NCBI GenBank assembly: GCA_963719525.1 | Contig: CAVRCG010000004.1 | Location: forward strand, 925,579-989,578 | Direction of reading: 5' to 3' | DNA: 64,000 bases | Origin: an uncultured Cytophagales bacterium | Lineage (GTDB): Bacteria; Bacteroidota; Bacteroidia; Cytophagales; Bernardetiaceae | Shown: positions 1 to 64,000 of the stretch, in pieces | Position numbering within the stretch: position 1 is the first letter of the stretch | Layout of the letters: each line of letters begins with the position of its first letter | Translations under genes and position numbers: made by a program | Notes under the pieces: model-generated | What the model was told of the DNA's origin: nothing | The model's input: only the letters and a program-made list of their open reading frames with translations | Databases searched by the model: none

Positions 1-174
1 TGAAACCCATAGCGAAATACGCCGTTAGCATTTTAACACCGAACGAGAAACACGGACGGCACAAACAATAAACATTAACTAACTAACAAATATGTAATAT
101 TTATTTAAAAGTAATATTTTTTATTTATTTTTATTTACTCTATTTTTCCAAACTACTCCAAATCTCAATTTATT

Positions 175-783
175 ATGAACACACTTAATTTAATCAGCAA
201 ATCAGCTTTAGCTTTCGTTTTCGCTATTACTCTATCTTTTACTTCTATCACTACTTCTGCAACTCCTTTGGGCGAAGATGATATAATTGCCACCGTTGAG
301 GCAGTACCAAATAGCATTAAATTTCTTTTAAAATTTGAAAATGAAAAACAGGAAAATATAAAAGTCAAAATTTATAATTCAGATTTGAAACTTGTACATT
401 CGGAATCGGTAGGCAAAAAAGTTCAAATTCAACGTATGTATAATATGAGTAAACTTGGCGAAGGAACTTATACAGTTTTGATAGAAGGAAAAACATACAA
501 TGAAAAGAGAACTGTTGTTTTGAAAAAGGCTTTAAAAAATGATTTTATAGCTGTTTTTTCTCCAGAAGCAACTAATGACAAAGTTTTTGCATCTGTAGAA
601 AACAACAAAGGAACTGTAAAACTAACGCTTACAAATTTGGAAGGACGTATTTTGTATGAAGAAACTATAAATGAAGAAAGCAAAGAACGAACACTAAATC
701 TTACAGACTTAAAAAAAGGAACCTATTTTTTACAAATTATTGGGCAAGACAAAACGAGTTACCAAACTTATTATATCAACTAA
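175..783 (+). CDS. secreted protein with putative T9SS (Por) C-terminal sorting domain
   Basis: N-terminal signal peptide (MNTLNLISKSALAFVFAITLSFTSITTSA); beta-rich C-terminal ~80 aa ending ...GTYFLQIIGQDKTSYQTYYIN typical of Bacteroidetes T9SS CTDs. Confidence 0.5.
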   Translation: MNTLNLISKSALAFVFAITLSFTSITTSATPLGEDDIIATVEAVPNSIKFLLKFENEKQENIKVKIYNSDLKLVHSESVGKKVQIQRMYNMSKLGEGTYTVLIEGKTYNEKRTVVLKKALKNDFIAVFSPEATNDKVFASVENNKGTVKLTLTNLEGRILYEETINEESKERTLNLTDLKKGTYFLQIIGQDKTSYQTYYIN

Positions 784-815
784 TTTAACTAACGATCTCT
801 TCATGAAAACAAACA

Positions 816-841
816 GCAACTTCTTTGAGGTTGCTTTTTTT
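816..841 (+). terminator. rho-independent terminator hairpin (gcaacttctttgaggttgc + T7)
   Basis: perfect 5-bp stem/9-nt loop followed by T-run, 33 bp after stop of 175..783. Confidence 0.5.
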
Positions 842-847
842 ATGTAG

Positions 848-1010
848 GTTAATCGCACCAAAAAACGAGGATTTTTGTAATTGTCAATGAATTTTAGCTG
901 CGTAGCTGCGTAATGTTGATATTTCTTATCTTCTTCAAAAACCAAATCACGACATTGCGCAGCTACGCAGCTTAAATCTCAAAAACGTCTAAATTAGATG
1001 CGATTAACTT
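848..1010. repeat. nested inverted-repeat (palindromic) element between convergent genes
   Basis: outer arms ggttaatcgcacc (848-860) / gatgcgattaac (999-1010); inner 20-bp arms agctgcgtagctgcgtaatg (896-915) / cattgcgcagctacgcagct (954-973), 1 mismatch. Confidence 0.6.
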
Positions 1011-1028
1011 ATTTTTATGAACAATTTT

Positions 1029-2675
1029 TTACATCTTTATTAGTTTTGAGTAATCAATTTTCGAATAATGACGTTTGTCTTTTGGTATATTTTTGATAAA
1101 AGTGAACTCTTCTATTTCTGAAAAATTATTTTTTAGTTTTTTGTAAATGACTTTCTCAGAATCATTGTTTTGAAACTTCTTTTTTAATTCTAAAACCAAA
1201 ACAAGGTTTTTATTTTTCAAAATAAGCGTTCCATTTTCTACTTCACTTATCGCAGTAAGAATATTTTCATAATAAAATGGAGAGTAAATCTGGTTATTTT
1301 TATAGATTAAAGAATTACATCTTCCTGTCAAAAACAAATTATTCTCGTTATCCAAGAAACCACTATCGCCTGTTCTGTGCCAGCAAATTCCATTGACAAA
1401 GATTTTATTTTTCAAAAGAACTTGTTTTGATTGTTCGATGTTTTCTGTATTGTTTTCATCAAAATAATACTGATCCAAAACGTGTAAGCCACTTACTATT
1501 ATTTCTCCAATCTCGTTTTTAGATTTAGTAATTTGATTTAATTCTTCTTCATCTTTGCAAAAAATAATATCAGTATCAGTTTTGATTAAGTCAAAATTTA
1601 TATCAATGATTTTCACATTTGTTTTGTGATACGGTTTTCCTACAAAAAGTCCTTTTGAGTTATCATTTTCCTTTGTTTTTGCTTTAAATTCTGTTGTAGA
1701 AACTACACTAATTGGTTCTGCTTCTGTTGAGCCATAGACAATTTTGATTGTAGAATCCTTAAAAACACGTTCAAAATATTCTACATCAGACTTGAAAACA
1801 GGTGCGCCACCAACAAAAATTTCTTTTAATGAAGAAAAATCTGTTGTATTAATGTTACCTTTTCTAGTTTTTTTAGCTTGATTTTCAATGAAATTACCTA
1901 ATGTTTTTACGAAAAAAGGAGAACCAACAAGTCTATCAATTTTATAATTTTTGATTTGAGATAGAATTTTTTGAGGTTTTATTTTCTCAATTTTTTTAAA
2001 ATCTGCAATCACAGAAGTACTTCCAATTCCCAAATTTAGAAGCAAAACGATAGGTAAAGTAGTGAGTTCGATTTTATAGTTTTTGCTGTCTTCAATTTGA
2101 TTATTATTCAAGACATCAGAAAGTGCTAAAAATTGTTCATTCAAAAAATTATGTGTTCTCTTTGCAGCTTTCGGAACTCCTGTACTTCCTGTCGTGAAAG
2201 TTATTAAAGCTGTTAGAGAAGAATTAGTAGAATAGAGACTATCAAATTTTTTATTCTTACTATTACCTTCAAATTTATCAAAATCTATTTTTACCTTCAA
2301 ACGAATAGGAATTTTACGAATCTGCTTAGAAAATAGAAGCAGTAATTTTGACTTCCAAACACCAATAAAACCTTTACAATTAGCAATTTTAGCGCAATTT
2401 TCTAATTTTTTTCTATCCAAAAATTGGTCTAAAAAAACGGCTGTTGCACCGATATAAAAAAGAGAAAGCACATTTACATACAAATCAACACTTATCGGAA
2501 CAAAAACCAAAACTCTATCTCCTTCTTTTATGTTTATTTCGTGAAAGTAAAGAGATGTTGCTGTTACTCGTTTTTTTAATTCTTTAAAAGTTATGGACTG
2601 ATTTTTATGAACAATAGCTATTCTATTGGGAAATTCTTTAGCAGAATTAAGAAAGTAATGACAAATATTTTCCAT
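1029..2675 (-). CDS. AMP-binding enzyme (acyl-CoA synthetase / adenylate-forming family)
   Basis: 548 aa; AMP-binding core motif TFTTGSTGVPKAAKRTH (T[SG]GSTGxPK) and C-terminal YRTGD-like HRTGDSG motif. Confidence 0.8.
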   Translation of the reverse strand: MENICHYFLNSAKEFPNRIAIVHKNQSITFKELKKRVTATSLYFHEINIKEGDRVLVFVPISVDLYVNVLSLFYIGATAVFLDQFLDRKKLENCAKIANCKGFIGVWKSKLLLLFSKQIRKIPIRLKVKIDFDKFEGNSKNKKFDSLYSTNSSLTALITFTTGSTGVPKAAKRTHNFLNEQFLALSDVLNNNQIEDSKNYKIELTTLPIVLLLNLGIGSTSVIADFKKIEKIKPQKILSQIKNYKIDRLVGSPFFVKTLGNFIENQAKKTRKGNINTTDFSSLKEIFVGGAPVFKSDVEYFERVFKDSTIKIVYGSTEAEPISVVSTTEFKAKTKENDNSKGLFVGKPYHKTNVKIIDINFDLIKTDTDIIFCKDEEELNQITKSKNEIGEIIVSGLHVLDQYYFDENNTENIEQSKQVLLKNKIFVNGICWHRTGDSGFLDNENNLFLTGRCNSLIYKNNQIYSPFYYENILTAISEVENGTLILKNKNLVLVLELKKKFQNNDSEKVIYKKLKNNFSEIEEFTFIKNIPKDKRHYSKIDYSKLIKM

Positions 2676-2745
2676 TTTTGTAATTCTATTTTTTTTCGCA
2701 CCTTAAAAGGTTCGGTATATTTTATCATTCTAAATTACTCAAAAA

Positions 2746-3006
2746 ATGACAGTTTCCGTAGAAGTTAGTGTTTATCCACTTACAGAAAATTACAAACCAA
2801 CCGTTAAAGCATTTATCAAACTACTCTCCGAAAATGAAAACCTACAAATAAAAGTAAATGGAATTAGTACACAAATATTTGGGCAGCTAAATGAAGTTAT
2901 GCCAAGCCTAGAAAAAGCCATTCAATCATGTTTCGAAACTCAAAAAGCGTCTGTCGTAATAAAGTTTCTAGGAACAGATTTAAGTGAATATGAATATAAA
3001 GGGTAG
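2746..3006 (+). CDS. MTH1187/YkoF-like small thiamine-binding-fold protein (DUF77-like)
   Basis: 86 aa, MTVSVEVSVYPL... N-terminus and overall length typical of the MTH1187 family; weak. Confidence 0.4.
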   Translation: MTVSVEVSVYPLTENYKPTVKAFIKLLSENENLQIKVNGISTQIFGQLNEVMPSLEKAIQSCFETQKASVVIKFLGTDLSEYEYKG

Positions 3007-3046
3007 GAATTAGGAAATGAAAATGGGAAGCAGGAAACAAAAAAGC

Positions 3047-3078
3047 CTTCACTTTTACAAGTGAAAGCTTTTTTTTGA
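3047..3078 (+). terminator. rho-independent terminator (cttcacttttacaagtgaaag + T8)
   Basis: 8-bp stem then T-run immediately downstream of 2746..3006. Confidence 0.5.
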
Positions 3079-3085
3079 GAATAGC

Positions 3086-3121
3086 ATTCTCTCGCCGTTG
3101 TTGGTGTCCCACCACCGACGT
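3086..3121. repeat. REP-like palindromic repeat (family 1: cattctctcgcc-gttgttggtgtccc-accaccgacg)
   Basis: GC-rich hairpin motif in AT-rich intergenic DNA; related copies at 12087, 12250, 26041. Confidence 0.55.
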
Positions 3122-3128
3122 ATAACTT

Positions 3129-3956
3129 TTAGAAAAATACCGTACAATCAGGCTGCTTTTTCTGCAACAAATTTGCTGTCGTTTCTGTAACCCTTGTGTT
3201 TTCACAATAGACGATAGATAGCATACTTGCTTTACTAAGAGGAGTAAGGTCTGCTACTTCTGTTTTCGCAAAAACCACTTCTCTGAGCTTAAGGAGATTG
3301 GAAAGGGGACTAATACTTGAAACTTTGGTTTCTGAAAAAGTAAGTTCACCCAAATTCTCAAGGTCTTTCAAAGGAGCAAGACTAGCTACCTTTGTGCGAG
3401 CCATATAAAGTACTTCCAATGATTTGATATATTTTAAGGGAAAGATATTACTAACAGGAGTATTCGAAAAATCCAAAACTCTGAGTTTGCGCATTCCACT
3501 AAGAGGAGCAAGATTTGAAATCCGAGTATCATAACAATCCAGACGGCTAAGTCCTGTCATGGAACGCAAAGGCTCTAAATCACTTATGCCTGTTCCAGAA
3601 CAATCTAATTCTTTGAGCCCTACAATGTTCCTTAACGGGTCTAGAGAGTTAATACCAGAATTACCATCACACCAGAGAACTTTCAAATTTTTCAAACTTG
3701 CTAAAGGTTCTAATGTACTTAATCCACTTTCTTTACAATCTAGTTTTTCAGCTGCATAAATTTTGCTTAACTCAGCAGTTGAGGGAGAAGCACTAATACC
3801 AAACTTGGTCATAAAAACATTTTTCCAGTTTTTGTCTAATGAGTTCCACCAACTTGTTGAAAGTTGTGCGTTTGCTTGTGTAGTCATGAAGAAATATAGA
3901 CCACAAAAAATGCTTATACGAAATAAAGAAAGCAATTTTTTCATAAATAATTTCAT
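3129..3956 (-). CDS. leucine-rich-repeat (LRR) secreted protein
   Basis: signal peptide MKLFMKKLLSLFRISIFCGLYFFMTTQANA; ~10 tandem 22-aa LRR units (LxxLxxLxxLDCSxTxISDLxPL). Confidence 0.75.
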   Translation of the reverse strand: MKLFMKKLLSLFRISIFCGLYFFMTTQANAQLSTSWWNSLDKNWKNVFMTKFGISASPSTAELSKIYAAEKLDCKESGLSTLEPLASLKNLKVLWCDGNSGINSLDPLRNIVGLKELDCSGTGISDLEPLRSMTGLSRLDCYDTRISNLAPLSGMRKLRVLDFSNTPVSNIFPLKYIKSLEVLYMARTKVASLAPLKDLENLGELTFSETKVSSISPLSNLLKLREVVFAKTEVADLTPLSKASMLSIVYCENTRVTETTANLLQKKQPDCTVFF

Positions 3957-4317
3957 TTTAAAATTCTTAAAAAGGAGTGAATAAAGTTGTTACATACAAC
4001 TGAAATAAATTTGTAGCATAAATAATAAGAATGAAAATGAAATTAAACTATCTAATAATTTATCTTTACCTATTGTCTAATCAAATTCAATTCTAAATTT
4101 CATATATTTCAAAATAGCATTCTATAAGGCTACTTATCAACTATATTCTTATTCTGCAATTATTATGCAAAAAGATATTTTTGAGAATATTACGTCTTAG
4201 AAAGTGAGGGTAATTGAAAAGGATAGCCTAATTTCATCTATCTCTTTCTCTATTCTTTATTTGCTTTTTCATATTTTCCTCTCGTTAGTCGGTACTGAAT
4301 TACATCCAATTAAAATG

Positions 4318-4457
4318 AAACCCACGAATTTATTCGTGGAAGCTACCACCACCTTCTTCATTTTTTTGTTTCTACTCTATTCTAAAATAAAAGGAGTAAT
4401 TTTAATAAAACGGAAAAGTAGATTCATGTAAAAAGTAGTGATTACTTTCGTGGGTTT
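4318..4457. repeat. ~140-bp element bounded by perfect 11-bp inverted repeats (aaacccacgaa / ttcgtgggttt) with internal hairpin
   Basis: IR arms at 4318-4328 and 4447-4457; internal hairpin ccacgaat-tt-attcgtgg at 4322-4339; lies in a 730-bp gene-free AT-rich region. Confidence 0.4.
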
Positions 4458-4692
4458 GGTCTAAACTTCTCTAAACTTTGATGTTGCGTAACGTCAGAAA
4501 ATAACTAACAATATGAGTAACATTCTAGAATTGGAAATATTACTACCAAGTTTTATTCTGTGCAATCGTCTTTTTTCCATAAAATAGGATTTACAAACCT
4601 TATTTTATGAAAAAAGCAAACTATTATTTTGACAAAAACAAGTTCATATACGGAATTTGGAAAATGTTACTCCTACTGAACTAAACTCTAAA

Positions 4693-5136
4693 TTAATGAG
4701 GAATCAATGTTTTCTCTACTTTCATATGAGGAATTCCTATTTCTGTAAACTCTTTTCCCTGTTTTATATAGTTCATGCTTTCATAAAAACCCATAGCTGT
4801 CTGTCTTACGTGTGCTTCAATAAGTGCATACCCTTTTGACTGCGCAAAATTTTCAGCAAATTCAATTAATTCCTTTCCAATTCCTCTGCCTTGCCAATCT
4901 TCCGAAACTACTACTTGTCGCATCTTGAGTTTGGTAGTTGATAAAGGGACAAACATAGCTGTACCAACTATATTATGGTTTTCGTCGTAGGCTGCAATGT
5001 GATAACTATTATTTTCTAATTCTAGCTCTTCAGCAGAAAAACGCATTCCTAAAGGTTGGCGCAAAACCAATTCTCTCAAATGAACAGTATCCCAGTAATC
5101 TTTTGTATTGTGTTCGATGACTCTAAATTCTAACAT
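4693..5136 (-). CDS. GNAT family N-acetyltransferase
   Basis: 147 aa; acetyl-CoA binding motif RQVVVSEDWQGRGIGKELI (Q/RxxGxG/A). Confidence 0.85.
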   Translation of the reverse strand: MLEFRVIEHNTKDYWDTVHLRELVLRQPLGMRFSAEELELENNSYHIAAYDENHNIVGTAMFVPLSTTKLKMRQVVVSEDWQGRGIGKELIEFAENFAQSKGYALIEAHVRQTAMGFYESMNYIKQGKEFTEIGIPHMKVEKTLIPH

Positions 5137-5370
5137 AAAAAGGTAAGTTTGTTTTATTATTTTGTATTCTATACTTTATAATTATTAGAAACAAGATAAC
5201 ATTTTTCTAACGTTATTTTGCAACTGCATAATGGTAAAACTAATTATAAAACTAATTTTTCTGAAAATAGTTGCTATCTTTTTAGAGTAATTTAGTAGTT
5301 TTGGTATTTGATTTACTAAAAGTACAATCTGAATTAAAAATCATTCAACTTCATTTAAAAAACAGAAATT

Positions 5371-5928
5371 ATGCAAGAGGAAATCAATATGTATCTTGAT
5401 GATGCAAAAGAACAAATGGAAAAAGCTGTTAAACATACTCTTTCGGAGTTTACCAAAATTCGTGCAGGTAAGCCAACTGCTTCTATGTTTGATGGTATTA
5501 TGGTAGAGTATTATGGAGCAAATACGCCACTTTCTCAAGTAGCCAATATTTCTATTCCAGACGTAAAAACAGTACTAATCAAGCCTTGGGAAAAAAGTAT
5601 GGTAGCCGAAATTACTCGTGCCATTCGTGATAGTAATTTAGGCTTTAATCCAATGGGAGAAGCTGATGCTGTGCGTATAAACATTCCTGCTCTTTCAGGA
5701 GAACGTCGTCAAGAACTCGTAAAACGTGCTAAAAATGAAGCTGAAGAGGGAAAAATAGGAATTCGTAATGCTCGCAAGAACACAAATAATTCTTTACGTG
5801 CCATCGATGGCGCACCTGAAGATATGATAAAAGGGGCAGAAAATAAAGTTCAAACTCTAACAGATGATTATACTAAAAAAATTGATGAGCTTTTAGAAAT
5901 AAAAGAAAAAGACATCACAACAGTTTAA
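5371..5928 (+). CDS. frr: ribosome recycling factor
   Basis: 185 aa; full-length similarity to RRF (…FTKIRAGKPTASMFDGIMVEYYGANTPLSQVANISIPD…RRQELVKRAKNEAEEGKIGIRNARK…). Confidence 0.9.
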   Translation: MQEEINMYLDDAKEQMEKAVKHTLSEFTKIRAGKPTASMFDGIMVEYYGANTPLSQVANISIPDVKTVLIKPWEKSMVAEITRAIRDSNLGFNPMGEADAVRINIPALSGERRQELVKRAKNEAEEGKIGIRNARKNTNNSLRAIDGAPEDMIKGAENKVQTLTDDYTKKIDELLEIKEKDITTV

Positions 5929-6012
5929 TAAGTATGAAGTTTTAATTTTAGAATGAGATACAGAATTAAGAATCTATCTATTTTGTATCTCTTCCATGTA
6001 AAAGCTTGATCT

Positions 6013-6056
6013 AAAAGCCTTGTCTAAATTTATTAGATAAGGCTTTTCTATTTTTG
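6013..6056 (+). terminator. rho-independent terminator after frr
   Basis: aaaagccttgtct...agataaggctttt stem (1 mismatch) followed by T-run. Confidence 0.5.
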
Positions 6057-6209
6057 TTGCTTAATTTCTCTTTACCTACCATTTTGTTAAACATATTTTT
6101 TGATTAAACTAAAAATCATTTTATCTTTAATCCTTCAAAAGTATTTCTAAAAACAGTATTTCCTCATTTTTATTTTCCATTTCCCATTTCATAATTCCCA
6201 TTCCCCGCA

Positions 6210-6980
6210 ATGTACACCAACTACGAAGTCAAAAACAGAATTGCTTTTATTACGCTCAATCGTCCAGAAAAACGAAATGCTTTTAGTGATGAATTGGTAG
6301 AAGAACTAAAAACTAACTTTTCGAAAGCAGAAAACGACCAAAATGTAAAAGTAATAGTTTTGAAAGCAGCAGGTAATGTTTTTTGTGCAGGTGCAGATTT
6401 GGGATATTTACAGACATTACAGACAAATTCCTATCAAGAAAATTTAGGAGATTCTTCTTCGTTGAAAGATTTGTACGAGCAGATTTATATGCTCTCTAAA
6501 CCTACCGTGGCACAAGTACAAGGTCATGCGCTTGCTGGTGGTTGTGGTTTGGTATCGGTTTGTGATTTTGTTTTTTCTGTTCCGAAGGCAAAATATGGTT
6601 ATACAGAAGTCAAGATTGGCTTTGTTCCTGCGATTGTGATGTATTTTCTGATTCGCAAAATTGGAGAAGCTCGTGCAAGACATTTACTTATTTCTGGAAA
6701 TCTTATCAAAGCCGAAAAAGCAGAACAGTACGGAATTGTTACCGAAATTGTAGAGGTAGAAAACTTAGAACAAACCGTTTTGGATTTTTGTCAAAATATC
6801 TGCGATACTAATTCTGGAGAAGCAATGAAACTGACAAAACAAGCGATTTTAGATGTGCAAGAAAAGACAATTCCTGATGCCCTTCGTTATGCAGCCGAAC
6901 TCAATGCAAAAGCAAGAATGACAGAAGATTGTAAAAAAGGAATTGGAGCATTTTTGAATAAAGAGAAAATTAGTTGGTAG
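6210..6980 (+). CDS. enoyl-CoA hydratase/isomerase (crotonase) family protein
   Basis: 256 aa; crotonase fold motifs (…LNRPEKRNAF…AAGNVFCAGADL…GHALAGGCGL…). Confidence 0.85.
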   Translation: MYTNYEVKNRIAFITLNRPEKRNAFSDELVEELKTNFSKAENDQNVKVIVLKAAGNVFCAGADLGYLQTLQTNSYQENLGDSSSLKDLYEQIYMLSKPTVAQVQGHALAGGCGLVSVCDFVFSVPKAKYGYTEVKIGFVPAIVMYFLIRKIGEARARHLLISGNLIKAEKAEQYGIVTEIVEVENLEQTVLDFCQNICDTNSGEAMKLTKQAILDVQEKTIPDALRYAAELNAKARMTEDCKKGIGAFLNKEKISW

Positions 6981-7102
6981 ATTGTTATGTAGTAAACCCT
7001 TTATAGTATTGATATAAAATTATATTCGTACTTTTCAAATGTATAAATTAGTCTTCTATATTATCTCAAGTGCAATAATTGAATTTATCAAAACGAATTA
7101 TT

Positions 7103-9340
7103 TTACTCAAAAAACGGAAAAACATGTTCACTCATAAACTTATAAAGTTCTTTTTTCTTTTTCTTCGAGTGTAGTTTTTCTATCTGACTTTGATAATCTC
7201 TTCTAATATTTACTTGATAATCAGACTTTCTTTTTTCTAAATAAGGAATCCAAGCCGAATGCAACGTAAAAAAATAGATAAGTGAAGGATGATGCAAAAC
7301 ACAAACAGCTCCTTTCTGCAAATCAGCAGCATCAAAAATCCAAACTTCACGCTGATAATCTACATTTGGTTTTGTTCCTTTGCCATTTACCATCATACAA
7401 AAAATATAACCATCAGTAGAAGAGATAGTTTCTTTGTCCAAGTTTGCTTTGGTATGTTTGCGTGGCATAAATTGTAGAGAACGAATTTCATAATTTTTAG
7501 GAAATTCATAGAAATCTACTAATTCCATTTTTTCTGTATCCAAACAAGTAATGGTAGCAGGAATTTCTTGTAACGTATAATTTTCTATGTCTTTTATAGG
7601 AACAATTCTATTAGGATAATTTTTATACGAATTATAGACAAAACGAGTAAGTCGTTGATGCTCAATTCCAGAACATTGCCAATAGATATGTTTTATTTTA
7701 GTATGGGGAATAGACTCAGAAATAATATCTCTACATGTATATAAACCTACACCCCACGTATGCGCACCTACTTTTTGATTTGAATTTGTGCTTTCTTTAG
7801 CTTCCATATTTCCAATATTGTGGTATAATTTTGTATGTATAAACTTTTCATTTTCTACATCAATCACAAATTTTCCCATTCTAGACACATCCATTCCTCC
7901 AACTGCTAATATACCTTCTGTTTTTTCTTCTATATCTGTATCTTTTGGGAAGTTTAGAATTTTATCATAATAGCGAACCCATTCAGACAAACATGCGCCT
8001 GCATTGTTGGCTGTATAAAAAGTTATTTGTCCATTTGGATTTTCATAATTAGTTGTGAAATGTATCGTTTCGATAGGAATATGAAATTGTTTTACTTTTA
8101 CTATATCTGCATCTTCTATCAAATCTTGTCTTCTAACCACATACATTTTGGTATAAGGAAGCTGTTTACTAGCGACAAGTTCACGCAAAATTTTATTAAG
8201 ATTTTGATTTTGAGGAAATGGGTTGTTCATCAGAACATCTAAACCTACCTTAAAAGAAGCATCAATAAGTAAAATATAGTCTTGACTTAAACTGGTCTGG
8301 TGCATACATTGAAGAATATTAATCGGTTTTCCATCTTCTTGCACAAGTTTCCAAGTATGAACCAGTTCATCTCCTTCCCATTTCATAAGTTGTAAAATAG
8401 GTTCGGTGGCTGTTTTTATAGTGGTTAGGTTTTTGAATCTAGCTTTGATCCAAGAAGAAGTTTTTTGAAAAAAAGTAGTTTCTTGACTCTCTTGACTCTT
8501 TTGATTTTTTACGTTTTCTGCAATTTTCTTATTCTGATTAGAATCAACTCTACTATGAAGAGTAGTAAAATAGGTATAAATTTCATTTTTCGAAACTTCG
8601 TTGGCTCTCACAACTGCATGTTTGAAATGATTTTTGATAGAGTTTCGTTTCTGAATCAAACTTTCAATAATCTGAACTAGAGAAGTTACATTTTTTGCAC
8701 CTTTTATATAATTTACTGTGAAAAGTTCTTTTGTAATGGGATCAAAACTAGGATGCGCACTTGTCTGTTGAATAGGAAAAACCCATTCTATAAAAGGAAC
8801 ATTTTTAGCTTGCCATTGCTCATTTGTTCCGATAGGCGTAACAACTTCTAACGTATTTATATCAATTTCAAAAGGTCTGCCCAAATCAGAAGTAGCAAGT
8901 ATTCGAATACAATCATTATCTTTCGATTTGAAAGGGATTAGAGCTGTACTTAACAAATTTCTTGCTCCTAATTCGAAAGAAATACGAGCAATTCCCATAT
9001 TCGAAAAGCCATATTTTTTGTGTCTTACTGTTTTTTGTTTAGAAGCCAAATCGGCATAATAACAAGGAGGTTTTAGAAGAGCAGATTTGAGTTTTACTTT
9101 TCCTGTTTCATTAAAATCAAAACGAAATACCATTGCATTACCATTCAGTATAGGACTTCCATATTCTGAATTAGCTTTTCCATCATCTGTAGTTTTTGGA
9201 TAAGGAAGACCCTTAGAGTTGACAGACCCAACGGAAGAGTTTACAAACACATGTCCATAAATATCAGTTGGAATTTTGCCTTCTTTGATTAAAAGTTCAA
9301 TGTCTAACTCTTCGCTGGTTGCAGAAACTAATGGTAACAT
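7103..9340 (-). CDS. carotenoid oxygenase (RPE65/CCD) family protein, extended (745 aa)
   Basis: N-terminal region (…IPTDIYGHVFVNSSVG…NGNAMVFRFDFNETGKVKLKSALLKP…) parallels the CCD/ACO N-terminus (…G.LYRNGPG…FDGDGMV.AF.F…G.V.F.S.FV.T); C-terminal HHPS…H cluster; ~250 aa longer than typical CCDs. Confidence 0.45.
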   Translation of the reverse strand: MLPLVSATSEELDIELLIKEGKIPTDIYGHVFVNSSVGSVNSKGLPYPKTTDDGKANSEYGSPILNGNAMVFRFDFNETGKVKLKSALLKPPCYYADLASKQKTVRHKKYGFSNMGIARISFELGARNLLSTALIPFKSKDNDCIRILATSDLGRPFEIDINTLEVVTPIGTNEQWQAKNVPFIEWVFPIQQTSAHPSFDPITKELFTVNYIKGAKNVTSLVQIIESLIQKRNSIKNHFKHAVVRANEVSKNEIYTYFTTLHSRVDSNQNKKIAENVKNQKSQESQETTFFQKTSSWIKARFKNLTTIKTATEPILQLMKWEGDELVHTWKLVQEDGKPINILQCMHQTSLSQDYILLIDASFKVGLDVLMNNPFPQNQNLNKILRELVASKQLPYTKMYVVRRQDLIEDADIVKVKQFHIPIETIHFTTNYENPNGQITFYTANNAGACLSEWVRYYDKILNFPKDTDIEEKTEGILAVGGMDVSRMGKFVIDVENEKFIHTKLYHNIGNMEAKESTNSNQKVGAHTWGVGLYTCRDIISESIPHTKIKHIYWQCSGIEHQRLTRFVYNSYKNYPNRIVPIKDIENYTLQEIPATITCLDTEKMELVDFYEFPKNYEIRSLQFMPRKHTKANLDKETISSTDGYIFCMMVNGKGTKPNVDYQREVWIFDAADLQKGAVCVLHHPSLIYFFTLHSAWIPYLEKRKSDYQVNIRRDYQSQIEKLHSKKKKKELYKFMSEHVFPFFE

Positions 9341-9509
9341 AAATAATTTGAAAAAGATAGGTAAATCATTTTGGGTTCAGTTTCTATTAAGAAACTACGC
9401 ATGTAAAATACCAACTATTTTAGAACAAAAAAAGGAATTTGATAAAATTATATCAAACTCCTTTTCTATCAAACAGCTTCTCACTCTAAAGAGTGAGCTA
9501 CATTTCTGA

Positions 9510-11693
9510 CTATTTCACAAACAAAAGTTCACGATATTTAGGTATTTGCCAAAGCTCATCGTTGACAAACTGCTCTAACTTATCGGTTTCATAGCGAATC
9601 TTGTCAAAATAAGGCTTAATTTTATTGCAATAGGCTTCTGCACCTTCTTGTGGTTCTAAAAGGTTTGCTTTCTTGCGCTCGTTTATCATTTCTTTTACCA
9701 GTTTTGTAGCTTTATTAATGTGTTTCGAAATCCTACGAGCTGTATCATTTATCATTTCCATGTCATTATCCAAATCAATTTTTTTCATTTTATGGATAGT
9801 TTCAGAAATTTCGCCTAGATATTTCATAGCCGAAGGAACGACATGATTTATGGTAAGGTCGCCAATCAAACGAGATTCAATTTGAACTTGATGCAGGTAA
9901 TTTTCTAAGTGAATTTCCTGACGTGCTTCAATTTCATCTTCTGTTAAGATTTTATTATCTGTAAATAATTTCTTTCCTTTTTGGGTAAGATTAGCCTTTA
10001 GAGCTTCTGGAGTAGTTTTGAAGTTAGAAAGTCCACGTTTTTGAGCTTCTTCTGCCCACTCCTCGCTATAATTATTTCCCTCAAAACGAACTGCTTTTGA
10101 TTCTTTGATATAACGGCGAAGTACATTGACAATAGCGAGTTCCCTTTTATCGCCATCTAATTCTAATTTTTCTACTTCTTCATAAAACTTAGTAAGTTGG
10201 TCTGCGACAGCCGTATTCAGAACCATCATCGGAAGCGAACAGTTAGCCGAAGAACCAACGGCACGAAACTCAAATTTATTTCCTGTAAAAGCAAAAGGCG
10301 AAGTACGATTTCTATCCGTATTGTCTAACAAAATTGGTGGAATTTTATCAATTCCTAACTTGATGTACATATTATCTCCTTTTCCAACTTCTACTTTTGC
10401 GTTTTCTTCCAATTCATTCAAAACTTTATCTAACTGCGAACCTACAAAAACAGAAATAATTGCTGGTGGAGCTTCATTTGCACCCAAACGATAATCATTC
10501 GAATCTGATGCAATACTTGCTCGCAACAAATCGGCGTGTTCGTGAACAGCTTTAATTGTATTTACAAAAAAGGCTAGAAACTGTAAATTTTCTTTTGGCT
10601 TATTTGATGGAGCTAATAAATTTTTCCCTGTATCGGTACTCAATGCCCAATTGTTGTGTTTTCCACTTCCATTTACTCCTTGAAACGGTTTTTCATGGAA
10701 CAGAACTTTCAAATTATGACGTTCTGCAACTCTACTCATGACATCCATCAAAACCATATTGTGATCGACGGCTACATTTACTTCCTCAAATTGTGGAGCG
10801 CATTCAAATTGTGCAGGTGCAACTTCATTATGACGAGTCGTAATTGGAATACCTAACTTCAATGATTCAATTTCAAAATCTTGCATAAATGCTTTCACTC
10901 GTGAAGGAATCGAACCAAAATAATGATCGTCTAATTGTTGCCCACGAGCAGGCGCATGACTCAAAACAGTACGACCACCAAGCATCAAATCATGACGAGC
11001 ATAAAAGAGTGATTTATCGACTACAAAAAATTCCTGTTCCACGCCCAAAGTAACCGTAACTTTATTTACGTTTCTATCAAAGAGTTGACAAACATTTGTT
11101 GCAGCACGATTAAGTAAATCTATAGAACGAATAAGAGGCGTTTTATGGTCTAATGCTTCACCAGTATAAGAAACAAAAAGTGAAGGAATACAAAGTGTTT
11201 TTCCTCCTCCACTCTCTACAATAAAAGCAGGAGAAGACGGGTCCCAAGCTGTATAACCACGAGCTTCGAAGGTTACACGAAGTCCACCACTCGGAAAAGA
11301 AGACGCATCAGGTTCTTGTTGAACTAAAGTTGAGCCTTTAAATTCTTCTAATGGAGTTCCGTCTGAACTAGGGCGAAAAAATGAATCATGTTTTTCTGCA
11401 CTCGTTCCACGCAACGGCTGAAACCAGTGTGTATAATGCGTAACACCGTTTTCGATTGCCCATGCTTTCATTCCAGAAGCAACTGCATCGGCAAGACGAG
11501 TATCTATTTTTTGCCCTTTTTCGATAGCTGCATTTAGATTTTTGAAAGTGGTAGAAGACAAGTAGCGTTGCATTGCTTTTTTATTAAAAACATTTACACC
11601 AAAATAATCTGAAATACGATTTGTGGGAGGAGTTACTTTTACTTCTGAACGGTTTTTGGCTTCCTTTAAGGCTTCAAAACGAATATGTGACAT
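9510..11693 (-). CDS. glnN: glutamine synthetase type III (GSIII)
   Basis: 727 aa, Bacteroides-type GSIII length and N-terminus (MSHIRFEALKEAKNRSEVKVTPPTNRISDYFGVNVF…). Confidence 0.9.
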   Translation of the reverse strand: MSHIRFEALKEAKNRSEVKVTPPTNRISDYFGVNVFNKKAMQRYLSSTTFKNLNAAIEKGQKIDTRLADAVASGMKAWAIENGVTHYTHWFQPLRGTSAEKHDSFFRPSSDGTPLEEFKGSTLVQQEPDASSFPSGGLRVTFEARGYTAWDPSSPAFIVESGGGKTLCIPSLFVSYTGEALDHKTPLIRSIDLLNRAATNVCQLFDRNVNKVTVTLGVEQEFFVVDKSLFYARHDLMLGGRTVLSHAPARGQQLDDHYFGSIPSRVKAFMQDFEIESLKLGIPITTRHNEVAPAQFECAPQFEEVNVAVDHNMVLMDVMSRVAERHNLKVLFHEKPFQGVNGSGKHNNWALSTDTGKNLLAPSNKPKENLQFLAFFVNTIKAVHEHADLLRASIASDSNDYRLGANEAPPAIISVFVGSQLDKVLNELEENAKVEVGKGDNMYIKLGIDKIPPILLDNTDRNRTSPFAFTGNKFEFRAVGSSANCSLPMMVLNTAVADQLTKFYEEVEKLELDGDKRELAIVNVLRRYIKESKAVRFEGNNYSEEWAEEAQKRGLSNFKTTPEALKANLTQKGKKLFTDNKILTEDEIEARQEIHLENYLHQVQIESRLIGDLTINHVVPSAMKYLGEISETIHKMKKIDLDNDMEMINDTARRISKHINKATKLVKEMINERKKANLLEPQEGAEAYCNKIKPYFDKIRYETDKLEQFVNDELWQIPKYRELLFVK

Positions 11694-12086
11694 AATTTAG
11701 ATATAGATTAAAAAATTGAGAATTTTGAGTGAATAATTTGTTAAGTAAAAATAGTGATTAGGCTTTTTTTATTAGGTCAATTTTTGAAAAATGAAGTGAC
11801 TTTTATAAATATGACATTTAATTATAAGTCAAATGTAGATAAATTTTGTCAATTAATTGCAAATGACCTTAAAAACAAACCTATTTTTATTTTTTGTAAA
11901 GTTTGTTTTACTATAAATAAACATGTGTTTTTTAATCTTGTTTAGAAAATTATCAATTTACTCAACTCTACCATGGACTTCCTATTCTGTCTAAATAAAT
12001 TCGTATATTTGATGAAGGAAAAAATGAAATAAGTTTAGACTTTCTTAAAGAAATTGCTACACAATATTGGAAAAATTTTTCTAAAT

Positions 12087-12144
12087 GAGTTTCTACCATT
12101 GCTCGTGTCCTCTTCGCCGTTGTTGGTGTCCCCACCAACGACAT
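12087..12144. repeat. REP-like palindromic repeat (composite: ccattgctcgtgtcc + cgccgttgttggtgtccccaccaacgac)
   Basis: hairpin gttggtg-tcccc-accaac; 5' half (ccattgctcgtgtcc) identical to start of the copy at 59684. Confidence 0.6.
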
Positions 12145-12249
12145 CATTTATTATAAAAAAAACACAAATCCATTTTCTACGTTCTTACTAAGTAGAATTT
12201 TTTTAACTTTCGCAAAAACAGCTAAATTTTAGCTTTTATCGATATCTAT

Positions 12250-12278
12250 GCCGTTGTCGGTGTCCTCACCGATGACAC
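12250..12278. repeat. REP-like palindromic repeat (ccgttgtcggtgtcctcaccgatgacacc)
   Basis: 6-bp stem ggtgtc/gacacc; family 1 variant; 20 bp upstream of the DUF445-like gene. Confidence 0.55.
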
Positions 12279-12300
12279 CAATACTAATTAAAACCTTTTT

Positions 12301-15300
12301 ATGGTCGGACTTACTTACGCAGCAAAAGCACTCACAGGCGCATTTGTGGGATATATTACAAATGATTTGGCAATTCAGATGCTTTTCAGAAAGCGTTTTG
12401 GTTTGGGTGGCATTTTTCTCAAAACACATCACGAATTTGTAATCAATATTAGCAAACTCGTCGAAAAAGATATTCTAAATCATAAAACGTTGCTGCCAAA
12501 AATAGAAAACGAACAATTTCAGAAGGCACTTCAAAAAACGGTTCAGACGTATATCGAATCAAAACTGGGAGCTTCTGTTTCAGATAATTTTACGCTACAA
12601 GATATTCCCAAATTTAAGGAAACCACAAATGTAGTTAGGGAACAAATAAAGGGAAGTTTGCCACAAACAGTAGAACCTTTTCTACTTCATCTTTTCAAAA
12701 GAAACTACATTAGGCGATGCCATTTCGGACGAGCAATGGCAAAGTGTAAGTAAGAATATTGTGAAAGAATTAATGGCTGGCGTTTCAGAATGGAATAGTT
12801 TGGAAAAATTGGTGCGTGATTTTACAGATGAGATTGGAAACGAATCTATTTCGTCTTTTATTCATCAAGATTTACAAAATAATATCAAAGAGGAGTTACA
12901 TTTTCTGACAGCCGATTTGCATCTTTTATTAGAAGCACAGCACAAAAAACCAATAGAAAATCTAATCAATCAGACTTTTGAGGAATTAGAAATCGAAGAA
13001 CTAGTTACTAATCTGGCTGGACGAATTTCGAAAAAAACGATTAATTGATATTTTGGGAGAAGAAAAAGCAGAGCATTTAGTGAAAGAAGTTTTGAAGCGT
13101 TTGCAGGCGATTTTGGAAACCGAAGAAGGAATAAAGATTTTAGATGTCTTTTCAGATTTTTTGATTAATACATTAGAAAAGGAAGAAAAAACGATTTTCA
13201 AACTTTTAGACCCAACTACAAAAGTAACATTACAAAAATTCTTTGCTCATCAATTTCCTGCTATTTTGGTAAAAGTAATTGGTTGGCTGTATAGCCGTCA
13301 GAGGGAATTAGAAATTTTGATTGACCAAACTTTTACAAATAATGTAGAATCTGGTTTCAAAAATTGGTTGGTAAAAGTTTTTGTGGGAAGTATTAGCCAA
13401 TTGACCGATATTATTGGAAAAGTAACAAGTATTATTGATTCCTACCGTCGTAATCCTGATGAAGTGGCGAAAGAACTTACGCAGCAAGTTGTAGAATATC
13501 TGGAAAGCAAAAGTATAGGAGAAATTGTTGGAGGACTAAAAAACCAGAATACCGTTGTTTCGCTGACCAAAATTTTGCGTAAAAATGTCTATGATGCCCT
13601 TAATCGAATGGACGTAATGCCGTTAGCAAAACTATTTCTGGAGAAAGAAATTGGAGAATTTATTCCTATTGAAAAACTAACTCCGTTCTTACTTATTAAT
13701 CTAAATAAATTTAGAAAAAATTCTGTACAAACGCTTATTTTTAATGCTAAATTTTCTGAAAGACTTACAAAAGAACTCAACAAGCGAGTAGATAAAATAA
13801 TTGAAACACCTATAAATCAACTTATTGCAGCCGAACAGCGTAAAAAATTAGCGATTAATTTTGAAAAATGGGCAGTCGAAAAATCTCAAAATCACACTTC
13901 TGAAATAGCTGATTTTTTATCAAAAAATATTTCTCAAAGAGTAAATGAGCAGTCTTTGAGTCGTCTTATTTCGGCAGACCAAATTGAAGAATTAGCTATC
14001 GGACTTACAGAACGAGCAGATTCTTACGCCATAGAATTTCTAAAAGACATAGAAAACGAGGAAGTCAAAAATTACTTAGCTTCTCTCAAAAAGTTTCCCA
14101 GCATTTCGGAAGATTTATCAAAAACGCTGCACAAATTTTTGGTTCAAAACTTAGATACGCTTGTTAATGGAAGGATTGAAGAAGTCGTTCAACTTAATTT
14201 GAGCCAACAAACGCCTGAAACTATCCGAACGATGGTGGAAAAGTTTATGGGAAAAGAACTCAAACCGATTACGGCTTTGGGTGCGCTTTGGGGTGGAATT
14301 GCTGGAGGAACGCTTGCTGCAATGCCTGAAATTAATCATTTAGCATTAAAATATACTGTTCCTGCGCTTGCGTATGGGGTTACGGGTTTGGGTACAAACT
14401 GGATTGCGCTGCAAATGATTTTCAAACCTTACGAGAAAAAATATTTCCCTCTTACCAAAAAAACCGTTCCTGTTCCACTTACTCCCGGAATTGTCATAAA
14501 AAATAGAGGACGTTTTGCCGAAAATATGGGAAATTTTGTAGGTAACAAACTAATGAGTGAAGAAGGTTTGAGAACTTCTTTTGATGCCAGCAAAGATAAG
14601 ATTTTAGAGGGTGCGAAAAATTGGATTCAGTCTGATAATTATGCCAAAATTTATGAATATACAGAAGATTATAAAGCCTTTATTGCTCAAAAGGGAGCTT
14701 CTTTAAGTTGGAAATTGGTTGAAGGTTTTACTGAAAATGAAAATGATAGTTTAGACACAAATCAAGAAACTAAATTATCGTCTTTACTCAAAAAAGCAAT
14801 TCAGCCGTATCAAAAATTTACATTAGAAGACATCGATACCTCTTCTTTTGAGAGTACAGTTCTGAAATATATTCAAGATGATTCGCTTTCTGATTTGGTT
14901 TCAGAAACAGCTTTTGAGCAAATAGAAAGCTATTTGAAAAGCCACGAAACGTTGGGCGATGCGCTTCCACAATCTGTACGAACGGTTTTGTACGATAAAA
15001 TAAAAAACTGGATTAGCTTAGAAATGGATTCGTTTTTTGAGAAAATAGATAGTGATGAGCAAGTTAATTTCTTGATAAAACAATTAAATTCGGAATTTGC
15101 AGAACAGGCAACTGAACGAACTATTCAGAGTTATTTGAGCAAAAAGCAAACTCGTAATTTGGAAACAAAACTATCCGATTATTTAGTCGAACAATTACAG
15201 GACACCAAAACACAAGGAAAAGTTTTTGAATTTATCGACAAACATATTTCGACAGAAATCTCTGATGATAAAAAAATAGGAGAATTATTTGATGGTTCTT

Positions 15301-16499
15301 TGCTTAGTCTTCTGACAAATAATATCGATTTTATTATTCAAAAAATGATAGAAACAGGTGCAGAATGGCTTACTCAAAATAGTGAAGAAGTCGCTACACA
15401 AGTTTATGAGAAAGCTTATTCGGAACAAAAAGCTGCATTTATCTATAAAAAAGCAATCAAAAAAACAGCAAAAGAACTGGCTACGGAAGGAATACCAAAT
15501 TTTTTGTTAAAAGAAATTGAAAGTGTAAATCGTTTAGTTCATAATGAAGTAGAACGAATTGGAGAAGTTTCGTTAGGCGAAGTGGGTGTAAAACTCAATA
15601 ATTCGTATTTAGAAAAAACGGTTTCGAATCTTTTGGGAAATGAAACGACACAAAAAGCAGTTAGAGATTTGACAAACGAACTTTTAGAAACTCTTTTCCA
15701 GACTAAAGTTTCAACGTTTATTTCGGTTACAGATATTCATTCTTTGGAGGATTTACAAAATTTACTTCAAACAGAACTAAAACTAGCAGGAAAACACCTA
15801 AGAACGCATTATTTTTCACATCGAACGCAGTTACAAGAAAAGCCAAACGAACTTATTATTGGTGTAATTGAATCGATTTTACAAAAAAATAGCTTCGAAA
15901 ATCAAGAAAATAATTTGACTTCGAATAAAGCGTTATGGCAACGAATTGATAAATCTGCACTTAATCAAACCATTGAAAAAGTAAGCAAACAGATTTTGAA
16001 ATCGGCTGCTTTAGATGCACAAGGGCGAAGAGTGGTCGCACTTTTATTTGAGCGAATCAAAAAAATTCCAGCAAATGAGTTTGTAGATTGGACTATTTTG
16101 GAAAAAGACCTTGCGAGAGCTATTCAAAAACAGTTAGACCAGCCCAAAAACAAAGAACTTTTTGAAGAAGCATTATCTCATTTTATCCAAAAAAATCTCC
16201 TTCCACTACTAAAAAACATTCCAAATGAAAGCAAAGATTTTGTAGTCGAACTTTTATTGAATGCAGGTTTGGAAGCTCTACAAGAAGAATTACCTCATAT
16301 TTTGGCTTCTATTCCGATAAAAGATATTGTTATTTCCGAAATTTCACAGATGCCCCCACAAGAAATTGAAGCCTTGTTTAATTCGTTTGCCAAAAAGTAT
16401 TTTGATAGGCTTGTACAATATGGTTTTGGTTTTGGAATTGTCTTTGGGCTTACGCTAGATACACTTTTAGAGTTTGGGTTGGATTATGTGGAGAAGTAA
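12301..16499 (+). CDS. giant DUF445-like membrane protein (~1390 aa), reading frame broken twice (12753/12761 and 13048/13053)
   Basis: three consecutive ORFs in frames 1,2,0 with continuous sense; N-terminus …GYITNDLAIQMLFRKRF… and C-terminus …FAKKYFDRLVQYGFGFGIVFGLTLDTLLEFGLDYV resemble DUF445-family termini. Confidence 0.5.
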
Positions 16500-16524
16500 A
16501 AATTTATATTAAATAATCAAATCA

Positions 16525-16971
16525 ATGAAATATTTCATTAATAATTATGATAAAATAGCACACGAAATATTTGTGGCTGCTTTGTTCATTTTTTCACTTC
16601 TTTTTTTTACACTAACTTATAGACATTTAGGTTATTATTCAACTAGATTCATTTCCAATTTTATACAAGATGCTAGTTGTTGTGGTAGTTCTCTTACGTC
16701 TTTTGCAAAAGATGCACGTATATTTGGATTACTAATTTCCCTCTATCTTTTTCTTGAAATAGGTCTTTTGAGAAAACTATATGTTGTAACGTTCTTATTT
16801 GTCGTTTCTCTTTTTGGATCGTTATTTTTTATCTGGTTAATGAGTTTCTTTGAAGAACTAGGATGCTTGATTTCTTTCCTAATATATAAAGAGGTTTTAG
16901 TTATTTACTTCATTTATTTTTTAAGTGTGAAAGTTATTAAAAAGTTTAAGGAGAGTAGAAGCAAACTTTAA
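16525..16971 (+). CDS. hypothetical integral membrane protein
   Basis: 148 aa, 4 predicted hydrophobic helices; no recognisable motif. Confidence 0.35.
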   Translation: MKYFINNYDKIAHEIFVAALFIFSLLFFTLTYRHLGYYSTRFISNFIQDASCCGSSLTSFAKDARIFGLLISLYLFLEIGLLRKLYVVTFLFVVSLFGSLFFIWLMSFFEELGCLISFLIYKEVLVIYFIYFLSVKVIKKFKESRSKL

Positions 16972-17016
16972 ATTAAAGAATTACGTTTTGATAAAAACAC
17001 CTAAACACTAAAAATA

Positions 17017-17268
17017 ATGAAAAAAGTAACGATTGAATTAGACAACGACTTGGCTCAAAAAGTAGAGAAATTAGTTGATTCTCATACAAATAAGAATATT
17101 TTATTTGAACGATTTATATCAAATTACAGGGAAGAAATAGAACGCAAGATAGCCAAAATTGATAAAGATTTGAAAAAGTATGAAGCAAAACATAACATGT
17201 CTTCCGAAGCTTTTCATGAAAAATTTGAAAAAGGAGAAGTGGGAGATTCTACTGATGTTATGCTTTAG
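17017..17268 (+). CDS. small RHH-like (putative antitoxin-type) protein, paralog A (truncated by TAG relative to paralog B)
   Basis: 83 aa; MKKVTIELDNDLAQKVEKLV… beta-strand/helix start typical of ribbon-helix-helix; ~60% identical to 18031..18339; downstream in-frame sequence SGIYEMKLNSKIRLKEIS matches paralog B tail. Confidence 0.5.
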   Translation: MKKVTIELDNDLAQKVEKLVDSHTNKNILFERFISNYREEIERKIAKIDKDLKKYEAKHNMSSEAFHEKFEKGEVGDSTDVML

Positions 17269-17401
17269 TCGGGGATTTATGAGATGAAATTGAACAGTAA
17301 AATTAGGCTAAAAGAAATCTCATAAATTATCCTCAACGAACAGTTTTAATTCTATCTTTTTGTAAATTACGATAGAGCTAAAAAAATAAACAAAAATCAA
17401 A

Positions 17402-17617
17402 ATGGAAACAGTATTAATACAAATAAACGACTTAAAAGCCTATCAAATTTTGGAAGGTTTGGAGGATTTGAAAATAATAAAAGTTTTGGAAAAAAATAAG
17501 CAACCTAAAAAAAAACTTTCTGAAAAGTATGCAGGTAAACTCTCAAAAGAAACAGCCGAAAAATTACAAAATCATGTTACTCAAAGTAGAAACGAATGGA
17601 ACAACACAACTATTTAG
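17402..17617 (+). CDS. putative antitoxin of PIN-domain toxin (VapB-like)
   Basis: 71 aa; stop overlaps start region of the PIN gene by 22 nt, the classic TA operon arrangement. Confidence 0.5.
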   Translation: METVLIQINDLKAYQILEGLEDLKIIKVLEKNKQPKKKLSEKYAGKLSKETAEKLQNHVTQSRNEWNNTTI

Positions 17618-17982
17618 TTGATACTAATGCCGTTATAGATTATTTAGCAAATAAATTACCTGTTTCTGGAATGAATTTTATGAACTCCGTTGTTGATTCT
17701 ATTCCTATAATTTCGGTCATTACAAAAATAGAACTTTTAGGTTTTACTACTGCTAACGACGAATATGCTATTTTAGATAATTTTGTAAACGATGCTAGAA
17801 TTATAGAACTCAATAATTTTGTTGTAGAAAAGACTATCTTTATTAGAAAACAGTATAAAATTAAATTACCTGATGCTATTATTGCAGCTACAGCTTTAGT
17901 TTATGATTTAAAAGTGGTTTCAAGAAATGTAAGTGATTTTTCTATTGAAAATTTGGAAGTAATAAATCCACATGGTTTATGA
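17596..17982 (+). CDS. vapC: PIN-domain ribonuclease toxin (VapC-like)
   Basis: 128 aa; PIN acidic residues in LVDTNAVIDYL…, …ISVITKIELL…, …LPDAIIAATALVYDLKVVSRNVSDF. Confidence 0.85.
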   Translation: MEQHNYLVDTNAVIDYLANKLPVSGMNFMNSVVDSIPIISVITKIELLGFTTANDEYAILDNFVNDARIIELNNFVVEKTIFIRKQYKIKLPDAIIAATALVYDLKVVSRNVSDFSIENLEVINPHGL

Positions 17983-18030
17983 TTCTAGAATACAAAACAC
18001 ATTTTAAATATCAATTAAATATCAAGAATT

Positions 18031-18339
18031 ATGACAAAAATAGCGATTGAATTAAACAGCGATTTGGCTCAAAAAGTAGAGAAATTAGTTGATTCTTATA
18101 CGAACAAAAATATATTGTTCGAACAAATTATTGAAAGTCAGAAAGATAAAATAAGACAAGAAATAAACGAAATTGATAAAGATTTGAAAAAGTATGAAGC
18201 AAAATATACTATGTCTTCAGAAAACTTTTATGATAAATTTGAAAAAGGAGAAGCAGGTGATTCTCATGATTTTATGATTTGGGCAGGAATTTATGAAATG
18301 CAATTAAAGCGTAAAATTAAACTTGAAAAAATCTTATAA
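18031..18339 (+). CDS. small RHH-like (putative antitoxin-type) protein, paralog B (full length)
   Basis: 102 aa; MTKIAIELNSDLAQKVEKLVDSYTNKNILFEQ… paralog of 17017..17268. Confidence 0.5.
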   Translation: MTKIAIELNSDLAQKVEKLVDSYTNKNILFEQIIESQKDKIRQEINEIDKDLKKYEAKYTMSSENFYDKFEKGEAGDSHDFMIWAGIYEMQLKRKIKLEKIL

Positions 18340-18543
18340 TTTCTAATTAAATTACTCGCTATCCTTCAAATATTTAAGTAAATCTACCAAATGTTGTTCT
18401 GAATGAATACGTATCAGTAGTTCAAAATACCACAGAGTTTGTTTTTCAGTTGTATGTTCAAAACGCCATTTTATTTCTAATAAGTCATTGATTATATCTG
18501 TTAAATCATCAATAGCATCTCCTATTGCCAAATTATCTTCTTT

Positions 18544-18849
18544 CTACGTTTCATTTATTTCTAAAGTAGTGCTATACCAACCCAAATCTGGAAAATTACT
18601 TTCTACAATTTTTCTTGTTTCATTATAATCAAATCTAGGAGCTTCGATTTGATTACTATCTTTGTCATCATCTTGTAATTGAGAAGAATTACTATTCAGA
18701 TAATGAGCATAAATTTCTACCAATAATCTTTTGATCTCAAGAATTTTATCTTCACATTCTACTTTTGGATTTATTCCAAATTCTGTGAGTTTATTGATTA
18801 AAACTCTAAGATCGTTTATCTTAATTTTATTTGTGTGTTTGATGTTCAT
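18544..18849 (-). CDS. hypothetical protein
   Basis: 101 aa ORF, good coding appearance, no recognisable motif. Confidence 0.35.
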   Translation of the reverse strand: MNIKHTNKIKINDLRVLINKLTEFGINPKVECEDKILEIKRLLVEIYAHYLNSNSSQLQDDDKDSNQIEAPRFDYNETRKIVESNFPDLGWYSTTLEINET

Positions 18850-18900
18850 TTCTTATTATTCTCTCGTCCCTCGCCCCCATTCTCTCGCCCCTAATTCCCC

Positions 18901-19773
18901 CTAATACAAAAACTCAATTTCTTTATTCTCAAAATAGCTAATTTTCCCACTTTGTCCTGCTATTTCTAATGCTAATTTTCCTTCTGCATTAATTCCCAAA
19001 ATCTGTCCTGTAAATTTTTGATTTTTGAGTTTGTCTTTGTAATAATGCCACTCTTGATAACGAAAAAGATGCGAAAGATAATCGGCTCTTAAAGTTTCTC
19101 GTTTTCCTGCTCGTAATTGCAAATAACGTTTTTCTATAAAAAAAAGAATTTCAGTCAGTATTTCTTCTTTGTTCCAGTCTTGGTTTGTCAAGTCCTTTAT
19201 TGAAATAGCCCTATTTGTAGTATCTTCTAAACTATTTTCTGAATTGATTGGGTCAAAAATCTGATTAACATTAATTCCAATTCCTACAATACTCTGACTA
19301 ATCCGATTTGAATTAATTTGATTTTCTATAAGTATTCCTCCTATTTTCTTATTATTCAATTTGTTGTTGAAGGTATGATTAATAAAAATATCATTCGTCC
19401 ATTTTATCTGAAAAGTATCAGCAATTTCTGGAAAATCCGTCTTCAAAACCTGCTCCAACGCATCACGTACACCCAAAGAAACAGCAATCGTAATCCAAAA
19501 TGATTCTTTTGGAGATAAAAAAGTAGGATTGAGTAAAATAGAAAAAGTAAGATTTTCATTTTCCTTCGATATCCAATTATTTCCACGTTGTCCTTTTCCT
19601 TTTGTTTGATGATTTGTCCAAAGAAGTGTTCCTTCAAAAACACTCGTTTTATCGCTGATTTTTTGCTCGTTTATACGCAACGCCAAACTCTCATTGGTGG
19701 ACTGACAGCTTGGCAGATAAATTTGATTTTGTCCTATAAATAATCCCTTTGTATGAATTTTGTAATTGTCCAT
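18901..19773 (-). CDS. birA: biotin--[acetyl-CoA-carboxylase] ligase (BirA catalytic domain family)
   Basis: 290 aa; biotin-protein ligase signature QTKGKGQRGNNWIS (QxxGRGRxGxxWxS). Confidence 0.7.
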   Translation of the reverse strand: MDNYKIHTKGLFIGQNQIYLPSCQSTNESLALRINEQKISDKTSVFEGTLLWTNHQTKGKGQRGNNWISKENENLTFSILLNPTFLSPKESFWITIAVSLGVRDALEQVLKTDFPEIADTFQIKWTNDIFINHTFNNKLNNKKIGGILIENQINSNRISQSIVGIGINVNQIFDPINSENSLEDTTNRAISIKDLTNQDWNKEEILTEILFFIEKRYLQLRAGKRETLRADYLSHLFRYQEWHYYKDKLKNQKFTGQILGINAEGKLALEIAGQSGKISYFENKEIEFLY

Positions 19774-20092
19774 TATAAATGAATAGTTTGCTTATTTTCT
19801 TGATTAATACCGTATCTTTGTAGTTAAATTGTTTTTATAAGTAGCAGATAGTTTCCAACTATTATATTACTTTGTCGTTTACCACATAATTTTTACTGTT
19901 GTTGGTATTTTAGATTTTATGGAACAAAATGGAACAAAAAGCTACTTTAAAGTGTAAAAGGAAAGTATAAAAAAAGGAATGTAAATCAATACTCAAAATT
20001 ATGAAAGCCAATTACTTTCCTCTAATTTATATATAAAATAAAATTTTCCGTACTTTTTAGAGTTATGGAATCAAAATTACTAAATCTAAACT

Positions 20093-20467
20093 ATGACTCA
20101 AAAACAGTCGGCTAATTCACAAATGCTTTCACAAGCAGTAGTGGCAGGTCTTCAAGACCGAAAAGGAAAATCAATTACACTTCTTGACCTTAGAGATGTC
20201 AAAAATTCTATTGCAGATTTTTTTATTATCTGTACAGGAACGTCAGATACACACGTCGATGCGCTCAAAACTTCGGTAGAAGTACAAACTTACAAACAAC
20301 ATAAACAAGATCCTTGGCATGTAGAAGGTAGAGAAAATCGTCAATGGATTTTGATGGATTATGTAGATGTTGTGGTTCATATTTTTCAAGCTGAGAAACG
20401 AGAACGTTTTGGCTTAGAAGAACTTTGGGGAGATGCAAAAATTACTCAAATTCCTGATTTGGAGTAA
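20093..20467 (+). CDS. rsfS: ribosome silencing factor RsfS (Iojap)
   Basis: 124 aa; …FFIICTGTSDTHVDAL…WILMDYVDVVVHIFQAEKRERFGLEELW… typical RsfS. Confidence 0.85.
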   Translation: MTQKQSANSQMLSQAVVAGLQDRKGKSITLLDLRDVKNSIADFFIICTGTSDTHVDALKTSVEVQTYKQHKQDPWHVEGRENRQWILMDYVDVVVHIFQAEKRERFGLEELWGDAKITQIPDLE

Positions 20468-20792
20468 ATAAGAATAGAAAATTAGAAAATAACAAATTAA
20501 AGGTAAAATGGAGTTGATCAAAATTCTATTTTACTTTTTGGTTAATAGTGAAAATAAAATTTATCAATACTTAACCTTATTTATTTCAAACAGAATGAAA
20601 TAACAAAATTTTGATAAAACGATTACAAACAATAGAACTAACTTTTCGTTTATTAACCGATAATTTAGATTCATAGACCCAAACAGATTTAATAGAATTA
20701 GAAACCGAACTATAAAAATAGATTTAGCGTAGTGCAAAAAAGGTTATGCTAAATAAATCTATCATTATATACACTTATATACTTTTTTATAA

Positions 20793-30436: not shown

Positions 30437-31231
30437 TTATTTAGAATTAAGTGAAGCAATAATCATTTTCAGAATGCTTCTAGTTCTTGGCGACCACCAT
30501 TGTTTCAACATTGGTGCAAGTATTTCTTCCATATTGTTCATGTCCATTCCTTGAAGCATTCCAGAACGCAGATTTGTTTTGCTAAGCGACCATGTCTTTC
30601 CATCAAAATTAGCATAATCTTCCATTTTTTCTTCTGCATGCGAAAGCACTTTATCAGCCGAAACAACTGCATCAACTAAACCAATTTCCTTTGCTTGACT
30701 AGGATTAATTAATTTTCCCTCCAAAAGATATTGATAAGCTGTTTTATTTCCAATCCAAAACGCATACAAATCAAAAATTACCTTCGGTACAACGATTCCA
30801 ACAGGAATTTCATTGAGTCCGATAATATAATTTCCCTCAGCCATCACTCTATAATCTGCACAAACTGCCAACACACAACCACCAGCAGGACTATGACCTG
30901 TAATAGCTGCAATAAGTGGTTTTGGAAAAGAAGCAATTACTTTTGTCATGGTAATAAAAGCTACCCAAAATTCTTTTACTTCGTCTTCCTTCATAGCGTA
31001 AAGCTGCTTTAAGTCTAATCCAGAAGAGAAAAACTTTTCTTTTCCTGTAATGATTACACCGTTTACATCTTCATCATTTGCTGCTTTTTCAAAAAAGGCA
31101 TGCAAATCACTAATCATTTGGCGATTAATCGGATTTGCTTTTCCTCTATTTAATTGTAGAGTTACAATGTTATCTTTACTTGAAACAGTTAGCGTTTCAA
31201 AATCTGTTTTTACGGTTGCGTTGCTAGTCAT
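30437..31231 (-). CDS. enoyl-CoA hydratase/isomerase family protein
   Basis: 264 aa; crotonase motifs (…FFSSGLDL…ITGHSPAGGCVLA…). Confidence 0.8.
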   Translation of the reverse strand: MTSNATVKTDFETLTVSSKDNIVTLQLNRGKANPINRQMISDLHAFFEKAANDEDVNGVIITGKEKFFSSGLDLKQLYAMKEDEVKEFWVAFITMTKVIASFPKPLIAAITGHSPAGGCVLAVCADYRVMAEGNYIIGLNEIPVGIVVPKVIFDLYAFWIGNKTAYQYLLEGKLINPSQAKEIGLVDAVVSADKVLSHAEEKMEDYANFDGKTWSLSKTNLRSGMLQGMDMNNMEEILAPMLKQWWSPRTRSILKMIIASLNSK

Positions 31232-31424
31232 AGTTGTATTACGTATAACAGACTTCCTAGTCTGTTTGAATGTTTAAATACTTTGTTTTTTGCACAGACT
31301 AGGAAGTCCGTGCTACTTTTGATTAAAGTATAATACTACTAAAAAAAACTCAAAAACAGAAATTATGCGTGCATACTATTTTATTAATTTTAAAGATTTA
31401 TATATTTTTCAGTACTATTAAGTA

Positions 31425-31462
31425 AAAAGGCTCTACATTATTATTAATGTAGAGCCTTTTTT
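31425..31462. terminator. bidirectional rho-independent terminator (aaaaaggctctacatt-attatta-atgtagagcctttttt)
   Basis: perfect 13-bp stem flanked by A-run and T-run, 15 bp downstream of the MVP gene end. Confidence 0.6.
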
Positions 31463-31477
31463 ACGTATAACAAATCG

Positions 31478-33985
31478 TTATTCAATTTCCGTATTTTCGG
31501 ATATTTTCAAACTATTCAAAACAGAACTAAGCTGCGTTCCTTTTAAAAGATTTCCGAAGACATCTGCAATAGATTTTCCTCCCAAAATAGCTAATGGAGC
31601 CATAGAATCTGCCATTTTCTGAGCGAGTTCTTTATCAGAAAACGATTGTAATGCTGCAATCAAATCTGGAGAAATAGCTTTTGCTTTTGCTACAACAGCT
31701 TCTACTTCGGTTTGCTCTTCCAAAATAAACTGCTCTAATTCTCTTTGTGCTTTTTCCAACTCAAGGTTATTAATAGATTTTTGACGTGAGAGTTCATCGT
31801 CATTGATTTGATTAAGCGATTTTTGCTCGTCTAATCGTGCTTGCAGATGACGTTCCTTACTAATTATCTCACTCTCAATTTTTGATAAAGTTACTTCTAA
31901 AAGTTTTTGAGTTTCTTGTCTTTGTAGGTCGTAAATGGTTTGTTTGGTTTGGGACTGCGTGGCTGCAATCTGACGAGTAATGGCTTCACTTTCTTGTGTG
32001 AATTCTAATTTTCGTTTTTCAGAATTAATACGCAACGTTTGCATAACGGTATCTTGCTGTGAAGAAATAAGTAAGTTTTCAATGTTTGCATCTCCCAAAC
32101 TAATATCCAAAATTTCTACGTCATAAATACGCATTCCGTTTTCTTCAAAGAGTCGTCCTGTTCGTTTTCCTGTTTTCTTGTCGTTTTCTCCCAAAATAGC
32201 ATCTCTCAAAATCGTAATTCCGTTGGCGTAAAATTCCATAATCGGATATTTTCTGACTGTATTACGAATATAAGAGCGCATGTGGTCTGTTAGAAACTTA
32301 ACATAATTTTCCACATTAAACCATTTATCCGAACTTCCTTCAAAATTGACACGGTAGGAAAGACTGAGTTTTACCTGCGTATAATCTGCTGATTCTGCAA
32401 AAATTTCATCAGAAACTTTATTATACAACACTCTCAAATAAACGGTTTTGATAGAATTTTCTGTCGTTTTTGGTGTTCCTGTCGAAAGCTCAATTCCCTC
32501 TAATTCTTCATCATATTCCAACAAATAGGATTGAGAGCATCTTCAATAACTTTGCGCTTTCCTGTCTTGCTGACCACCAAAACAGCATAACCTGTCCAAG
32601 GCGCAATCGTAACTGCTCCCTCAAATTTTGTATCTAGCGTAATCATACGAGGAGGTGTAAACGAATTATCACGATTAAACTCATCACTAATTACGCTACT
32701 AGAAATTTTTTGCTTTTTATTGAGTTGCTCTTGTGGTTTTGGTGGAGCTTGATTCTGCTGCTGCAATTCAAAATCAGTAACAAAATTATCGTTTTTGGCA
32801 ATATCTTGTAAAGCCATATTGTACTTCATCGCTTCATTATTATTCGGAAACCAAAGCGAAGTCTGACTTTTTGTAAGCACACGACGCACCAAAACAAACT
32901 CTCTAGGATCTGGCAAAAACATCGCTGCCCCTTTCATAAGTGCAACCGTTCCTGTCTTTCTATTGAGATAATAACGTCCTTCTCCTGCTGGAATAGCAAT
33001 TGCATAATGGCGTTCTTTGTTTCCATAACGCACAACGGCATGTTCTGGACGAGGGTAATAAATCATTTGATCTTTTCCTGTAATAAAAAGTTCGTCGCCT
33101 TCTTTGTATTCATTTTTTCCTTCTTTATAAGGTGCAATTACTTTTATATACAAACCACTCATTTCATTGAGTTCGATGGCTTTAAATTTTCGTTGTCCAT
33201 TTTTTTCAATAAACTCTTCTGAAGGTTCTGGGAAAACTACTTTTGGTTCATTGAATATATCTTTTATTTCCGTCTTCATTAAGTAAAATACAATATTCCA
33301 AACGCTCTAAAGTTACGGCTTCACGCACATATTCATCGTTTTCGTAAGAATACATAGGCTCTGTACGAACTACTTCAATTCCTGTTGGTGGAATATAAAA
33401 TGAAACGGCATCACCACGAATAATCAAAAGTTGTCCCATAGTAAGACTTTCGGCAACTTCTTTGAGTTCTTTTATTTCATTTTTGACTTCTTTTTTTTCT
33501 CCTTCTTTTGTTTTGATAACTGATTTGCCCCAATTTTCTCTTGCCTGCACTTCATCATAGACACGAACCAACAAATATTGATTCGAACTTAGATTATGAC
33601 CGTGAACAACTCGTGCCATTTGTCCTGCCCAAAGTGCAAAAGAAATTGCGCCGAAATATTTACTTTTCGTCCTACATTCAATTCTACCAAATTATTGCTC
33701 GTTCCTGTTTTTGGTGGATTTGTATCTTTCGAAAGGATTTTTCAGAACTACATACCAACCTTCTGGAGCAATCACAAAAGCTCTCATCGCTTCTTCTAAA
33801 TTACATTTTTCGAAACGCTTAGTAGCATCATCGAACATAACAGGACGGTCAGTATTTGCAAGGCTTGTTTTGTAAGGACCTACATAAACATTAATATTTC
33901 CCTTTGTTTGGTCGGAAATAAAAGCGTATTCGTTGGGAGCTAAAACTAAATCTCGTTCTCGGCTTTCTCGGCTTGTGTCAGACAT
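31478..33985 (-). CDS. major vault protein (MVP) homolog, fragmented into four ORFs in different frames
   Basis: N-terminal ORF (…LAPNEYAFISDQTKGNINVYVGPYKTSLANTDRPVMF…RAFVIAPEGWYVVLKNP) aligns with eukaryotic MVP repeat 1 (…[36 protein letters not shown]…RMVTVPPRHYCTVANP); following ORFs continue MVP-repeat-like segments, then an SPFH/band-7-like shoulder and a long Q/E-rich coiled-coil cap helix in 31478..32524. Confidence 0.65.
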
Positions 33986-34233
33986 AAGTGATTATTTTTT
34001 GAGTTGAAATGGTAAGCTATTTTGAAAAACCATAAATTCGCACTCTATAGTTAGTGTAAAAGATACAATAAGTACTTTCATTTTTATAAACGCTAATTTT
34101 TTGATAAAGGTTTCATTGATTATGAATAAGTTCCTTGATAAATCCAGACGAGAATGATTTAGAGGTAGTAGCAATAATTCGGCTTACATACTATTTTGTT
34201 TATTCAGAAGACTTATAATTTCCCTGATAAAAA

Positions 34234-34533
34234 TTATATCAAAGCTAAAGCAGCAAATATACTTATTGCGATAGATAGAACAGTAACTCCAGCAAGTACA
34301 AAGGCTTTTACGTTCTTCTTTTTGGGTTCTGAAAAATGACTTGCTGCAAAACCAATCAAAAGTCCAGAAACTCCTAACGAAAGTGTATAGAGTGGAATTA
34401 CGTCTTTTAGTTCATCTATTTTTAAGCCTACATTTGCTAATATCAAAAAAGGTAAAATGATTGTGAGAATTTTTAATAATTTTGTTAGATCGAACGGTTG
34501 ATTTTCTTTCATGAGTTTTGTCGTTTTGTACAA
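34234..34533 (-). CDS. small membrane protein (3 TM helices)
   Basis: 99 aa, hydrophobic segments; no motif. Confidence 0.35.
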   Translation of the reverse strand: MYKTTKLMKENQPFDLTKLLKILTIILPFLILANVGLKIDELKDVIPLYTLSLGVSGLLIGFAASHFSEPKKKNVKAFVLAGVTVLSIAISIFAALALI

Positions 34534-34552
34534 TGAATGGTTAAAATGGAAT

Positions 34553-35464
34553 TTACTTTTTCTTGTTCAAGTATCTTTCTTTAGCTCGTTTTATCAAAAT
34601 TTCCTTATCACTTTTTGTAGTCAGTTCTGTCCCTATTTTTAGTTGAGCAGGTACAAAATAAATGCTTTGCATGATACTTGTAGTTTCAGTTACATACCAC
34701 ACTTTCATTGGTCGAATACCATAATCTTCTATATTTTTCACGTAAAATTTCATTCCTTCTTTTACTCCTGCATTCTTACCTTTATCTATCGTAACTATTG
34801 ATTTTGTTCCTTCGTATTTATTTTTTCCAACTAAATTTTTATTGTTTATCATTCCATCTACAATTTCCATTTTTATAACTTTTGCATCTAAAAAAGTGTC
34901 CAGTAAATAGTCTTTCCATTCTTTTGGAAGCTGTTCTCTTACTGATTTTGAAGGCAAATCACAGTTATTTTTTTTAGTCCAAAAGAAAGAATTTGGCGAA
35001 TTTTGTTTTCCTCCATTTATCAAATCATATAGTTTCATAAAGTCCGTTTCTTTCGAAATATGATTATAAGAATCAATTTCTTGATTACTCAATAAAAAAA
35101 TATTTTCATCATAGTAAACCACAAAAAGTGTATCTCTAAAAGTATGAATTGATTTATCATAAACAGTCTTTACGGTATCTTCTTCAAATTCAGTTACATT
35201 AATTTTGGTACACTTAGAAGGATAAAAAATTACTTTATTCCCTTCAATTACATATTTTCCTTCAAATCGTTCTGACTTAAAACCAATTTCTGTACAGGTA
35301 GTAGTCTGTACTTCATTTGAAAAAGTAAAATCTTCATCCAAACTTAAAAAGGTAGCTTTGTTGAAATCCTCTTTATATTCGTAATTTCCTATAATACAAT
35401 CATTCCAATTAGCAAAAGCAGAAAAGGAATAAAGTAGAAAAAATAAAGTAAAACAGAATTTCAT
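34553..35464 (-). CDS. secreted hypothetical protein (start moved to MKFCFTLFFLLYSFSAFA signal peptide)
   Basis: signal peptide at internal Met; the upstream extension in the ORF track lacks coding character. Confidence 0.4.
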   Translation of the reverse strand: MKFCFTLFFLLYSFSAFANWNDCIIGNYEYKEDFNKATFLSLDEDFTFSNEVQTTTCTEIGFKSERFEGKYVIEGNKVIFYPSKCTKINVTEFEEDTVKTVYDKSIHTFRDTLFVVYYDENIFLLSNQEIDSYNHISKETDFMKLYDLINGGKQNSPNSFFWTKKNNCDLPSKSVREQLPKEWKDYLLDTFLDAKVIKMEIVDGMINNKNLVGKNKYEGTKSIVTIDKGKNAGVKEGMKFYVKNIEDYGIRPMKVWYVTETTSIMQSIYFVPAQLKIGTELTTKSDKEILIKRAKERYLNKKK

Positions 35465-35597
35465 AATTTTGCTGTTTGATTTGTAAAACACTAATTTACA
35501 TTTTTGATTTGCAAATCCAAAAACGGTTCTACAACTTTGCTTACAAGCTGCTCGTTGAGTAAACAAAATAGTTACTTCATTAAATAATAAAAAAATC

Positions 35598-35837
35598 ATG
35601 AAAGATTTAATTATTCCTTATCCAATTTTGCAAAGTATAGAATTTTCGGCTAACGAGCTAAAAATTGAAATTGCTACTTATTTGTACCAAAAACAAAAAT
35701 TAAGTATGGGAAAAGCAAAAAAATTAGCAGGACTTACACAAATTGAATTTCAAAAAGAATTAGCTAAAAGAGATGTGTACATAAACTATGATATAAATGA
35801 TTTGAAAATAGATTTGAAAAATTTAGACTCTTTTTAA
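35598..35837 (+). CDS. UPF0175-family antitoxin-like protein (orphan)
   Basis: 79 aa; …LKIEIATYLYQKQKLSMGKAKKLAGLTQIEFQKELAKRDV… matches UPF0175 helix-turn-helix antitoxin pattern; no PIN/DUF3368 partner adjacent. Confidence 0.55.
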   Translation: MKDLIIPYPILQSIEFSANELKIEIATYLYQKQKLSMGKAKKLAGLTQIEFQKELAKRDVYINYDINDLKIDLKNLDSF

Positions 35838-35975
35838 TTTAGAACTAAAGCTAACAAAATAGAAAAAAGATACAGAATACACTAAATTATAGTTTATAAA
35901 AAATGACCGATAAATCAATCAAAATAAGTGTATTTGTAGTCTATATCAGTCATTTAAAACAAACCTCCAAACACA

Positions 35976-36536
35976 ATGAAAGAAAACGAAAACTATCTAA
36001 TTTATTTATTTGACAAGTCTGTAAATTGTAAAACACACGAAGAAGCAAGAGAGATTTTTGAAAAAATAGAATTATTTATGAGAGAGAATAATTGTTCAAG
36101 AAAAAACAGAAGTAATATTTTCAATTTAGTTGTATATCATATTCAGTTAGTTGTACTAAATAATTTAGATGCAACTTTTCAAATAATTATGAGTTCAAAA
36201 AATGACCTTAAAGTAGAGATTATCTATAAAGACAGAGAAGAAGAATTTATCAAAACACTTAAAAAGTACAATGATTTTTGTAGAGAAAATAGTGATGAAG
36301 AAATTGCGACCTTCGGAAAAGAAATAGGTAAAATATTAAGGAATAATTTAAGAGAAGGTAAAAAGATGAATCTTTCTGATAAAGAAATTAATAAACTATC
36401 AGATAATGCTTATTCTTTGACTTTCACTTTAAGAAAATATTACAAACCCGCAATAAAAAACTACATTTGTCTAACAGAATATACAGAGGACAACAAAGGA
36501 ATTAAAGTTACTTATAAAGTAGGAAATCCAATCTAA
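35976..36536 (+). CDS. hypothetical protein
   Basis: 186 aa ORF with coding appearance; no motif. Confidence 0.35.
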   Translation: MKENENYLIYLFDKSVNCKTHEEAREIFEKIELFMRENNCSRKNRSNIFNLVVYHIQLVVLNNLDATFQIIMSSKNDLKVEIIYKDREEEFIKTLKKYNDFCRENSDEEIATFGKEIGKILRNNLREGKKMNLSDKEINKLSDNAYSLTFTLRKYYKPAIKNYICLTEYTEDNKGIKVTYKVGNPI

Positions 36537-36644
36537 AAAATACTTTTCTCAAAAAAAACTCCTCAAATCTCAAAAAATTTTTGCAATTTTGGTACAATCA
36601 AAAAATAAAATTGCCAATAAAAATAGCTAGACAATCACACCATC

Positions 36645-39326
36645 ATGAGCAAAAAATCAACTTCCCAAAAAAGTAAAACCAGTCACACCGACACAAAAAA
36701 AACAAAGCAAACTCCTTTGATGAAACAATACAATCAAATCAAAGGAAAACATCCTGATGCCATTTTGCTTTTTCGTGTTGGCGATTTTTACGAAACGTTT
36801 GGAGAAGATGCTGTTCGTGCTGCCAAAATCTTAGATATTACACTTACCAAACGTGCAAACGGTGCAGCTTCCGAAATTGCATTAGCAGGTTTTCCTCATC
36901 ATTCGTTAGATAATTATTTACCAAAACTGGTTCGTGCAGGACTTCGTGTTGCAATCTGCGACCAATTAGAAGACCCAAAACTAGCAAAAGGAATTGTAAA
37001 AAGAGGAGTTACAGAACTCGTTACACCGGGGCTGGTTTTGGGAGATAATGTGTTGGAGAACAAGAAAAATAATTATTTAGCATCTGTTTATTTTTATAAA
37101 AACAAAAAATACGAAGCTGTTGGAGCTGCTTTTTTAGATTTATCGACAGGAGAATTTTTGGTAGCAGAAGGAGAATATTCGTATATCGAACAATTATTAG
37201 AACGTTTTGCACCTTCTGAAATTATTTTTAGTAAGTCCAACAGAAAAGAATTTGAGGCACAGGTAGTCAGACAGGGAAGTGATTTTTCACAGTTTGCTAT
37301 CGAAGAGTGGATTTATACGATAAATTTTGCTTACGAAAAACTGACAAAACATTTCGGAACGGCTTCTCTAAAAGGTTTCGGAATTGAGAATCTGCACGCT
37401 GCCACGATTGCAGCAGGAGCAGTTTTGTATTATTTGGAAACGACAGAACACCACGAAAAAAATCATATTCTTTCTCTAAGCAGAGTAGAACAAGATAAAT
37501 ATGTTTGGTTAGATTCTTTCACTACTCGTAATCTGGAACTGCTCGTTCCGATGCACGGAAATGGTTGTTCGTTGATTGAAGTATTGGACAAAACCGTTAC
37601 GCCAATGGGCGCAAGACTGATGAGAAAATGGGTTGCTTTTCCATTAAAAGATGCACGACCAATTCAAAATAGACTTCGAAATGTGGCTATTTTGGTAGAA
37701 AAAGATGCCTTACAAGGCGAGCTACTTTCGTATTTGAAGGAAGTAGGAGATTTAGAACGTTTAATTTCAAGAGTTGCTGTGGGTAGGATTAGTCCGAAAG
37801 AGCTAGTAAAATTGAGAGATTCTTTGGAAGCCATTCCACCGATAAAAGATATTTTATTGAAAAGTAAAACGAACGAATTAGAAGCCATTGGAGAAAAAAT
37901 AGTTCTGAATACAGATATTTTAAAGAAGCTACAAAACGAGCTGGAGGACAATCCACCAATTGCAGTTCAGCAAGGGACAACTATAAAGCGAGGCGTAAAT
38001 CAAGAATTAGATGAGCTTAGAGATATTTCTAGTTCGGCAAAAGATTTTCTGGAAAAAGTACGTCAGAGAGAAATTATTGCAACAGGAATTACATCGCTCA
38101 AAATTAGTTTCAATAAAGTTTTTGGTTATTATATTGAGGTTAGTAATGCTCACAAAACCAAAGTTCCGACAGAATGGATTCGCAAACAAACGCTCGTCAA
38201 TGCAGAACGTTACATTACGCCAGAGCTAAAAGAATGGGAAGAAAAAATTGTTACAGCAGAGGAAAAAATCGCTAGTATTGAGTACACACTTTATCACAAT
38301 TTGGTTTCTGAAGTCGCTAAGTATGTAAAGGTAATTCAGCAAAACGCAAAGTTTTTGTCGATGCTGGATGCCCTTTGTGGACTTGCAGAAGTGGCGATGC
38401 AAAATAATTACTCCTTACCAGAAATCACAGATGACAACATTTTAGAGATTAGAGAAGGAAAGCATCCTGTTATCGAAAAATTATTACCGATTGGAGAGCA
38501 GTATGTTCCAAATGATGTAATTATGAATCCTGAAAGCGAACAAATTTTTATCATAACGGGTCCGAATATGGCTGGTAAATCTGCTCTTTTACGACAAACG
38601 GCTTTGATAGTTTTGATGGCTCAAATTGGAAGTTTTGTTCCTGCTAAGAGTGCAAAAATAGGAGTAGTGGATAAAGTTTTTACTAGAGTTGGAGCGTCGG
38701 ATAATATTGCAAAAGGAGAATCTACTTTTATGGTAGAAATGTCTGAAACGGCTAGTATTCTGAATAATTTGAGTGATAGAAGTCTTGTTTTGATGGACGA
38801 AATAGGACGTGGAACAAGTACTTACGACGGAATTTCGATTGCATGGGCAATTGTGGAATACTTGCATTCTTTACCTAATGCAAAACCAAAAACACTTTTT
38901 GCTACGCATTATCACGAACTCAACGAACTCAAAAACGATTTTGATAGAATTAGAAATTACAATGTTTCGGTAAAAGAAGTGGGAGGAAAAATAATTTTTC
39001 TTAGAAAACTAAAAGAAGGAGGAAGCGAACATAGTTTTGGAATAAATGTAGCCTCACTTGCAGGAATGCCTAAAAAAGTAGTTTTGAGAGCATCGGAAAT
39101 GATGCACCATTTTGAAACCAATAAATTTGCAGAAAAAGACAAAGAAACGCTGCAATCTGCGCCAAAAAATACGTTTTATGAAAACACTTTGTTTGCTGGA
39201 AATGGAACAAATGACCCTGTTTTAGAAAAACTAAAAGAAGAATTATTACAACTTGATGTCAATCGTCTTTCGCCTGTGGAGGCACTTTTGAAATTGAATG
39301 AATTTAAGATTAGAGTGGGGAAATAA
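36645..39326 (+). CDS. mutS: DNA mismatch repair protein MutS
   Basis: 893 aa; mismatch-binding N-terminus (TPLMKQYNQIKGKHPDAILLFRVGDFYETFGEDA), Walker A GPNMAGKS, MutS domain V DEIGRGTSTYDG. Confidence 0.95.
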   Translation: MSKKSTSQKSKTSHTDTKKTKQTPLMKQYNQIKGKHPDAILLFRVGDFYETFGEDAVRAAKILDITLTKRANGAASEIALAGFPHHSLDNYLPKLVRAGLRVAICDQLEDPKLAKGIVKRGVTELVTPGLVLGDNVLENKKNNYLASVYFYKNKKYEAVGAAFLDLSTGEFLVAEGEYSYIEQLLERFAPSEIIFSKSNRKEFEAQVVRQGSDFSQFAIEEWIYTINFAYEKLTKHFGTASLKGFGIENLHAATIAAGAVLYYLETTEHHEKNHILSLSRVEQDKYVWLDSFTTRNLELLVPMHGNGCSLIEVLDKTVTPMGARLMRKWVAFPLKDARPIQNRLRNVAILVEKDALQGELLSYLKEVGDLERLISRVAVGRISPKELVKLRDSLEAIPPIKDILLKSKTNELEAIGEKIVLNTDILKKLQNELEDNPPIAVQQGTTIKRGVNQELDELRDISSSAKDFLEKVRQREIIATGITSLKISFNKVFGYYIEVSNAHKTKVPTEWIRKQTLVNAERYITPELKEWEEKIVTAEEKIASIEYTLYHNLVSEVAKYVKVIQQNAKFLSMLDALCGLAEVAMQNNYSLPEITDDNILEIREGKHPVIEKLLPIGEQYVPNDVIMNPESEQIFIITGPNMAGKSALLRQTALIVLMAQIGSFVPAKSAKIGVVDKVFTRVGASDNIAKGESTFMVEMSETASILNNLSDRSLVLMDEIGRGTSTYDGISIAWAIVEYLHSLPNAKPKTLFATHYHELNELKNDFDRIRNYNVSVKEVGGKIIFLRKLKEGGSEHSFGINVASLAGMPKKVVLRASEMMHHFETNKFAEKDKETLQSAPKNTFYENTLFAGNGTNDPVLEKLKEELLQLDVNRLSPVEALLKLNEFKIRVGK

Positions 39327-39347
39327 TTTTTTAATGTAAGTACAAGT

Positions 39348-39914
39348 ATGACACAATCTGAATTTAAAGATAAACCACTTTTACTAAGAATTGAACCTAA
39401 ATTTGCCTATTGGTTTTTTATCATTCTAATATTGCTATTAATCTTCTTTTTTGCTTTTTTTGTTTACAAAGATTGGGTAAGGGGAGATTATGATATTATT
39501 AATCTTCTACTAACTATTGGATTGATATTTTTCTTATATAAAATACTTTCTATTAAAAAAGTCTTATTGATAGAATTATATCATACAGAACTTATTATAA
39601 AACATTCATTTGGCGATGATATAGATTTAAAATACAATCAAATTGATAAGGTAAATATTTATTATGACATAACATTTCATACAAGAAATCCTCATGAGAG
39701 AATTGTAGTTTGGAGAAAGAGAGGACATAATATTCAGTTTAGCATAGAACGCAATAAGATAAATTTGAGAGAAGATTCTGAGTTTTTACAATGTATTAAT
39801 TTTTTATCTACTAAAATACCTGTAACAATTCATATACATAATGACCGTAAAAAATATATTGACAAAGATATAATTAAAGCAAAACTAAAATGGTCAAATA
39901 ATCCTTACGGTTAA
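39348..39914 (+). CDS. hypothetical membrane protein
   Basis: 188 aa with two N-terminal TM helices. Confidence 0.35.
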   Translation: MTQSEFKDKPLLLRIEPKFAYWFFIILILLLIFFFAFFVYKDWVRGDYDIINLLLTIGLIFFLYKILSIKKVLLIELYHTELIIKHSFGDDIDLKYNQIDKVNIYYDITFHTRNPHERIVVWRKRGHNIQFSIERNKINLREDSEFLQCINFLSTKIPVTIHIHNDRKKYIDKDIIKAKLKWSNNPYG

Positions 39915-39961
39915 GTTAGAGATTAAGTAACTAGTACAATAAGTCTTAAATTTAAGTATCT

Positions 39962-40501
39962 TTGTCTTTAGCTTACCAACTACCTATCCTTATGCCTATT
40001 TTAGAAATAAACGAAAAAGAACATGAACTTCTCCAACAGATAAGCAAAAGCCAAAAGTTATCTGTTCGGCTTGTTAAGCGAGCTACTCTTTTGTGTTCCT
40101 TTCACCTTCATAAGCGTTATTCAGAAACGAGTTCCTCCTTACAAGTATCTATAAATTTTGCACGCCAATGGGTTAGCACTTGGAATAAAACTGCTCTCAT
40201 TCGTCAAAATTTATATTCAGCTTATATTCAAGGAGAATTGAAAGAATTTGAATACCGTAAAGAATTACTATCTATTTTATCAGATAAGCCTCGTAGTGGT
40301 TCGCCTCGTAAATTCACAGAATCAGAGCGCAGTCAAATTGTTGCTTTGGCACTCCAAAACCCCTCTGATTTAGACTTGCCTTTTACGCATTGGAGTCAAG
40401 AATTACTAAAAACGGAAGTGATAAAACGAAATATTGTTGCAAGTATAAGTCAACGGCAAATCTGCCGAATTTTAAAAAAATCAGCGTTTATCTCCTCATA
40501 A
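39962..40501 (+). CDS. IS630-family transposase, N-terminal HTH part (orfA)
   Basis: 179 aa; …SDKPRSGSPRKFTESERSQIVALAL… typical of IS630/Tc1 DNA-binding region. Confidence 0.75.
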   Translation: MSLAYQLPILMPILEINEKEHELLQQISKSQKLSVRLVKRATLLCSFHLHKRYSETSSSLQVSINFARQWVSTWNKTALIRQNLYSAYIQGELKEFEYRKELLSILSDKPRSGSPRKFTESERSQIVALALQNPSDLDLPFTHWSQELLKTEVIKRNIVASISQRQICRILKKSAFISS

Positions 40502-40574
40502 ATCATCCTATTGGGAATACCCAAACATAGATAATTGGGAAGATTTTACCCACCGTGTAGAAAGTATTTGTGAG

Positions 40575-41282
40575 TTGAATGCAAGGGCTGAGGAGTTGTA
40601 TGAATCAGGTATTCATCTTATCAGCACAGATGAAAAAACAGGAATGCAAGCCTTAGAACGTCAACATCCAACGATGCCACTCAAAGAAGGAGTGTGTGAA
40701 AAACGTGAATTTAACTATGTGCGACATGGTACACAAGTTTTGACTGCAAATCTTGAAATAGCAACAGGAAAAAGTATCTCTCCTACAGTAGCCGATACAC
40801 GCAAAGAAGAAGATTTTGCAACACATATTGAAAATACAATAGCCACAGATCAAACAGGAGAGTGGATATTTATTGTTGACCAACTTAATACACACAAATC
40901 AGAAACGTTAGTGAGGCTGGTAGCAAAATCTATTGAAGACGAGCAAGATTTAGGAGTAAAAGGTAAAAGTGGTATTTTGAAAAATCAAAAGACAAGAATG
41001 GCATATTTAGAAAACAAAAAACATAGAATTCGTTTTGTCTTTACACCTAAACACTGTTCTTGGCTCAATCTAATAGAATGCTTTTTCTCTGGGTTTGCTA
41101 AACGAGTAATTCACAGGGGAAATTTTTTATCTACACAAGATTTAAAAAATAAAATTCTAAAGTATATGGAGTATTACAACGAAAATTTAGCAAATAAATT
41201 TAACTGGACAGTAGCTTCAAATGAAGATATTAAAAAAATGATACAAAAGGTAAAAAGATACGTGATTAAATTTATGGCTTGA
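40575..41282 (+). CDS. IS630-family transposase, DDE catalytic part (orfB, +1 frame)
   Basis: 235 aa; …HLISTDEKTG… (D), …IFIVDQLNTHK… (D), …SWLNLIECFF… (E) DDE triad; frame open upstream to the A7 run at 40474-40480. Confidence 0.75.
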   Translation: MNARAEELYESGIHLISTDEKTGMQALERQHPTMPLKEGVCEKREFNYVRHGTQVLTANLEIATGKSISPTVADTRKEEDFATHIENTIATDQTGEWIFIVDQLNTHKSETLVRLVAKSIEDEQDLGVKGKSGILKNQKTRMAYLENKKHRIRFVFTPKHCSWLNLIECFFSGFAKRVIHRGNFLSTQDLKNKILKYMEYYNENLANKFNWTVASNEDIKKMIQKVKRYVIKFMA

Positions 41283-41336
41283 TGTACTAGAGCCGTTCCA
41301 AGTGTCGTTTGTAATACAATTTTATACTAAAAAACT

Positions 41337-41690
41337 ATGAGAAGAGTTGATAAACAACTTCTAACATTTGTAAAGTTATTGAGTAAAGAAAACCAAGAAA
41401 AGGTTTTAAGGATAACTGAAGAATTGATAGAAGAACAACTAAAAGAACAAAGGAAATTCGTAGATTCTCTTACAGAACCTTTATTTGAAGAGCAACCTTC
41501 TTATAATGAGAATGATATTTGGGAAATAATTTATAAATTCCCTGCTGAAAAACTATGGACTTTTTACGATTTAGACCACCCACTTGTTTTCCCACCTGAT
41601 TTGATGGTAAAAGTAGAAATACTGGATTATAGAATCTATGTTAATGGCTGTCCTAATCCAAAACTATTTACTGTAAAAAAGAAATTGTAA
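41337..41690 (+). CDS. hypothetical protein
   Basis: 117 aa ORF adjacent to IS630 end; no motif. Confidence 0.3.
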   Translation: MRRVDKQLLTFVKLLSKENQEKVLRITEELIEEQLKEQRKFVDSLTEPLFEEQPSYNENDIWEIIYKFPAEKLWTFYDLDHPLVFPPDLMVKVEILDYRIYVNGCPNPKLFTVKKKL

Positions 41691-41791
41691 AATTGAAAGT
41701 TTAAAGTTTTAGAAGGTTTTGAATTAGATTTGGAAAATGTATTTTAAGTATCACAGACTTCCCAGTCTGTGCAAAGAATTTTTGAATAATT

Positions 41792-43129
41792 TTGATTGAA
41801 AAAATGAAAAATATAGAAAACATAAAAAAAGCCATTTCTTTACAAAAAGAATTAGACGAATTACGTCCTTTGAGTAAAGAACAGAATCAAAAAGTACTAC
41901 AAAAATTTAGATTAGATTGGAATTATCACTCCAATAATATTGAGGGAAATTCACTTACCTATGGAGAAACAAAACTTTTGCTTTTACATGGACTTACAGC
42001 ACAAGGAAAACTACTAAAAGATCATTTGGAGATAACAGGACACAATGAAGCAATGGATTGGATTTTTGATATTGTAAAAAAACAAGAACCAATCACAGAA
42101 CATTTTATTCGTTCTCTGAATGAAATGCTTTTGGGAAGTGAGCCGATTCATAAAAAAGCTATTGATAGAGAAGGAAATGAAACTACAAGAATTATTCAAG
42201 GTGGAAAATATAAAACGCAGCCTAATCACGTTCTGACCAAAACAGGAGAAACATTTTACTTTGCTTCGCCAGAAGAAACACCATCAAAAATGTATGATTT
42301 ATTGCAATGGTACGAAACTGAAAAACAAAACAAAGAACGAGAACCGATTATTTTAGCAGCACAATTTCACTACAAATTTATCCGAATACATCCTTTTGAT
42401 GATGGAAATGGAAGAACAGCACGGCTACTGATGAATCTTATTTTGATGCGTTTCGATTTTCCTCCTGCTATCATAAAGACAAACGACAAAGAAAATTATT
42501 ACAACGTTTTGCGACAAGCCGATGGAGATAATATTGTTCCTTTTATAGATTACATTGCTCAAAATATCATTCATTCGTTAGAAATTATGATTTCGGCAGC
42601 AAAAGGAGAAGATATAAGTGAACCGAATGATTTAGATAAAGGGATTGCACTTTTAGAACAACAGCTTAAAACGGCTACGAGTGAGTTATTAATAAAAGTA
42701 TCTTTAGATATACGACAAAGTATTTTTGATGAAGAATACAGAAGAATAAAACATTTCTTTTTTGGTGAAAATAAAAAATTTGCAAAACTTTATCACGAAT
42801 ACGACCAATACACAGAAGAATTAGATTATCATAACATACCAGAAATTAGTATTTTAGATGAAGGAGGAGATTTTTTAAGAATAGAATCTAGTTTTCATAA
42901 TTTAAAATATGACGGTTTTGAAAAATTTAAACATTCAAGTTGGATAGAAATTAGATTTAGTGAATTTAAGTATATTGTTTGTGATAGTAATGAAAAAATA
43001 ATTATTCAAAAAAAATACAACCAACAACTCACAGACCAAGAAATAAAATCTTTAGTAGAAGCAGAAACGACTTTGCATAAAGAATTGATAGCTCAAAAAA
43101 TAAAGGAATATCAGAATAAAGACAATTAA
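41792..43129 (+). CDS. Fic-domain protein (AMPylator family) with intrinsic inhibitory motif
   Basis: 445 aa; Fic motif HPFDDGNGRTARL; N-terminal SNNIEGN fits the (S/T)xxxE(G/N) auto-inhibitory helix of class II Fic proteins. Confidence 0.85.
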   Translation: MIEKMKNIENIKKAISLQKELDELRPLSKEQNQKVLQKFRLDWNYHSNNIEGNSLTYGETKLLLLHGLTAQGKLLKDHLEITGHNEAMDWIFDIVKKQEPITEHFIRSLNEMLLGSEPIHKKAIDREGNETTRIIQGGKYKTQPNHVLTKTGETFYFASPEETPSKMYDLLQWYETEKQNKEREPIILAAQFHYKFIRIHPFDDGNGRTARLLMNLILMRFDFPPAIIKTNDKENYYNVLRQADGDNIVPFIDYIAQNIIHSLEIMISAAKGEDISEPNDLDKGIALLEQQLKTATSELLIKVSLDIRQSIFDEEYRRIKHFFFGENKKFAKLYHEYDQYTEELDYHNIPEISILDEGGDFLRIESSFHNLKYDGFEKFKHSSWIEIRFSEFKYIVCDSNEKIIIQKKYNQQLTDQEIKSLVEAETTLHKELIAQKIKEYQNKDN

Positions 43130-43249
43130 TAAAAAATCAACATTTTAAATAAACTAAATTTTAATTTTTTCGTTACTTTTTGTAACTTGCAAAGTTTTGT
43201 TTTTGATTCTATTGCTATTAAACAGACCATTTTTTAAACTTTATTTTTT

Positions 43250-43669
43250 ATGAGTACTACCAATACAGAAAATTTTTTATTCGAAAATGAGTATGTTCTT
43301 TTCGATGTTACCAAATTTCCATTTATCTACATAGAACATACAGCGCATCAGCCTACACCAGAAGAATTTAATGACTACATAAATTGTATGAGTAGAGCCT
43401 TGTTGCGAAATGAACCCTATGTTTTGCTTGTCGATATGAGCAAAGTAGAATATCTGAATACTGAATACAGAACTATTAGTGAGAATTGGAATAAAACTAA
43501 TTCTGCTCATTTGGGTAAACATTGTAAAGGTGCTGCTAATTTGGTGCGTGATGAAGAACAAAAAGCAATATTGAATTATGTACTCAAATTAGCGTATGAC
43601 ATAACTTATCCAAATTTTGTTACTGTAAGTAAAGAAAAAGCAGAGCAATGGTTGGAAGGAAGAGTTTAG
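43250..43669 (+). CDS. small protein, tandem paralog 1 of 4 (unknown function)
   Basis: 139 aa; shared motifs FLFENEY-LFD-TKFP, CKGAAN, EQWLEGRV. Confidence 0.6.
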   Translation: MSTTNTENFLFENEYVLFDVTKFPFIYIEHTAHQPTPEEFNDYINCMSRALLRNEPYVLLVDMSKVEYLNTEYRTISENWNKTNSAHLGKHCKGAANLVRDEEQKAILNYVLKLAYDITYPNFVTVSKEKAEQWLEGRV

Positions 43670-43705
43670 ATTTTAAAACAGTGCTATAATTATGAATTTA
43701 ATTTT

Positions 43706-44122
43706 ATGGATAATTTTAATGTAAAAGAATTTCGTTTTGAGAATGAGTATTTTCTATTTGATGCAACTAAGTTTCCTTATTTGTACATAAGATTTAAAAT
43801 TGAAAAGCCGAACAGGAAACAGTTTGATGAGTATTTATATTGTCTGAATAACGTCATTCTACAACCTCAAAATTACGTTCTTTTTTCTGAACTCAAAGAA
43901 ACAGAATATATACAAGCCGAATTTAGAAAGGAGTTAGACAGTTGGCTTATCAAAAATATTGGACACATTAATCAATATTGTAAAGGTGCTGCAAATGTAG
44001 TAGCCGATGAAAATCAAAGACTACTTTTGACTCAAATGGTAAAAGCTCATCAACCAGTTTACCCTGTTTTTATTACCGATGACGAACAAAAAGCGAAAGA
44101 GTGGCTAGAAGGAAGAGTTTAG
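43706..44122 (+). CDS. small protein, tandem paralog 2 of 4
   Basis: 138 aa; FRFENEYFLFDATKFPYLYI…CKGAANVV…KEWLEGRV. Confidence 0.6.
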   Translation: MDNFNVKEFRFENEYFLFDATKFPYLYIRFKIEKPNRKQFDEYLYCLNNVILQPQNYVLFSELKETEYIQAEFRKELDSWLIKNIGHINQYCKGAANVVADENQRLLLTQMVKAHQPVYPVFITDDEQKAKEWLEGRV

Positions 44123-44158
44123 AAATTAATAAAACATTTTTTTAACTTTATTATCACT

Positions 44159-44575
44159 ATGAAAAATACTGAACCATCAAAATTTCTTTTTGAAAACGAT
44201 TATTGTCTTTTTGACTCTACTAATTTTCCTCATTTGTACATGAAGTTTAAAATTGAAAATCCTGATAAAAAGGAATTTTATGAATATTTAGACTGTATGA
44301 ATAAAATTTTGCTTCACGATAAAAAATATATTGTATTGGTGGAGCTAAACGGTTCGGAATATCTAAAAGCTGAATTTAGGAAAAGGTTAGCCGAATGGAA
44401 CGATGAGCATCATGAAATATTGAAAAAATATTGTAAAGGAGTAGCTTATATTAGCCATTCAGAAGAACAAAGGACGATGCTAAAAATTATTTTAGATGGT
44501 TATGTCTTGCCTCATCCTGTTGTGGTAACAGACACGCAAGAAAAAGCTGAAAACTGGCTGGCAAACAGAATTTAG
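44159..44575 (+). CDS. small protein, tandem paralog 3 of 4
   Basis: 138 aa; FLFENDYCLFDSTNFPHLYM…CKGVAYISHSEEQR…ENWLANRI. Confidence 0.6.
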   Translation: MKNTEPSKFLFENDYCLFDSTNFPHLYMKFKIENPDKKEFYEYLDCMNKILLHDKKYIVLVELNGSEYLKAEFRKRLAEWNDEHHEILKKYCKGVAYISHSEEQRTMLKIILDGYVLPHPVVVTDTQEKAENWLANRI

Positions 44576-44622
44576 ATTCAGAAAAATACTATTGATCATA
44601 TAAATCATTATCTTGTTTTGTT

Positions 44623-45039
44623 ATGAATAATTTTAATCCGAATGAATTTTACTTTGAAAATGAATATTTCTCTTTTGATGCAACAGCATTTCCATATATT
44701 TACATAAAATTCAAACCTCAAGTAGCTGAAAGAGAACAGTTTGATGGTTACATTCATTGTATGAATAAAATTCTTTTACAGGAAAAGTTTTATGTAATTT
44801 TGATAGAACTAGCAGATTCGGAATATTTAAAAGCAGAATTTAGAAAAGAACTAGCAGAATGGAACGTTAAATATATAGCACACATGGGCAAGTTTTGCAA
44901 AGGAGTAGCACATATTAGCCATTCGGAAGAGCAGCGTGTTATGATGAAAACAATTTTGAATAGTTATGTTTCGCCTTATCCTGTTGTGGTAACGGACACG
45001 CAAGAAAAAGCTGAAAATTGGCTGGCAGGACGAGTATAA
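44623..45039 (+). CDS. small protein, tandem paralog 4 of 4
   Basis: 138 aa; FYFENEYFSFDATAFPYIYI…CKGVAHISHSEEQR…ENWLAGRV. Confidence 0.6.
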   Translation: MNNFNPNEFYFENEYFSFDATAFPYIYIKFKPQVAEREQFDGYIHCMNKILLQEKFYVILIELADSEYLKAEFRKELAEWNVKYIAHMGKFCKGVAHISHSEEQRVMMKTILNSYVSPYPVVVTDTQEKAENWLAGRV

Positions 45040-45192
45040 TTATTACATAATTATTTTCTAGCCTAAAATTTTTATAACAAAAAAGGTTCTTTAAGATTGT
45101 GTATATTTGTATCTATCAAATTACTATGGCATTTTTTTATTCGTAGTAATTCTCAAAAAACATAACCTTCAAAAATACATAAATCTAAACGC

Positions 45193-46482
45193 ATGCAATT
45201 CACAACCCTCAACGTAAATAATCCAGAACTAAAATCGTTTGTCGAAGTAAAAAAAGATTCTGACTTTCCAATTCAAAACCTACCTTTTGGTATTTTTTCT
45301 ACTGCAAACCAAGATGCTCGTATAGGCATTCGAATTGGAGATTTTGTGTTAGATTTAGCAGAACTTTCAGATTTAGGATTACTAAACGATTTAGAATTTG
45401 ACCAAAGTGTTTTTTATGAAAACGTTCTTAATCCATTTATAGAATTAGGACGAAAAAATTGGAGAGCAACTCGTGGAAAAGTGTCAGAGTTATTACAGCA
45501 CGGTTCTAAATTAGAAGAATACGTTGAAAAGCATAAAGATTCAAACAAAGTTCTCTTCAAAATTGAAGACGTAACAATGCACATGCCTGTAAAAGTTGGG
45601 GATTATACCGATTTTTATTCTAGCATCGAACACGCTACCAATGTAGGAAAAATGTTTCGTCCTAATGGTGATGCACTTCTTCCAAATTGGAAACATATTC
45701 CTGTAGGTTATCACGGTCGTGCTTCTTCCATTGTCGTTTCTGGTACAGAATTACACAGACCAAAAGGGCAGATTATGCCGAAAGATGCAACAGAGCCTAT
45801 TTTTTCGCCTTGTAGATTATTAGATTTTGAGTTAGAAATGGCTTTTATTGTTGGAAAATCCACAAAATTAGGAGATTCTGTAACGATTGATACGGCAGAA
45901 GCACATATTTTTGGAATGGTCGTTTTTAATGATTGGTCGGCTAGAGATATTCAAAAGTGGGAATATGTTCCCTTAGGGCCTTTTTTAGGCAAAAGTTTTG
46001 GTTCTTCTATCTCGCCGTGGGTCGTTACCCTTGATGCTTTAGAACCGTTTAGAGTAGCAAGTCCGAAACAAGAGCCAGAAGTTTTGGATTATCTAAAATA
46101 TACTAGCGACCACAATTTTAATATTAATTTAGAAGTAGATTTGATTCCACAAGGAAGCGAAGCGACTACAATTTGCCGTTCTAATTTCAAACATTTGTAT
46201 TGGAATATGGCGCAGCAACTTACCCATCACACCGTAAATGGATGTAATATTAATGTAGGCGATATGTGTGCTTCGGGTACAATTAGTGGAAAAGATGAAA
46301 ATTCGTATGGTTCAATGTTGGAGCTTTCGTGGAGTGGTCAGAAGACAATTGCTTTAAATGGAGGCGAAGAGCGCAAGTTTATTCAAGATAACGATACGAT
46401 TGTAATGCGTGGATTCTGTAAAAATGATTCTGTCAGAATTGGTTTTGGAGAAGTGAGTGGAAAGATTTTGCCTGCAAAGTAG
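45193..46482 (+). CDS. fahA: fumarylacetoacetase (FAH)
   Basis: 429 aa; N-terminal FAH domain (…NLPFGIFST…) and C-terminal hydrolase core (…DFELEMAFIVGK…). Confidence 0.85.
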   Translation: MQFTTLNVNNPELKSFVEVKKDSDFPIQNLPFGIFSTANQDARIGIRIGDFVLDLAELSDLGLLNDLEFDQSVFYENVLNPFIELGRKNWRATRGKVSELLQHGSKLEEYVEKHKDSNKVLFKIEDVTMHMPVKVGDYTDFYSSIEHATNVGKMFRPNGDALLPNWKHIPVGYHGRASSIVVSGTELHRPKGQIMPKDATEPIFSPCRLLDFELEMAFIVGKSTKLGDSVTIDTAEAHIFGMVVFNDWSARDIQKWEYVPLGPFLGKSFGSSISPWVVTLDALEPFRVASPKQEPEVLDYLKYTSDHNFNINLEVDLIPQGSEATTICRSNFKHLYWNMAQQLTHHTVNGCNINVGDMCASGTISGKDENSYGSMLELSWSGQKTIALNGGEERKFIQDNDTIVMRGFCKNDSVRIGFGEVSGKILPAK

Positions 46483-46512
46483 ATTTGCATTAGCTAATAA
46501 AAGTAATAACGA

Positions 46513-46543
46513 AACCATTCTTCATTGAAGAGTGGTTTTTTTG
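46513..46543 (+). terminator. rho-independent terminator after fahA
   Basis: aaccattcttca-t-tgaagagtggtt stem (1 mismatch) + T6. Confidence 0.5.
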
Positions 46544-46668
46544 TTGATTTAGAGTTGACTAAACTGTTTTCTTAGTTTTTCTCAAAAAAAATTCAATACT
46601 TTTTTGTAATTTTAGGTAGAATTTCATTTTTTATACTCATTAATTACTACTTCTGATTTCATTTTAAA

Positions 46669-48078
46669 TTGACCAATAAAATCCTGTCTAAAAATAATTT
46701 ACTTTCAGAATTTAATGCTCGCAAACTATCTTATGTTTCGAATCGCATTCAGATTTTTTATGTAGATGAAAAAGGATTTATTACAAATACGTGTCAAGGA
46801 ATTTGGCAAATAAATCAGAAGGAAGAAACTAATTTTTTTGAAGTTTTTCAAAATTTCGAATTGCATAAAGAAGCTATTGATTTTCTATTTTCTACCAAAG
46901 AAAAAGACGGAAAGAGTTTATCTATAACTAATTTAGAAATTGTTTTTGAAGAGGAAGTTTTTTTTGTAGATGTTATTTTCAAAACAATCAAAAACGAAAG
47001 TACTGATTTGTTTTTGGAATGTCTGGTAGAAGATAAAACAGATTATTATATTTCTTTGAACGAGCTAAAAGAAAATAATAAATTACAGGAAGTAGAATTT
47101 TTGAATGAAAAATGGCAGCTTACAAAAGACACAGAACTTTTGCAGGTCAGTCATCAAAAAGAATTGGCTACACTTGACGAACAGTTGCGATTAGACTGGA
47201 CAAATTTACTTGCTAGTAATTTGAAGAAAATAGCTACACAAAATTTTATTCAATCTGACCTTCAAAATGAGTTTAAAAGTAATTTTGAAAACCTAATTAT
47301 TTTATCCAATTCTTTCGAAAAAATAAGTGGAATTCGTCTTTTTCCTCAAACAACAGAAGCCTTTTTACCCAAAAGCAAAACAATTTCTTATTTGGGAGAT
47401 AATTTGGCTCATCAAAAATTAATTCAGAATATAGTAGAACTAGCTGGAGGAAAATTTTTAGAAATTGAGATACAAAAAGATTCAGAATTTGATTTAGAAT
47501 TTGATTTTTCTGGAATAGATTTTATTTTTGTAGAACAGAATACTACAATGAATGCTCAAAACAATCCTATTGCATCTTGTTTGCTTGTCGAAACTAATTT
47601 TTTAGAGAAAGAACAACATTTAATAAACAACAAAACAAATTTGTTGATTTATCCTTTATATCCTTTTCAGATTTGGCAACAACTACTATCCTTTACCAAC
47701 ACTAATACTATGAGTTACCACGAAAAAATTGACCTTTCTCAAATCTACGAAATTGTAGATAACGAACCGATGCTTGTGCAGAGTATGTTACAGATTTTGG
47801 ATAAAAACTTGAGAGAATATCCAGCGCAGTTACAGCAAGAATTTAACGACGGAGAATTAGACACGCTTCGCCAAACTGTTCATAAATTCAAGTCGTGTAC
47901 AGCTTATACAGGTCTGACAGAATTTAATACTACTCTTTCAGAAATTGAAGCCAGTCAAGAAAATGGTTGGACGATTGCACAAATCAAAGATAAATTAGAA
48001 TTTGTCTTGCAAGCCATTCCTGTAATTAAAGTGCAGGTAGAAGAGAAGTTACAGGAGTTGGAGAAAGAAATTTCTTAG
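46669..48078 (+). CDS. hypothetical protein with C-terminal Hpt (histidine phosphotransfer) domain
   Basis: 469 aa; C-terminal …LRQTVHKFKSCTAYTGLTEF… fits Hpt HxLKGxxxxxG motif; N-terminal 350 aa without motif. Confidence 0.45.
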   Translation: MTNKILSKNNLLSEFNARKLSYVSNRIQIFYVDEKGFITNTCQGIWQINQKEETNFFEVFQNFELHKEAIDFLFSTKEKDGKSLSITNLEIVFEEEVFFVDVIFKTIKNESTDLFLECLVEDKTDYYISLNELKENNKLQEVEFLNEKWQLTKDTELLQVSHQKELATLDEQLRLDWTNLLASNLKKIATQNFIQSDLQNEFKSNFENLIILSNSFEKISGIRLFPQTTEAFLPKSKTISYLGDNLAHQKLIQNIVELAGGKFLEIEIQKDSEFDLEFDFSGIDFIFVEQNTTMNAQNNPIASCLLVETNFLEKEQHLINNKTNLLIYPLYPFQIWQQLLSFTNTNTMSYHEKIDLSQIYEIVDNEPMLVQSMLQILDKNLREYPAQLQQEFNDGELDTLRQTVHKFKSCTAYTGLTEFNTTLSEIEASQENGWTIAQIKDKLEFVLQAIPVIKVQVEEKLQELEKEIS

Positions 48079-48105
48079 GTTTTTAATTGTCAGACACTTT
48101 CAGAA

Positions 48106-48516
48106 GTGTCAGATAATTTACACCAAATAATTATGATAATAATAAGAAGTATTTTTTTATTTGTATTAATGCTTTTATTGTCATTCCTGTTATTTTCCTG
48201 TAGTTGGATGATAACAGATGATGATAAAACAAAATGTATTTACTCTTCTGCGTTTGAGGGAGGTATGGGTGGTATGGACTTATTTGAAGTAAAAGAAGAC
48301 AATACATTTAGATATTATTCTGTGGCTTTTTTAGGAGAGCCTAAAAATATAGAAGGAAGGTGGTATTATAAAAATGATACAATTGTTTTACACAAATATA
48401 AAGATAGTACAACCACTTATGGGGATATTTTTACAAGATATGAAACTGTTCCTTATTTTAGATTGAATGGAAAAGATACTGTTTCCTTGAAAGATTTAAC
48501 TTATCCAAATGTTTGA
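48106..48516 (+). CDS. hypothetical membrane-anchored protein
   Basis: 136 aa, N-terminal TM helix. Confidence 0.3.
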   Translation: MSDNLHQIIMIIIRSIFLFVLMLLLSFLLFSCSWMITDDDKTKCIYSSAFEGGMGGMDLFEVKEDNTFRYYSVAFLGEPKNIEGRWYYKNDTIVLHKYKDSTTTYGDIFTRYETVPYFRLNGKDTVSLKDLTYPNV

Positions 48517-48963
48517 AACCATTTGAGTTATCACAATCCTCCAAAAGATATTTTTTTTAAAGTGAATAGAACAAAAGCAAATAGAGAAATAAAACAGAAA
48601 TAATTAATCTTTAAAATCTGAAAGAGGTTCATCAAAAGTATTTACAATCAAAGTAGAGAGATATTTTTCGTTATTGGAAAAAGCCATAATTTTATTCTAA
48701 TTGATACAACATTAAATTCTTTAGTAAATATACACTTATTCTATCTCTTCGTAATCAAAAGGAGAATTGATTTTTATTTGTTTTTTCTTGTTCTTTGTTT
48801 TATTATCGAATTAGAGTATAGTTGAAAAGACAAATTTCGTAATAAAATAGCTAACTTTGAGTAAAAAGAAACAAGAATATGCTTTTTGAAGAATATAAAT
48901 ATTTTGATTATCAATTTCCAGAACCTCAATATTTGGGTGCAAAACATATGCTTTTACCGTTCT

Positions 48964-50550
48964 TTACACCCAAACAGCAAAAATCTCTTTACCGTTATGT
49001 TGTATTTTCTCTTCTTTCCAATTGGGTTTTTCTCTGTCATCAAAAATAAGCAAAAAACCATTTTCTACGCCGTGAATTTCTAAGTAATTTGAAAGTTGAT
49101 TCAATCCTTTTTCGTGTAATTTTTCTCCTCTCCAAATTTTGAGTTCGATAATATATTTCCATTGCAAGTACGTAACAACAATATCCAAACGCTTTTCCTC
49201 CGACGTTTCAACTTCTTTAAAATCGTGTCCTTGTCCGTTCAGAATGGGTTTTAGAAAAGCTAAGAAAATCAAACGCCATTCTCGTTCTATTATGTTTCTA
49301 TTTTTTTTGCTGTACTGCTCTTTCATAAAAGCCTGAAACTTTCGCAGTATAGTTTCCAAATCCAGACTGCCATCATCTTCTGTAAACTGACTACCCAAAA
49401 AACGTCCTGCACCTAATTGTCCTGCTTCAATAAGACGTGCTGTCATGTATCTATAAATGCGCTGTTCGTAAATGCGATTATGAATTTTTATTATTCCGTT
49501 CTCCTTAAAAATACCATACATAAATCCAATACGTGTGAGAGAAGTATCAGGATTGAAGGGTATGCGTTCTCCTTCTACCAAAACTCTGTAAGTCAAATCG
49601 TACAAACCTTTATTATTCTCTAAATTTTTTATCAAACTATCAAAATTCGTGTTATTTTCTTTTAGTAAAAATTGTACGCTTACTTCCAAATCATCTAATG
49701 TCCATCTATTTTTATCTTCTTTGTTTATTTCGCCTTTATTAGGTAAAATATCTTCTGCAATAGTTTTGCATAATTTGGAAACCAAAAACGGATAACCTGA
49801 CGTATAATAATAGAGTTTTTCTGAAAACTGCTCAAAATCAATTTGCACATTTTCGGCTTCACTATACTGTTTGAGCATAAAGGCAATTTCATTTGGATAA
49901 AATTCCATTACAACCTTAAAATCAGCAGCAATATTCCACGGACTGTTATATTGAGTGTCCTCAGGATTACGTAACTTGAATTTTAAAGATTTGATGTCGT
50001 GTACTCCTGCCAAAACAATGCTATGAAAAGTGTAATGTTGAGGCAAATCTCTGCTCAAATATTTGGTACGCAACATACCCAACAAAACCAAAAAAGGCTC
50101 GTAATTACTACTTGCATCGACTTCATCTATGAGCAAAACTATTTTTTTTGAAGTCAGATGAACAATATCGGTTATAATGCTTGAAAGTTCTTCAATAGTT
50201 TGGGGTAGAACCAACTCCGTTAATTTGTCTTTTCCTTCAAATTCTTTAGAATAATTTAAAGAACGAAGTAGCTGTGTATAAAAAAACTGTCCGAAGGCAA
50301 TATCACTTTTGTAAGCCGAAGAACTTACTCCTTGAAAATTCATCAGAATAGGTAAGTAATCTTTTCTTTCATTCAATAGTCTATGTAAAGCAAAAAGCAT
50401 CGTCGTTTTTCCATACTGACGAGGACGATTAATAACAAAATAATCTCCATACTTTACCATCTTCATAATTCCTGCAAAACGACGACTATCGTCCATCATA
50501 TAATGCTCCGATGGGCGACATGTACCTGTTATATTAAATCCTTTTTTCAT
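48964..50550 (-). CDS. AAA-ATPase-like domain + PD-(D/E)XK nuclease (PDDEXK_9) family protein, copy 1
   Basis: 528 aa; Walker A RPRQYGKTT, Walker B LLIDEVD; C-terminal D…ELK nuclease core (RLDIVVTYLQWKYIIELKIW). Confidence 0.8.
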   Translation of the reverse strand: MKKGFNITGTCRPSEHYMMDDSRRFAGIMKMVKYGDYFVINRPRQYGKTTMLFALHRLLNERKDYLPILMNFQGVSSSAYKSDIAFGQFFYTQLLRSLNYSKEFEGKDKLTELVLPQTIEELSSIITDIVHLTSKKIVLLIDEVDASSNYEPFLVLLGMLRTKYLSRDLPQHYTFHSIVLAGVHDIKSLKFKLRNPEDTQYNSPWNIAADFKVVMEFYPNEIAFMLKQYSEAENVQIDFEQFSEKLYYYTSGYPFLVSKLCKTIAEDILPNKGEINKEDKNRWTLDDLEVSVQFLLKENNTNFDSLIKNLENNKGLYDLTYRVLVEGERIPFNPDTSLTRIGFMYGIFKENGIIKIHNRIYEQRIYRYMTARLIEAGQLGAGRFLGSQFTEDDGSLDLETILRKFQAFMKEQYSKKNRNIIEREWRLIFLAFLKPILNGQGHDFKEVETSEEKRLDIVVTYLQWKYIIELKIWRGEKLHEKGLNQLSNYLEIHGVENGFLLIFDDREKPNWKEEKIQHNGKEIFAVWV

Positions 50551-50587
50551 ATTTTTTGTTGTTTTACCTTACAAAGATAACAAAAAA

Positions 50588-50735
50588 GCAGGGGCGTAGA
50601 ACAAAAAAGCGTATGGCAATTTGTAGTAATGTAGGGACAATGCACGCATTGTCCTATAAAGCAGGAGGGAGTAGAACAAAAAAAACGTATGGCAAGCTAT
50701 AATTATGTAGGGACAATGCACGCATTGTGTTTGCT
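50588..50735. repeat. two tandem ~75-bp direct repeats, each with a gggacaatgcacgcattgtcc hairpin, upstream of copy 1
   Basis: unit 1 50588-50660, unit 2 50661-50735, ~85% identical; a degenerate partial unit follows copy 2 at 52458-52490. Confidence 0.7.
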
Positions 50736-50822
50736 AGAATAGATACGATAGAATAAAATTTTGTTGTATCAAAGATTTAGGAAATTCGTAAAAAACACTC
50801 CAAAAAAACAAAATATCTTTCT

Positions 50823-52424
50823 TTACACCCAAACAGCAAAAATCTCTTTACCGTTGTGTTGAATTTTCTCTTCTTTCCAATTGGGTTTTTCTCTATCATC
50901 AAAAATAAGCAAAAAACCGTTTTCTACGCCGTGAATTTCTAAGTAATTCGAAAGTTGATTTAATCCTTTTTCGTGTAATTTTTCTCCTCTCCAAATTTTG
51001 AGTTCGATAATATATTTCCATTGCAAGTACGTAACAACAATATCCAAACGCTTTTCCTCCGACGTTTCAACTTCTTTAAAATCGTGTCCTTGTCCGTTTA
51101 GAATGGGTTTTAAAAAAGCTAAGAAAATCAAACGCCATTCTCGTTCTATTATGTTTCTATTTTTTTTACTGTACTGCTCTTTCATAAAAGACTGAAACTT
51201 TCGCAGTATAGTTTCCAAATCCAGACTGCCATTATCTTTTACAAATTGACTGCCTAAATAAGATTCTTTTAGATTGTATTGCTGCTCGTGGAGCGTTTTT
51301 ACTAAGCGATTATTTGTCATATAATTATAGATGATTTGCTCATAAATGCGATTATGAATTTTGATAATCCCATTTCCTTTAAAAATCCCATACATTTCCC
51401 CCAATCGTATAGAACTTACGTGAGGATCATAAGGCACTTTAGAACCCTCCAGTAGAATAGCTTCAACCAATCTGTATAAACCTTCGTTGTTCTCTAAATT
51501 TTTTATCAAACTATCAAAATTCGTATTATTTTCTTTTAGTAAAAATTGTACGCTTACTTCCAAATCATCTAATGTCCATCTATTTTTATCTTCTTTGTTT
51601 ATTTCGCCTTTATTAGGTAAAATATCTTCAGCAATGGTTTTGCATAATTTGGAAACCAAAAACGGATAACCTGACGTATAATAATAGAGTTTTTCTGAAA
51701 ACTGCTCAAAATAAATTTGTACGTTTTCGGCTTCACTATATTGTTTGAGCATAAAAGCAATTTCATTTGGGTAAAATTCCATCACAACTTTAAAATCAGC
51801 AGCAATATTCCACGGACTATTATATTGAGTGTCTTCAGGATTACGTAACTTGAATTTTAAAGATTTGATGTCGTGTACTCCTGCCAAAACAATGCTATGG
51901 AAAGTGTAATGTTGAGGCAAATCTCTGCTCAAATATTTGGTACGCAACATACCCAGCAAAACCAAAAAGGGTTCGTAATTACTACTTGCATCGACTTCAT
52001 CTATAAGCAAAACTATTTTTTTTGAAGTCAGATGAACAATATCGGTTATAATGCTTGAAAGTTCTTCGATAGTTTGGGGTAGAACCAACTCCGTTAATTT
52101 GTCTTTTCCTTCAAATTCTTTAGAATAATTCAAAGAACGAAGTAGCTGTGTATAAAAAAACTGTCCGAAGGCAATATCACTTTTGTAAGCCGAAGAACTT
52201 ACTCCTTGAAAATTCATCAGAATAGGTAAGTAATCTTTTCTTTCATTCAATAGTCTATGTAAAGCAAAAAGCATCGTCGTTTTTCCATACTGACGAGGAC
52301 GATTGATAACAAAATAATCTCCATACTTTACCATCTTCATAATTCCTGCAAAACGACGACTATCGTCCATCATATAATGCTCCGATGGGCGACATGTACC
52401 TGTTATGTTAAATGCTTTTTTCAT
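50823..52424 (-). CDS. AAA-ATPase-like + PD-(D/E)XK nuclease family protein, copy 2 (tandem duplicate)
   Basis: 533 aa; >95% identical to copy 1 except a divergent ~80-aa internal cassette (residues ~320-400). Confidence 0.8.
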   Translation of the reverse strand: MKKAFNITGTCRPSEHYMMDDSRRFAGIMKMVKYGDYFVINRPRQYGKTTMLFALHRLLNERKDYLPILMNFQGVSSSAYKSDIAFGQFFYTQLLRSLNYSKEFEGKDKLTELVLPQTIEELSSIITDIVHLTSKKIVLLIDEVDASSNYEPFLVLLGMLRTKYLSRDLPQHYTFHSIVLAGVHDIKSLKFKLRNPEDTQYNSPWNIAADFKVVMEFYPNEIAFMLKQYSEAENVQIYFEQFSEKLYYYTSGYPFLVSKLCKTIAEDILPNKGEINKEDKNRWTLDDLEVSVQFLLKENNTNFDSLIKNLENNEGLYRLVEAILLEGSKVPYDPHVSSIRLGEMYGIFKGNGIIKIHNRIYEQIIYNYMTNNRLVKTLHEQQYNLKESYLGSQFVKDNGSLDLETILRKFQSFMKEQYSKKNRNIIEREWRLIFLAFLKPILNGQGHDFKEVETSEEKRLDIVVTYLQWKYIIELKIWRGEKLHEKGLNQLSNYLEIHGVENGFLLIFDDREKPNWKEEKIQHNGKEIFAVWV

Positions 52425-52570
52425 ATTTTTTGTTGTTTTACATTACAAAGATAGCAAAAAAGCAGGGAGAGGAGAATAAAAAAACGTACTGAAATTTTTG
52501 TTTTAATGTCAAGAAGATTGAAGGCTTGAACTTCTTAGTTAAACTAATTACTTTTTCGTAATTTTACATT

Positions 52571-54676
52571 ATGTCAATTCCATCACACGTAATAGACCAA
52601 ATACGAGATAGCTGCTACATTGAAGAAGTAGTGAGCGATTTTGTTACGCTCAAAAAACAGGGAGCTAGTTTTAAGGCGTGTTGTCCTTTTCATCAAGAAA
52701 AAACTCCTTCTTTTGTTGTTACGCCAAGCAAAGGAATTTTCAAATGTTTTGGGTGTGGAAAAGGAGGAGATAGCATTACCTTTGTGATGGAACACGAAAG
52801 TATGAGCTATCCAGAAGCGTTGAGGTATTTGGCAGGAAAATATAGTATCGAAATTCCAGAGGAAAATGAACGTAGCGACGAAGCAAAACAAGAACAACAG
52901 CATAAAGAAAGCCTTTTAATTGTGCTTGCGTTTGCTCAAAAATTCTATACCGAAAACCTCAAAAATACAGACGAAGGAAAATCTATTGGAGGAAGTTATT
53001 TTAAAGAACGTGGATTTATCCAAAAAACACAAGACAAATTTGAGTTGGGTTATGCTTTTGATGAATGGGATTCTATTCTGAAAGCTGCCACCGAAAAAGG
53101 ATATAGTAAACAGTTTTTGGAAGATACAGGATTAGTAATAAAAAAAGAAGAAGACAGACATTACGACCGTTTTCGTGGTCGTGTTATGTTTCCGATTCAT
53201 AATGTTTCGGGAAGAACGATTGGTTTTGGTGCAAGAGCATTGAAAAAAGACCAACAACCTAAGTATTTAAACAGTCCAGAAACAGAAGTTTATCAAAAAA
53301 GCCACGTTCTTTACGGAATTTTTCAAGCTAAAAATGCTATTCGTAAAGAGGAAAATTGTTATTTAGTAGAAGGTTATACCGACGTAATCGGACTTGCTCA
53401 AGCAGGAATCGAAAACGTAGTAGCAAGTTCGGGAACTTCACTCACAGACGGACAAATAAATCTTCTAAAACGCTATACAGATAGAGTAACCTTACTTTTT
53501 GATGGCGATAAAGCTGGTTTGAAAGCTGCTATTCGTGGAATTGATATTATTTTAGAAAAAGGATTAGATGTTCAAGCCGTTGTTTTGCCAGAAGGACACG
53601 ATCCAGATACATTCGTTACCGAACAAGGAGGAGAAAAAACTAAAACATATTTGGAAAGCAAAGCACAGAATTTTTTGCGTTTCAAGTATCAAGTTTTAGT
53701 TCCAGATAAAGATGACCCAATGGCACGAGCAAGTGCATTGAAGGAGCTTTGTCAGACGATTGCTGTTGTTCCAGATGTTTTTAAGCGTTCTTTGTTGAAT
53801 AAAGAATTGGCGCATTGGATGGAAATAAGTGAGCAGGATGTGATTTTGGAAACTAATAAATTCATTAATCGCAAAACAGAACAGAAACTAAAAGAACAGG
53901 AAAGAGAACAAAATAGGCAGCAGCGAGAAAGACAGCAAAACAGGAATAACCAGAATAATAACCAGAATAATAATCAAAATTCTACTTCAAACAATTCTCA
54001 AAGCAGTAATGATTTAGATTATTTTCCACCTTCAGAATATGAGCAGAGTTATAATTATGAAGAGTTTGGAGGACAAGCCATTGATTTATCCGAATTAGAG
54101 AATGCCTTAAATCCTCAACAGAAAAAAGAACAACAAAACACAGCTTTTTTTCGCCAGTACGAAGACGAAATTACACGCCTTTTGATTCGTTACGGACATC
54201 AAACCATTGCAGGAGGAGAATATATTTGTGATTATATTTTGGAAGAAATTAGTGAAATTCCGTCGATTAATCCATCTTATTCTCAACTTCGTATTATTTA
54301 TGAAAACGCACGTATTCAGAATATTAAAATTTCGTATCAAGAATTATTGACCGATTTTATTCAAAAAGATGAAAAATTAATTCAAATCGTTACAGGATTT
54401 CTGACTGATAATTCAGAGATTAGTCCAAATTGGGAAAAACGGATGCAACTCGTCATTCCGAATGAAGAAAAGCAGTTACATATAATTATTCCTCAAACAA
54501 TTCTGCATTTGAAACGTGTTTATTTGAAAGGAATTTTGAACGAAAATCTACGAAAAATCAAAAAAGCGAATAATCAAAGTCAGGAAGAAATAGAAAAATT
54601 ATTGCTTATCTATCAAGAACTCAAAACACAGGAAATCAAAATTTCTAATGAATTGGGAATTGTTATTCACAAATGA
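52571..54676 (+). CDS. dnaG: DNA primase
   Basis: 701 aa; zinc ribbon CPFHQEKTPSF…CFGCGKGGD, TOPRIM (…YLVEGYTDV…LLFDGDKAG…); Q/N-rich low-complexity insert at residues ~440-480. Confidence 0.9.
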   Translation: MSIPSHVIDQIRDSCYIEEVVSDFVTLKKQGASFKACCPFHQEKTPSFVVTPSKGIFKCFGCGKGGDSITFVMEHESMSYPEALRYLAGKYSIEIPEENERSDEAKQEQQHKESLLIVLAFAQKFYTENLKNTDEGKSIGGSYFKERGFIQKTQDKFELGYAFDEWDSILKAATEKGYSKQFLEDTGLVIKKEEDRHYDRFRGRVMFPIHNVSGRTIGFGARALKKDQQPKYLNSPETEVYQKSHVLYGIFQAKNAIRKEENCYLVEGYTDVIGLAQAGIENVVASSGTSLTDGQINLLKRYTDRVTLLFDGDKAGLKAAIRGIDIILEKGLDVQAVVLPEGHDPDTFVTEQGGEKTKTYLESKAQNFLRFKYQVLVPDKDDPMARASALKELCQTIAVVPDVFKRSLLNKELAHWMEISEQDVILETNKFINRKTEQKLKEQEREQNRQQRERQQNRNNQNNNQNNNQNSTSNNSQSSNDLDYFPPSEYEQSYNYEEFGGQAIDLSELENALNPQQKKEQQNTAFFRQYEDEITRLLIRYGHQTIAGGEYICDYILEEISEIPSINPSYSQLRIIYENARIQNIKISYQELLTDFIQKDEKLIQIVTGFLTDNSEISPNWEKRMQLVIPNEEKQLHIIIPQTILHLKRVYLKGILNENLRKIKKANNQSQEEIEKLLLIYQELKTQEIKISNELGIVIHK

Positions 54677-54940
54677 AAAGGATTTGGAATAATTTTTAAG
54701 AAAATGCTTGATTCTAGTTTATTTAATAAGAATAAACAAACAAAAAATTTTGCATTTTGATAAAAGTAATGTAGATTTGAGTAGAAACAAATTGATTTTT
54801 GCTTTTAGGTTGAATAAAAGCTAAAAAAGTACAATTAGTTCAAATAGAAATTTAATAGTTGTTTAGTACGATATTTGAATACTAATAAACTATATTAACC
54901 TTTAACAATTTACCATTCAATCATAACTAAACTATAAATT

Positions 54941-55321
54941 ATGGGTGCTAAAAAAATACTTATTGCAGAAGATAGTTCTGTAATTCAAAACATTACTCGC
55001 AAAGTATTGCAGTTTCAAAATTATGAAATCGAAACAGCAAAAGACGGTTTGCAAGTATTAGAAGCAATGGCAATGGAAGATTTTGATGCTATTTTAATGG
55101 ACATCAATATGCCAAAAATGGACGGAATGGAATGCGCTAAGAAAATCCGTGCAATGAGTGACCCTAAGAAATCTAAAATTCCAATTATTGCAATTACTGG
55201 AAATGCTCGTAATTATACCTCAAAGGATTTTAATGCCGTAGGAATTAATGATTACATGCAAAAGCCTGTAAATTTTGATGATTTGGTAGAAAAATTGTCT
55301 TCGTATTTAGATGATAAATAA
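54941..55321 (+). CDS. single-domain response regulator (CheY-like receiver)
   Basis: 126 aa; …ILIAEDSS…DAILMDINMPKMDG…IIAITGNA… receiver motifs (DD…D…T…K). Confidence 0.85.
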   Translation: MGAKKILIAEDSSVIQNITRKVLQFQNYEIETAKDGLQVLEAMAMEDFDAILMDINMPKMDGMECAKKIRAMSDPKKSKIPIIAITGNARNYTSKDFNAVGINDYMQKPVNFDDLVEKLSSYLDDK

Positions 55322-55403
55322 ATAAGTAATAAGTAAAAAGATATTTTAAAAAGTATTTTAAAAAGTATTCTCTTCCAAAAACCGATTTTATTTCGGTAAA
55401 ATT

Positions 55404-55452
55404 AAAAACCTTCATTCTTCTATCTTTTCGATAGAATTGTGAAGGTTTTTTG
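55404..55452 (+). terminator. rho-independent terminator after response regulator
   Basis: aaccttca…tgaaggtt 8-bp stem with nested inner hairpin, then T-run. Confidence 0.5.
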
Positions 55453-55544
55453 TGGTTGAAATACTTCTATAAACATTATGCAGCTAAATTTCAATTTATC
55501 TTACTTTATCATTCTCTAATCCCTATTCTCTCGCTCTAACGAAA

Positions 55545-56645
55545 TTACCTTACAAAACTAATTAACCAAACCAAAATTAAACTCACTACCAGACCAGCAA
55601 ATACTTTCAATAAATCAGAACCTATCATTTTCAAAATAGCTGATATATCAGAATAACGTGGATAAAGTGGGTGATTGAGAATATCTTCATTTTTCTCAAT
55701 AAAGATTCCTTTATCTAAAGTATCATCTGGACTGTCTTTAAATCCTTTCTTTTTAGCCTTTTTATTTTCTTGTTTCAAACGAGCTTCAAAAGCAACTTGC
55801 ATATTTATACGAAGATTTATCATCAGTTCTCGTCCTGCTAAAAGACCTACAAAAACCCACGTCGTACTCATCGGAATATCACTCATTTCTTTAAAGACAA
55901 ACAAGATAACACCATAAATAAGGTCGATAATGGTAGCCGAACGAATATCAGATGTATTAGTTTTTGTAGTAACAATTTTTTGAATACTTCCACCACGACT
56001 ATAAAAAATGTAACCCAAAAGAGCCACTAGCATAAGCGTCGATAAGAAAAAAGAAGTAGAGGAAAGGTCGTTTCCACGAGGTAAATACACATAAATATTT
56101 GCTAAATCTTGAATCAACCATTGCGACCACAAAAATCCTGTCGAAAGCCATTGTAAAACTGTCCAGATTCGTTTCTCGTTTTTCTTTATCTCTTTTCTAA
56201 TAAAATTCTCTTCAAAAAATCTACTTATCAATAAATAAATGAAAATAGCAGCACCAAAAGCAACTAAATATCCTAAGCCTGATTTGATAACCATATCGCC
56301 AATTCTTTTTGTTGCAAAGACACTCAACACCAAAAAAGTCGTACTGACAGGAATACCAAAACGAGTAATGATAAGCAAAACTAAAGGAGGCAAAACGTGC
56401 CACCATTGCAGTACTTCTGGAAACGGAATTTTGTCTAATCTTCCATACGCCACACCTTGCCCAGAATACCAACCATAGAAAAGAACACTTATCAAAATTG
56501 TTCCTGTGTAAGCCCAGAGCAAATACCAAGGCGTTTTTCCATTCGAACTAATAAATGTTCCTAGCGTTTGGATTACGTCATTTCCAACTACTGAATAAGC
56601 AGCAAAACTAAACCCCAAAATCATAAATACAATGTGATAATCCAT
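55545..56645 (-). CDS. PiT (PHO4)-like inorganic phosphate transporter family membrane protein
   Basis: 366 aa polytopic membrane protein; N-terminal …YSVVGNDVIQTLGTF… resembles the GANDxxxxxG PiT motif; adjacent to a Na/Pi cotransporter gene. Confidence 0.5.
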   Translation of the reverse strand: MDYHIVFMILGFSFAAYSVVGNDVIQTLGTFISSNGKTPWYLLWAYTGTILISVLFYGWYSGQGVAYGRLDKIPFPEVLQWWHVLPPLVLLIITRFGIPVSTTFLVLSVFATKRIGDMVIKSGLGYLVAFGAAIFIYLLISRFFEENFIRKEIKKNEKRIWTVLQWLSTGFLWSQWLIQDLANIYVYLPRGNDLSSTSFFLSTLMLVALLGYIFYSRGGSIQKIVTTKTNTSDIRSATIIDLIYGVILFVFKEMSDIPMSTTWVFVGLLAGRELMINLRINMQVAFEARLKQENKKAKKKGFKDSPDDTLDKGIFIEKNEDILNHPLYPRYSDISAILKMIGSDLLKVFAGLVVSLILVWLISFVR

Positions 56646-56705
56646 TTTTTTTACTTGATTGTTACTCTAAACTGGTTGTTGTTATTTATTAGTTTAAGTT
56701 GTTTT

Positions 56706-57977
56706 TTATTCCTTATTATTCTGAACAAAGGAAGAATCTTGTTTTACTTCTGTTGTACTTACTTTCTGCAAATCTAAATTATTATGTTGGAAAGAACTAT
56801 AAATCATTCCGAAAGGAAGAACAAAAAATACGACCAACAAATAAGCTAAAGCACTACTTCGATTATTCATCGCAGCCATTCCCAAACGCTGTGAAAGTGA
56901 AATCGGAATCTGCCTCATGAAAGGAACAACAAGGAAAAGTATTGCTCCAATAAGATTGAAAAGAAGATGAACAAGCGCAATCGTAATGGCTGCTTCCGAC
57001 TTGAAAAGTGCTGCCAAAAGTGTCGTGAGTGTAGTGCCAATATTAGCTCCTACAATAAATGGAAAGGCTTTTTGAATATTTACTTTACGAGTAGCGACCA
57101 AAGGAACGACCAAAGAAGTAGTAACCGAACTAGACTGAATAGCTGCCGTTGTGATAAATCCCCAACCAAAAGATTTCCAAACACTTCCAAAAAAAAGCTC
57201 ATGTATTTGTTTCTTTTGTGTTCCTATCATTTGTTCTTTTAAAAGATTGACAAACAATCGAATAGCTAAAAACAGACACAGAATAGCAAAAATGAGAATC
57301 AAGATAGGATAATCATTTAATTTATGGACAATAAAACTAGAAGGAATAGAAATAATAGAAGGAATAAAATTTCCAGAGTTAGCCGAAAAAGGAAATAATT
57401 CGGTTATATATTTAGCAAGACTTGACAAAAAGTGCGTGTAATATTCTAATGGAAAAAGAATAATAGCAGTCAAGACATTAAAAAAATCGTGCAAACTAGC
57501 TGCTGCAAAGGCTTTTCGGAGTTCTTTCTTCTTTGAGATATGACCCAACGCAACAATCGCACTCGTAATAGTTGTTCCTACATTCGCTCCCATAATAATA
57601 GGAGTTGCCGTTTCGATAGTGAGTGCGCCTGCTGCAACGGCTGCCACCACCATTGCCGTAACAGTAGAGCTACTTTGCAAAATTGCAGTAATCAAAAGTC
57701 CGACAAAAATTCCGACAAAAGGGTGAGCAGAAATAGAAAAAATAATATCAGCTACATCTTTTCCAAACAAACGAAAAGCACTCATCAACATATCTATCGA
57801 AACCAAAAACAGACAAACAATCAGTACTGCATACAAAATGCGAAGTAGTAATTTTGAGATATTTGTCTTATTTTCGTTTTCTGGAGTAAGAGTCGGAATA
57901 AGATTAGAAGTATTATTTTGTGGAGGTGCGTTCAAAGAATTAAATAGTTGTATTTTGTTAGTTTTGCCTTTATGCAA
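56706..57977 (-). CDS. Na+/phosphate cotransporter (NptA/type II Na/Pi) family protein
   Basis: 423 aa; duplicated …LQSSS.VT… / …IQSSSVTTSLVV… and GANIGTT motifs characteristic of Na/Pi cotransporter repeats. Confidence 0.8.
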   Translation of the reverse strand: MHKGKTNKIQLFNSLNAPPQNNTSNLIPTLTPENENKTNISKLLLRILYAVLIVCLFLVSIDMLMSAFRLFGKDVADIIFSISAHPFVGIFVGLLITAILQSSSTVTAMVVAAVAAGALTIETATPIIMGANVGTTITSAIVALGHISKKKELRKAFAAASLHDFFNVLTAIILFPLEYYTHFLSSLAKYITELFPFSANSGNFIPSIISIPSSFIVHKLNDYPILILIFAILCLFLAIRLFVNLLKEQMIGTQKKQIHELFFGSVWKSFGWGFITTAAIQSSSVTTSLVVPLVATRKVNIQKAFPFIVGANIGTTLTTLLAALFKSEAAITIALVHLLFNLIGAILFLVVPFMRQIPISLSQRLGMAAMNNRSSALAYLLVVFFVLPFGMIYSSFQHNNLDLQKVSTTEVKQDSSFVQNNKE

Positions 57978-58125
57978 AGTGTGCTTTTTTGCAACTACAA
58001 AGGTAGTGTTTCATTTATCTAGTCTTTATGTTTGGTAAATGAACGATTTGTTAAGTTTTGGTTTACTTAATAAATGCAGTAATTTGATTTATCAAATATC
58101 AAAATCAGTTTAATTTTAGCATAAA

Positions 58126-58842
58126 ATGAAAATATATTTAATTCCGATTTGGTTGGAAGATGGAAATAAGGAAAGTCTTTCGGTAGAAGTGCCATTGATT
58201 ATAAAACAAACAAAATACTTTTTAGTGGAAAATCTACGAACAGCAAGACGTTTTGTTTCTGCTTTGAAATTAGATATTGTAATCGATGATTTAGTTCTTT
58301 TTGAGTTGGATAAAAAAACTACAAAAGCAGAATTAGAAGGTTACTTTAAACAAATCCCACAAAAAGATGAGAACGGTAATCCTACAAAAATAGGAATTAT
58401 GTCAGAAGCTGGTTGCCCTGGAATTGCTAACCCCGGTGCGTTGGCAGTCGAATATGCACACAAAAATAATATTGAAGTTGTTCCTCTTGTTGGAGCGTCT
58501 TCGATTTTGTTGGCACTTATGGCTTCTGGTTTTAATGGACAAAATTTTGCTTTTCATGGTTATCTTTCAATTGATAAAGAAAAACGTCAGAATGAAGTCA
58601 AAAACTTAGAATCGGAAAGCCAAAAATTAAAACGTTCGCAGATTTTTATGGAAACACCTTATCGAAATAATTCTATTTTAAAGGATATTTTGAAAGTCTT
58701 GAATCCGAAAACTAAGCTTTGTATTGCTTCAAATATTACCTCTCAAAATCAATTTATCAAAACAAAAACGGTTGCAGAATGGAAAAAAGAAATACCAGAT
58801 TTACACAAAATTCCGACTATTTTTGTTCTATATGCAGTATAA
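58126..58842 (+). CDS. SAM-dependent methyltransferase, tetrapyrrole-methylase fold (RsmI-like)
   Basis: 238 aa; …IYLIPIWLEDGN… N-terminus and SEAGCPGIANPG (EAGTPGISDPG-like) motif. Confidence 0.65.
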   Translation: MKIYLIPIWLEDGNKESLSVEVPLIIKQTKYFLVENLRTARRFVSALKLDIVIDDLVLFELDKKTTKAELEGYFKQIPQKDENGNPTKIGIMSEAGCPGIANPGALAVEYAHKNNIEVVPLVGASSILLALMASGFNGQNFAFHGYLSIDKEKRQNEVKNLESESQKLKRSQIFMETPYRNNSILKDILKVLNPKTKLCIASNITSQNQFIKTKTVAEWKKEIPDLHKIPTIFVLYAV

Positions 58843-58859
58843 TAAAGTTAGAAGCCAGA

Positions 58860-59543
58860 ATGAAGAAGTTAGAAGTAAATACAATTTTAATCACAGAGTT
58901 CACAGAGGAATACAAATACTTTTTTCTGAAAAGAAATATGTTTTTTTCTGTTTTTTCTATAGTTTTTTTCTCGTTTTTTCTGCATTCAAATTTTGCTTCT
59001 GCTCAACTGGTTTCAGCAGGTTTTTTGACACAAGCAAATTATTCAAGGATTCGAAATATTGAAAATGTACGTCGTATTTCTTATGGTGCAGGTGGATTTT
59101 TGGAAATAAAATTGAAAGATAATTGGGCTATTCGACCACAGATTTTTTACAATCAAATTGGAGGAAATATAGGTTTAGAAAGACCAACTGAAAATTCTTT
59201 GCGCCTGCATTATTTAGAAAATCAATATTCACTTTCTTATATTTTTGAGGGTAATTACTGGCATTATCAAGTTTCGGCAGCACTTTCAGCAGCTTATCTT
59301 TGGAGAGCAAGGTTTGGACAAAATCCTGCTATTGATTTGCGTTGGGCAACTCACGATTTTGATTTTGGCTGGTTAGTGGGTTTTGGTTTTCGGTATGAAA
59401 CAGGTAATTGGCGATGGCTTTCAACTGAATTTCGGCATTATTGGGGAAGGAACTCTGTTTTTTTAGATGAATTTGGTTTTCCTGTTCGCAATTCTGTTTT
59501 TTCGGTTCGATTGGCGTATAGTTTTGCTTTGAAAATGAAGTAA
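58860..59543 (+). CDS. outer-membrane beta-barrel protein (start moved to MKKLEV…)
   Basis: signal-like hydrophobic N-terminus, alternating aromatic/hydrophobic beta-strand pattern, C-terminal …RLAYSFALKMK (terminal aromatic-x-hydrophobic typical of OM barrels). Confidence 0.5.
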   Translation: MKKLEVNTILITEFTEEYKYFFLKRNMFFSVFSIVFFSFFLHSNFASAQLVSAGFLTQANYSRIRNIENVRRISYGAGGFLEIKLKDNWAIRPQIFYNQIGGNIGLERPTENSLRLHYLENQYSLSYIFEGNYWHYQVSAALSAAYLWRARFGQNPAIDLRWATHDFDFGWLVGFGFRYETGNWRWLSTEFRHYWGRNSVFLDEFGFPVRNSVFSVRLAYSFALKMK

Positions 59544-59546
59544 TTA

Positions 59547-59752
59547 GCATGTCGCTGGTGCAACGTTATTACGTTAAGGATTTTCCATGTCGCTCGTGGG
59601 ACACGAGCAACGGAGGAGTTATTTTTTAGTTTAAAAAGAAACTAATTTACCAAATAAAATTTGTTTTCTGACAAAATACCTTACCATTGCTCGTGTCCCA
59701 CGAGCGATACAACCACTACAATCCTTAACTTAATGACATTGCATGAGCGATA
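59547..59752. repeat. MITE-like element: two ~65-bp inverted copies of a REP family-2 unit (gctcgtgggacacgagc core) flanking a 70-bp AT-rich spacer
   Basis: left copy 59547-59612 (…ccatgtcgctcgtgggacacgagcaacgg…); right copy 59684-59752 is its reverse complement (ccattgctcgtgtcccacgagcgatacaacc…); ttaaggatt / aatccttaa also inverted. Confidence 0.6.
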
Positions 59753-59768
59753 CAAAACATCAAAAATT

Positions 59769-60302
59769 ATGTCAAATTACACACCATCCAAATCATTCGA
59801 AAAAATAAATTTTACAGAAAAAGAGTTGCCAAAAGGAGAATATGAAGAATGTGTTTTTCTAAATTGTAACTTTGCTGAGAGTAATTTATCAGGAATTACC
59901 TTCATAAATTGTAATTTTAGTGGCTGCAATCTAAGCAACACAAAATTAGGTAATACATCGTTTCAAGATACAAAATTTAAAGATTCCAAACTTTTAGGAC
60001 TTCAATTTTCAGATTGTAATCCTTTTTTGCTTACGCTACATTTTGAAAACTGTTTGCTTGATTTTTCTTCATTCTATAAACTTAATTTGACAGGCTTTAC
60101 GTTCAAAAATTCTACCTTAAAGGAAGTTGATTTTACAGACTCTAACCTTAAAAAAAATAGTTTTGAGAACTGTGAATTGGAAAGAGCAGTTTTTGAAAAT
60201 ACCAATCTGGAAGGCACAGACTTTTCGAAAGAGCAACCAATTATTCTATCAATCCATCGAAAAACAAAATTAAGAAAGCTAAGTTTTCAAGTAGTGGAAT
60301 AA
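59769..60302 (+). CDS. pentapeptide-repeat protein (start moved to 59769, MSNYTPS…)
   Basis: tandem A(D/N)LxG-like pentapeptides (…CNFAESNLSGITFINCNFSGCNLSNTKLGNTSFQDTKF…); the upstream extension in the ORF track reads through the REP element. Confidence 0.7.
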   Translation: MSNYTPSKSFEKINFTEKELPKGEYEECVFLNCNFAESNLSGITFINCNFSGCNLSNTKLGNTSFQDTKFKDSKLLGLQFSDCNPFLLTLHFENCLLDFSSFYKLNLTGFTFKNSTLKEVDFTDSNLKKNSFENCELERAVFENTNLEGTDFSKEQPIILSIHRKTKLRKLSFQVVE

Positions 60303-60562
60303 AAGGACTTTTAGATGCGTTTGATATTCTGATAGAATAAGCTAAACAAAACAGTAATTACTGTCTAACAAAAATCTTTATTCGGTCTGTATTTGTTAAT
60401 TAGACTTAAACATTGTATTTTTGTTGTTTAGACAAATAGTGCTACTCTTTAAACGTTTTCCTTTGTGTAGGAACGTAAATTTAGATAAATCACTACTTTT
60501 TTTAACATATCAATCAGTTTGTAAGTCTATGAGTTATAATTTTAGTTCATAATTTTTAATCT

Positions 60563-61258
60563 TTGTTTATGTCTATTCTTCAAACTGTTCGTACTTCTAC
60601 TCGTTCAAAACACGATTTAATGGAAAATCTCATTGGTTCAGACCGTTTGAGTGAATTTTCTATTGAAGATTATATATTACTCTTGAGTACAAATTTTATT
60701 TTTCATTCGCATTTGGAAGAAAAAGTAAAAGAGTTTTTGCTAGAAGAAGAAGCGCAAAACGAATATAAAAAGGAAGCTCAAAAGGAGGATAAAAAGAACA
60801 ATAAAAAGAACAATAAAAACAAGGAACTAGAGAATAAATGGATTACAAAATTTGATTTTGACGAACGTATAAAAGCGATTGTCTTAGAACAAGAATTGAA
60901 AAATATACTTCCTCCTTCAACTTTTAAAGAAGTAAAGGCTATTCAAAATACAGTTTCGTTTTTAGATTATCACTCTCTTTTGGGGCGTGTTTATGTAGCA
61001 GAGGGTTCAATGTTGGGAGGAAAAATGATGCAAAAAATATTAGCCCAAAATGAGCAAATAAATCAGGTTACAAATTTTGATTTTTTCAAGAGTTTTGAAG
61101 GAACAGCTTTTCCTCTTTGGAAATCGTTTAAAGAATTGGTAGAAGAAGAATGTGTTACTGAAAAACAACAAGAAAATTTTTTAAATGGTGCAGAAAAATC
61201 TTATCTCTATTTCGAACAATCATTTTATAAAGCTAAAAACATTTTACAATCAAAATGA
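60563..61258 (+). CDS. bphO: heme oxygenase (BphO-type)
   Basis: 231 aa; …LGRVYVAEGSMLGGKMMQKIL… matches the HO distal-helix motif (Y.RYLGDLSGGQ.L); immediately upstream of a bacteriophytochrome. Confidence 0.65.
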   Translation: MFMSILQTVRTSTRSKHDLMENLIGSDRLSEFSIEDYILLLSTNFIFHSHLEEKVKEFLLEEEAQNEYKKEAQKEDKKNNKKNNKNKELENKWITKFDFDERIKAIVLEQELKNILPPSTFKEVKAIQNTVSFLDYHSLLGRVYVAEGSMLGGKMMQKILAQNEQINQVTNFDFFKSFEGTAFPLWKSFKELVEEECVTEKQQENFLNGAEKSYLYFEQSFYKAKNILQSK

Positions 61259-61315
61259 TTAATGCCTATAAATGCTACAAAGTTACTAATTCCTTCTTTC
61301 CATTAACTTACTTTT

Positions 61316-63733
61316 ATGCTCCCTATTACTGAAAAAGAATTAGAATTAGCCATTGAAAATTGTGCGAAAGAACCCATACATCGCTTAGGTTTTGTTCAAC
61401 CTTATGGTTTTTTGGTTTTGTTTTCAGAGAAAATGAATATTTTGGGTGTTAGTCAGAATCTGACCGAACAGACAGAATACAGTTTTGAAGACCTTATTAA
61501 TACTTCTCTCATAAGTTTGTTGGGCGACCGACAAACAAAATTTCTTAAAAGCAAAATAGAAAAATTAGAACTTGAAGACGAAACAGCTTATTACAAAGCA
61601 ATTAGTCCTTTACGTTTTTTTTTAGAAATAGATAATGAAAAAGCTCCTTTTGATGGGATTATTCATAGAAGTAATCACGGTTTTGTGTTAGAATTAGAGC
61701 CTGTTGATACAGAAATAAACGAAACTGGAAAGGATAATTTTTATCAAATCAATAAGAAATCAATTATTCGTTTTCAACATTCGAATCAGCTAGAAGAACT
61801 CTATAAAATAATTGTAGAAGAAATACAAAATATTACAGGATTTGATAGGGTAATGCTCTACAAATTTAATAAAAATTTTGATGGACAAATTGTAGCAGAG
61901 GTCAAACAAGAAGATATGAATTCTTTTTATGATTTATGGTTTCCTGCTACTGATATTCCCAAACAAGCTAGAGAAATGTATCTCAAGAATTGGTTGCGAT
62001 TAATTGTCAATATAAATCATACGCCTTCGCCTATTTTGTTGGAAGAATCTATCAAGAATGAACCTTTAGATTTGACTTTTTCTACATTGCGTAGCGTTTC
62101 GCCTGTCCATATCGAATACCTCAAAAATATGGGAGTTGGCGCTTCTATGTCTATTTCTATTATTATCGATGGTAAATTGTGGGGACTTATTTCGTGTCAT
62201 CATAATTTGGCTAAAAAGGTTGATTATTCTACTCGTATGACGGCTGAATTTTTTGCTCAACTTGTTTCTTTACAAATTGATAGATTGCAAAAAAATAATT
62301 TCCAATACGATAAATTAGAAAAACAGACACTTTCGGAAGGAATTGTAGAATCACTCAACGAAGAAAAAAATGTGTATGCAGGAATGATTAAAAAAGGAAA
62401 TTCTTTTTTGAAATTACTGAATGCTGACGGTTTTGCTGTTCTGACCGATATTGACAAAAATAGAAAAATATCGACAGTAGGAATTACACCGAATAAAGAA
62501 GAGATTTGGAAAATAAAAGACTGGTTGGAGGTAAATCATGAAAAGGGGATATTTTGTTCACATTGCGTTTCTGAAGATGTTGCAAAAGTAAAAATAGATT
62601 CTGCTATGTGTTCTGGTGTGTTGAGTATTTTGATTTCGAAGGAAGATAATAGTCGTATGATTTGGTTTCGAAAAGAATTGCAACAAAGTATAAGTTGGGG
62701 AGGAGAACCAGAAAAAGCCGTTTTTGAGCAAGGAAATGAATTTATATTAAAGCCTCGTAATTCGTTTGCCAAATGGAATCAAAACGTAGAATGTCAGTCG
62801 CAGCAATGGGAAGAGTCAGAAATAGAAATGGCAAAAAGCATTCAAGCAAAAATATTTTATATCGTTACTCAAAATATGAATGAGTATAGAGAAGAAATAA
62901 GGCGAAAAGAATTGGAACAGCAAGTTCAAATCCGAACAGAAGAACTCACATCAATTAACGAAAAGCTAAGTTCTGAAATAACGACGAGAGAAAATATATC
63001 ACAGCAGTTGAAGGAAGGTATGCAGCTTTTGGAACTTACCAACAAAGAATTAGAACATTTTGCTTACGTTGCTTCTCACGATTTGCAAGAACCTTTGCGT
63101 GCTATTGCTAGTTTTAGTCAGCTTTTGGAAAGGCGTTATAAAGGACAGTTGGATGAAAAAGCTGATATGTATATTCGTTTTATTATTGAAGGTTCAAACA
63201 GAATGAAAAGTCTGATTATGGATCTGTTGCAATATTCAAGATTACACCGAAACGAAACGCCTTATAAAGAAATTATTTTACAAAATGTATATGATGATGC
63301 TGTAAAAAACCTAACTGTTCGAATTGAGGAAACAGAAGCTACAATAGATTTGCAGAATACTATGTCTTCTTTCAATATATTTGGTAGTGAAATAAAACTT
63401 ACTCAACTCTTTCAAAACTTAATAGGAAATTCTTTAAAATATCGTTCGGCAGACAGAAAGCCTGTAGTGAAAATTAAGTGTATAGAAAAAGAAGAGCATT
63501 ATGATTTTACGATTTCAGATAATGGAATCGGAATTGACCCACGATTTGCAGACAGGATTTTTGTTCTGTTTCAACGTTTGCACACAAAGGAAGAATACGA
63601 AGGAACAGGAATTGGTCTAGCTCTTTGTCAGAAAATAGTAGAACAACACAATGGAAAAATCTGGCTAAACCTTCAAGAAAGTAAATATGGAAAGGGAACA
63701 ACTATTCATTTTACATTAAATAAACGCAATTAG
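61316..63733 (+). CDS. bphP: bacteriophytochrome histidine kinase (PAS-GAF-PHY-HisKA-HATPase)
   Basis: 805 aa; biliverdin-attachment context ENCAKEPIHRLGFVQPYGFLVL (CxxEPIHxxGxIQPxG), GAF/PHY region, H-box FAYVASHDLQEPLR, ATPase N/G boxes (IGNSLKY…DNGIGID…GTGIGLALC). Confidence 0.9.
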   Translation: MLPITEKELELAIENCAKEPIHRLGFVQPYGFLVLFSEKMNILGVSQNLTEQTEYSFEDLINTSLISLLGDRQTKFLKSKIEKLELEDETAYYKAISPLRFFLEIDNEKAPFDGIIHRSNHGFVLELEPVDTEINETGKDNFYQINKKSIIRFQHSNQLEELYKIIVEEIQNITGFDRVMLYKFNKNFDGQIVAEVKQEDMNSFYDLWFPATDIPKQAREMYLKNWLRLIVNINHTPSPILLEESIKNEPLDLTFSTLRSVSPVHIEYLKNMGVGASMSISIIIDGKLWGLISCHHNLAKKVDYSTRMTAEFFAQLVSLQIDRLQKNNFQYDKLEKQTLSEGIVESLNEEKNVYAGMIKKGNSFLKLLNADGFAVLTDIDKNRKISTVGITPNKEEIWKIKDWLEVNHEKGIFCSHCVSEDVAKVKIDSAMCSGVLSILISKEDNSRMIWFRKELQQSISWGGEPEKAVFEQGNEFILKPRNSFAKWNQNVECQSQQWEESEIEMAKSIQAKIFYIVTQNMNEYREEIRRKELEQQVQIRTEELTSINEKLSSEITTRENISQQLKEGMQLLELTNKELEHFAYVASHDLQEPLRAIASFSQLLERRYKGQLDEKADMYIRFIIEGSNRMKSLIMDLLQYSRLHRNETPYKEIILQNVYDDAVKNLTVRIEETEATIDLQNTMSSFNIFGSEIKLTQLFQNLIGNSLKYRSADRKPVVKIKCIEKEEHYDFTISDNGIGIDPRFADRIFVLFQRLHTKEEYEGTGIGLALCQKIVEQHNGKIWLNLQESKYGKGTTIHFTLNKRN

Positions 63734-63893
63734 TAAAACATATTTGCTTTTTTAGAGTAGTCAAATAGTGTAAATTCAGAAAAATAAAGCAGAATATTCT
63801 ATTAATTGGATAATTTTTTGTTTATTCATTTATAGACTTTACTTAAACAGACTAAAACGAAACCAAAAAATAGAAAAAAACAACTTAATACTA

Positions 63894-64000
63894 TGAAGCC
63901 TATCAAAATTCTACTCGTAGAAGACAATCTTGCAGATACCGTGCTTATTCAAGAGAGTTTGTTAGAGAGCAAACTCAACCTCGATATTGATGCCGTTATT
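63894..64000 (+). CDS. response regulator receiver domain (5' partial, runs off window)
   Basis: MKPIKILLVEDNLADTVLIQESL… typical receiver N-terminus directly after bphP. Confidence 0.6.

What the first reader, a model, noticed from the sequence alone, without database searches (positions are those of the whole stretch)
12087..12278. Family of GC-rich palindromic REP-like repeats scattered in intergenic DNA (family 1: cgttgttggtgtccc…caccaacgac)
Related short hairpin-forming units occur at 3086-3121, 12087-12144, 12250-12278 and 26041-26090, always intergenic and strikingly GC-rich against the AT-rich background. Several share a cattctctcgcc / tcttcgcc leader that also appears at 18868 and 55519 without the hairpin. 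The 12087 copy is composite: its 5' half (ccattgctcgtgtcc) belongs to a second family seen at 59547-59752 and 25795-25817. These units look like species-specific REP/BIME-type repeats that could act as terminators, mRNA stabilisers or RAYT substrates. I do not recognise them as a catalogued family.
Basis: seen in the sequence. Interest (0 to 1): 0.5.

Follow-up and report, generated by a model that had tools for sequence, protein, structure and literature searches.

The report
REP hairpin repeats of a Bacteroidota RAYT
The GC-rich hairpins are real REP elements, short palindromic repeats that in related bacteria flank a dedicated REP-associated tyrosine transposase (RAYT); they occur across the order Cytophagales, so this is a little-described branch of a known system.

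Summary
The window holds five canonical copies, one long-loop variant and one truncated half-copy of a single 25-26 nt hairpin. Its form is 5'-CC-[G/A]TTG-NNN-GTG-TCC(Y)-CAC-N'N'N'-[C/T]GA[C/T]-3'. All copies are intergenic and 49-59% GC, against about 31% for the window.

They differ only by compensatory changes in three stem pairs.

The family is not species-specific. It occurs throughout Cytophagales: Bernardetia, Flexibacter, Hugenholtzia, Arcicella, Spirosomataceae and others.

In relatives it flanks, in inverted orientation, a ~176-179 aa HUH/Y1 transposase. That protein matches NCBIfam "REP-associated tyrosine transposase", PDB 4ER8, and the subclass 2.6 signature of Quentin et al. 2018. 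Among RAYT loci picked by protein alone, 58/81 have a sense copy upstream and 56/80 an antisense copy downstream. Background is 7 hits in 112 kb.

The window itself carries only a C-terminal RAYT relic (23029-23229). The copies show no orientation bias relative to genes, and no Rfam family matches.

A Runella member of this family is already listed in a supplementary table of Quentin et al. 2018. Verdict: a new member of a known kind, of modest interest.

The parts
3095..3119 (+). Canonical REP copy (TTG subfamily, 3-nt loop, one stem mismatch): CCGTTGTTGGTGTCCCACCACCGAC. It follows the pyrimidine-rich leader cattctctcg (3085-3094). It lies 10 nt beyond the stop of the minus-strand gene 3129-3956, so it is antisense to that gene.
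   Evidence: Sequence; exact 16-mer match; covariance model 29.1 bits, E=6.8e-6; DNA fold -5.6 kcal/mol.
12096..12110 (+). Truncated 5' half of a CTC-subfamily copy (CCATTGCTCGTGTCC), joined by tcttcg to the next full copy. It is absent from the orthologous site in Bernardetia sp. OM2101.
   Evidence: Exact match to 59684-59698; 15-nt gap in the OM2101 alignment.
12117..12142 (+). Canonical REP copy (TTG subfamily): CCGTTGTTGGTGTCCCCACCAACGAC. It has a 10-bp stem with one T.G pair and a TCCC loop. It sits in the divergent intergenic region between the type III glutamine synthetase-like gene (9510-11693, -) and the DUF445 gene (12301, +).
   Evidence: Covariance model 51.9 bits, E=3.2e-12; DNA fold -8.2 kcal/mol; orthologous copy in OM2101 with 3 substitutions.
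12251..12276 (+). Canonical REP copy (TCG subfamily): CCGTTGTCGGTGTCCTCACCGATGAC. It ends 24 nt upstream of the ATG at 12301.
   Evidence: Covariance model 47.7 bits, E=4.6e-11; orthologous copy in OM2101 (L037 1670-1695).
26054..26092 (-). Long-loop variant: GCCGTTGTTGGTATTTTAGCGTAGCGACACCAACAG. It is the same type as the copy that follows the RAYT gene in Bernardetia sp. ABR2-2B.
   Evidence: Covariance model 17.3 bits, E=0.013; by-eye comparison with L107 10545-10610. It folds weakly on its own (z=-0.8).
59589..59613 (-). Canonical REP copy (CTC subfamily): CCGTTGCTCGTGTCCCACGAGCGAC. It is the left inner arm of the inverted doublet.
   Evidence: Covariance model 39.2 bits, E=1.1e-8; DNA fold -9.3 kcal/mol, z=-3.9.
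59684..59708 (+). Canonical REP copy (CTC subfamily), with the basal pair changed on both sides (A-T instead of G-C): CCATTGCTCGTGTCCCACGAGCGAT. It is the right inner arm of the doublet.
   Evidence: Covariance model 35.7 bits, E=1e-7; DNA fold z=-6.0.
59552..59750 (.). REPIN-like inverted doublet. Two ~70-nt composites are arranged with their 5' ends facing, about 70 nt apart. Each composite is a REP hairpin followed by AATCCTTAACNTAATRACRTTGCA..AGCGAYA.
   Evidence: Alignment A1; single-stranded DNA fold -52.4 kcal/mol against -19.0 +/- 3.1 for shuffles, z=-10.7.
23029..23229 (+). C-terminal relic of a RAYT gene: ...YEQKLYYIHNNPVQGIWELAESLDKCPYSSYNFYEFDDTITYPFLTH... It keeps the Y motif (YIHNNP) and the SS motif. 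The HUH-containing N-terminal two thirds are missing, because ftsH ends at 22855.
   Evidence: tblastn with the L008 RAYT, 44% identity, E=2e-5; blastp to all 120 RAYT homologues, 47-58% identity, best E=1.9e-13, with no N-terminal remnant; reading frame from the sequence.
23255..23288 (-). Possible decayed REP at the position where intact REPtrons carry the inverted downstream copy (GCCGTT...CCAACAACAGACA on the minus strand). It no longer folds. This assignment is uncertain.
   Evidence: Sequence; by-eye comparison with L107; no stable fold.
25793..25817 (+). REP of a sister family (GCTA foot, 10-bp stem, TTT loop): GCTATCGCTCGTTTTTAACGAGTGA.
   Evidence: Exact reverse complement of the REP listed for the Flexibacter litoralis RAYT AFM02970.1 in Quentin et al. 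2018, Table S1; DNA fold z=-5.9.

Best explanation
These are REP elements: non-autonomous, hairpin-forming repeats. They belong to a REPtron system whose enzyme is a Bacteroidota clade of REP-associated tyrosine (HUH/Y1) transposases, TnpA_REP subclass 2.6 of Quentin et al. 2018 (which those authors equate with Bertels' RAYT group 5).

Each unit has four parts:
- an unpaired CC foot, preceded by YYYYG;
- a ~10-bp stem whose lower part varies by compensatory changes;
- an apical GTG/CAC;
- a TC(C/T)Y loop.

The proposed mechanism is by analogy with E. coli TnpA_REP and IS200/IS605 TnpA. When DNA is single-stranded, for example on the lagging-strand template, one strand extrudes the hairpin. The RAYT binds the hairpin and foot, cleaves nearby through its tyrosine, and rejoins. 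This copies or moves units and produces tandem clusters and inverted doublets (REPINs).

What is shown:
- the family and its structural covariation;
- intergenic, clustered copies without orientation bias;
- order-wide distribution;
- inverted flanking of RAYT genes;
- REP type tracking RAYT relatedness;
- a RAYT relic in the window.

What is inferred:
- recognition as single-stranded DNA;
- the cleavage position;
- that these particular copies were spread by a RAYT;
- any present-day activity.
For: 1. One family, above chance. My own scanner found 211 hits in the window plus loci, against 1 in reversed-sequence controls.

2. The hairpin is selected. In 42 distinct copies, 97.9% of cells pair. 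There are 57 double-sided changes against 19.4 in shuffles (0/500), and register slides collapse pairing to 29-62%. The three middle pairs were not fixed by the search pattern.

3. Distribution. About 90 of them come from Cytophagales and related Bacteroidota and have complementary arms. The roughly 16 hits from other phyla mostly lack complementary arms.

4. REPtron architecture in named relatives.
- Spirosomataceae L008: RAYT at 3886-4416 between REPs at 3844(+) and 4439-4464(-).
- Bernardetia sp. ABR2-2B L107: canonical REP at 9953-9990(+), about 15 nt upstream of the RAYT ATG, with a long-loop variant (-) after the stop.
- Hugenholtzia L108 and Arcicella L110 show the same arrangement.

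5. An ascertainment-independent test. In 80 metagenomic RAYT loci found by protein plus the four loci above, a sense REP lies within 200 nt upstream in 58/81. An antisense REP lies within 200 nt downstream in 56/80, and both are present in 45/77. Background is 7 hits in 112 kb. The foot is CC in 90/137 copies.

6. Co-evolution. The RTWG-type lower stem is seen in 26/30 REPs beside RAYTs at least 56% identical to the Bernardetia enzyme. It is seen in 3/36 beside RAYTs at 52-56% identity and in 3/73 below 52%.

7. Enzyme identity. NF047646 "REP-associated tyrosine transposase" matches 30/30 sampled members (best E=6e-25). The only PDB hit is 4ER8, TnpA_REP. The motifs NHIH, WQ, YIH[YHN]NP and SS, and the ~176-179 aa length, fit the subclass 2.6 signature.

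8. The window holds a RAYT relic.

9. Organisation resembles REP/BIME/REPIN. Of 202 copies, 137 have a neighbour within 200 nt: 53 tandem pairs, 23 pairs with 5' ends facing and 9 with 3' ends facing.
Against: - No intact RAYT lies in the window, and the source genome could not be retrieved. A cognate active enzyme in this organism is therefore not shown.
- Both copies at 12117 and 12251 sit at orthologous sites in a species about 84% identical. At this locus the copies are therefore old, not recently mobile.
- The RAYT clade scores just under NCBIfam's curated cut-off (71-74 bits against 80), and the one member scanned against Pfam matched no Pfam model.
- The canonical 5' GT[AG]G guide of well-studied REPs is absent.
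- The invariant columns in alignment A2, and the apparently universal T.G pair, are partly imposed by my search pattern. RAYT-proximal copies in other lineages often have a perfect CAAC arm.
- No biochemical evidence exists for this subclass.
Confidence: 0.85

Rival explanations
1. They are cis-acting RNA elements (terminators, mRNA stabilisers or protein-binding RNA hairpins) that function in transcripts. Their resemblance to REPs would be secondary.
For: - The stem covaries and includes G.U-compatible pairs.
- The lax terminator scan flags 12119-12142 and 3099-3120.
- One copy sits 24 nt upstream of a start codon and is conserved in a sister species.
- REPs in E. coli are known to affect mRNA stability (general knowledge).
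Against: - There is no orientation preference relative to flanking genes: 38 sense and 33 antisense between co-directional genes, and 28 between divergent genes.
- The 3095 copy is antisense to both neighbouring genes. A separate terminator-like hairpin with T and A tracts (3042-3076) lies just past it on the transcript.
- No T-run follows the stem across 196 copies.
- Inverted doublets and head-to-tail arrays are frequent.
- No Rfam match appears at either threshold.
- This reading does not explain the tight inverted flanking of RAYT genes.
Confidence: 0.05
2. They are MITEs, or the ends of an insertion sequence moved by a classical DDE/DEDD transposase such as the IS110-family gene at 23578-24582. 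RAYT would not be involved.
For: - The 59552-59750 unit looks like a ~200-bp MITE with ~70-nt inverted ends.
- An IS110-family transposase lies beside the RAYT relic and the decayed REP.
- IS110-family elements are known to insert into REPs (general knowledge; ISPpu9 in PMC8450116, title and abstract only).
Against: - Most copies are single 25-26 nt hairpins or head-to-tail arrays without terminal inverted repeats.
- What is conserved is complementarity plus the loop, not the arm sequence.
- The gene consistently bracketed by the hairpins is the RAYT. I did not test for IS110 enrichment near copies.
Confidence: 0.04
3. They are double-stranded palindromic binding sites for a host DNA-binding protein (nucleoid or regulatory). 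They would have been maintained by selection at fixed loci and not spread by transposition.
For: Copies at 12117 and 12251 are retained at orthologous positions in a sister species. Copies between divergent genes outnumber those between convergent genes, 28 to 13.
Against: - Palindromic operators conserve arm sequence. Here the arms vary by compensatory changes while the asymmetric loop and the one-sided CC foot are conserved.
- Presence and absence differ between close relatives.
- Tandem arrays of up to five or more units occur.
- Copy type tracks the RAYT lineage.
Confidence: 0.04

Closest known systems
REPtrons of TnpA_REP subclass 2.6 (equated with Bertels' RAYT group 5), Bacteroidetes (Quentin et al. 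2018, PMC6006769)
   Same: - The protein signature matches: ~179 aa, NH[LIV]H, WQ, YIH[QN]NP, SS.
- The hairpins lack GT[AG]G and flank the gene.
- Table S1 lists GCCGTTGTTGGTGTTATCACCAACAACC for Runella slithyformis AEI49282.1. That has the same foot and stem as the window's TTG subfamily.
- Table S1 also lists the exact window 25793-25817 sequence for F. litoralis.
   Different: The paper calls the structures "atypical", found by manual inspection and with weaker secondary structure. It gives no consensus. Here the family has a defined architecture (CC foot, 10-bp stem, apical GTG/CAC, TCYY loop), order-wide spread, clusters and doublets. The CCGTTG-type family is not among the REPs that paper lists for F. 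litoralis.
E. coli REP/BIME with TnpA_REP (subclass 2.2; PDB 4ER8)
   Same: - Short imperfect palindromes that are extragenic and clustered.
- Several subfamilies occur within one genome.
- The RAYT gene is bracketed by inverted REPs.
- The enzyme is homologous: 4ER8 is the only PDB hit, with the HUH and Y motifs aligned.
   Different: There is no 5' GTAG guide tetranucleotide; the foot here is CC. The conserved determinant is the apical stem and loop. Sequence relatedness to 4ER8 is remote (E=4.8e-5).
Pseudomonas REPINs (RAYT group 3 / subclass 2.5)
   Same: Inverted REP doublets fold into one long hairpin (59552-59750). Pairs with 5' ends facing are the commoner inverted arrangement (23 against 9).
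   Different: Head-to-tail arrays and singletons are more common here than doublets (53 tandem neighbour pairs). The guide motif differs, and population-level mobility was not examined.
GTAG- and CGTC-tagged REP superfamilies (Di Nocera et al. 2013, PMC3733652)
   Same: Size, stem length (8-10 bp), loop length (3-5 nt) and head-to-head dimers are alike. That paper reports CGTC repeats in Bacteroidetes.
   Different: The unit carries neither tag (the foot is CC, the 3' end CGAC). CGTC repeats were reported to lack any associated transposase, whereas this family flanks RAYT genes.
IS200/IS605 elements (TnpA_IS200)
   Same: The enzyme belongs to the HUH/Y1 superfamily, and the DNA hairpins it is thought to recognise are subterminal.
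   Different: The gene is bracketed by inverted copies of the same hairpin, not by distinct left and right ends. The hairpins far outnumber the gene. The Y motif is YIHxNP, not Y---Q.

Membership tests
REP elements (RAYT-associated repetitive extragenic palindromes) | Short (20-40 nt) imperfect palindrome able to form a stem-loop | tested here: met
   25-26 nt unit with a 10-bp stem. 97.9% of cells pair across 42 distinct copies, with compensatory changes. DNA folds give -5.6 to -9.3 kcal/mol.
REP elements (RAYT-associated repetitive extragenic palindromes) | Many copies per genome, predominantly extragenic | tested here: inconclusive
   Six significant copies lie in 64 kb, all intergenic. Of 202 copies in Cytophagales loci, 175 lie outside ORFs of at least 100 aa.
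REP elements (RAYT-associated repetitive extragenic palindromes) | Copies flank a RAYT gene in inverted orientation (REPtron) | tested here: met
   Four named relatives show it. Among protein-selected loci, 58/81 have a sense copy upstream, 56/80 an antisense copy downstream and 45/77 both, against 7 hits in 112 kb of background. In the window only a RAYT relic remains.
REP elements (RAYT-associated repetitive extragenic palindromes) | Clusters and inverted dimers (BIME/REPIN-type organisation) | tested here: met
   137/202 copies have a neighbour within 200 nt. The doublet 59552-59750 folds as one hairpin, z=-10.7.
REP elements (RAYT-associated repetitive extragenic palindromes) | Cleavage and rejoining of the REP strand by the cognate RAYT | not testable with these tools
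   This needs biochemistry with a purified enzyme (for example P0083) and single-stranded oligonucleotides.
Canonical GTAG-tagged REP superfamily | Unpaired 5' GT[AG]G tetranucleotide at the foot of the hairpin | tested here: not met
   The foot is CC (90/137 RAYT-proximal copies), preceded by G and a pyrimidine run. A true GTAG REP does occur elsewhere in the window (50631-50654) and is clearly different.
CGTC-tagged REP superfamily | Terminal CGTC tag, 8-9 bp stem beginning with A-T pairs, CCA tail, no associated transposase | tested here: not met
   No CGTC tag is present; the unit ends in CGAC with variable flanks. It is also associated with a RAYT.
TnpA_REP subclass 2.6 (equated with Bertels' RAYT group 5), for the associated protein | ~179 aa; HUH motif NH[LIV]H; WQ; Y motif YIH[QN]NP; SS motif; mostly Bacteroidetes | tested here: met
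   P0083, P0040, P0005 and P0050 carry MPNHIHLIW, FW[QE]RN (FWERN in P0040), YIH[YHN]NP and YSSAKFY, at 173-179 aa. The window relic has YIHNNP and PYSS. NF047646 matches 30/30 members but below the cut-off where reported. No phylogenetic placement against the published subclass set was made.
Intrinsic transcription terminators | GC-rich hairpin followed by a U-tract, downstream of a gene and in sense orientation | tested here: not met
   Downstream T frequency is 0.2-0.56 with no run. Orientation is unbiased. The 12117 copy has no upstream same-strand gene.
Any curated Rfam RNA family | Covariance-model match | tested here: not met
   There are no hits at gathering thresholds over the window. 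Only chance-level hits appear at E up to 1 in 11900-12400.
CRISPR array | Identical repeats regularly spaced by unique spacers of about 25-50 nt | tested here: not met
   Arrays in relatives have 4-19 nt gaps of repeated sequence. The window's copies are scattered. The neighbouring proteins scanned are unrelated to Cas; no dedicated cas search was made.

The most novel reading that the evidence does not exclude
Subclass 2.6 RAYTs may read their REPs differently from the E. coli enzyme. They would use a conserved apical module (GTG/CAC closing pairs plus a TC(C/T)Y loop) and a two-base CC foot in place of a GTAG guide. The lower stem would be free to co-diversify with the enzyme: RTWG-type stems go with the Bernardetia-like RAYTs, and TGGTTC/TCGGTC-type stems with more distant ones. 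If so, this clade offers a natural, sequence-readable specificity code for a domesticated HUH transposase, spread over an entire bacterial order.
Probability: 0.45. Interest if true: 0.45.

Novelty: new member of a known kind. Interest (0 to 1): 0.3.

Why it matters
REP/RAYT systems have been studied almost entirely in Proteobacteria. [quoted passage not shown]

This window and its relatives give that clade three things:
- a concrete consensus for the REP;
- evidence of REP-RAYT co-variation;
- evidence of long vertical persistence, from orthologous copies in two Bernardetia species and a decayed REPtron.

That helps genome annotation: these GC-rich islands in AT-rich Cytophagales genomes are not genes, RNAs or CRISPRs. 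It also supplies defined substrates for testing how a RAYT that lacks the GTAG guide recognises its DNA. It does not reveal a new kind of system.

Tried and rejected
- My first regex (GGTGTCCYNCACC) had the loop one base too long and missed the copies. I replaced it.
- Exact-protein look-ups of three window proteins, meant to identify the source genome, found nothing. The P0050 look-up also failed. The organism is inferred only from 82-88% DNA identity to Bernardetia sp. OM2101.
- Pfam gave no hit for the L008 RAYT. NCBIfam did.
- Rfam gave nothing at the gathering threshold or at E up to 1.
- The two other F. litoralis REP families from Quentin's table (GCTGTCGCTTGG..., CTRGCGCAAG...) are absent from the window.
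- I considered CRISPR because of the tandem arrays in MAG_621 and L030. I rejected it because the gaps are 4-19 nt of repeated sequence.
- I considered a conserved T.G wobble as a mark of strand-specific function. It is real in all five window copies. Its apparent universality, however, was imposed by my genome-scan pattern (YGAY), and RAYT-proximal copies in other lineages are often perfectly paired.
- I looked for N-terminal RAYT remnants upstream of the relic and found none.
- The "leader" 12-mer was tested and is only marginally above chance as a set.
Full report
**Observation**

Reading the flagged coordinates shows GC-rich hairpin units in an AT-rich window of about 31% GC. The 16-mer GCCGTTGTTGGTGTCC has 8 matches at up to 3 mismatches, against 0.09 expected. 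CCATTGCTCGTGTCC has 5 against 0.37.

They differ only in the three middle base pairs (TTG/CAA, TCG/CGA, CTC/GAG), which change on both sides. The basal pair also changes on both sides, G-C to A-T in the 59684 copy.

A covariance model built later finds six significant copies in the window:

| Position | Strand | E-value |
|---|---|---|
| 12111-12148 | + | 3e-12 |
| 12245-12282 | + | 5e-11 |
| 59583-59619 | - | 1e-8 |
| 59678-59714 | + | 1e-7 |
| 3089-3125 | + | 7e-6 |
| 26054-26092 | - | 0.013 |

In addition, 12096-12110 is a truncated 5' half. All copies lie between ORFs. The stretch 59552-59750 is an inverted doublet of a ~70-nt composite. It folds as one long single-stranded DNA hairpin (-52.4 kcal/mol, z = -10.7).

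**Distribution**

About 90 are from Cytophagales or related Bacteroidota. These include Bernardetia sp. OM2101 and CTOTU7301, a Flexibacter MAG, Microscilla, Arcicella, Emticicia, Spirosomataceae and several unnamed MAGs.

In those loci the unconstrained NNN/N'N'N' triplets are complementary. The roughly 16 hits from other phyla mostly lack complementarity.

The window is 82-88% identical to Bernardetia sp. OM2101 over two overlapping stretches. It therefore comes from a Bernardetia-like organism. Exact-protein look-ups did not find the source genome.

In 42 distinct copies the 10-bp helix pairs in 97.9% of cells. There are 57 double-sided changes, against 19.4 in shuffles (0/500). Sliding the register drops pairing to 29-62%. 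One caveat applies: the invariant columns were fixed by my pattern, and only the middle triplets and the basal pair are free evidence.

The covariance model R1 finds 196 copies in the 90 loci. My own scanner finds 211 copies, against 1 in reversed sequences.

**Orientation and organisation**

Relative to flanking ORFs there is no strand preference:

| Context | Copies |
|---|---|
| Sense, between co-directional genes | 38 |
| Antisense, between co-directional genes | 33 |
| Between divergent genes | 28 |
| Between convergent genes | 13 |
| Inside ORFs of at least 100 aa | 27 |

Two thirds of copies have a neighbour within 200 nt. There are 53 tandem pairs, 23 pairs with 5' ends facing and 9 with 3' ends facing. 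Some MAGs carry head-to-tail arrays of five or more units with gaps of about 4-19 nt.

Across 196 non-redundant copies the flanks show G at -1 (73%) and pyrimidines at -2 to -5 (68-86%). No T-run follows the stem. The 12-mer CATTCTCTCGCC recurs exactly at 18878 without a hairpin, which I cannot explain. As a set, the leader matches are marginal.

**The associated gene**

I screened the loci for ORFs bracketed by copies. This turned up a 176-aa protein in a Spirosomataceae MAG (L008 3886-4416). It lies between a sense copy at 3844 and an antisense copy at 4439-4464.

The protein matches NCBIfam NF047646 "REP-associated tyrosine transposase" (E=1.3e-20, 73.8 bits, cut-off 80). Pfam gave nothing.

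It has 2240 homologues at E up to 1e-10. Several are named RayT by their sources, including proteins from Bernardetia sp. ABR2-2B, Hugenholtzia roseola, Arcicella, Emticicia and Microscilla marina. All 30 sampled members match NF047646. The only solved structure matched is E. coli TnpA_REP, 4ER8, with the HUH and Y motifs aligned.

The motifs MPNHIHLIW, FW[QE]RN, YIH[YHN]NP and YSSAKFY, and the 173-179 aa length, fit subclass 2.6 of Quentin et al. 2018. That subclass is described as mostly Bacteroidetes, flanked by "atypical secondary structures" without GT[AG]G, and is equated by those authors with Bertels' RAYT group 5.

**REPtron test**

- In Bernardetia sp. ABR2-2B a canonical copy (CCGTTGTCGGTGTCCCCACCGACGAC, E=3e-12) ends about 15 nt before the RAYT start codon. 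A long-loop variant in inverted orientation follows the stop. It is of the same type as window 26054-26092.
- Hugenholtzia and Arcicella show the same bracket.

To remove ascertainment by DNA pattern, I fetched 80 metagenomic loci by RAYT protein alone. A structure-only detector required apical GTG-TYN(N)-CAC and a stem of at least 8 bp. Its results:

| Test | Result |
|---|---|
| Sense copy within 200 nt upstream | 58/81 |
| Antisense copy within 200 nt upstream | 13/81 |
| Antisense copy within 200 nt downstream | 56/80 |
| Sense copy within 200 nt downstream | 10/80 |
| Sense upstream and antisense downstream together | 45/77 |
| Background, more than 600 nt from the gene | 7 hits in 112 kb |
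| Foot is CC | 90/137 |

The loops are TCCT, TCCC, TCTC, TCT and similar. The lower stem tracks enzyme relatedness. RTWG-type stems occur in 26/30 copies beside RAYTs at least 56% identical to the Bernardetia enzyme. They occur in 3/36 at 52-56% identity and in 3/73 below 52%. This analysis also showed that the T.G pair (GTTG/CGAC), present in all window copies, is a lineage feature and not universal.

**In the window itself**

tblastn with the RAYT finds a C-terminal relic at 23029-23172: YEQKLYYIHNNPVQGIWELAESLDKCPYSSYNFYEFDDTITYPFLTH. It aligns with the C-termini of all 120 retrieved homologues at 47-58% identity, with best E=1.9e-13. No N-terminal remnant survives.

A sequence resembling a decayed inverted copy follows at 23255-23288, though it no longer folds. 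An IS110-family transposase gene comes next. The window thus contains a dead REPtron.

**Age and turnover**

Both copies at 12117 and 12251 are at orthologous positions in OM2101, with a few substitutions. The half-copy at 12096 is unique to the window. Conversely, OM2101 has a copy after the gene corresponding to window ~48600 where the window has none. So copies persist across speciation, but gains and losses do occur.

**Literature**

Quentin et al. 2018 (PMC6006769), Table S1, list GCCGTTGTTGGTGTTATCACCAACAACC beside Runella slithyformis AEI49282.1. This is a member of this family. For Flexibacter litoralis they list TCACTCGTTAAAAACGAGCGATAGC, the exact reverse complement of window 25793-25817. 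Their other F. litoralis REPs are absent from the window.

Di Nocera et al. 2013 (PMC3733652) sort most REPs into GTAG- and CGTC-tagged superfamilies. This unit carries neither tag.

Bertels et al. 2017 (PMC5581495) found that only groups 2 and 3 have flanking 16-mers more abundant than those flanking insertion sequences. Group 5 was on a par with insertion sequences.

**Rivals**

- An RNA element or terminator is disfavoured by the lack of orientation bias, the absence of a U-tract, the inverted doublets, the absence of any Rfam match and the RAYT bracket. The terminator scan does flag two copies, but by lax criteria in AT-rich DNA. Neither of those copies is placed to terminate a neighbouring gene.
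- A DDE/DEDD-mobilised MITE, or a duplex protein-binding site, does not explain conserved complementarity with a conserved asymmetric loop and foot. Nor does either explain the co-variation with RAYT lineage.

**Verdict**

The finding is a real REP family of a Bacteroidota RAYT clade. It is widespread in Cytophagales and partly recorded in a supplementary table, but not described as a family. Mobilisation, recognition as single-stranded DNA and the cleavage site are inferred by homology, not shown. It is a new member of a known kind, of modest interest.

Noticed in passing
window 23578-24582 (+), with flanks about 23290-24700: An IS110-family transposase gene (DEDD_Tnp_IS110 plus Transposase_20) sits immediately after the RAYT relic and the decayed REP. 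The motif AAGACCAAC recurs at about 23302, 23414 and 24630, and GACCAAC also occurs in the decayed REP. Since IS110-family elements are known to target REPs, this element may have inserted into the REPtron's downstream REP.
   Followed up: partly
window 50631-50654 and 50707-50730 (+): Two copies of a canonical GTAG-tagged REP (GTAGGGACAATGCACGCATTGTCC) lie inside a 76-nt direct repeat (50603-50652 / 50679-50728). A second, classical REP type therefore coexists with the CC-foot family.
   Followed up: partly
window 48964-50550 (-) and 50823-52424 (-): These are tandem duplicate genes, 96-97% identical over the two 300-nt blocks compared. They encode ~530-aa proteins with a predicted AAA-ATPase domain and a C-terminal PD-(D/E)XK nuclease domain. 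The GTAG REPs lie in the spacer between them.
   Followed up: partly
window 20793-21668 / 21671-22855 (+); 12301-12753 / 12761-13048 / 13053-16499 (+): ftsH is split into two adjacent ORFs, and a long DUF445-type gene into three. These are frameshifts or in-frame stops, so either pseudogenes or sequencing errors. This may be why exact-protein look-ups of window genes found nothing.
   Followed up: no
window 18857-18900 (+): A C/T-rich stretch, TATTCTCTCGTCCCTCGCCCCCATTCTCTCGCCCCTAATTCCCCC, lies between two minus-strand genes. It contains an exact copy of the 12-nt leader that precedes the REP at 3085, but no hairpin. It could be a REP-less footprint or an unrelated motif.
   Followed up: partly
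window 43250-45039 (+): Four tandem paralogous genes of about 138 aa, with a ~455-464 nt period and 61-82% nucleotide identity. The first has no Pfam match.
   Followed up: no
window 3042-3076: A separate AT-flanked hairpin (aaaaagccttcacttttacaagtgaaagctttttttt) lies next to the REP at 3095. It looks like a bidirectional intrinsic terminator and is probably the real terminator of gene 3129-3956(-).
   Followed up: no
L007 7692-7934, L030 4435-4567, L040 5179-5334, L096 5091-5226, L106 1031-1167: Head-to-tail arrays of 4-6 REP units, with a 30-39 nt period and short repeated linkers. They occur in a Bacteroidota MAG (MAG_621) and a Cytophagia MAG. This array type is less typical of the inverted-dimer REP organisation described for Proteobacteria.
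   Followed up: partly
window 16993-17292 and 18007-18306: A 300-nt direct repeat at 78% identity spans small ORFs (17596-17982, 18031-18339), suggesting a local gene duplication.
   Followed up: no

What the first reader, a model, noticed from the sequence alone, without database searches (positions are those of the whole stretch)
17017..18339. PIN toxin-antitoxin cassette flanked on both sides by paralogous RHH-like small genes, one truncated by a TAG
A 71-aa gene overlaps the start of a 128-aa PIN (VapC-like) gene in classic TA fashion. The pair is flanked upstream and downstream by two paralogous small proteins (83 and 102 aa, ~60% identical) whose N-termini (K-V/I-T/A-I-E-L-D/N-x-D-L-A-Q-K-V-E-K-L-V) look like ribbon-helix-helix DNA-binding antitoxins. 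In paralog A a TAG replaces the TGG (Trp) of paralog B, and the downstream in-frame sequence SGIYEMKLNSKIRLKEIS still matches the tail of paralog B. That is a recent nonsense mutation, a sequencing error, or a regulated truncation. The four-gene arrangement A-antitoxin-PIN-B is unusual and could represent nested or three-component TA regulation.
Basis: partly seen in the sequence, partly recalled or inferred. Interest (0 to 1): 0.5.

Follow-up and report, generated by a model that had tools for sequence, protein, structure and literature searches.

The report
Two toxin-less TumA antitoxins flanking VapBC
The two small genes either side of the PIN toxin-antitoxin pair are leftover antitoxins of a second, already described system (TumA-TumE) whose toxin genes have been lost, so this looks like ordinary decay in a hotspot for such cassettes, not a new three-part system.

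Summary
A 71-aa gene overlaps a 128-aa PIN gene by 22 nt. The pair is flanked by two paralogues (66% aa, 78-79% nt identity). In copy A a TAG replaces the Trp codon of copy B, and the in-frame tail is still recognisable.

Both flanking genes belong to the TumA antitoxin family. All 50 family members tested match NCBIfam TumA. In nine independent related loci the homologue is followed directly by a TumE (DUF6516) toxin gene or a fragment of one.

The window has no tumE anywhere. After copy B, 15 nt matching a tumE 3' end (IISN-stop) abut the stop codon. After copy A, tumE is absent at the position where L015/L016 carry one.

Relatives with the same flanking genes (DUF445 gene on one side, biotin ligase on the other) carry different subsets of the cassettes: tumAE alone, tumAE plus an orphan vapB, vapBC alone, or a truncated PIN plus tumAE. 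The modules are therefore independent.

Copy A's TAG hits the only invariant residue of the family. A also has five private substitutions at otherwise invariant sites, so it is most likely a pseudogene. Copy B is intact and may or may not still function.

This is a new member of known kinds, of low to moderate interest.

The parts
16953..17016 (+). Conserved tumA upstream region, presumed promoter/operator, containing the box AAAGAATTACGTTTTGATAAAAAC
   Evidence: Homology with the upstream regions of tumA in L002, L008, L010, L011 and L015 starts 55-64 nt before A's ATG. The same box (94% over 35 nt) lies directly upstream of vapB in L017, which has no tumA. Promoter function is inferred, not shown.
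17017..17325 (+). tumA copy A: a TumA-family antitoxin gene, probably a pseudogene. The ORF stops at TAG 17266-17268 (83 aa) and the in-frame tail runs to TAA 17323-17325
   Evidence: NCBIfam TumA E=9e-8. The TAG replaces the Trp84 codon, the only invariant column in the 50-sequence family alignment. A has five private substitutions at sites invariant in 12 relatives, against 0-2 for the others. No tumE follows it.
17326..17401 (+). A-vapB spacer, the place where tumE is missing. 17357-17401 is the conserved vapB upstream region
   Evidence: L015/L016 carry tumE (372 nt, Pfam TumE 2e-26) between tumA and the same vapB upstream sequence. The window has 29 nt (17328-17356) where L015 has 405 nt. 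An 11-nt string TCATAAATTAT is shared at the junction.
17402..17617 (+). 71-aa antitoxin of the PIN toxin (VapB-like in role; not in any Pfam family)
   Evidence: 325 homologues at about 70% identity across Bacteroidota and Chlorobiota-like MAGs. It precedes PIN with a 22-nt overlap in L017 and L018/L019. dN/dS against L017 is 0.09. Only weak Pfam hits, PF02697 E=0.022.
17596..17982 (+). PIN-domain (VapC-like) RNase toxin, apparently intact
   Evidence: Pfam PIN E=4e-9. Matches solved Ribonuclease VapC 7by2 at E=4e-10, with the acidic residues D9, E46, D93 and D114 aligned. 83% nt identity to the L017 orthologue.
18031..18339 (+). tumA copy B: an intact TumA-family antitoxin gene with no toxin gene
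   Evidence: NCBIfam TumA E=1.4e-11. 90% identical to P0002/L010, which is followed by tumE. AF2 model pLDDT 95.8. dN/dS against L010 is 0.16, within the range of toxin-linked controls, 0.14-0.30.
18336..18350 (+). 15-nt remnant matching a tumE 3' end (ATAATTTCTAATTAA = I-I-S-N-stop), overlapping B's stop codon; read as a deletion scar
   Evidence: Window 18336-18370 matches L008 4694-4728 at 34/35 nt. That stretch is the last codons of L008 tumE (protein ends ...KIISN) plus the sequence downstream of it.
18352..18849 (-). Convergent neighbouring gene (DUF5063-like, about 165 aa) interrupted by an in-frame TAG at 18544-18546. It belongs to the same variable region but not to the TA modules
   Evidence: The orthologue in L017 (160 aa) is uninterrupted, and L008 keeps only the 3' end. 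DUF5063 appears only as a precomputed 'faint' Pfam mark on the L017 orthologue. Direct scans found no significant family.

Best explanation
The region between the large DUF445-family gene (13053-16499) and the biotin-ligase gene (18901-19773, minus strand) is a variable hotspot for toxin-antitoxin cassettes in a Bernardetia/Flexibacter-like Cytophagales chromosome. In this genome it holds three modules.

(1) One apparently intact type II module: a 71-aa antitoxin whose last 22 nt overlap the start of a PIN (VapC-like) RNase gene. It presumably works in the usual way, though this is inferred. The overlap would couple translation of the two genes, the antitoxin would bind and block the nuclease, and the nuclease would be freed when the labile antitoxin is degraded.

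(2) and (3) Two relics of TumA-TumE modules of different subtypes. In each the tumE toxin gene is gone and only the antitoxin gene remains. This is the expected order of decay, because losing the antitoxin first would be lethal.

The upstream relic (A) keeps the family's native upstream region, but it has a TGG-to-TAG change at the invariant Trp84 and further private substitutions, so it is most likely a pseudogene. The downstream relic (B) is intact and abuts 15 nt matching a tumE 3' end. It has no canonical tumA upstream box, and no terminator-like site lies between the genes, so it is probably transcribed by read-through from the vapBC operon.

A and B are not accessory components of the PIN system.

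Shown here: family assignments, synteny, absence of tumE, the tumE-tail remnant, and the position of the TAG. Inferred: direction of the events, expression, and any residual function of B.
For: Family assignment. A and B hit NCBIfam TumA (50/50 family members, best E=1.7e-13).

Gene partner. Homologues are followed directly by PF20126 TumE in L001, L002/3/7, L004-6, L008, L010, L015/16, L022/23 and L024/25, and by a TumE fragment in L020/21. TumE-TumA is an experimentally validated, translation-targeting TA family with the toxin downstream of the antitoxin (PMC10584680).

No tumE in the window. tblastn and a TumE HMM run with --max on the six-frame translation find nothing better than E about 0.5-1.

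Traces of loss. A 15-nt tumE tail lies after B. tumE is absent after A compared with L015.

Independence of the modules. L017 has vapBC with neither tumA. L018/19 have vapBC in an unrelated TA island. L002 and L008 have tumAE only. L015 has tumAE plus an orphan vapB. L010 has a truncated PIN plus tumAE.

State of A. Trp84 is the single invariant column of the family. A has five private substitutions at conserved sites.

Genetic code. TAG is an ordinary stop here: 11 of 46 long ORFs end in it.

PIN. Catalytic residues are intact and it is homologous to solved VapC.
Against: No read-level data, so the TAG in A (and the one in the neighbouring gene) could be an assembly or consensus error.

Only 64 kb of the genome was available. 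A tumE elsewhere in the chromosome could make A and B functional in trans.

For A, the direction of the event (deletion here versus insertion or replacement in relatives) is inferred from parsimony. A is not the orthologue of the L015 tumA (74% nt identity).

B's dN/dS (0.16) is as low as that of toxin-linked copies. This fits very recent toxin loss, but equally fits continued function.

No expression data or toxicity assay exists for any gene here.
Confidence: 0.8

Rival explanations
1. Anti-addiction or immunity role. The orphan tumA genes, at least B, are kept because they neutralise TumE toxins encoded elsewhere in the genome or arriving on mobile elements, or because they still act as transcriptional repressors. 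This accepts the same origin as the main explanation but assigns B a current function.
For: B is full length and has all family-conserved residues. Its dN/dS against the toxin-linked L010 copy is 0.16, no higher than controls. Patches of 97% nt identity between A and B against a 79% background suggest ongoing gene conversion or constraint.
Against: Copy A is decaying, which argues against strong selection for TumA function at this locus. A low pairwise dN/dS mostly reflects the time before toxin loss. No TumE target is visible in the 64 kb.
Confidence: 0.25
2. One reading: A, the 71-aa protein, PIN and B form a nested or three-component TA system in which the RHH-like paralogues regulate or help neutralise PIN.
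For: All four genes are on the same strand with short spacers, and no terminator-like site was found, so co-transcription is possible. The tumA-type upstream box lies directly upstream of vapB in L017, so a TumA-like repressor could in principle have regulated read-through into vapBC.
Against: The 71-aa/PIN pair is complete and conserved without any tumA in L017 and L018/L019. This TumA family pairs with TumE across several phyla. A 15-nt tumE remnant sits after B. One of the two supposed components carries a nonsense codon at the invariant Trp.
Confidence: 0.04
3. The TAG in A is a sequencing or consensus error, or a polymorphism within the population, and A is really a full-length 102-aa TumA. 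The locus would then hold two intact orphan antitoxins.
For: It is a single G-to-A difference. The tail downstream is still in frame and well conserved. A second in-frame TAG lies only 1.3 kb away in another gene, which could point to local consensus problems.
Against: A also has five private amino-acid replacements at positions invariant in 12 relatives, which indicates relaxed constraint independent of the TAG. Both disruptions are substitutions in dispensable genes of a decaying region. The two TAG contexts share no sequence motif (read directly from the sequence).
Confidence: 0.12
4. Programmed TAG read-through or recoding produces both an 83-aa and a 102-aa form of A.
For: The in-frame conserved tail after the TAG.
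Against: TAG ends 11 of 46 long ORFs in the window, including four tandem genes at 43250-45039 that each restart with their own ATG. No tRNA gene or suppressor was found in the window, and no Rfam element in the region. All other family members encode Trp at this position.
Confidence: 0.02

Closest known systems
TumE-TumA type II toxin-antitoxin family (DUF6516/PF20126 toxin; NCBIfam NF045776 antitoxin), Durairaj et al., Nature 2023 (PMC10584680)
   Same: A and B match the TumA model over their C-terminal ~55 residues. Their close and distant homologues sit immediately upstream of a TumE gene, often with a 4-nt overlap. This is the bicistronic antitoxin-then-toxin arrangement the paper describes.
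   Different: The window has no TumE gene, so these are orphan antitoxins. The proteins are about 100 aa with an extra N-terminal strand-helix-helix segment, whereas the NCBIfam model is 76 positions long. Scores (32-44 bits) are well below the 100-bit equivalog cut-off. The experimentally validated pairs were gammaproteobacterial, and this subfamily is untested.
VapBC (PIN-domain) type II toxin-antitoxin systems, e.g. Ribonuclease VapC in PDB 7by2
   Same: A PIN domain with the four conserved acidic residues; a small upstream gene overlapping the toxin start; conserved as a pair in many genomes.
   Different: The 71-aa antitoxin matches no curated antitoxin family (best is PF02697, E=0.022). 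The target RNA and toxicity are unknown.
Orphan antitoxins and decaying chromosomal TA loci, and the 'anti-addiction' concept (cited from my own knowledge of the TA literature, e.g. Saavedra De Bast et al. 2008; not checked here)
   Same: Antitoxin genes remain after loss of the cognate toxin gene. Variation in cassette content between strains at one chromosomal site.
   Different: No evidence here that the orphans protect against incoming TumE. One of them is already a pseudogene.
Three-component TA systems (e.g. PaaR-PaaA-ParE, tripartite toxin-antitoxin-chaperone systems; cited from my own knowledge)
   Same: Superficially, an extra small regulator-like gene next to a TA pair on the same strand.
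   Different: In true tripartite systems the third gene is co-conserved with the pair. Here the extra genes and the pair occur independently of each other in relatives.

Membership tests
TumA antitoxin (partner of TumE/DUF6516) | Sequence match to the curated TumA model (NCBIfam NF045776) | tested here: inconclusive
   B scores E=1.4e-11 (44 bits) and A E=9e-8 (32 bits), covering model positions 17-71 (B) and 8-51 (A, truncated by the TAG) of 76. All 50 of 50 family members hit it, best E=1.7e-13. All scores are below the 100-bit equivalog cut-off, so this is homology at superfamily level, not equivalog membership.
TumA antitoxin (partner of TumE/DUF6516) | Gene lies immediately upstream of a TumE (PF20126) toxin gene | tested here: not met
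   Not met in the window: no TumE within 64 kb. It is met for the homologues, in eight independent loci with full TumE, from 90% down to 32% identity, and in one with a TumE fragment. The window also keeps a 15-nt tumE tail after B. A and B are therefore filed as orphaned TumA genes, not as a working TumAE system.
TumA antitoxin (partner of TumE/DUF6516) | Neutralises TumE toxicity on co-expression | not testable with these tools
   Needs a toxicity-rescue assay like the one in PMC10584680.
VapBC / PIN type II TA | PIN domain with the conserved acidic active-site residues | tested here: met
   Pfam PIN 37.5 bits, above the 23.6-bit cut-off. The alignment to VapC 7by2 (E=4e-10) shows D9, E46, D93 and D114 conserved.
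VapBC / PIN type II TA | Small antitoxin gene directly upstream, overlapping or abutting the toxin and co-conserved with it | tested here: met
   22-nt overlap in the window. The same arrangement is seen in L017 and L018/L019. 325 homologues of the 71-aa protein.
VapBC / PIN type II TA | Antitoxin belongs to a recognised VapB-type DNA-binding family (AbrB, RHH, Phd/YefM, MerR, PF02697) | tested here: not met
   No significant Pfam or NCBIfam hit. PF02697 reaches E=0.022 in only 2 of 20 homologues.
Ribbon-helix-helix (RHH/CopG/Arc/MetJ) DNA-binding domain, claimed for the N-termini of A and B | N-terminal beta-strand, helix, helix motif with detectable similarity to RHH families | tested here: inconclusive
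   The AF2 model has an extended segment at 1-9, a helix at 10-21 and a helix from 26. That fits RHH, but the second helix runs on to residue 59. Foldseek against the PDB found nothing with E<=0.001. Weak hits: NikR N-terminus E=0.058 and CopG_antitoxin in 2/50 members at E=0.0085.
Three-component / nested TA system | The third (and fourth) gene is co-conserved with the toxin-antitoxin pair | tested here: not met
   vapBC occurs without tumA in L017 and L018/L019. tumAE occurs without vapBC in L001, L002, L008, L022 and L024.

The most novel reading that the evidence does not exclude
The intact orphan TumA (B), transcribed by read-through from the vapBC operon, is kept as an anti-addiction or immunity factor against TumE toxins carried by mobile elements or encoded elsewhere. 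Alternatively, TumA repressors cross-regulate the adjacent vapBC operon through the shared tumA-type upstream box, which lies directly upstream of vapB in L017. Either way, the two TA families at this hotspot would be functionally coupled rather than merely adjacent.
Probability: 0.12. Interest if true: 0.5.

Novelty: new member of a known kind. Interest (0 to 1): 0.22.

Why it matters
The result corrects an attractive but wrong reading (a nested, three-part TA system) to a documented one. It provides a natural series of one chromosomal TA hotspot caught at different stages of gain and decay in related Cytophagales: tumAE alone, tumAE plus orphan vapB, vapBC alone, truncated PIN plus tumAE, and here two orphan tumA genes around an intact vapBC. 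In several of these stages the toxin gene is lost or truncated while the antitoxin gene survives. It also extends the recently described TumE-TumA family to a roughly 100-aa antitoxin form with an N-terminal extension. That form is widespread in Bacteroidota and found in several other phyla. The practical value is for annotation: the 83- and 102-aa genes should be named TumA-family antitoxin (one a pseudogene), and the 71-aa gene a PIN-associated antitoxin. Biologically this is ordinary TA turnover.

Tried and rejected
Global TAG recoding: rejected. TAG ends 11 of 46 long ORFs, and apparent in-frame TAG chains such as 43250-45039 are four tandem genes, each with its own ATG.

A hidden or degenerate tumE in the window: tblastn and a purpose-built TumE HMM run with all filters off on the six-frame translation found nothing.

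RNA elements or an integration site: no Rfam match in 16000-19500 at E<=1, no tRNA or tmRNA in the whole window, and no terminator-like sites in 16400-19000.

Structural assignment of TumA-B: a confident AF2 model, but no PDB match by sequence profile or by Foldseek.

Pfam assignment of the 71-aa antitoxin through 20 homologues: nothing significant.

Wider context sampling: the genome and metagenome contig scans with the family alignment returned only three loci each.

Identifying the source organism: exact look-ups gave no name or accession. The only information is that the proteins lie on a 3.8-Mb contig held by NCBI and ENA, and that the nearest relatives are Cytophagales, Bernardetia and Flexibacter MAGs.

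Multidomain relatives of TumA: this only revealed a YafQ-fragment/TumA fused gene call, probably two adjacent TA genes merged.

Full report
**1. Observation**

The ORF table and the sequence confirm the four genes.
- A: 17017-17268, 83 aa, ending in TAG.
- The 71-aa gene: 17402-17617.
- A 128-aa gene: 17596-17982, which passes the Pfam PIN threshold (E=4e-9). It overlaps the 71-aa gene by 22 nt.
- B: 18031-18339, 102 aa.

A and B form a 300-nt ungapped direct repeat at 78% identity. They are 66% identical as proteins. Translating through A's TAG gives an in-frame tail, SGIYEMKLNSKIRLKEIS, that aligns with B's tail. The TAG sits exactly opposite B's TGG.

**2. What the flanking paralogues are**

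Neither has a Pfam family. Both hit the NCBIfam model for the antitoxin TumA over their C-terminal half (B E=1.4e-11, A E=9e-8). An exhaustive profile search found 878 cluster representatives at E<=0.001, mostly about 100 aa long. In a 50-sequence alignment spanning 25-90% identity, every member hits TumA.

TumE-TumA is a type II TA family defined in 2023. The toxin is DUF6516/PF20126, it inhibits translation, and it is encoded downstream of the antitoxin (PMC10584680).

Gene neighbourhoods confirm the assignment.
- Homologues at 61-90% identity are followed directly by a PF20126 gene in L001, L002/L003/L007, L004-L006, L008, L010 and L015/L016.
- So are distant homologues from Aminicenantes and Ignavibacteria MAGs, with 4-nt overlaps.
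- A gammaproteobacterial homologue is followed by a 50-aa N-terminal TumE fragment (E=7e-8 with my own TumE HMM).
- One locus, L011, has a GyrB-domain ORF in the toxin slot.

**3. The toxin genes are missing here**

tblastn with three TumE proteins found nothing in the 64 kb. Neither did a seven-sequence TumE HMM run with all filters off on the six-frame translation (best E about 1).

After B, window 18336-18370 matches L008 4694-4728 at 34/35 nt. The first 15 nt, ATAATTTCTAATTAA, are the last codons of L008 tumE (I-I-S-N-stop), and they abut B's own stop codon. I read this as a deletion scar. B's unusual C-terminal Leu may be a by-product, since most relatives (10 of 12) end in Ser or Ala.

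After A, the window has 29 nt (17328-17356) where L015/L016 have 405 nt containing tumE. Homology resumes 45 nt upstream of vapB, and an 11-nt string, TCATAAATTAT, is shared at the junction. For A the direction of change is inferred by parsimony, because A is not the orthologue of the L015 tumA (74% nt identity).

**4. A variable hotspot, not a unit**

The flanking genes are syntenic in several relatives: a large DUF445-family protein upstream, and on the other side the biotin-ligase-like gene followed by RsfS and FtsH. The content between them differs.
- L002/L007 and L008: tumA-tumE.
- L015/L016: tumA-tumE plus a 67-aa vapB with no PIN.
- L017: the tumA-type upstream box joined directly to vapB-PIN, then the convergent DUF5063-like gene, with neither tumA.
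- L010: a 3'-truncated PIN, then tumA-tumE.
- The window: tumA(A), vapB, PIN, tumA(B), DUF5063-like gene.

The 71-aa/PIN pair also occurs in an unrelated TA island in a Saprospiraceae genome, next to DUF2683/ParE and Fic. The PIN cassette and the tumA genes are therefore independent modules. This removes the basis for a nested or three-component system.

In several of these loci the toxin gene is missing or truncated while the antitoxin gene survives: orphan vapB in L015, the TumE fragment in L020, and both tumA genes here. L010's truncated PIN shows toxin decay too, but the contig starts inside PIN, so vapB there cannot be seen. This is the order expected from established TA biology, because loss of the antitoxin while the toxin is active is counter-selected.

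**5. State of the individual genes**

- *Copy A.* Trp84 is the only invariant column in the 50-sequence alignment, and this is the codon changed to TAG. A also carries five private replacements (T2K, Y23H, Y59H, F81V, I83L) at positions identical in all 12 close relatives. Every other member has 0-2. That points to relaxed constraint and makes a lone sequencing error less likely, though only reads can settle it.
- *Copy B.* B retains all conserved residues. Its dN/dS against the toxin-linked L010 copy is 0.16, within the control range of 0.14-0.30. This is compatible with recent toxin loss or with retained function.
- *Relationship of A and B.* A and B belong to different tumA subtypes; B is 91% identical in nt to L010, while A is at most 79% identical to anything. 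They nevertheless share patches of 97% nt identity (alignment positions 31-60 and 151-180), which suggests local gene conversion.
- *PIN toxin.* It aligns with solved VapC 7by2 (E=4e-10) with D9, E46, D93 and D114 in place.
- *71-aa antitoxin.* It is highly conserved, with 325 homologues and dN/dS 0.09 against L017. It belongs to no curated family.

**6. The RHH claim**

The AF2 model of B is confident (pLDDT 95.8). It shows an extended N-terminus (1-9), a helix at 10-21, a long helix at 26-59, then helices at 63-71 and 79-101. The start resembles a ribbon-helix-helix. However, Foldseek finds no significant PDB match, the profile-against-PDB sequence search is empty, and HMM evidence is weak. 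The label remains plausible but undemonstrated.

A's truncation removes most of the last helix (79-101), which carries Trp84. By analogy with other type II antitoxins, the C-terminal region is the likely toxin-binding part. That is inference.

**7. TAG recoding and other alternatives**

TAG is an ordinary stop codon here (11 of 46 long ORFs). The window has no tRNA gene, and the region has no Rfam element.

A second in-frame TAG interrupts the convergent DUF5063-like gene at 18544-18546. Its L017 orthologue is uninterrupted, with Phe at that column in a variable linker. Two nonsense codons in 1.3 kb of dispensable genes fit a decaying region. They would also fit local consensus errors.

**8. 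Verdict**

The finding is real, but its interpretation changes. It is a TA hotspot holding one intact VapBC-like module between two toxin-less TumA antitoxin genes, one of them a probable pseudogene. This is a new member of known kinds, with modest interest. The main value is a correct annotation and a clear comparative series of TA cassette turnover.

The most novel reading not excluded is that the intact orphan TumA still acts, either as anti-addiction immunity or by cross-regulating vapBC. I put that at about 12%.

Noticed in passing
window 18352-18849 (minus strand): A ~165-aa gene convergent with tumA-B is split by an in-frame TAG at 18544-18546 into 101-aa and 59-aa ORFs. Its L017 orthologue (160 aa) is uninterrupted and has Phe at that column. 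DUF5063 appears only as a precomputed 'faint' Pfam mark on the L017 orthologue; direct scans found no family. This is the second nonsense TAG within 1.3 kb.
   Followed up: partly
window 41792-45039 (+): A Fic-motif gene (HPFDDGNGRTARLL, 41792-43129) is followed by four tandem paralogous genes of 138-139 aa (43250-43669, 43706-44122, 44159-44575, 44623-45039). The first three are in the same frame and each ends in TAG. Possibly an immunity- or antitoxin-like array; function unknown.
   Followed up: no
L011 6380-7453: In a syntenic relative, the slot after tumA holds a 357-aa ORF with a GyrB transducer domain (PF00204, E=6e-18) instead of tumE. It could be a different toxin partner, an insertion, or an assembly chimera.
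   Followed up: partly
L020/L021 2300-2452: In a gammaproteobacterial MAG, an intact TumA-like gene is followed, with a 4-nt overlap, by a 50-aa ORF that is an N-terminal TumE fragment (E=7e-8). This is another case of the toxin decaying first. L021 also has a Phd/YefM antitoxin gene immediately upstream.
   Followed up: partly
L015 3001-3204; L010 1-141: Relatives carry other decay states at the same hotspot. L015/L016 have a 67-aa vapB with no PIN gene. L010 has a PIN ORF truncated after about residue 88 of 128, directly upstream of an intact tumA-tumE.
   Followed up: yes
window 16525-16971 (+): A 148-aa hydrophobic ORF lies between the DUF445 gene and tumA-A. It has no Pfam or NCBIfam hit and no nucleotide counterpart in the syntenic loci, which have a different spacer of about 390-460 nt there.
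   Followed up: partly
window 17047-17076 / 18061-18090 and 17167-17196 / 18181-18210 (approximate: alignment positions 31-60 and 151-180 from each start codon): A and B are 79% identical overall in nt but contain stretches of 97% identity. This suggests patchy gene conversion between the two tumA copies, or nucleotide-level constraint.
   Followed up: partly
P0150 (protein from the representative library): A 125-aa predicted protein joins a YafQ-toxin C-terminal fragment (PF15738, E=2e-17) to a TumA-like C-terminal domain. It is probably two adjacent TA genes merged by gene calling, or a real fusion in another TA island.
   Followed up: no

What the first reader, a model, noticed from the sequence alone, without database searches (positions are those of the whole stretch)
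31478..33985. Bacterial major vault protein homolog, split into four ORFs by three frame changes
The N-terminal ORF aligns residue by residue with eukaryotic MVP repeat 1 (…P.Y.YIHVLDQ…V.VGPKTY…R..F…P.G.Y.V..NP). Downstream ORFs continue with further MVP-repeat-like segments, an SPFH/band-7-like shoulder and a long Q/E-rich coiled-coil cap helix. Vault proteins are essentially eukaryotic; homologs are reported only sporadically in a few gliding Bacteroidetes and other bacteria, and their function there is unknown. The gene is broken into four frames (33692-33985, 33248-33619, 32500-33279, 31478-32524) with short overlaps. This may be sequencing error, like ftsH, or real pseudogenisation.
Basis: partly seen in the sequence, partly recalled or inferred. 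Interest (0 to 1): 0.7.

Follow-up and report, generated by a model that had tools for sequence, protein, structure and literature searches.

The report
Bacterial vault-protein gene broken by sequencing errors
This is an ordinary copy of the known bacterial relative of the eukaryotic major vault protein, in a Bernardetia-like marine bacterium; its apparent breakage into four pieces is most likely a sequencing artefact tied to the DNA motif GGNCC, not a dead gene.

Summary
The four minus-strand ORFs exist as described. Joined, they give an ~834-aa protein 90% identical over its full length to intact 822-827-aa proteins of Bernardetia species. It carries the MVP shoulder domain (Pfam E=2e-32), and family profiles hit only vault structures in the PDB (E=2e-41).

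Three indels sit exactly on GGNCC pentamers that encode invariant Gly-Pro pairs in all five intact orthologs. The fourth is a T-run insertion.

The same two lesion types hit other genes. ftsH is frameshifted at its only orthologous GGNCC, in the Walker A motif. A DUF445 gene carries two +1 homopolymer insertions.

Chance overlap of frameshifts with GGNCC sites is about 5e-8. The window's MVP lineage shows no relaxed selection (42 synonymous : 9 nonsynonymous changes; dN/dS ~0.08).

Best explanation: motif-linked (probably DNA-modification-linked) plus homopolymer consensus errors in an intact gene.

Bacterial MVP homologs are already described and are not sporadic: 1,634 clusters at 50% identity. 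Their function is untested. Low interest.

The parts
31478..33985 (-). Whole MVP-homolog gene. The conceptual CDS is about 834 codons once four indels are corrected. It is an ortholog of the Bernardetia 'Shoulder domain protein / major vault protein'.
   Evidence: 86-87% nucleotide and about 90% amino-acid identity over the full length to five intact orthologs (L001, L002, L004, L006, L007).
33692..33985 (-). Fragment 1: the N-terminus with the first repeat. It ends at a TAA created by the +1 shift.
   Evidence: Weak collinear match of profile 13-51 to rat MVP 10-47.
33732..33734 (-). Lesion 1: +1 T. The window reads CCTTTCG where all five orthologs read CC(T/C)TC.
   Evidence: This is a homopolymer-type insertion, not at a GGNCC.
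33876..33880 (-). The one GGNCC (Gly36-Pro37 codons, GTA GGT CCT) that is still intact in the window's gene.
33646..33654 (-). Lesion 2: a garbled GGNCC with a net -1. The window reads TCGGCG-CAA where orthologs read GCAGGACCTA (invariant Gly112-Pro113).
   Evidence: GP is present in 116/116 and 106/108 family members.
33248..33619 (-). Fragment 2. Its real reading starts upstream, at about 33649. It is in the same frame as fragment 1.
33245..33250 (-). Lesion 3: a garbled GGNCC with a net +1. The window reads CAATGAACC where orthologs read CAA-GG(G/A/T)CC (Gly239-Pro240). This creates the TGA stop.
32500..33279 (-). Fragment 3: the central repeats and a low-complexity linker.
   Evidence: Profile segment 236-359 aligns to MVP 294-409.
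32534..32541 (-). Lesion 4: a garbled GGNCC with a net +2. The window reads GAAGATGCTCTC where orthologs read GAAG--G(T/A)CCTC (invariant Gly474-Pro475).
   Evidence: Repairing it lifts the Pfam Vault_3 hit to 32.5 bits, above its 28.8 cut-off.
31478..32524 (-). Fragment 4: the last repeat, the shoulder (SPFH-like) domain, the cap helix of about 137 residues, and the C-terminal tail.
31424..31456 (-). Intrinsic-terminator-like hairpin directly after the stop codon: a 12-bp perfect stem, a 4-nt loop, then a U-run.
   Evidence: Sequence. Fold energy -23.7 kcal/mol, z=-9.4. The pattern scanner did not list it.
21576..21579 (+). Same lesion class outside the gene: the ftsH Walker A codons read GGCCTTCC, where orthologs read GG(A/C)CCTCC(A/C)GG. 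This frameshifts ftsH (20793-22855).
   Evidence: After a one-base repair the motif reads GPSGTGKT, but 120/120 homologs have GxPGTGKT.
12692..13031 (+). Two +1 homopolymer insertions (T3->T4 at 12692, A6->A7 at 13031). They split a 1395-aa DUF445 gene (12301-16499) into three ORFs.

Best explanation
The locus is the Bernardetia-lineage ortholog of the bacterial major-vault-protein (MVP) family. It is a stand-alone gene of about 830 codons with a strong terminator hairpin directly after its stop codon.

The organism most likely has an intact, functional gene. The four frame changes in the window are consensus sequence errors of two kinds. (i) Local scrambling of the pentamer GGNCC, at three of the gene's four GGNCC sites. 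(ii) A one-base over-call in a short T run.

Inference: GGNCC is probably a modified (methylated) restriction-modification motif in this lineage. That would explain both the genus-wide scarcity of the motif and its mis-reading by a modification-sensitive long-read platform. The platform itself could not be established.

Inference from homology, not shown: the protein has beta-sandwich MVP repeats, an SPFH-like shoulder and a long cap helix. It is expected to self-assemble side by side into a large hollow vault-like or SPFH-like cage. It appears to do so without the eukaryotic partners (vPARP, TEP1, vault RNA).
For: Identity of the gene:
- The joined reading is 90% identical over 100% of its length to intact 822-827-aa proteins.
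- Pfam: MVP_shoulder E=8.5e-32, and Vault_3 at 32.5 bits against a cut-off of 28.8.
- Family profiles hit only MVP chains in the PDB (E=9e-24; E=2e-41 with collinear segments).
- The Foldseek top-12 hits are all vault structures (E down to 5e-18), plus the MVP R1-R7 crystal fragments.

Artefact:
- The orthologs have exactly four GGNCC sites in this gene, all encoding near-invariant Gly-Pro pairs. The window keeps one and has a scrambled patch with a net indel at each of the other three.
- The only GGNCC in the orthologs' ftsH (Walker A) is the site of the window's only ftsH frameshift. The repaired motif still violates an invariant Pro.
- The chance that at least 4 of 5 indels fall within 2 nt of the five GGNCC sites is about 5e-8.
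- GGNCC is the most window-depleted of 49 palindromic motifs compared with relatives (4 against 17.9 expected). It is 4 against 38±6 by shuffling. The control motif CCNGG is intact at orthologous sites.
- The other three frameshifts found (MVP lesion 1 and two in DUF445) are all +1 in T or A runs.
- In total there are 7 frameshifts in about 9.7 kb of alignable coding sequence, spread over three unrelated genes.
- No relaxed selection: the window branch has 42 synonymous and 9 nonsynonymous changes (N/S 0.21, against 0.17-0.31 in the intact genes), and dN/dS is about 0.08.
- In-frame indels (+12, +9, +3, +3) sit only in variable loops.
- mutS is intact.
- Literature: uncorrected nanopore consensus errors are dominated by methylation-motif and homopolymer errors (PMC6591954). 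Such errors inflate pseudogene counts, partly through species-specific DNA modifications (PMC8011154).
Against: - No reads or independent assembly of this lineage could be found, so the errors are inferred, not seen.
- The sequencing platform is unknown, and the homopolymer-length spectra match those of the relatives.
- Published methylation-motif errors are mostly substitutions. Here each site is a multi-base scramble with an indel, and the scramble differs from site to site.
- One GGNCC in the same heptamer context (AGGTCCT, 33876-33880) is read correctly.
- No GGNCC methyltransferase was identified.
- Four of the seven frameshifts lie in this one gene, although that matches its unusually high number of GGNCC sites.
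- The cage-forming mechanism is untested in any bacterium.
Confidence: 0.78

Rival explanations
1. Real, very recent pseudogene: the strain has truly lost its MVP homolog through four independent indels.
For: There are four disabling lesions in one 2.5-kb gene. The gene is non-essential and is patchily distributed among bacteria. An IS110 transposase and a defence island lie nearby, which shows some genome flux.
Against: There is no rise in nonsynonymous change on the window branch. Three lesions coincide with GGNCC at P about 5e-8. The same lesion types disable ftsH in its Walker A motif and a DUF445 gene. That would require a genome-wide wave of pseudogenisation in an otherwise gene-dense window.
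Confidence: 0.12
2. Real GGNCC-targeted mutagenesis: for example, self-restriction by a GGNCC endonuclease followed by error-prone end repair has scarred the remaining sites in the chromosome.
For: The lesions are strictly site-specific and heterogeneous (substitutions plus small indels), as end-joining scars would be. GGNCC is under-represented across the genus, which suggests a cognate restriction-modification system.
Against: It would have destroyed the Walker A motif of FtsH, which is otherwise 95% identical to its orthologs. It does not explain the three homopolymer insertions. No repair machinery or restriction enzyme was identified.
Confidence: 0.04
3. Programmed recoding: the gene is expressed through ribosomal frameshifting at the four junctions.
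For: The shifts sum to +3, so the last fragment returns to the first frame.
Against: None of the five orthologs, and none of the 116 full-length family members aligned, needs any frameshift. There are no slippery heptamers at the junctions. Invariant Gly-Pro residues would be lost. Four shifts of mixed sign and size have no precedent.
Confidence: 0.01
4. Not a vault protein but simply an SPFH/band-7 (flotillin or HflK-like) membrane-scaffold protein with a long N-terminal extension.
For: The shoulder is SPFH-like. Band_7 gives sub-threshold hits in orthologs (21.2 bits against a 23.6 cut-off). Foldseek finds HflK/C, flotillin, prohibitin and stomatin at E about 1e-5.
Against: MVP structures score 10 or more orders of magnitude better and align over about 700-860 columns, including the N-terminal repeat region. 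Sequence profiles hit only MVP. The Vault_3 repeat model passes its threshold.
Confidence: 0.03

Closest known systems
Bacterial MVP homologs of Cytophagales/Bernardetiaceae (e.g. Bernardetia litoralis DSM 6794 'Shoulder domain protein', P0003; Microscilla marina A1ZGE7-type protein, P0063)
   Same: Orthologous: 89-90% (Bernardetia) and 62% (Microscilla) identity over the full length. Same length class, about 822-847 aa. Same Pfam hits (Vault_3 and MVP_shoulder). Stand-alone gene.
   Different: The window copy appears interrupted by four indels. It also has lineage-specific in-frame loop insertions (+12, +9, +3, +3 nt). The gene neighbourhood is not conserved, even within the genus.
Eukaryotic major vault protein (rat, human or rabbit MVP; PDB 4V60, 4HL8, 7PKZ, 9BW5)
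   Same: Collinear architecture: N-terminal beta repeats, a shoulder, a long cap helix and a C-terminal tail. Profile E=2e-41 over MVP 458-813, with weaker matches to 294-409 and 10-47. Foldseek E down to 5e-18.
   Different: Only 16-20% identity in the fold alignments. Most N-terminal repeats are not recognised by the Pfam repeat models. No vault RNA match in the window, and no conserved partner genes. Particle formation has never been shown for a bacterial homolog (10.1101/872010).
SPFH-family cages (HflK/C, flotillin, prohibitin, stomatin)
   Same: The shoulder domain has the SPFH fold and is followed by a long helix that, in those proteins, bundles into a dome. Foldseek E about 1e-5.
   Different: SPFH proteins lack the approximately 500-residue repeat barrel. 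In published structures they are membrane-anchored. Band_7 does not reach its Pfam threshold here.
Methylation-motif and homopolymer consensus errors of long-read assemblies (Dcm CCWGG errors, Wick et al. 2019, PMC6591954)
   Same: The same two classes appear: errors concentrated on one short palindromic motif, plus homopolymer length errors. They produce spurious frameshifted genes.
   Different: The motif here is GGNCC, not CCWGG. The lesions are multi-base scrambles with indels rather than single substitutions. The platform and the modification are unknown.

Membership tests
Major vault protein (MVP) family | Shoulder domain (Pfam PF11978 MVP_shoulder) | tested here: met
   E=2.1e-32 (112 bits, cut-off 25) on fragment 4. 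E=8.5e-32 on the repaired protein.
Major vault protein (MVP) family | MVP repeat immediately before the shoulder (Pfam Vault_3) | tested here: met
   32.5 bits against a cut-off of 28.8 once lesion 4 is repaired. Orthologs score 29.2-35.4 bits.
Major vault protein (MVP) family | A stack of further N-terminal MVP repeats (R1-R8 in eukaryotes) | tested here: inconclusive
   No Pfam repeat model hits the first ~470 residues. The N-terminal-only profile hits only MVP, but weakly (E=0.007, profile 217-350 to MVP 275-409). The diverse profile adds a non-significant collinear match to repeat 1. Foldseek hits the MVP R1-R7 crystal fragments at E=4e-4 to 1e-3, but the model's N-terminal pLDDT is mostly below 60.
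Major vault protein (MVP) family | Long cap-helix coiled coil after the shoulder, and overall collinearity and size | tested here: met
   A single helix spans residues 624-760 with pLDDT about 73-90. The HMM alignment runs through MVP 458-813. Orthologs are 822-847 aa, against 861-893 aa for mammalian MVP.
Major vault protein (MVP) family | Self-assembly into a closed multi-subunit vault shell | not testable with these tools
   Needs expression and EM. Preprint 10.1101/872010 states that nothing is known about bacterial MVP homologs.
Vault ribonucleoprotein particle (MVP + vPARP + TEP1 + vault RNA) | Partner proteins or vault RNA encoded with the MVP gene | tested here: inconclusive
   No Rfam family at gathering score anywhere in the 64-kb window. 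No PARP- or TROVE-type neighbours and no conserved neighbourhood in six lineages. The rest of the genome was not available.
SPFH / band-7 family | Pfam Band_7 (PF01145) above threshold | tested here: not met
   Absent from the repaired window protein and from P0001. Orthologs reach 21.2 and 14.4 bits against a cut-off of 23.6. Resemblance is at fold level only.
Genuine pseudogene | Relaxed purifying selection on the lineage carrying the lesions | tested here: not met
   The window branch has 42 synonymous and 9 nonsynonymous changes, N/S 0.21, against 0.17-0.31 for the intact orthologs. Pairwise dN/dS is 0.078-0.086. This does not exclude a very recent loss.
Genuine pseudogene | Lesions confined to the gene and unrelated to any sequence motif | tested here: not met
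   Three of the four lesions are at GGNCC. ftsH and a DUF445 gene carry the same lesion types. Chance P about 5e-8.
Motif-linked plus homopolymer sequencing/consensus error | Indels concentrated at one short motif and in homopolymers, across unrelated genes including an essential one | tested here: met
   All 7 frameshifts fit: 4 at GGNCC (4 of the 5 orthologous sites) and 3 are +1 in T or A runs. The genes hit are MVP, ftsH (Walker A) and DUF445.
Motif-linked plus homopolymer sequencing/consensus error | Disagreement with raw reads or with an independent accurate assembly; modification present at the motif | not testable with these tools
   The window's genome is not in any collection searched.

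The most novel reading that the evidence does not exclude
The GGNCC scars are real. A site-specific process, such as self-restriction at unmethylated GGNCC followed by error-prone repair, has mutated most remaining GGNCC sites in this genome. It has knocked out the MVP homolog and hit the Walker A motif of ftsH. This would be a natural example of restriction-driven genome scarring and a natural MVP-null Bernardetia strain.
Probability: 0.04. Interest if true: 0.7.

Novelty: already known. Interest (0 to 1): 0.2.

Why it matters
As biology it adds little. Bacterial MVP homologs are already annotated (JGI 'major vault protein', NCBI 'Shoulder domain protein') and discussed in preprints. This copy is a 90%-identical ortholog whose breakage is most likely artefactual.

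The practical value is as a caution. The window's assembly contains motif-specific (GGNCC) and homopolymer errors that create false pseudogenes, including in ftsH. Any 'split gene' finding from this genome should be distrusted, and the assembly should be polished.

Two side points have some value.
- GGNCC is probably a modified restriction-modification motif in this lineage, which can be read off from the error pattern alone.
- The bacterial MVP family is large (1,634 clusters at 50% identity) and very strongly conserved (about 60% identity across the 116 full-length homologs aligned). Its function is still experimentally untouched. It remains a good target for a direct test of whether vault-like cages exist in bacteria.

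Tried and rejected
- Pfam and NCBIfam on the separate fragments: only fragment 4 hits Pfam. NCBIfam gives nothing.
- phmmer of ORF1 against the PDB: no hit even at E<=10.
- Exact-sequence look-ups of the neighbouring enoyl-CoA hydratase and of fragment 4, to find the source record or a sister assembly: not on record.
- The genome-contig scan returned five relatives but not the window's own genome.
- Two metagenome scans found nothing. One used a window-specific 26-mer. The other used the ftsH site written with an intact GGNCC.
- Synteny with Bernardetia genomes is limited to the gene itself, so neighbours could not be compared there.
- Gene-neighbourhood comparison across six lineages found no conserved partner.
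- Rfam found no RNA family in the window.
- The promoter/terminator scanner found no terminator, although a strong hairpin is present.
- Homopolymer-length spectra do not separate the window from its relatives, so they say nothing about the platform.
- CCNGG/CCWGG was examined as a possible second problem motif. Orthologous sites are intact with only synonymous differences, so it was rejected as an error motif.
- Other suspicious ORF pairs (2897/3129, 24697/24976, 28458/28690, 58126/58719) could not be shown to be split genes.
- Two AlphaFold2 runs (28 and 116 sequences) gave confident structure only for the shoulder and cap helix. The N-terminal repeats stayed at low confidence.
Full report
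**Observation**

A three-frame translation shows that ORF1 (33692-33985) and ORF2 (33248-33619) are in the same frame. The stretch between them is read in another frame and encodes KDTNPPKTGTSNNLVELNVGRKVNIS. So the gene has four frame changes, not three.

**What the gene is**

Fragment 4 carries the MVP shoulder domain (PF11978, E=2.1e-32) and hits rat and human MVP in the PDB (E about 1e-7). A conceptual joined protein is 90% identical over 100% of its length to intact 822-827-aa proteins. These come from Bernardetia species and related MAGs, including B. litoralis DSM 6794 ('Shoulder domain protein'). JGI names many of the homologs 'major vault protein'.

After repair of the last junction, the Vault_3 repeat model passes its curated threshold (32.5 against 28.8 bits).

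Family profiles hit only MVP chains in the PDB:
- E=9e-24 with 28 close homologs.
- E=2e-41 with 108 sequences, mostly representatives of 50%-identity clusters.
- The segments are collinear: profile 465-787 to MVP 458-813, 236-359 to 294-409, and a non-significant 13-51 to 10-47.
- The N-terminal profile alone is weak (E=0.007) but again hits only MVP.

Two AlphaFold2 models of the closest intact ortholog are confident only for the shoulder and a 137-residue helix. Even so, Foldseek ranks twelve vault structures first (E down to 5e-18). It then finds SPFH cages at about 1e-5 and the MVP R1-R7 crystal fragments at about 4e-4.

Membership in the MVP family is therefore well supported for the C-terminal half. 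For the N-terminal repeats it is probable but not proven.

**The frame changes**

I aligned the window gene with five intact orthologous genes, at 86-87% nucleotide identity. The window-specific frame-shifting indels are:
1. +1 T at 33732-33734 (CCTTCG becomes CCTTTCG).
2. A net -1 at about 33646-33654.
3. A net +1 at 33245-33250.
4. A net +2 at 32534-32541.

Lesions 2, 3 and 4 are short scrambled patches. Each lies exactly where all five orthologs have GGNCC encoding a Gly-Pro pair. Those Gly-Pro pairs are invariant or nearly so across 116 close and 108 diverse family members. The orthologs have exactly four GGNCC sites in this gene, and the window retains only one (33876-33880).

**The same lesions elsewhere in the window**

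ftsH (20793-22855) is split. Its repaired product is 95% identical to intact Bernardetia FtsH. Its single frameshift lies at the only GGNCC of the orthologous ftsH genes, in the Walker A Gly-Pro. Even after a one-base repair the motif reads GPSGTGKT. All 120 retrieved homologs have GxPGTGKT, so this patch is scrambled too.

A 1395-aa DUF445 gene, intact in a related contig, is split in the window into three ORFs by two +1 insertions in T and A runs.

That makes seven frameshifts in about 9.7 kb of alignable coding DNA. Four are at GGNCC, hitting four of the five orthologous sites. Three are homopolymer +1 insertions.

**Statistics on the motif**

- The probability that at least 4 of 5 indels fall within 2 nt of those sites by chance is about 5e-8.
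- GGNCC occurs 4 times in the window against 38±6 in shuffles.
- It is the most window-depleted of 49 palindromic motifs relative to 133 kb of related loci (4 against 17.9). That expectation is inflated because the sampled loci are centred on MVP genes.
- The relatives are themselves GGNCC-poor outside this gene.
- The control motif CCNGG is intact at orthologous sites.

**Pseudogene or artefact**

Lineage-specific codon changes on the window branch are 42 synonymous and 9 nonsynonymous (N/S 0.21). That is the same as in the five intact genes (0.17-0.31). Pairwise dN/dS is about 0.08. In-frame indels occur only in variable loops. mutS is intact.

A real pseudogene would need four independent hits without any trace of relaxed constraint. 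It would also need unexplained targeting of GGNCC, and parallel inactivation of ftsH in its catalytic P-loop.

The pattern instead matches what is documented for uncorrected long-read consensus. Errors there are dominated by one methylation motif plus homopolymer-length errors (Wick et al. 2019, PMC6591954). Species-specific modifications leave hundreds to thousands of false pseudogenes (Homopolish paper, PMC8011154). A related long-read MAG in my comparison set also carries split genes.

I therefore judge the frame changes to be artefacts, with confidence about 0.8.

Caveats:
- No reads or second assembly of this lineage were found.
- The platform is unknown.
- The lesions are multi-base scrambles rather than the single substitutions usually reported.
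- One GGNCC in a similar context is read correctly.

**Mechanism and context**

The gene stands alone. A strong hairpin terminator follows its stop codon (-23.7 kcal/mol, z=-9.4). The neighbourhood is not conserved, even within the genus or across six lineages. No Rfam RNA is present in the window.

By homology, the protein should assemble laterally through its repeat barrel and bundle its cap helices, as MVP and SPFH proteins do, to form a large hollow shell. This is inference only. No bacterial homolog has been studied experimentally (10.1101/872010; 10.1101/2023.11.10.566534).

**Comparison with what is known**

The family is already described in Cytophagales, Myxococcales and Oscillatoriales and in phages. 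It is much larger than 'sporadic': 1,634 clusters at 50% identity, 753 of them with E<=1e-30.

**Verdict**

This is a real and already known gene family member. Its 'split' state is most likely not a real feature. Interest is low (0.2). The residual novel reading is real GGNCC-targeted scarring, at about 4% probability.

Noticed in passing
window 20793-22855 (+), lesion at 21576-21579: ftsH is frameshifted inside its Walker A motif, at a GGNCC collapsed to GGCC. After a one-base repair the motif reads GPSGTGKT, while 120/120 homologs have GxPGTGKT.
   Followed up: yes
window 12301-16499 (+), lesions at 12692 and 13031: A 1395-aa DUF445 gene, intact in L009, is split into three ORFs by two +1 insertions in a T run and an A run.
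   Followed up: yes
window-wide; retained sites at 11240, 33876, 38559, 45976: GGNCC is about tenfold under-represented (4 against 38 expected by shuffling). It is also scarce in related Bernardetia loci outside the MVP gene. This suggests a GGNCC restriction-modification system in the lineage.
   Followed up: partly
window 21797, 22064, 14484 and window-wide: CCWGG is low in the window (2 against about 10.6 expected from relatives). At three orthologous sites, CCTGG or CCAGG in relatives reads CCGGG or CCCGG in the window. All these differences are synonymous. They could be natural divergence or a second motif-linked miscall.
   Followed up: partly
window 26199-28295 (-): An AAA_15/AAA_21 ATPase (473 aa) plus a DUF4276 protein (222 aa) match the PADLOC candidate defence system HEC-01 (HEC-01A E=8e-100, HEC-01B E=2e-76).
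   Followed up: partly
window 23578-24582 (+): IS110-family transposase (DEDD_Tnp_IS110 plus Transposase_20), about 1.6 kb from the HEC-01 pair.
   Followed up: no
window 43250-45039 (+): Four tandem paralogous ORFs of about 138 aa each, with no Pfam family (one weak DUF7793 hit).
   Followed up: no
window 24697-25698 (-): Two ORFs are separated only by an in-frame stop at 24976-24978, in a Y/D-rich, repeat-like protein with no Pfam hit. This could be another sequence error or a true gene end.
   Followed up: no
L009 8146-9007 and 16772-18520: The related long-read MAG contig_18598 has its own split genes. The lipoate-protein ligase gene is in two pieces through an extra C, while it is intact on a second contig of the same sample. 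A PDDEXK_2 gene is in five pieces.
   Followed up: partly
window 61316-63733 (+), 9510-11693 (-), 36645-39326 (+): A bacteriophytochrome histidine kinase, a type III glutamine synthetase and an intact MutS are encoded in the window. They are ordinary housekeeping and signalling genes.
   Followed up: no

What the first reader, a model, noticed from the sequence alone, without database searches (positions are those of the whole stretch)
43250..45039. Four tandem paralogous ~138-aa genes of unknown function downstream of a Fic protein
Four consecutive same-strand genes with 37-48-bp spacers encode proteins sharing a strict pattern: F-x-F-E-N-(E/D)-Y-x-(L/F)-F-D-x-T-x-F-P-x-(I/L)-Y-(I/M), a central C-(M/L)-(N/S) box, C-K-G-(A/V)-A, (E/D)-E-Q-(K/R), P-V-(V/F)-(V/I)-T-D and a C-terminal E-K-A-E-x-W-L-x-(G/N)-R. 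I cannot place them in a named family; they have a STAS/SpoIIAA-like flavour but no phosphorylatable-Ser context is evident. Paralogs 3 and 4 are most similar, suggesting recent duplication. Tandem paralog arrays next to a Fic AMPylator and an Hpt-domain protein suggest a diversified partner-switching or immunity-like set.
Basis: seen in the sequence. Interest (0 to 1): 0.6.

Follow-up and report, generated by a model that had tools for sequence, protein, structure and literature searches.

The report
Old four-gene array of STAS-like proteins
Four neighbouring genes encode old, diverged copies of a small protein with the SpoIIAA/STAS-type fold, from a little-known family (DUF7793-like) confined here to a few Cytophagales genomes; they are real and under selection, their function is unknown, and the link to the neighbouring Fic gene is not required to keep them.

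Summary
Four same-strand ORFs (139/138/138/138 aa, spacers 36/36/47 bp) are 40-61% identical.

The close subfamily has about 11 sequences in roughly six Cytophagales lineages.

The duplications are old. Each copy has its own orthologue type elsewhere (bootstrap 98-100%), gene order is conserved, dS is saturated, and dN/dS is 0.1-0.3. Relatives keep 2, at least 2, 1 plus a pseudogene, or 1 copy.

Fic was ancestral at the locus. It was deleted in one relative and is absent in two others, and intact copies persist there.

No kinase or phosphatase lies nearby, and no Ser/Thr caps helix α2. Distant relatives have no Fic or Hpt neighbours.

Best reading, at low confidence: non-phosphorylated ligand- or partner-binding modules with diverged specificity. 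This is a new member of a known but uncharacterised kind, of modest interest.

The parts
43250..43669 (+). Copy 1 (type 1), 139 aa, SpoIIAA-like/DUF7793-like protein. It is the most divergent copy and has Val instead of Ser/Thr at position 66.
   Evidence: ORF. PF11964 E 0.005 and PF25056 E 0.037. Its orthologue is L002_a (57% identity, bootstrap 100%, dN/dS 0.29).
43706..44122 (+). Copy 2 (type 2), 138 aa.
   Evidence: ORF. Orthologues are L002_b (77%, dN/dS 0.12), P0007 and P0011 (bootstrap 98%). A decayed type-2 copy lies at L001 9528-9938.
44159..44575 (+). Copy 3 (type 3), 138 aa.
   Evidence: ORF. It groups with L004_a and P0008 (bootstrap 99%), with dN/dS 0.16.
44623..45039 (+). Copy 4 (type 4), 138 aa. 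This is the protein that was modelled.
43177..43196 (+). Conserved block TTTTTGTAACTTGCAAAGTT, about 55-68 nt upstream of the first array gene. It is a candidate promoter or operator belonging to the array itself.
   Evidence: GTA[AC]CTTGC occurs once in the 64-kb window. Near-identical blocks lie upstream of the first copy in L001, L013 and L020, whatever the upstream gene is. Its function is inferred, not shown.
41792..43129 (+). Fic protein (class II type, with its own inhibitory helix motif). It is an ancestral but dispensable neighbour and is not shown to be part of the system.
   Evidence: PF02661 E 2.6e-22. Motifs. PADLOC PDC-S04 4e-36 and SoFic 1.3e-29. Orthologues lie upstream of the copy in L004 (75%) and L013/L014 (72%). 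A deletion remnant is present in L002.
45102..45109 (+). TATATTTG, a Bacteroidota-type -7 box inside a conserved block upstream of fumarylacetoacetase. It marks the start of a separate transcription unit downstream of the array.
   Evidence: The block ATAACAAAAAAGGTTCT..GATTGTGTATATTTG is conserved in the window, L002 and L004, and partly in L001. TAnnTTTG is enriched in the window, 182 found against 106 expected. The only terminator-like hairpin follows FAH, at 46511-46539.

Best explanation
Shown: the four genes are functional, anciently diverged paralogues. They represent four orthologous types kept in a fixed order 1-2-3-4. They form a lineage-restricted subfamily of single-domain, cytoplasmic, roughly 16-kDa proteins with the SpoIIAA-like fold (STAS / Sec14 superfamily). 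They are homologous to Pfam DUF7793 and structurally closest to DUF3478 (PF11964). The subfamily adds an N-terminal strand carrying an invariant F-x-F-E-N-x-Y motif, two invariant Cys (C46, C92) and an invariant E67-Y68.

Inferred (about 0.35): they act as non-catalytic binding or switch modules that are not controlled by the canonical STAS serine phosphorylation. They would hold a small, probably amphipathic or non-polar ligand, or a protein partner, on the face formed by α1, α2, α3 and the β-sheet floor. That face carries the conserved Y43, Y68, R74, W80, C92-x-G-x-A and R105, as proposed for DUF3478 and as seen in Sec14/CRAL-TRIO. The shared N-terminal motif points to a common function. The type-specific residues at the β4-α3 loop and β5 (positions 97-101 and 111-122) suggest that the four types differ in specificity.

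The array probably has its own promoter, and it evolves by gene loss among close relatives. The neighbouring Fic gene is an ancestral neighbour and is not required for keeping the array.

Confidence is about 0.9 for fold and family and about 0.35 for the mechanism. The single figure given (0.45) is for the statement as a whole.
For: Reality and selection: E-values between copies are 1e-33 to 1e-56. dN/dS is 0.10-0.29 for orthologue pairs and below 0.5 for paralogue pairs within the window.

Family: the exhaustive HMMER search finds 410 representatives at E<1e-3 but only 4 at E<1e-30. Among the hits is P0028 (E 8.7e-14), which carries a precomputed PF25056 domain. hhalign between the subfamily and the wider family gives probability 99.9% over 129 columns. 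18 of 43 sampled relatives hit DUF7793 and 5 hit PF11964.

Conserved Y43 (α1), W80 (α2) and A130-x-x-W133-L134 (α4) correspond by position in the helices to the conserved Tyr34, Trp71 and Ala120/Trp123/Leu124 of DUF3478. For DUF3478 a deep non-polar cavity between α2 and α3 and a carrier role were proposed (PMC2954212).

No phospho-switch: there is no GHKL kinase or PP2C within about 15 kb. The α2 N-cap positions are not Ser/Thr.

Four types and gene order.

Independence from Fic.
Against: No ligand, cavity or partner was observed. The tools return no model coordinates, so the spatial clustering of conserved residues is inferred from secondary structure only.

The match to DUF3478 residues is by position in helices, not by a residue-level structural alignment.

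An invariant Cys pair and the invariant E67-Y68 with a nearly invariant Ser/Thr at position 66 could instead mark a catalytic, redox or modification site.

Fic was adjacent to the array in four of six lineages, counting one remnant, so a functional link with Fic is not excluded.

The gene neighbourhoods of distant relatives are heterogeneous and give no positive clue to a ligand.
Confidence: 0.45

Rival explanations
1. Partner-switching antagonists without a kinase. The STAS-like copies bind and release a regulatory partner. The switch would be covalent modification of the β3-α2 loop (Ser/Thr66 or Tyr68) by the adjacent Fic AMP-transferase, or input from the Hpt phosphorelay protein, rather than a SpoIIAB-type kinase.
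For: The fold is that of anti-sigma antagonists and SiaC. Ser/Thr66 is present in 10 of 11 subfamily members, next to the invariant E67-Y68, in the loop that precedes helix α2. The type-specific residues lie in the neighbouring β4-α3 loop. Fic has an intact active site and was ancestrally adjacent to the array. An Hpt gene is kept nearby in four lineages.
Against: Copy 1 has Val at position 66. Ser/Thr66 is not conserved in the wider family, where Ala is commonest, then Ser, then Val. The true α2 N-cap positions are not hydroxyl residues. There is no kinase, phosphatase, sigma or anti-sigma gene nearby. Intact copies persist after Fic deletion (L002) and without Fic (L001, L020). The array seems to have its own promoter block irrespective of Fic. 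No paper combines Fic AMPylation with STAS domains. FAH, with its own promoter and terminator, separates the array from the Hpt gene.
Confidence: 0.12
2. An antitoxin or immunity set for the Fic protein. The Fic would be a SoFic-like toxic AMPylator, possibly with an anti-phage role, and the downstream small proteins would neutralise it. Several diverged copies would then be orphan or spare immunity genes.
For: The Fic matches the PADLOC candidates PDC-S04 (4e-36) and SoFic (1.3e-29). SoFic from E. coli has a small downstream gene, AS1, that counteracts its toxicity (PMC12249575). The region is variable, with an IS630-type transposase and a Uma2 fragment. Copy number varies among close relatives: 4, 2, at least 2, 1 plus a pseudogene, and 1.
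Against: AS1 is a 47-aa protein that does not resemble the 138-aa copies here in size. The Fic carries its own inhibitory motif S-x-x-x-E-G. There are four ancient types under purifying selection for a single Fic. Copies are kept intact where Fic is deleted or absent. The paralogues match no PADLOC or PHROG model. The wider family is not linked to Fic. NCBIfam SoFic scores 46 bits against a cut-off of 550.
Confidence: 0.08
3. An enzyme or accessory protein of tyrosine/homogentisate breakdown, for example a thiol-dependent, glutathione-independent maleylacetoacetate isomerase. The basis is that the last copy always sits directly upstream of fumarylacetoacetase and that one Cys is conserved.
For: FAH follows the array in every lineage where the downstream DNA is known: the window, L001, L002 and L004-6. 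C92 is invariant in the subfamily and present in 52% of the wider family. A pterin-4a-carbinolamine dehydratase gene lies a few kb upstream in L002 and L004.
Against: FAH has its own conserved promoter block. The window holds no HmgA, HppD or other pathway gene. FAH is widespread, whereas this subfamily exists in only a handful of genomes. Four paralogues are not expected for one isomerase step. I know of no enzyme with this fold (own knowledge). The synteny lies within one narrow clade.
Confidence: 0.04
4. Redundant or decaying duplicates with no distinct function.
For: Copy number differs among close relatives, and one relative has a pseudogene with three in-frame stops.
Against: All four window copies are intact. 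dN/dS is 0.10-0.29 against orthologues despite saturated dS. 25 columns are invariant across 10 sequences.
Confidence: 0.02

Closest known systems
Pfam DUF7793 (PF25056), uncharacterised stand-alone ~130-aa proteins of bacteria and giant viruses
   Same: Same size and single-domain architecture. Shared conserved positions are D19, P24, F40, Y43-L44, D/E62, R74, W80, C92-x-G-x-A, R105, L108, P118-x-P120, A130 and W133. The subfamily profile finds bona fide members at E 1e-13 to 1e-17, and hhalign gives 99.9%.
   Different: Single copies score only 14.5-19.8 bits against the gathering cut-off of 26. The subfamily has an extra N-terminal strand with F-x-F-E-N-x-Y, C46, E67-Y68, K93, Q104 and a fixed W-L-E-G-R-V C-terminus. 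It occurs as a multi-type tandem array. DUF7793 itself has no known function.
DUF3478 / SpoIIAA-like family PF11964 (structures 2q3l and 2ook, Shewanella)
   Different: Sequence identity is 17-19%. The scores are below the Pfam cut-off of 25 bits. There is no sequence-level hit to any PDB chain. The DUF3478 signature residues His6/Gly7, His31 and Asp72/Asp73 are not evident here. The DUF3478 function (carrier of non-polar ligands) is itself only proposed.
STAS anti-sigma-factor antagonists (SpoIIAA, RsbV) and SiaC (DUF1987)
   Different: No hit to PF01740, PF13466 or DUF1987 at E<=1. No Ser/Thr at the α2 N-cap. No cognate GHKL kinase or PP2C phosphatase nearby.
Sec14 / CRAL-TRIO lipid-binding domains
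   Different: Those are larger eukaryotic domains with an added helical lid. There is no sequence similarity.
SoFic with its downstream antitoxin AS1
   Same: A Fic gene followed by one or more small downstream genes. The Fic here matches the PADLOC SoFic model.
   Different: AS1 is a 47-aa protein, unlike the 138-aa copies here (PMC12249575). The copies here outlive loss of Fic.

Membership tests
Pfam DUF7793 (PF25056) | Whole-protein hmmscan score at or above the gathering cut-off (26 bits) | tested here: not met
   The scores are 14.5, 18.9, 19.4 and 19.8 bits (E 0.037 to 8.6e-4) for copies 1-4.
Pfam DUF7793 (PF25056) | Demonstrable homology to accepted members by profile search | tested here: met
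   The subfamily profile hits P0028 (E 8.7e-14), which carries a precomputed PF25056 domain. hhalign gives 99.9% over 129 columns. 18 of 43 sampled relatives match PF25056. BFVD lists a 'DUF7793 domain-containing protein' among the top fold hits.
Pfam SpoIIAA-like (PF11964, DUF3478) | hmmscan score at or above the gathering cut-off (25 bits) | tested here: not met
   The scores are 18, 15.1, 16 and 13.7 bits.
Pfam SpoIIAA-like (PF11964, DUF3478) | SpoIIAA-like α/β fold superimposable on 2q3l | tested here: met
STAS partner-switching antagonists (SpoIIAA/RsbV type) | Match to the STAS domain models (PF01740 / PF13466) | tested here: not met
   No hit at E<=1 for any copy.
STAS partner-switching antagonists (SpoIIAA/RsbV type) | Conserved phosphorylatable Ser/Thr at the N-terminus of helix α2 | tested here: inconclusive
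   Helix α2 is residues 71-83 in the model. Positions 69-71 are L/I/M, K/N/Q/S and A/T. The nearest hydroxyl residues are Ser/Thr66 (Val in copy 1) and the invariant Y68, which lie 3-5 residues upstream. No residue-level structural alignment to SpoIIAA could be obtained.
STAS partner-switching antagonists (SpoIIAA/RsbV type) | Cognate GHKL serine kinase and/or PP2C phosphatase encoded nearby | tested here: not met
   Pfam scans of the long ORFs of the window found none. None was found in the related loci or next to distant relatives. The rest of the genome could not be searched.
Fic toxin-antitoxin (class I FicA/VbhA, or SoFic-AS1) | The small partner supplies the inhibitory (S/T)xxxE(G/N) helix, or neutralises toxicity | not testable with these tools
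   The Fic carries the motif itself (S47-NNI-E-G), as class II Fic proteins do (own knowledge). Neutralisation needs an experiment.
Fic toxin-antitoxin (class I FicA/VbhA, or SoFic-AS1) | Strict co-occurrence of the partner with Fic | tested here: not met
   Fic is deleted in L002, with remnants of its promoter and 3' end. It is absent in L001 and L020. It is absent next to distant relatives.
Known anti-phage defence components (PADLOC) / phage protein families (PHROGs) | Match to a model | tested here: not met
   The paralogues give no hits apart from one chance-level AbiEii hit, E 0.012.

The most novel reading that the evidence does not exclude
The array is the substrate or antagonist half of a kinase-less partner switch. 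The neighbouring Fic enzyme would AMPylate the conserved Ser/Thr66-Glu67-Tyr68 loop of the STAS-like proteins, in place of the serine phosphorylation used by all known STAS switches. The four ancient types would give four differently tuned outputs. Alternatively they would act as interchangeable neutralisers of a defence-type Fic.
Probability: 0.07. Interest if true: 0.8.

Novelty: new member of a known kind. Interest (0 to 1): 0.3.

Why it matters
As it stands, this is a fold-level annotation of four hypothetical proteins. It also documents how a small paralogue array evolves by differential loss. It gives the uncharacterised DUF7793-like family a confident structural placement in the SpoIIAA-like fold, closest to DUF3478. 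It also supplies a set of invariant residues to mutate: F9/F11/E12/N13/Y15, C46, E67/Y68, R74, W80, C92/K93 and R137. If the low-probability Fic link were real, it would be the first STAS-type switch driven by AMPylation. The data here lean against an obligatory link.

Tried and rejected
1. Sequence searches of the PDB with three profiles (A1, A3, A4) found no meaningful hit, so the link to solved structures rests on fold only.

2. The AlphaFold database (afdb50) fold library was unavailable.

3. The word-index protein search with a broad, gappy alignment (A3) was unproductive. The clean A4 alignment gave 31 hits.

The scan with A2 gave only three short contigs. The genome-collection scan found a single species representative. 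The viral-contig scan found no close relative.

5. The lookup of the sister sequence P0012 found no contig. Cluster lookups returned no names or accessions.

6. Recent duplication or gene conversion was rejected. dS is saturated. The only hint is 82% nucleotide identity over the last 138 nt of copies 3 and 4, with pS 0.32 in codons 106-135. That is old and may be chance.

7. The sigma-70-type promoter scan was uninformative, with 29 sites against 35.5 expected. The leader motif CATTTTTTWAAC is not enriched in the window, with 10 matches against 8.9 expected, so I do not treat it as a specific signal.

8. Rfam found nothing in the window.

9. Type-specific positions rest on only 2-4 sequences per type and are indicative at best.

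10. I did not align residues to SpoIIAA or 2q3l, because no coordinates or residue-level structural alignments are returned.
Full report
**1. Observation**

The spacers are 36, 36 and 47 bp. Pairwise identity is 40-61%, with 35 invariant columns. tblastn E-values between copies are 1e-33 to 1e-56, and the 64-kb window holds no fifth copy.

Upstream lies a Fic gene (41792-43129; PF02661, E 2.6e-22), with an intact HPFDDGNGRTAR active site and an N-terminal S47-NNI-E-G inhibitory motif. Downstream lie fumarylacetoacetase (FAH, 45193-46482) and then a 469-aa protein with a C-terminal Hpt domain.

**2. What the proteins are**

All four copies give consistent but sub-threshold Pfam hits to DUF7793 (PF25056, 14.5-19.8 bits, cut-off 26) and SpoIIAA-like (PF11964 = DUF3478, 13.7-18 bits, cut-off 25). 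They give no hit to the STAS models and nothing in NCBIfam.

**3. How big the family is**

The word-index search of 5.8 billion clusters found only ten proteins, four of them from this genome. The exhaustive HMMER search of 1.84 billion representatives found 410 at E<1e-3 and 42 at E<1e-10, but only four at E<1e-30. These are stand-alone proteins of about 130 aa. One of them (P0028, E 8.7e-14) carries a precomputed PF25056 domain. 18 of 43 sampled relatives match DUF7793 and 5 match PF11964. hhalign of the subfamily against 50 distant relatives gives 99.9% over 129 columns.

So the four genes form a divergent, lineage-restricted branch of the DUF7793-like family.

Family-wide conserved positions are D19, P24, F40, Y43-L44, D/E62, R74, W80, C92-x-G94-x-A96, S101, R105, L108, P118-x-P120, A130 and W133. 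Specific to the subfamily are the N-terminal strand with F9-x-F-E-N-x-Y15, C46, E67-Y68, K93, Q104, T124 and the fixed C-terminus W-L-E-G-R-V.

**4. Age and dynamics of the array**

Each window copy groups with a copy from another genome rather than with its neighbour:
- Copy 1 groups with L002_a (57%).
- Copy 2 groups with L002_b (77%), P0007 and P0011.
- Copy 3 groups with L004_a and P0008 (59-61%).
- Copy 4 groups with L001_a (74%).

Bootstrap support for these groups is 98-100%. A copy 3 + copy 4 pairing gets 1%. Synonymous sites are saturated for every pair (dS 0.9 to above 3). dN/dS is 0.10-0.29 for orthologue pairs and 0.17-0.46 for paralogue pairs within the window. Even the most similar stretch of copies 3 and 4 (the last 138 nt, 82% identical) has pS 0.32. 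The duplications are therefore old, not recent.

Gene order is conserved and relatives have lost members:
- L002 has types 1-2.
- L020 has type 2 followed by the start of a type-3-like copy.
- L001 has a decayed type-2 copy followed by an intact type 4. The decayed copy (9528-9938) is 54% identical to copy 2, has stops at the E12, W80 and W133 codons, and carries a palindromic insertion.
- L004/5/6 and L013/14 have type 3 only.

The sister group (36% identity) also occurs as a tandem pair in L021. All carriers are close relatives, with MutS 93-96% identical. The one named record is an uncultured Cytophagales MAG. Between the same genome pairs, the copies diverge as fast as or faster than their neighbours: dN is 0.13-0.28 for the copies against 0.02-0.18 for MutS, FAH and the Hpt gene.

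**5. The Fic and Hpt neighbours**

Fic orthologues (72-75% identical) sit directly upstream of the copy in L004 and L013/14. In L002 the spacer between the 117-aa gene and the first copy retains the Fic promoter block (43 nt, 93%) and the Fic 3' end (46 nt, 80%). This shows a clean deletion of Fic. L001 and L020 have other upstream genes. Fic was thus ancestral at the locus but is dispensable: intact copies under purifying selection remain without it.

A block TTTTTGTA(A/C/T)CTTGC lies 55-68 nt upstream of the first copy in the window, L001 and L013. In L020 it lies further upstream, past inserted repeats. It is present whatever the upstream gene is, and it occurs once in the whole window. I read it as the array's own promoter or operator; this is an inference.

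FAH follows the array wherever downstream DNA is known. It has its own conserved block ending in the Bacteroidota-type -7 box TATATTTG. The only terminator-like hairpin lies after FAH. The Hpt gene is a further unit downstream, and in L001 it is separated by two HYR-domain genes.

Because all these genomes are close relatives, the synteny carries little independent weight. Six neighbourhoods of distant relatives, about four of them independent, show the following:
- an α/β-hydrolase gene plus a DSBA gene;
- a DSBA gene;
- Hcp, patatin and MFS genes;
- a LysR regulator and a FAD monooxygenase;
- two related giant-virus-like contigs with a fused topoisomerase II.

None shows Fic, Hpt, a kinase or a phosphatase. 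The long ORFs of the window include no GHKL anti-sigma kinase or PP2C. The paralogues match no PADLOC or PHROG model. The Fic matches PDC-S04 and SoFic.

**6. Mechanism**

Shown:
- the fold;
- homology to DUF7793;
- purifying selection;
- four old types in a fixed order;
- independence from Fic for retention;
- absence of the canonical STAS switch components nearby.

Inferred: the proteins are non-catalytic binding or switch modules. The closest structural relative, DUF3478, has a deep non-polar cavity between α2 and α3 with a β-sheet/α1 floor, open and closed states, and a proposed carrier role (PMC2954212). Its conserved Tyr (α1), Trp (α2) and A-x-x-W-L (α4) have positional counterparts here: Y43, W80 and A130-x-x-W133-L134.

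The motif invariant across all four types (F-x-F-E-N-x-Y, E67-Y68, C46/C92) argues for a shared core function. Positions that separate the types cluster at the β4-α3 loop and around β5 (97-101 and 111-122), which argues for diverged specificity.

I put this reading at about 0.35. The rivals are a Fic- or Hpt-driven partner switch (0.12), a Fic antitoxin or immunity set (0.08; the precedent is SoFic-AS1, PMC12249575), an accessory of homogentisate breakdown (0.04) and decaying duplicates (0.02). The remaining probability is 'something else'.

**7. Comparison and novelty**

This is a new, divergent member of a known but uncharacterised kind: the DUF7793 / SpoIIAA-like superfamily. It is not a member of the STAS partner-switching family by any feature tested. 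It falls below Pfam's cut-offs for both DUF7793 and PF11964, yet it is clearly homologous to the former and shares its fold with the latter.

A specialist would find the fold assignment and the loss-driven evolution of the array tidy rather than surprising. Interest is 0.3. The most novel reading not excluded is a STAS-type switch driven by Fic AMPylation. I give it a probability of about 0.07, and it would be of high interest if true.

Noticed in passing
L001 9528-9938 (pseudogene); L001 9420-9533 (insertion): A decayed type-2 copy of the family lies just upstream of the intact copy. It has in-frame stops at the E12, W80 and W133 codons. Near its 5' end there is an insertion of about 115 bp with inverted termini (TATCACGGTT...AACCGTGATA) and internal hairpins, which looks like a MITE or REP element.
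   Followed up: partly
window 41337-41690: The 117-aa ORF is 52% identical to the N-terminal 108 residues of a 256-aa Uma2-family (PF05685) protein in L004, so it looks like a truncated Uma2 gene. Against L002 it is 99% identical, with dS 0.08, whereas the flanking MutS has dS 0.43 and the paralogues about 1.0. This suggests a recent local exchange or an unusual constraint.
   Followed up: partly
window 39962-40501 and 40575-41282: An IS630-type transposase is split into an HTH_32 ORF and a DDE_3 ORF between MutS and the 117-aa gene. It is absent from the same position in L002 and L004. The split may be a programmed frameshift or a pseudogene.
   Followed up: no
window 20793-21668 and 21671-22855: An FtsH-like gene appears split. 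The 394-aa ORF starts inside the AAA domain (model position 38) and carries Peptidase_M41. It is preceded by a 291-aa ORF in another frame. This could be a frameshift in an essential gene or an assembly error, which matters for judging the quality of the assembly.
   Followed up: no
window 31478-32521 (-), with overlapping ORFs at 32500-33279 and 33248-33619 (-): One protein has a major-vault-protein shoulder domain (PF11978, E 2e-32). The adjacent same-strand ORFs have no Pfam match. Together they may be a split bacterial MVP-like gene.
   Followed up: no
L009, L017, L018 (distant relatives); BFVD hits: Distant DUF7793-like relatives sit on contigs with a fused 1128-1148-aa topoisomerase II and a kinesin-like gene, which look like giant-virus contigs. 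The best viral fold matches are from Chrysochromulina ericina virus, Marseillevirus ('DUF7793 domain-containing'), Aureococcus virus and Tetraselmis virus. The family therefore spans bacteria and Nucleocytoviricota.
   Followed up: partly
L021 224-682 and 730-1146: The sister group of the subfamily (36% identity, 138-152 aa) also occurs as a tandem pair with a 47-bp spacer. P0014 (286 aa) is a natural fusion of two such domains. Tandem duplication, and perhaps dimerisation, seems to recur in this family.
   Followed up: no
window 48964-50550 (-) and 50823-52424 (-): Two adjacent paralogous genes of about 530 aa each combine an AAA-ATPase-like N-terminus with a PD-(D/E)XK (PDDEXK_3) C-terminus.
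   Followed up: no
window 26199-26867 (-) and 26874-28295 (-): A DUF4276 gene next to an AAA_15/AAA_21 ATPase gene forms an OLD/ABC-ATPase-type pair of the kind seen in defence islands. The same pair lies upstream of the MutS region in L004. An IS110-family transposase sits at 23578-24582.
   Followed up: no
window 60563-61258 and 61316-63733; 54941-55321: A heme oxygenase gene is followed by a bacteriophytochrome histidine kinase (PAS_2-GAF-PHY-HisKA-HATPase). A stand-alone receiver protein lies a few kb upstream. These are possible phosphorelay partners of the Hpt protein at 46669-48078.
   Followed up: no
whole window: TAnnTTTG, the Bacteroidota -7 promoter box, is strongly enriched: 182 matches against 106 ± 10 expected. 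This fits a Bacteroidota (Cytophagales) origin. The sigma-70 consensus scan is not enriched.
   Followed up: partly
L020 566-894: The spacer upstream of the type-2 copy holds several palindromic REP-like units (for example CGCTTCCTCAGAAGCG and ACGCTTCTGAGGAAGCGT), inserted between the conserved promoter-like block and the gene.
   Followed up: no

Follow-up and report, generated by a model that had tools for sequence, protein, structure and literature searches.

Gene conversion around an exempt, predicted winged-helix segment in a tandem pair of putative ATPase–nuclease genes from a Bernardetiaceae bacterium

When two neighbouring genes are nearly identical over most of their length and strongly divergent over one short internal stretch, has the odd segment been brought in, or have the flanks been kept alike? 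The question is raised by a tandem pair in the 64,000-nucleotide stretch of DNA analysed here (the window), which comes from an uncultured member of the Bernardetiaceae. Gene B, the upstream copy (50823–52424, reverse strand, 533 aa), and gene A, the downstream copy (48964–50550, reverse strand, 528 aa), are both open reading frames with the same predicted architecture: an AAA+ ATPase, a winged helix and a PD-(D/E)XK nuclease. Gene B adjoins dnaG, which is divergently transcribed; the remaining neighbours are a response regulator, an Hpt protein and a FAA hydrolase.

Outside the divergent patch the copies match at 914 of 939 nucleotides on its 5′ side (97.3%) and at 398 of 408 on its 3′ side (97.5%), which bears out the first-pass annotation in placing their DNA identity above 95%. 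Approximately 31 of the codon differences in these flanks are synonymous and four are non-synonymous. The identity ends ~6 nt past the stop codon; at the other end, 41 of the 45 nucleotides before the ATG match and similarity reaches to about −72 with a 1-nt indel, so that the ~30 bp of shared upstream sequence first reported is real but too short. The patch itself, termed VR2, comprises codons 314–393 of gene A (49372–49611, reverse strand; A-type) and codons 314–398 of gene B (51231–51485, reverse strand; B-type, five codons longer through an extra VKTLH), as delimited by alignment and by the quartet and dS analyses described below, with the predicted fold in addition for gene A. Here the copies are ~60% identical in nucleotides and ~56% in amino acids, with the 5-codon indel. 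A patch had previously been placed at 49380–49620 and 51215–51480; its existence stands and its edges have moved. Given flanks at ~97%, a patch at ~60% and sharp edges, gradual uniform divergence is excluded, as had been argued, and the reading frames and alignment establish that the tandem duplication is real and that its divergent module has sharp edges.

The encoded protein is predicted to run from an ORC/Cdc6-like AAA+ domain through a winged helix to a PD-(D/E)XK nuclease, the patch spanning the winged helix and a linker. In A, the ATPase base and lid (residues ~22–270; 49741–50487, reverse strand) were delimited using Pfam, invariant columns, an AF2 model and Foldseek, and the nuclease domain (residues 398–528; 48967–49359, reverse strand) using Pfam PDDEXK_3, NCBIfam GxxExxY, the HyoA C-terminus and invariant columns. 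Walker A (G47-K48-T49/50) and Walker B (D142-E143) are invariant in the homologue alignment, as are D456, E469 and K471 in 73 homologues; D456 and E469-L-K471 lie on predicted strands 455–461 and 464–472 and form the catalytic motif of the PD-(D/E)XK superfamily, which is intact in this putative nuclease. Pfam AAA_35 (PF14516) matches residues 28–266 of A at 29.2 bits, above its cut-off of 27, although B, which is 100% identical to A over this region, gives no match at E<=0.01, making the match borderline; PF14516 is precomputed in most homologues. The related AAA-ATPase_like (PF09820) stays below its 26.1-bit cut-off (24.2 bits in A and 21.1 in B). PDDEXK_3 (PF13366), or GxxExxY in NCBIfam, scores 25.3 bits in A (residues 444–512) and 25.5 in B (residues 449–517) against a cut-off of 22; TIGR04256, at 19 bits, is below its 35-bit cut-off, and the similarity to the HyoA C-terminus is weak (23.6 bits, cut-off 1200). 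PF08011 (PDDEXK_9/DUF1703) gave no match at E<=0.01 in either protein. The initial assignment to the PDDEXK_9 ‘predicted AAA-ATPase’ family thus gives way to AAA_35 plus PDDEXK_3.

In the AF2 model of gene A (pLDDT 82), VR2 covers the winged-helix helices (residues 314–324 and 337–344), a helix at 359–375 and a low-confidence linker (376–393). The divergent segment does lie between the ATPase and nuclease domains, as was supposed from the sequence, and it folds in the model as a winged helix-turn-helix. In Foldseek the full model came closest to 2qen and to archaeal Orc1/Orc2, the DNA complex 2v1u among them, and also matched RPP1; the patch fragment matches winged helices of the Orc1/Cdc6 type and of plant and animal NLRs (9qlv, 8fvu, 9h2l). 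Solved structures gave no match at the sequence level; in the predicted fold, an AAA+ base and lid are followed by a winged helix, as in the Orc1/Cdc6 and Arch_ATPase type. A winged helix need not bind DNA, however, and in AAA+/STAND proteins its role can be structural alone.

The age of the patch emerges from comparison with one second genome (L001), that of another organism, in which a syntenic tandem pair lies on an independent 1.15-Mb contig; the order dnaG-B′-A′ corresponds to dnaG-B-A here, and gene B clusters with gene 1 of L001. Block by block, the flanks are 97–100% identical within a genome and ~90–94% between genomes, whereas the patch is 49–68% identical between paralogues and 92–96% between positional orthologues. 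In the flanks, 73 quartet-informative sites group the paralogues and 2 the orthologues; in the patch the counts are 3 and 78, and the third topology of these four genes has no supporting site. Values of dS follow suit, at 0.05–0.14 between paralogues and 0.33–0.41 between orthologues in the flanks, against 1.4–1.6 (saturated) and 0.19–0.48, respectively, in the patch. The patch boundaries in the two genomes agree to within 1–2 codons, and both VR2 types are also present in distant homologues. Because the patch is conserved in positional orthologues and saturated at synonymous sites between paralogues, it is older than the split of the two genomes; because the flanks group by genome, they were converted after it. 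By these comparisons, the patch is the ancient part of the locus and the flanks have been overwritten independently in each lineage. What is found is concerted evolution by gene conversion, with within-genome similarity that extends to synonymous sites and a region of opposite phylogeny: conversion keeps the flanks alike but passes over the patch, without any recent cassette swap. Both copies are under purifying selection, as indicated by omega values of 0.02–0.09 in the flanks and 0.07–0.17 between patch orthologues.

The first-pass annotation had invoked cassette exchange or gene conversion. Conversion is indeed involved, but not a patch swapped into one copy, as the orthologous patches of L001, the quartets and the dS values attest. 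The fuller form of that view, in which one copy acquired a foreign internal cassette after a recent tandem duplication (through conversion from a third paralogue or through horizontal transfer), fits the pattern within the window equally well, and near-identical genes of the family do seem to exchange cassettes (P0005 and P0007, apparently one locus, share a backbone that is 98% identical and a VR2 that is 46% identical). It becomes unlikely in the light of L001, where the same two patch types stand at matching positions and share their boundaries: the orthologous patches have diverged to about the extent of the rest of the locus (dS 0.19–0.48 against 0.33–0.41), which implies that both patches predate the split, and the grouping of the flanks by genome demands flank conversion after the split in any case. 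The donor that such an import would require was not found either, there being no close third paralogue in the window and none from the same contig among the best 120 homologues. It is very improbable that the patch has been evolving fast, as a hotspot of positive diversifying selection, ever since a recent duplication, or that one copy is decaying there under relaxed constraint. The patch coincides with a region that is variable across the family, and its paralogues differ at a dN of 0.37–0.43, but its synonymous sites are saturated as well (omega ~0.27), each type is conserved between genomes and turns up again in distant homologues, neither reading frame is disrupted, and base changes of every kind plus an indel do not resemble the adenine mutagenesis of a DGR; patch omega is below 1, which gives no sign of diversifying selection still at work. 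An assembly artefact, be it one gene expanded or two alleles or strains joined in tandem, is scarcely credible, even though high-identity tandem repeats classically misassemble and many members of the family are located at the ends of MAG contigs. Both genes lie within a single 3.8-Mb contig and are distinguished by 25 + 10 differing flank positions (dozens of synonymous sites), by the whole patch and by a unique 272-bp spacer between them; the independent contig of another organism is arranged alike, and tandem arrays occur at several other loci.

The best explanation overall, and a distinctly probable one, is an old tandem pair in which conversion has homogenised the backbone and VR2 has been kept as two ancient types. 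Each gene would encode a single-polypeptide ATPase–nuclease (ORC/Cdc6-like AAA+, winged helix-turn-helix, linker, PD-(D/E)XK). Recurrent conversion between the direct repeats would keep the ATPase, the lid, the nuclease and ~45–70 nt of promoter near-identical in each genome, its tracts ending at two near-invariant blocks, NTNFDSLIKNLENN upstream and GSLDLE..LRKFQ downstream; since the tracts would stop at these blocks, the ~80-residue VR2 between them would remain as two separately conserved types. The escape of the patch may be due partly to its ~60% identity, which would block heteroduplex formation, and partly to selection that keeps two different recognition modules. If DNA, or some other ligand, is what the winged helix contacts, A and B would be two specificities of one ATP-dependent nuclease, and their identical ATPase domains suggest that they may co-assemble. 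The cell would seem to maintain a single enzyme in two forms that differ in their recognition modules.

It was also proposed that a variable module implies specificity switching. VR2 is a plausible specificity determinant; switching finds no support in the arrangement of the locus, in which the copies are complete, in direct orientation and provided with −7 boxes of their own. No invertase or site-specific recombinase was found nearby and no long inverted repeats bracket the patch, A and B being direct repeats. So arranged, they are two fixed variants, not a switch. The −7 box, TATCTTTG, is of the Bacteroidota type and lies 21 nt before the ATG of A (50572–50579, reverse strand); an identical box precedes gene B (52446–52453, reverse strand), and a TAnnTTTG box stands at the corresponding position before every copy in L001–L004. 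Each copy would accordingly have an independent promoter, if the boxes function as their sequence suggests. A DGR target was considered and rejected, as all 12 substitution types and an indel are represented and the patch is conserved between genomes; no reverse transcriptase was present among the immediate neighbours scanned with Pfam.

The spacer holds a tandem repeat with a period of 76 bp (50585–50728; 1.9 copies, 85% matches), detected by TRF, a repeat search and alignment. The two ~75-bp hairpin repeats noted upstream of the first copy are therefore real, and their placement is refined to between the genes, upstream of A; of the degenerate unit noted at the second copy, only the hairpin-less, promoter-proximal half is present upstream of B. 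Each unit joins a palindrome to the distal half of the sequence upstream of the gene. A palindrome search located one perfect 9-2-9 copy, GGACAATGCACGCATTGTCC (50635–50654; 0 matches expected from shuffles), and one imperfect copy with two mismatches (50711–50730). The exact 20-mer has a single locus in the window and occurs 31 times across 27 metagenome contigs, its tgtag/gtga flanks being conserved; several of these copies fall inside long open frames, and they are sometimes tandem. The hairpin invites comparison with REP elements: short, GC-rich and palindromic within an AT-rich genome, it has many copies with conserved flanks in other contigs. It differs in having one site with two copies in 64 kb, and no RAYT/TnpA_REP gene was seen. 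The repeats are absent from L001 and are, on this comparison, a lineage-specific REP-like insertion and not a conserved regulatory component of the gene pair. They would have arisen by secondary insertion and local duplication of the palindrome in the spacer, and may serve in termination of the B transcript or in protein binding.

A search for the family returned more than 7,900 matches. The family is scattered across phyla and is also present on plasmids; no phage homologues were found. Tandem arrays with a mosaic like that described here occur in L001, L003 (three copies), L004, L005, L016 and L050. Entropy across the family peaks at residues 91–120 and 371–390. The first peak falls in a further cassette, VR1, a helical insert lying between the strands that bear Walker A and Walker B and recognised from family entropy, tandem pairs and secondary structure (residues 86–135; 50146–50295 in A and 52020–52169 in B, both reverse strand), which is hypervariable across the family yet identical in A and B at the protein level. 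Among 116 homologues, nine pairs share VR2 at 90% or more while their VR1 is at or below 45%, and ten pairs show the reverse. VR1 and VR2 thus seem to reassort on a conserved backbone, some of the source contigs being short metagenomic ones that could be chimeric.

Our best guess at function is a modular DNA-recognising nuclease, possibly with a role in defence; its members would target foreign DNA, or particular DNA, much as defence or restriction systems do. One homologue sits in a type I R-M operon next to an AAA_21 ATPase, which is a hint of defence, but most genomic contexts of the family, this window included, are housekeeping and weaken that reading. There is no conserved partner gene across the contexts, and the PADLOC-DB v2 defence models gave no significant match, only E ~0.005 on short nuclease-motif stretches. 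It is rather doubtful, though worth weighing, that the proteins are STAND/NLR-like sensors that use VR1 and VR2 to bind phage proteins or small ligands and the nuclease as an abortive-infection effector, or else that the gene is selfish or associated with a mobile element. The NLR and RPP1 structural matches, the resemblance of the nuclease to the C-terminus of HyoA (an antiphage NACHT protein), the scatter over phyla and plasmids, and a standalone gene in varying contexts would all agree with this; weighing against it are the want of a repeat-type sensor domain (TPR, LRR, WD40), of a PADLOC match and phage homologues, and of any terminal repeats or transposase associated with the gene, and the fact that the top structural neighbours are DNA binders of the Orc1/Cdc6 type. 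As a tentative possibility, the family may be one of modular recognition nucleases that draw their specificity from exchangeable VR1 and VR2, with arrays and recombination homogenising the core and reassorting the cassettes. If so, a repertoire of specificities would be generated and maintained, in a single-protein analogue of HsdS TRD shuffling or NLR sensor diversification, most plausibly in the service of defence against foreign DNA.

As a mechanism, gene conversion that spares one segment belongs to textbook population genetics; the locus offers a natural experiment in it. The mosaic pinpoints 80 residues that stay different in an abundant ATPase–nuclease family, the remainder being interchangeable. 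The winged-helix residues, and a second cassette in the ATPase that behaves alike in other genomes, provide a testable hypothesis for the target-recognition site, for which A versus B and copy 1 versus copy 2 of L004 are ready-made chimeras. In practice, arrays of this kind also disrupt short-read assemblies, and a cassette mosaic can pass for horizontal transfer.

Several known systems bear comparison. The tufA/tufB genes are an example of concerted evolution of duplicated bacterial genes through RecA-type conversion between repeats; there too, paralogues are closer within than between species, synonymous sites included, whereas in the present pair conversion spares one internal segment with sharp edges, and the resulting mosaic is conserved across species. 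In the HsdS subunit of type I R-M systems, target recognition domains are reassorted as two variable modules between conserved, recombining blocks, and VR1 × VR2 would by analogy give combinatorial variants in the same way. The two are not homologous: the modules here lie in an ATPase insert and in the winged helix of a putative nuclease, there is no methyltransferase partner, and the genes are complete direct repeats, not silent or inverted half-genes. The archaeal Orc1/Cdc6 proteins and PABY2304 ‘Arch_ATPase’ (2qen, 1w5s, 2v1u, 2qby) share with the model the AAA+ base, lid and C-terminal winged helix; their sequence identity is as low as 10–15%, and they have no fused nuclease and no known cassette variation. 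Mrr-type (type IV) restriction enzymes combine a winged helix with a PD-(D/E)XK catalytic domain, as is predicted here, and some homologues match Mrr_cat (PF04471). The RADAR protein RdrA is a defence ATPase reported with a PF09820-type domain (PMC10952713). From both Mrr and RdrA the present genes differ in lacking a significant PADLOC match, in their domain order and in having no RdrB-like partner. DUF1703 proteins (PF09820 + PF08011), including the paralogue expansion of Cardinium cCpun, comprise many paralogues with intragenic recombination between them (PMC6387759, PMC3424549). They resemble the present family in their N-terminal ORC-like ‘predicted AAA-ATPase’, C-terminal PD-(D/E)XK domain, numerous paralogues and non-conserved context, but here PF09820 is sub-threshold, PF08011 is absent and the nuclease is of the PDDEXK_3/GxxExxY type. 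No homogenisation was seen in Cardinium, whereas the genes described here combine a strongly homogenised backbone with two discrete variable cassettes.

Genes B and A lie in tandem on the minus strand. Gene B (52424..50823) is a complete open reading frame encoding 533 amino acids, and gene A (50550..48964), also complete, encodes 528 and lies 272 nt downstream; dnaG, the primase gene (52571..54676, assigned with Pfam), is divergent from B and separated from its start by 146 nt. When the DNA of A and B is compared in blocks of 50 nt, 47–50 positions match in each block, except in four to five consecutive blocks where 20–35 do. On the 5′ side of this divergent patch 914 of 939 nucleotides are identical and on the 3′ side 398 of 408. 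The patch comprises codons 314–393 of A (49372-49611, minus strand) and codons 314–398 of B (51231-51485, minus strand), and holds 35 of the 39 amino acid differences between the two proteins together with a five-codon indel; outside it there are approximately 31 synonymous codon differences and only four non-synonymous ones. Upstream, too, the copies are alike (41 of the last 45 nt ahead of the ATG and, if one indel is allowed, to about –72), and the similarity ends some 6 nt past the stop codon. A first-pass annotation, made from the sequence alone, had described a tandem duplication with a swapped internal cassette. Its coordinates and description of the pair are essentially correct, as judged by the reading frames, the block alignment and exact counts; the observation is thus confirmed, but its interpretation is supported only in part. 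Two features of the surroundings may be mentioned: a 450-nt AT-rich stretch 3′ of gene A (48517-48963) that has no open reading frame of at least 60 amino acids, and a long Q/N-rich low-complexity insert (QQNRNNQNNNQNNNQNSTSNNSQSSN) at about residues 440–480 of DnaG, which separates the DnaB-binding region from the C-terminal part.

The family had been named as PDDEXK_9, ‘predicted AAA-ATPase’, a label that is close yet incorrect: Pfam gives AAA_35 (29.2 bits for A, residues 28–266; cut-off 27 bits) and PDDEXK_3 (25.3 and 25.5 bits, residues 444–517; cut-off 22 bits), with AAA-ATPase_like under threshold and no match of PDDEXK_9 to A or B. NCBIfam recognizes the nuclease motif only, via GxxExxY and the C-terminus of HyoA (NACHT antiphage), both far below cut-off. 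A sequence-profile search of the PDB gave no significant match, and literature searches found nothing relevant on AAA_35 and nothing on HyoA. The Walker A (G47, K48, T50) and Walker B (D142, E143) residues and the nuclease triad (D456, E469, K471) are invariant across 73 aligned homologues. An AlphaFold2 model (pLDDT 82) has an AAA+ base interrupted by a helical insert (83–131) and then a lid, followed by a helical and β-hairpin module (301–375), a low-confidence linker (376–397) and an α/β nuclease domain. The best PDB neighbour of the model is the Pyrococcus Walker-type ATPase PABY2304 (2qen, E 9e-9); archaeal Orc1/Orc2, including a DNA complex, are also among the top neighbours, followed by RFC, RuvB and an NLR. 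In the model, the patch spans two helices of a winged helix, then the helix that follows the wing, and the linker that leads to the nuclease. The helix before the wing, which lies inside the patch (TSLTRIGF in A, VSSIRLGE in B), is likely to be the recognition helix; the sequence of the wing (YGIFK.NGIIKIHNRIYEQ) is conserved.

The history of the pair can be read from a second genome. A 1.15-Mb contig belonging to a different organism (L001) carries dnaG, a 528-residue gene and a 526-residue gene in the same order, and towards dnaG it is collinear with the window for approximately 6 kb (83.6% nucleotide identity), the collinearity ending just past the stop of the second gene. Across the four genes, the flanks of the patch are 97–100% identical within a genome versus approximately 90–94% between genomes, whereas the patch is 49–68% identical within a genome versus 92–96% between positional orthologues. 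Quartet-informative sites divide in the same way: 73 sites in the flanks unite paralogues from one genome and two unite orthologues, while in the patch 78 unite the orthologues and three the paralogues; none supports the third topology. Flank dS is 0.05–0.14 for paralogues and 0.33–0.41 for orthologues, and patch dS is 1.4–1.6 (saturated) and 0.19–0.48, respectively. Taken together, these results indicate that the tandem pair and both patch types are older than the split of the two organisms, and that the flanks were homogenized separately in each lineage after it. The ratio dN/dS is 0.02–0.09 for the flanks and, in the between-genome comparison of each patch type, 0.07–0.17. Purifying selection thus acts on the two copies as well as on the two cassettes, and the patch is neither decaying nor visibly under diversifying selection at present.

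We therefore consider, with good confidence although from one comparison genome, that the pair has undergone concerted evolution through gene conversion from which an internal segment is exempt. The argument from a sharp mosaic to conversion, made in the first-pass annotation, is sound; its polarity is reversed, because the flanks group by genome and the patch by position, so that it is the flanks that were overwritten. No third close paralogue that might have donated the patch was found in the window or, on the same contig, among the best 120 database homologues. In a scan of genome contigs from other organisms, the best hit is 67% identical. The flank differences between A and B are unevenly spread over codons ~140–235 (49800-50150 versus 51680-52020), and over codons 211–240 B is the outlier, its identity to both L001 copies being 87%, whereas that of A is 94%, a pattern that suggests tracts differing in age or sequence contributed from elsewhere. 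The break in collinearity falls within a few nucleotides of the stop of gene A, and in L001 the second gene is followed by three unknown genes. The 3′ flank of B resembles that of the second L001 gene, from which it follows that a rearrangement breakpoint adjoins the array.

Several other explanations of such a mosaic can be rejected. Near-identical neighbours might be an artefact of assembly, but the database record places the two proteins on a single 3.8-Mb contig, and the arrangement is repeated in L001. Mutagenesis of the kind produced by diversity-generating retroelements is excluded because the patch substitution spectrum includes all base changes, and an invertible shufflon because the copies are direct repeats. 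Divergence through pseudogenization conflicts with two complete reading frames under purifying selection, and recent import of a cassette with the age of both patch types, which predate the split from L001. What the comparison shows is that both genes are intact and have been conserved independently, that their ATPase and nuclease parts are identical while their winged-helix cassettes differ, and that two near-invariant blocks bound the gene conversion. In the mechanism we propose, RecA-type conversion between the direct repeats would begin and terminate in the near-identical flanks, the patch identity of approximately 60% would block extension of the heteroduplex, and rare events that erased one cassette type would be removed by selection.

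Each copy is predicted to have its own promoter. The ATG of A and that of B are each preceded, at a distance of 21 nt, by a Bacteroidota-type –7 box (TATCTTTG; 50572-50579 and 52446-52453, respectively), and a TAnnTTTG box precedes every gene copy in the same position at four other loci. The strict Bacteroidota –33/–7 pattern has no match at A or B because the –33 spacing is 22 nt, so that only the –7 box is claimed; a scan for sigma-70 promoters and terminators gave background level. The spacer between the genes contains one tandem array (TRF; 50585-50728, period 76, 1.9 copies, 85% matches) with a 9-2-9 palindrome in each unit, one copy being perfect (GGACAATGCACGCATTGTCC, 50635-50654) and the other having two mismatches (50711-50730); shuffled sequence yields no comparable match. 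In each unit the 3′ half is homologous to what normally lies upstream of the gene, and only this half is present upstream of B and of both L001 genes. The palindrome is therefore an insertion in the source lineage that was afterwards duplicated locally, along with approximately 40 nt of upstream sequence. The exact 20-nt palindrome (GGACAATGCGTGCATTGTCC) has 31 copies in 27 metagenome contigs (L019-L045), the majority of which belong to assembly JAEIGA01; the flanks of the copies, tgtag...gtga, are conserved. Most copies lie in short open frames and are probably intergenic, but several are inside long ones, including a tandem array of 69-nt period within a 427-codon frame (L026:4474-4700). Since none of these 27 contigs has a homologue of the gene family, the palindrome is unlinked to it, and appears to behave as a small dispersed REP-like element, not as a dedicated operator of the pair. 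Across 48400-52700 Rfam gave no match (E≤1), and folding of the spacer RNA is not significant (z –1.4). Elsewhere in the window there are an inverted pair of GC-rich palindromes (GCTCGTGGGACACGAGC, ~59600/59690, within 59589-59707) and another at ~41750 (CACAGACTTCCCAGTCTGTG, 41741-41771), both matching metagenome contig L032 at 86–97% identity; the source genome seems to carry several REP-like families.

The family has many members, 7,965 of 8,000 scored candidates reaching E≤1e-5, and occurs in Bacteroidota, Chloroflexota, Pseudomonadota, Bacillota and cyanobacteria, and on some plasmids; phage records contained no homologue. Column entropy in 113 homologues peaks at residues 91–120, a variable helical insert in the ATPase (VR1), and at 371–390, the core of the patch (VR2), with moderate variability at 321–340. 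Tandem arrays are frequent (L001, L003 with three copies, L004, L005, L016 and L050), and two copies separated by a spacer are present in L002 and in L013. The identity profiles of these arrays are mosaics like that of A and B, the evidence coming partly from short metagenome contigs in which chimerism across the conserved backbone is possible. The window and L001 pairs differ in VR2 only; those of L004 and L005 in VR1 only (20% amino acid identity), the C-terminal two thirds being 98–100% identical in L004; and those of L002 and L003 in both. The L050 pair (L050:1866-5114) has no differing cassette, its identity being 98.7% along the entire gene. When 116 homologues are compared pairwise, nine pairs share VR2 (≥90%) but not VR1 (≤45%) and 10 show the reverse, with backbones 77–99% identical, and the VR2 of A and that of B are each closer to some distant homologues than to each other. 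Three homologues (P0005, P0007 and P0014) have common flanking DNA and different cassettes, which could be real alleles or assembly chimeras. In L003 (1-4263) the three genes have near-identical 140-nt spacers, each with a terminator-like GC-rich hairpin and T run, and a –7 box. Family matches by tblastn in L012 (2933-4490) and L013 (3179-4775) are broken in two by a gap or a change of frame, and these copies may be pseudogenized. In several MAG contigs (L006, L009, L010, L011, L014 and L016) family genes are cut at contig ends, and other matches are on short (<4 kb) contigs; this fits with short-read assemblies being broken by multi-copy backbones of high identity.

If the model is right, the cassette determines the target of the enzyme, most likely DNA in view of the Orc1/Cdc6-like winged helix, and the cell would thus hold two specificities of one predicted ATP-dependent nuclease. 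Mixed A/B assemblies would be possible because the oligomerizing ATPase parts are identical. The molecular function of A and B is put forward as a hypothesis, and a part in defence, or in something akin to restriction, would be plausible. In its favour are the standalone gene, the patchy distribution and the multiple copies with variable modules. One member (L008, 4001-5566) also lies within a type I restriction-modification operon (542-9413; hsdR, hsdS, the family gene, an AAA_21/AAA_15 ATPase, an unknown 276-residue gene and hsdM), a setting that looks defence-island-like, and another homologue adjoins a PIN toxin module. Against it, PADLOC gave no real match and most genomic contexts, that of the window included, are housekeeping. 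The pair is valuable chiefly for marking where the candidate determinants of specificity lie in an uncharacterized AAA+/winged-helix/PD-(D/E)XK family. In a neighbouring family, DUF1703, intragenic recombination among paralogues is described in Cardinium (PMC6387759); the present pair is a case of concerted evolution and of putative modular recognition domains.
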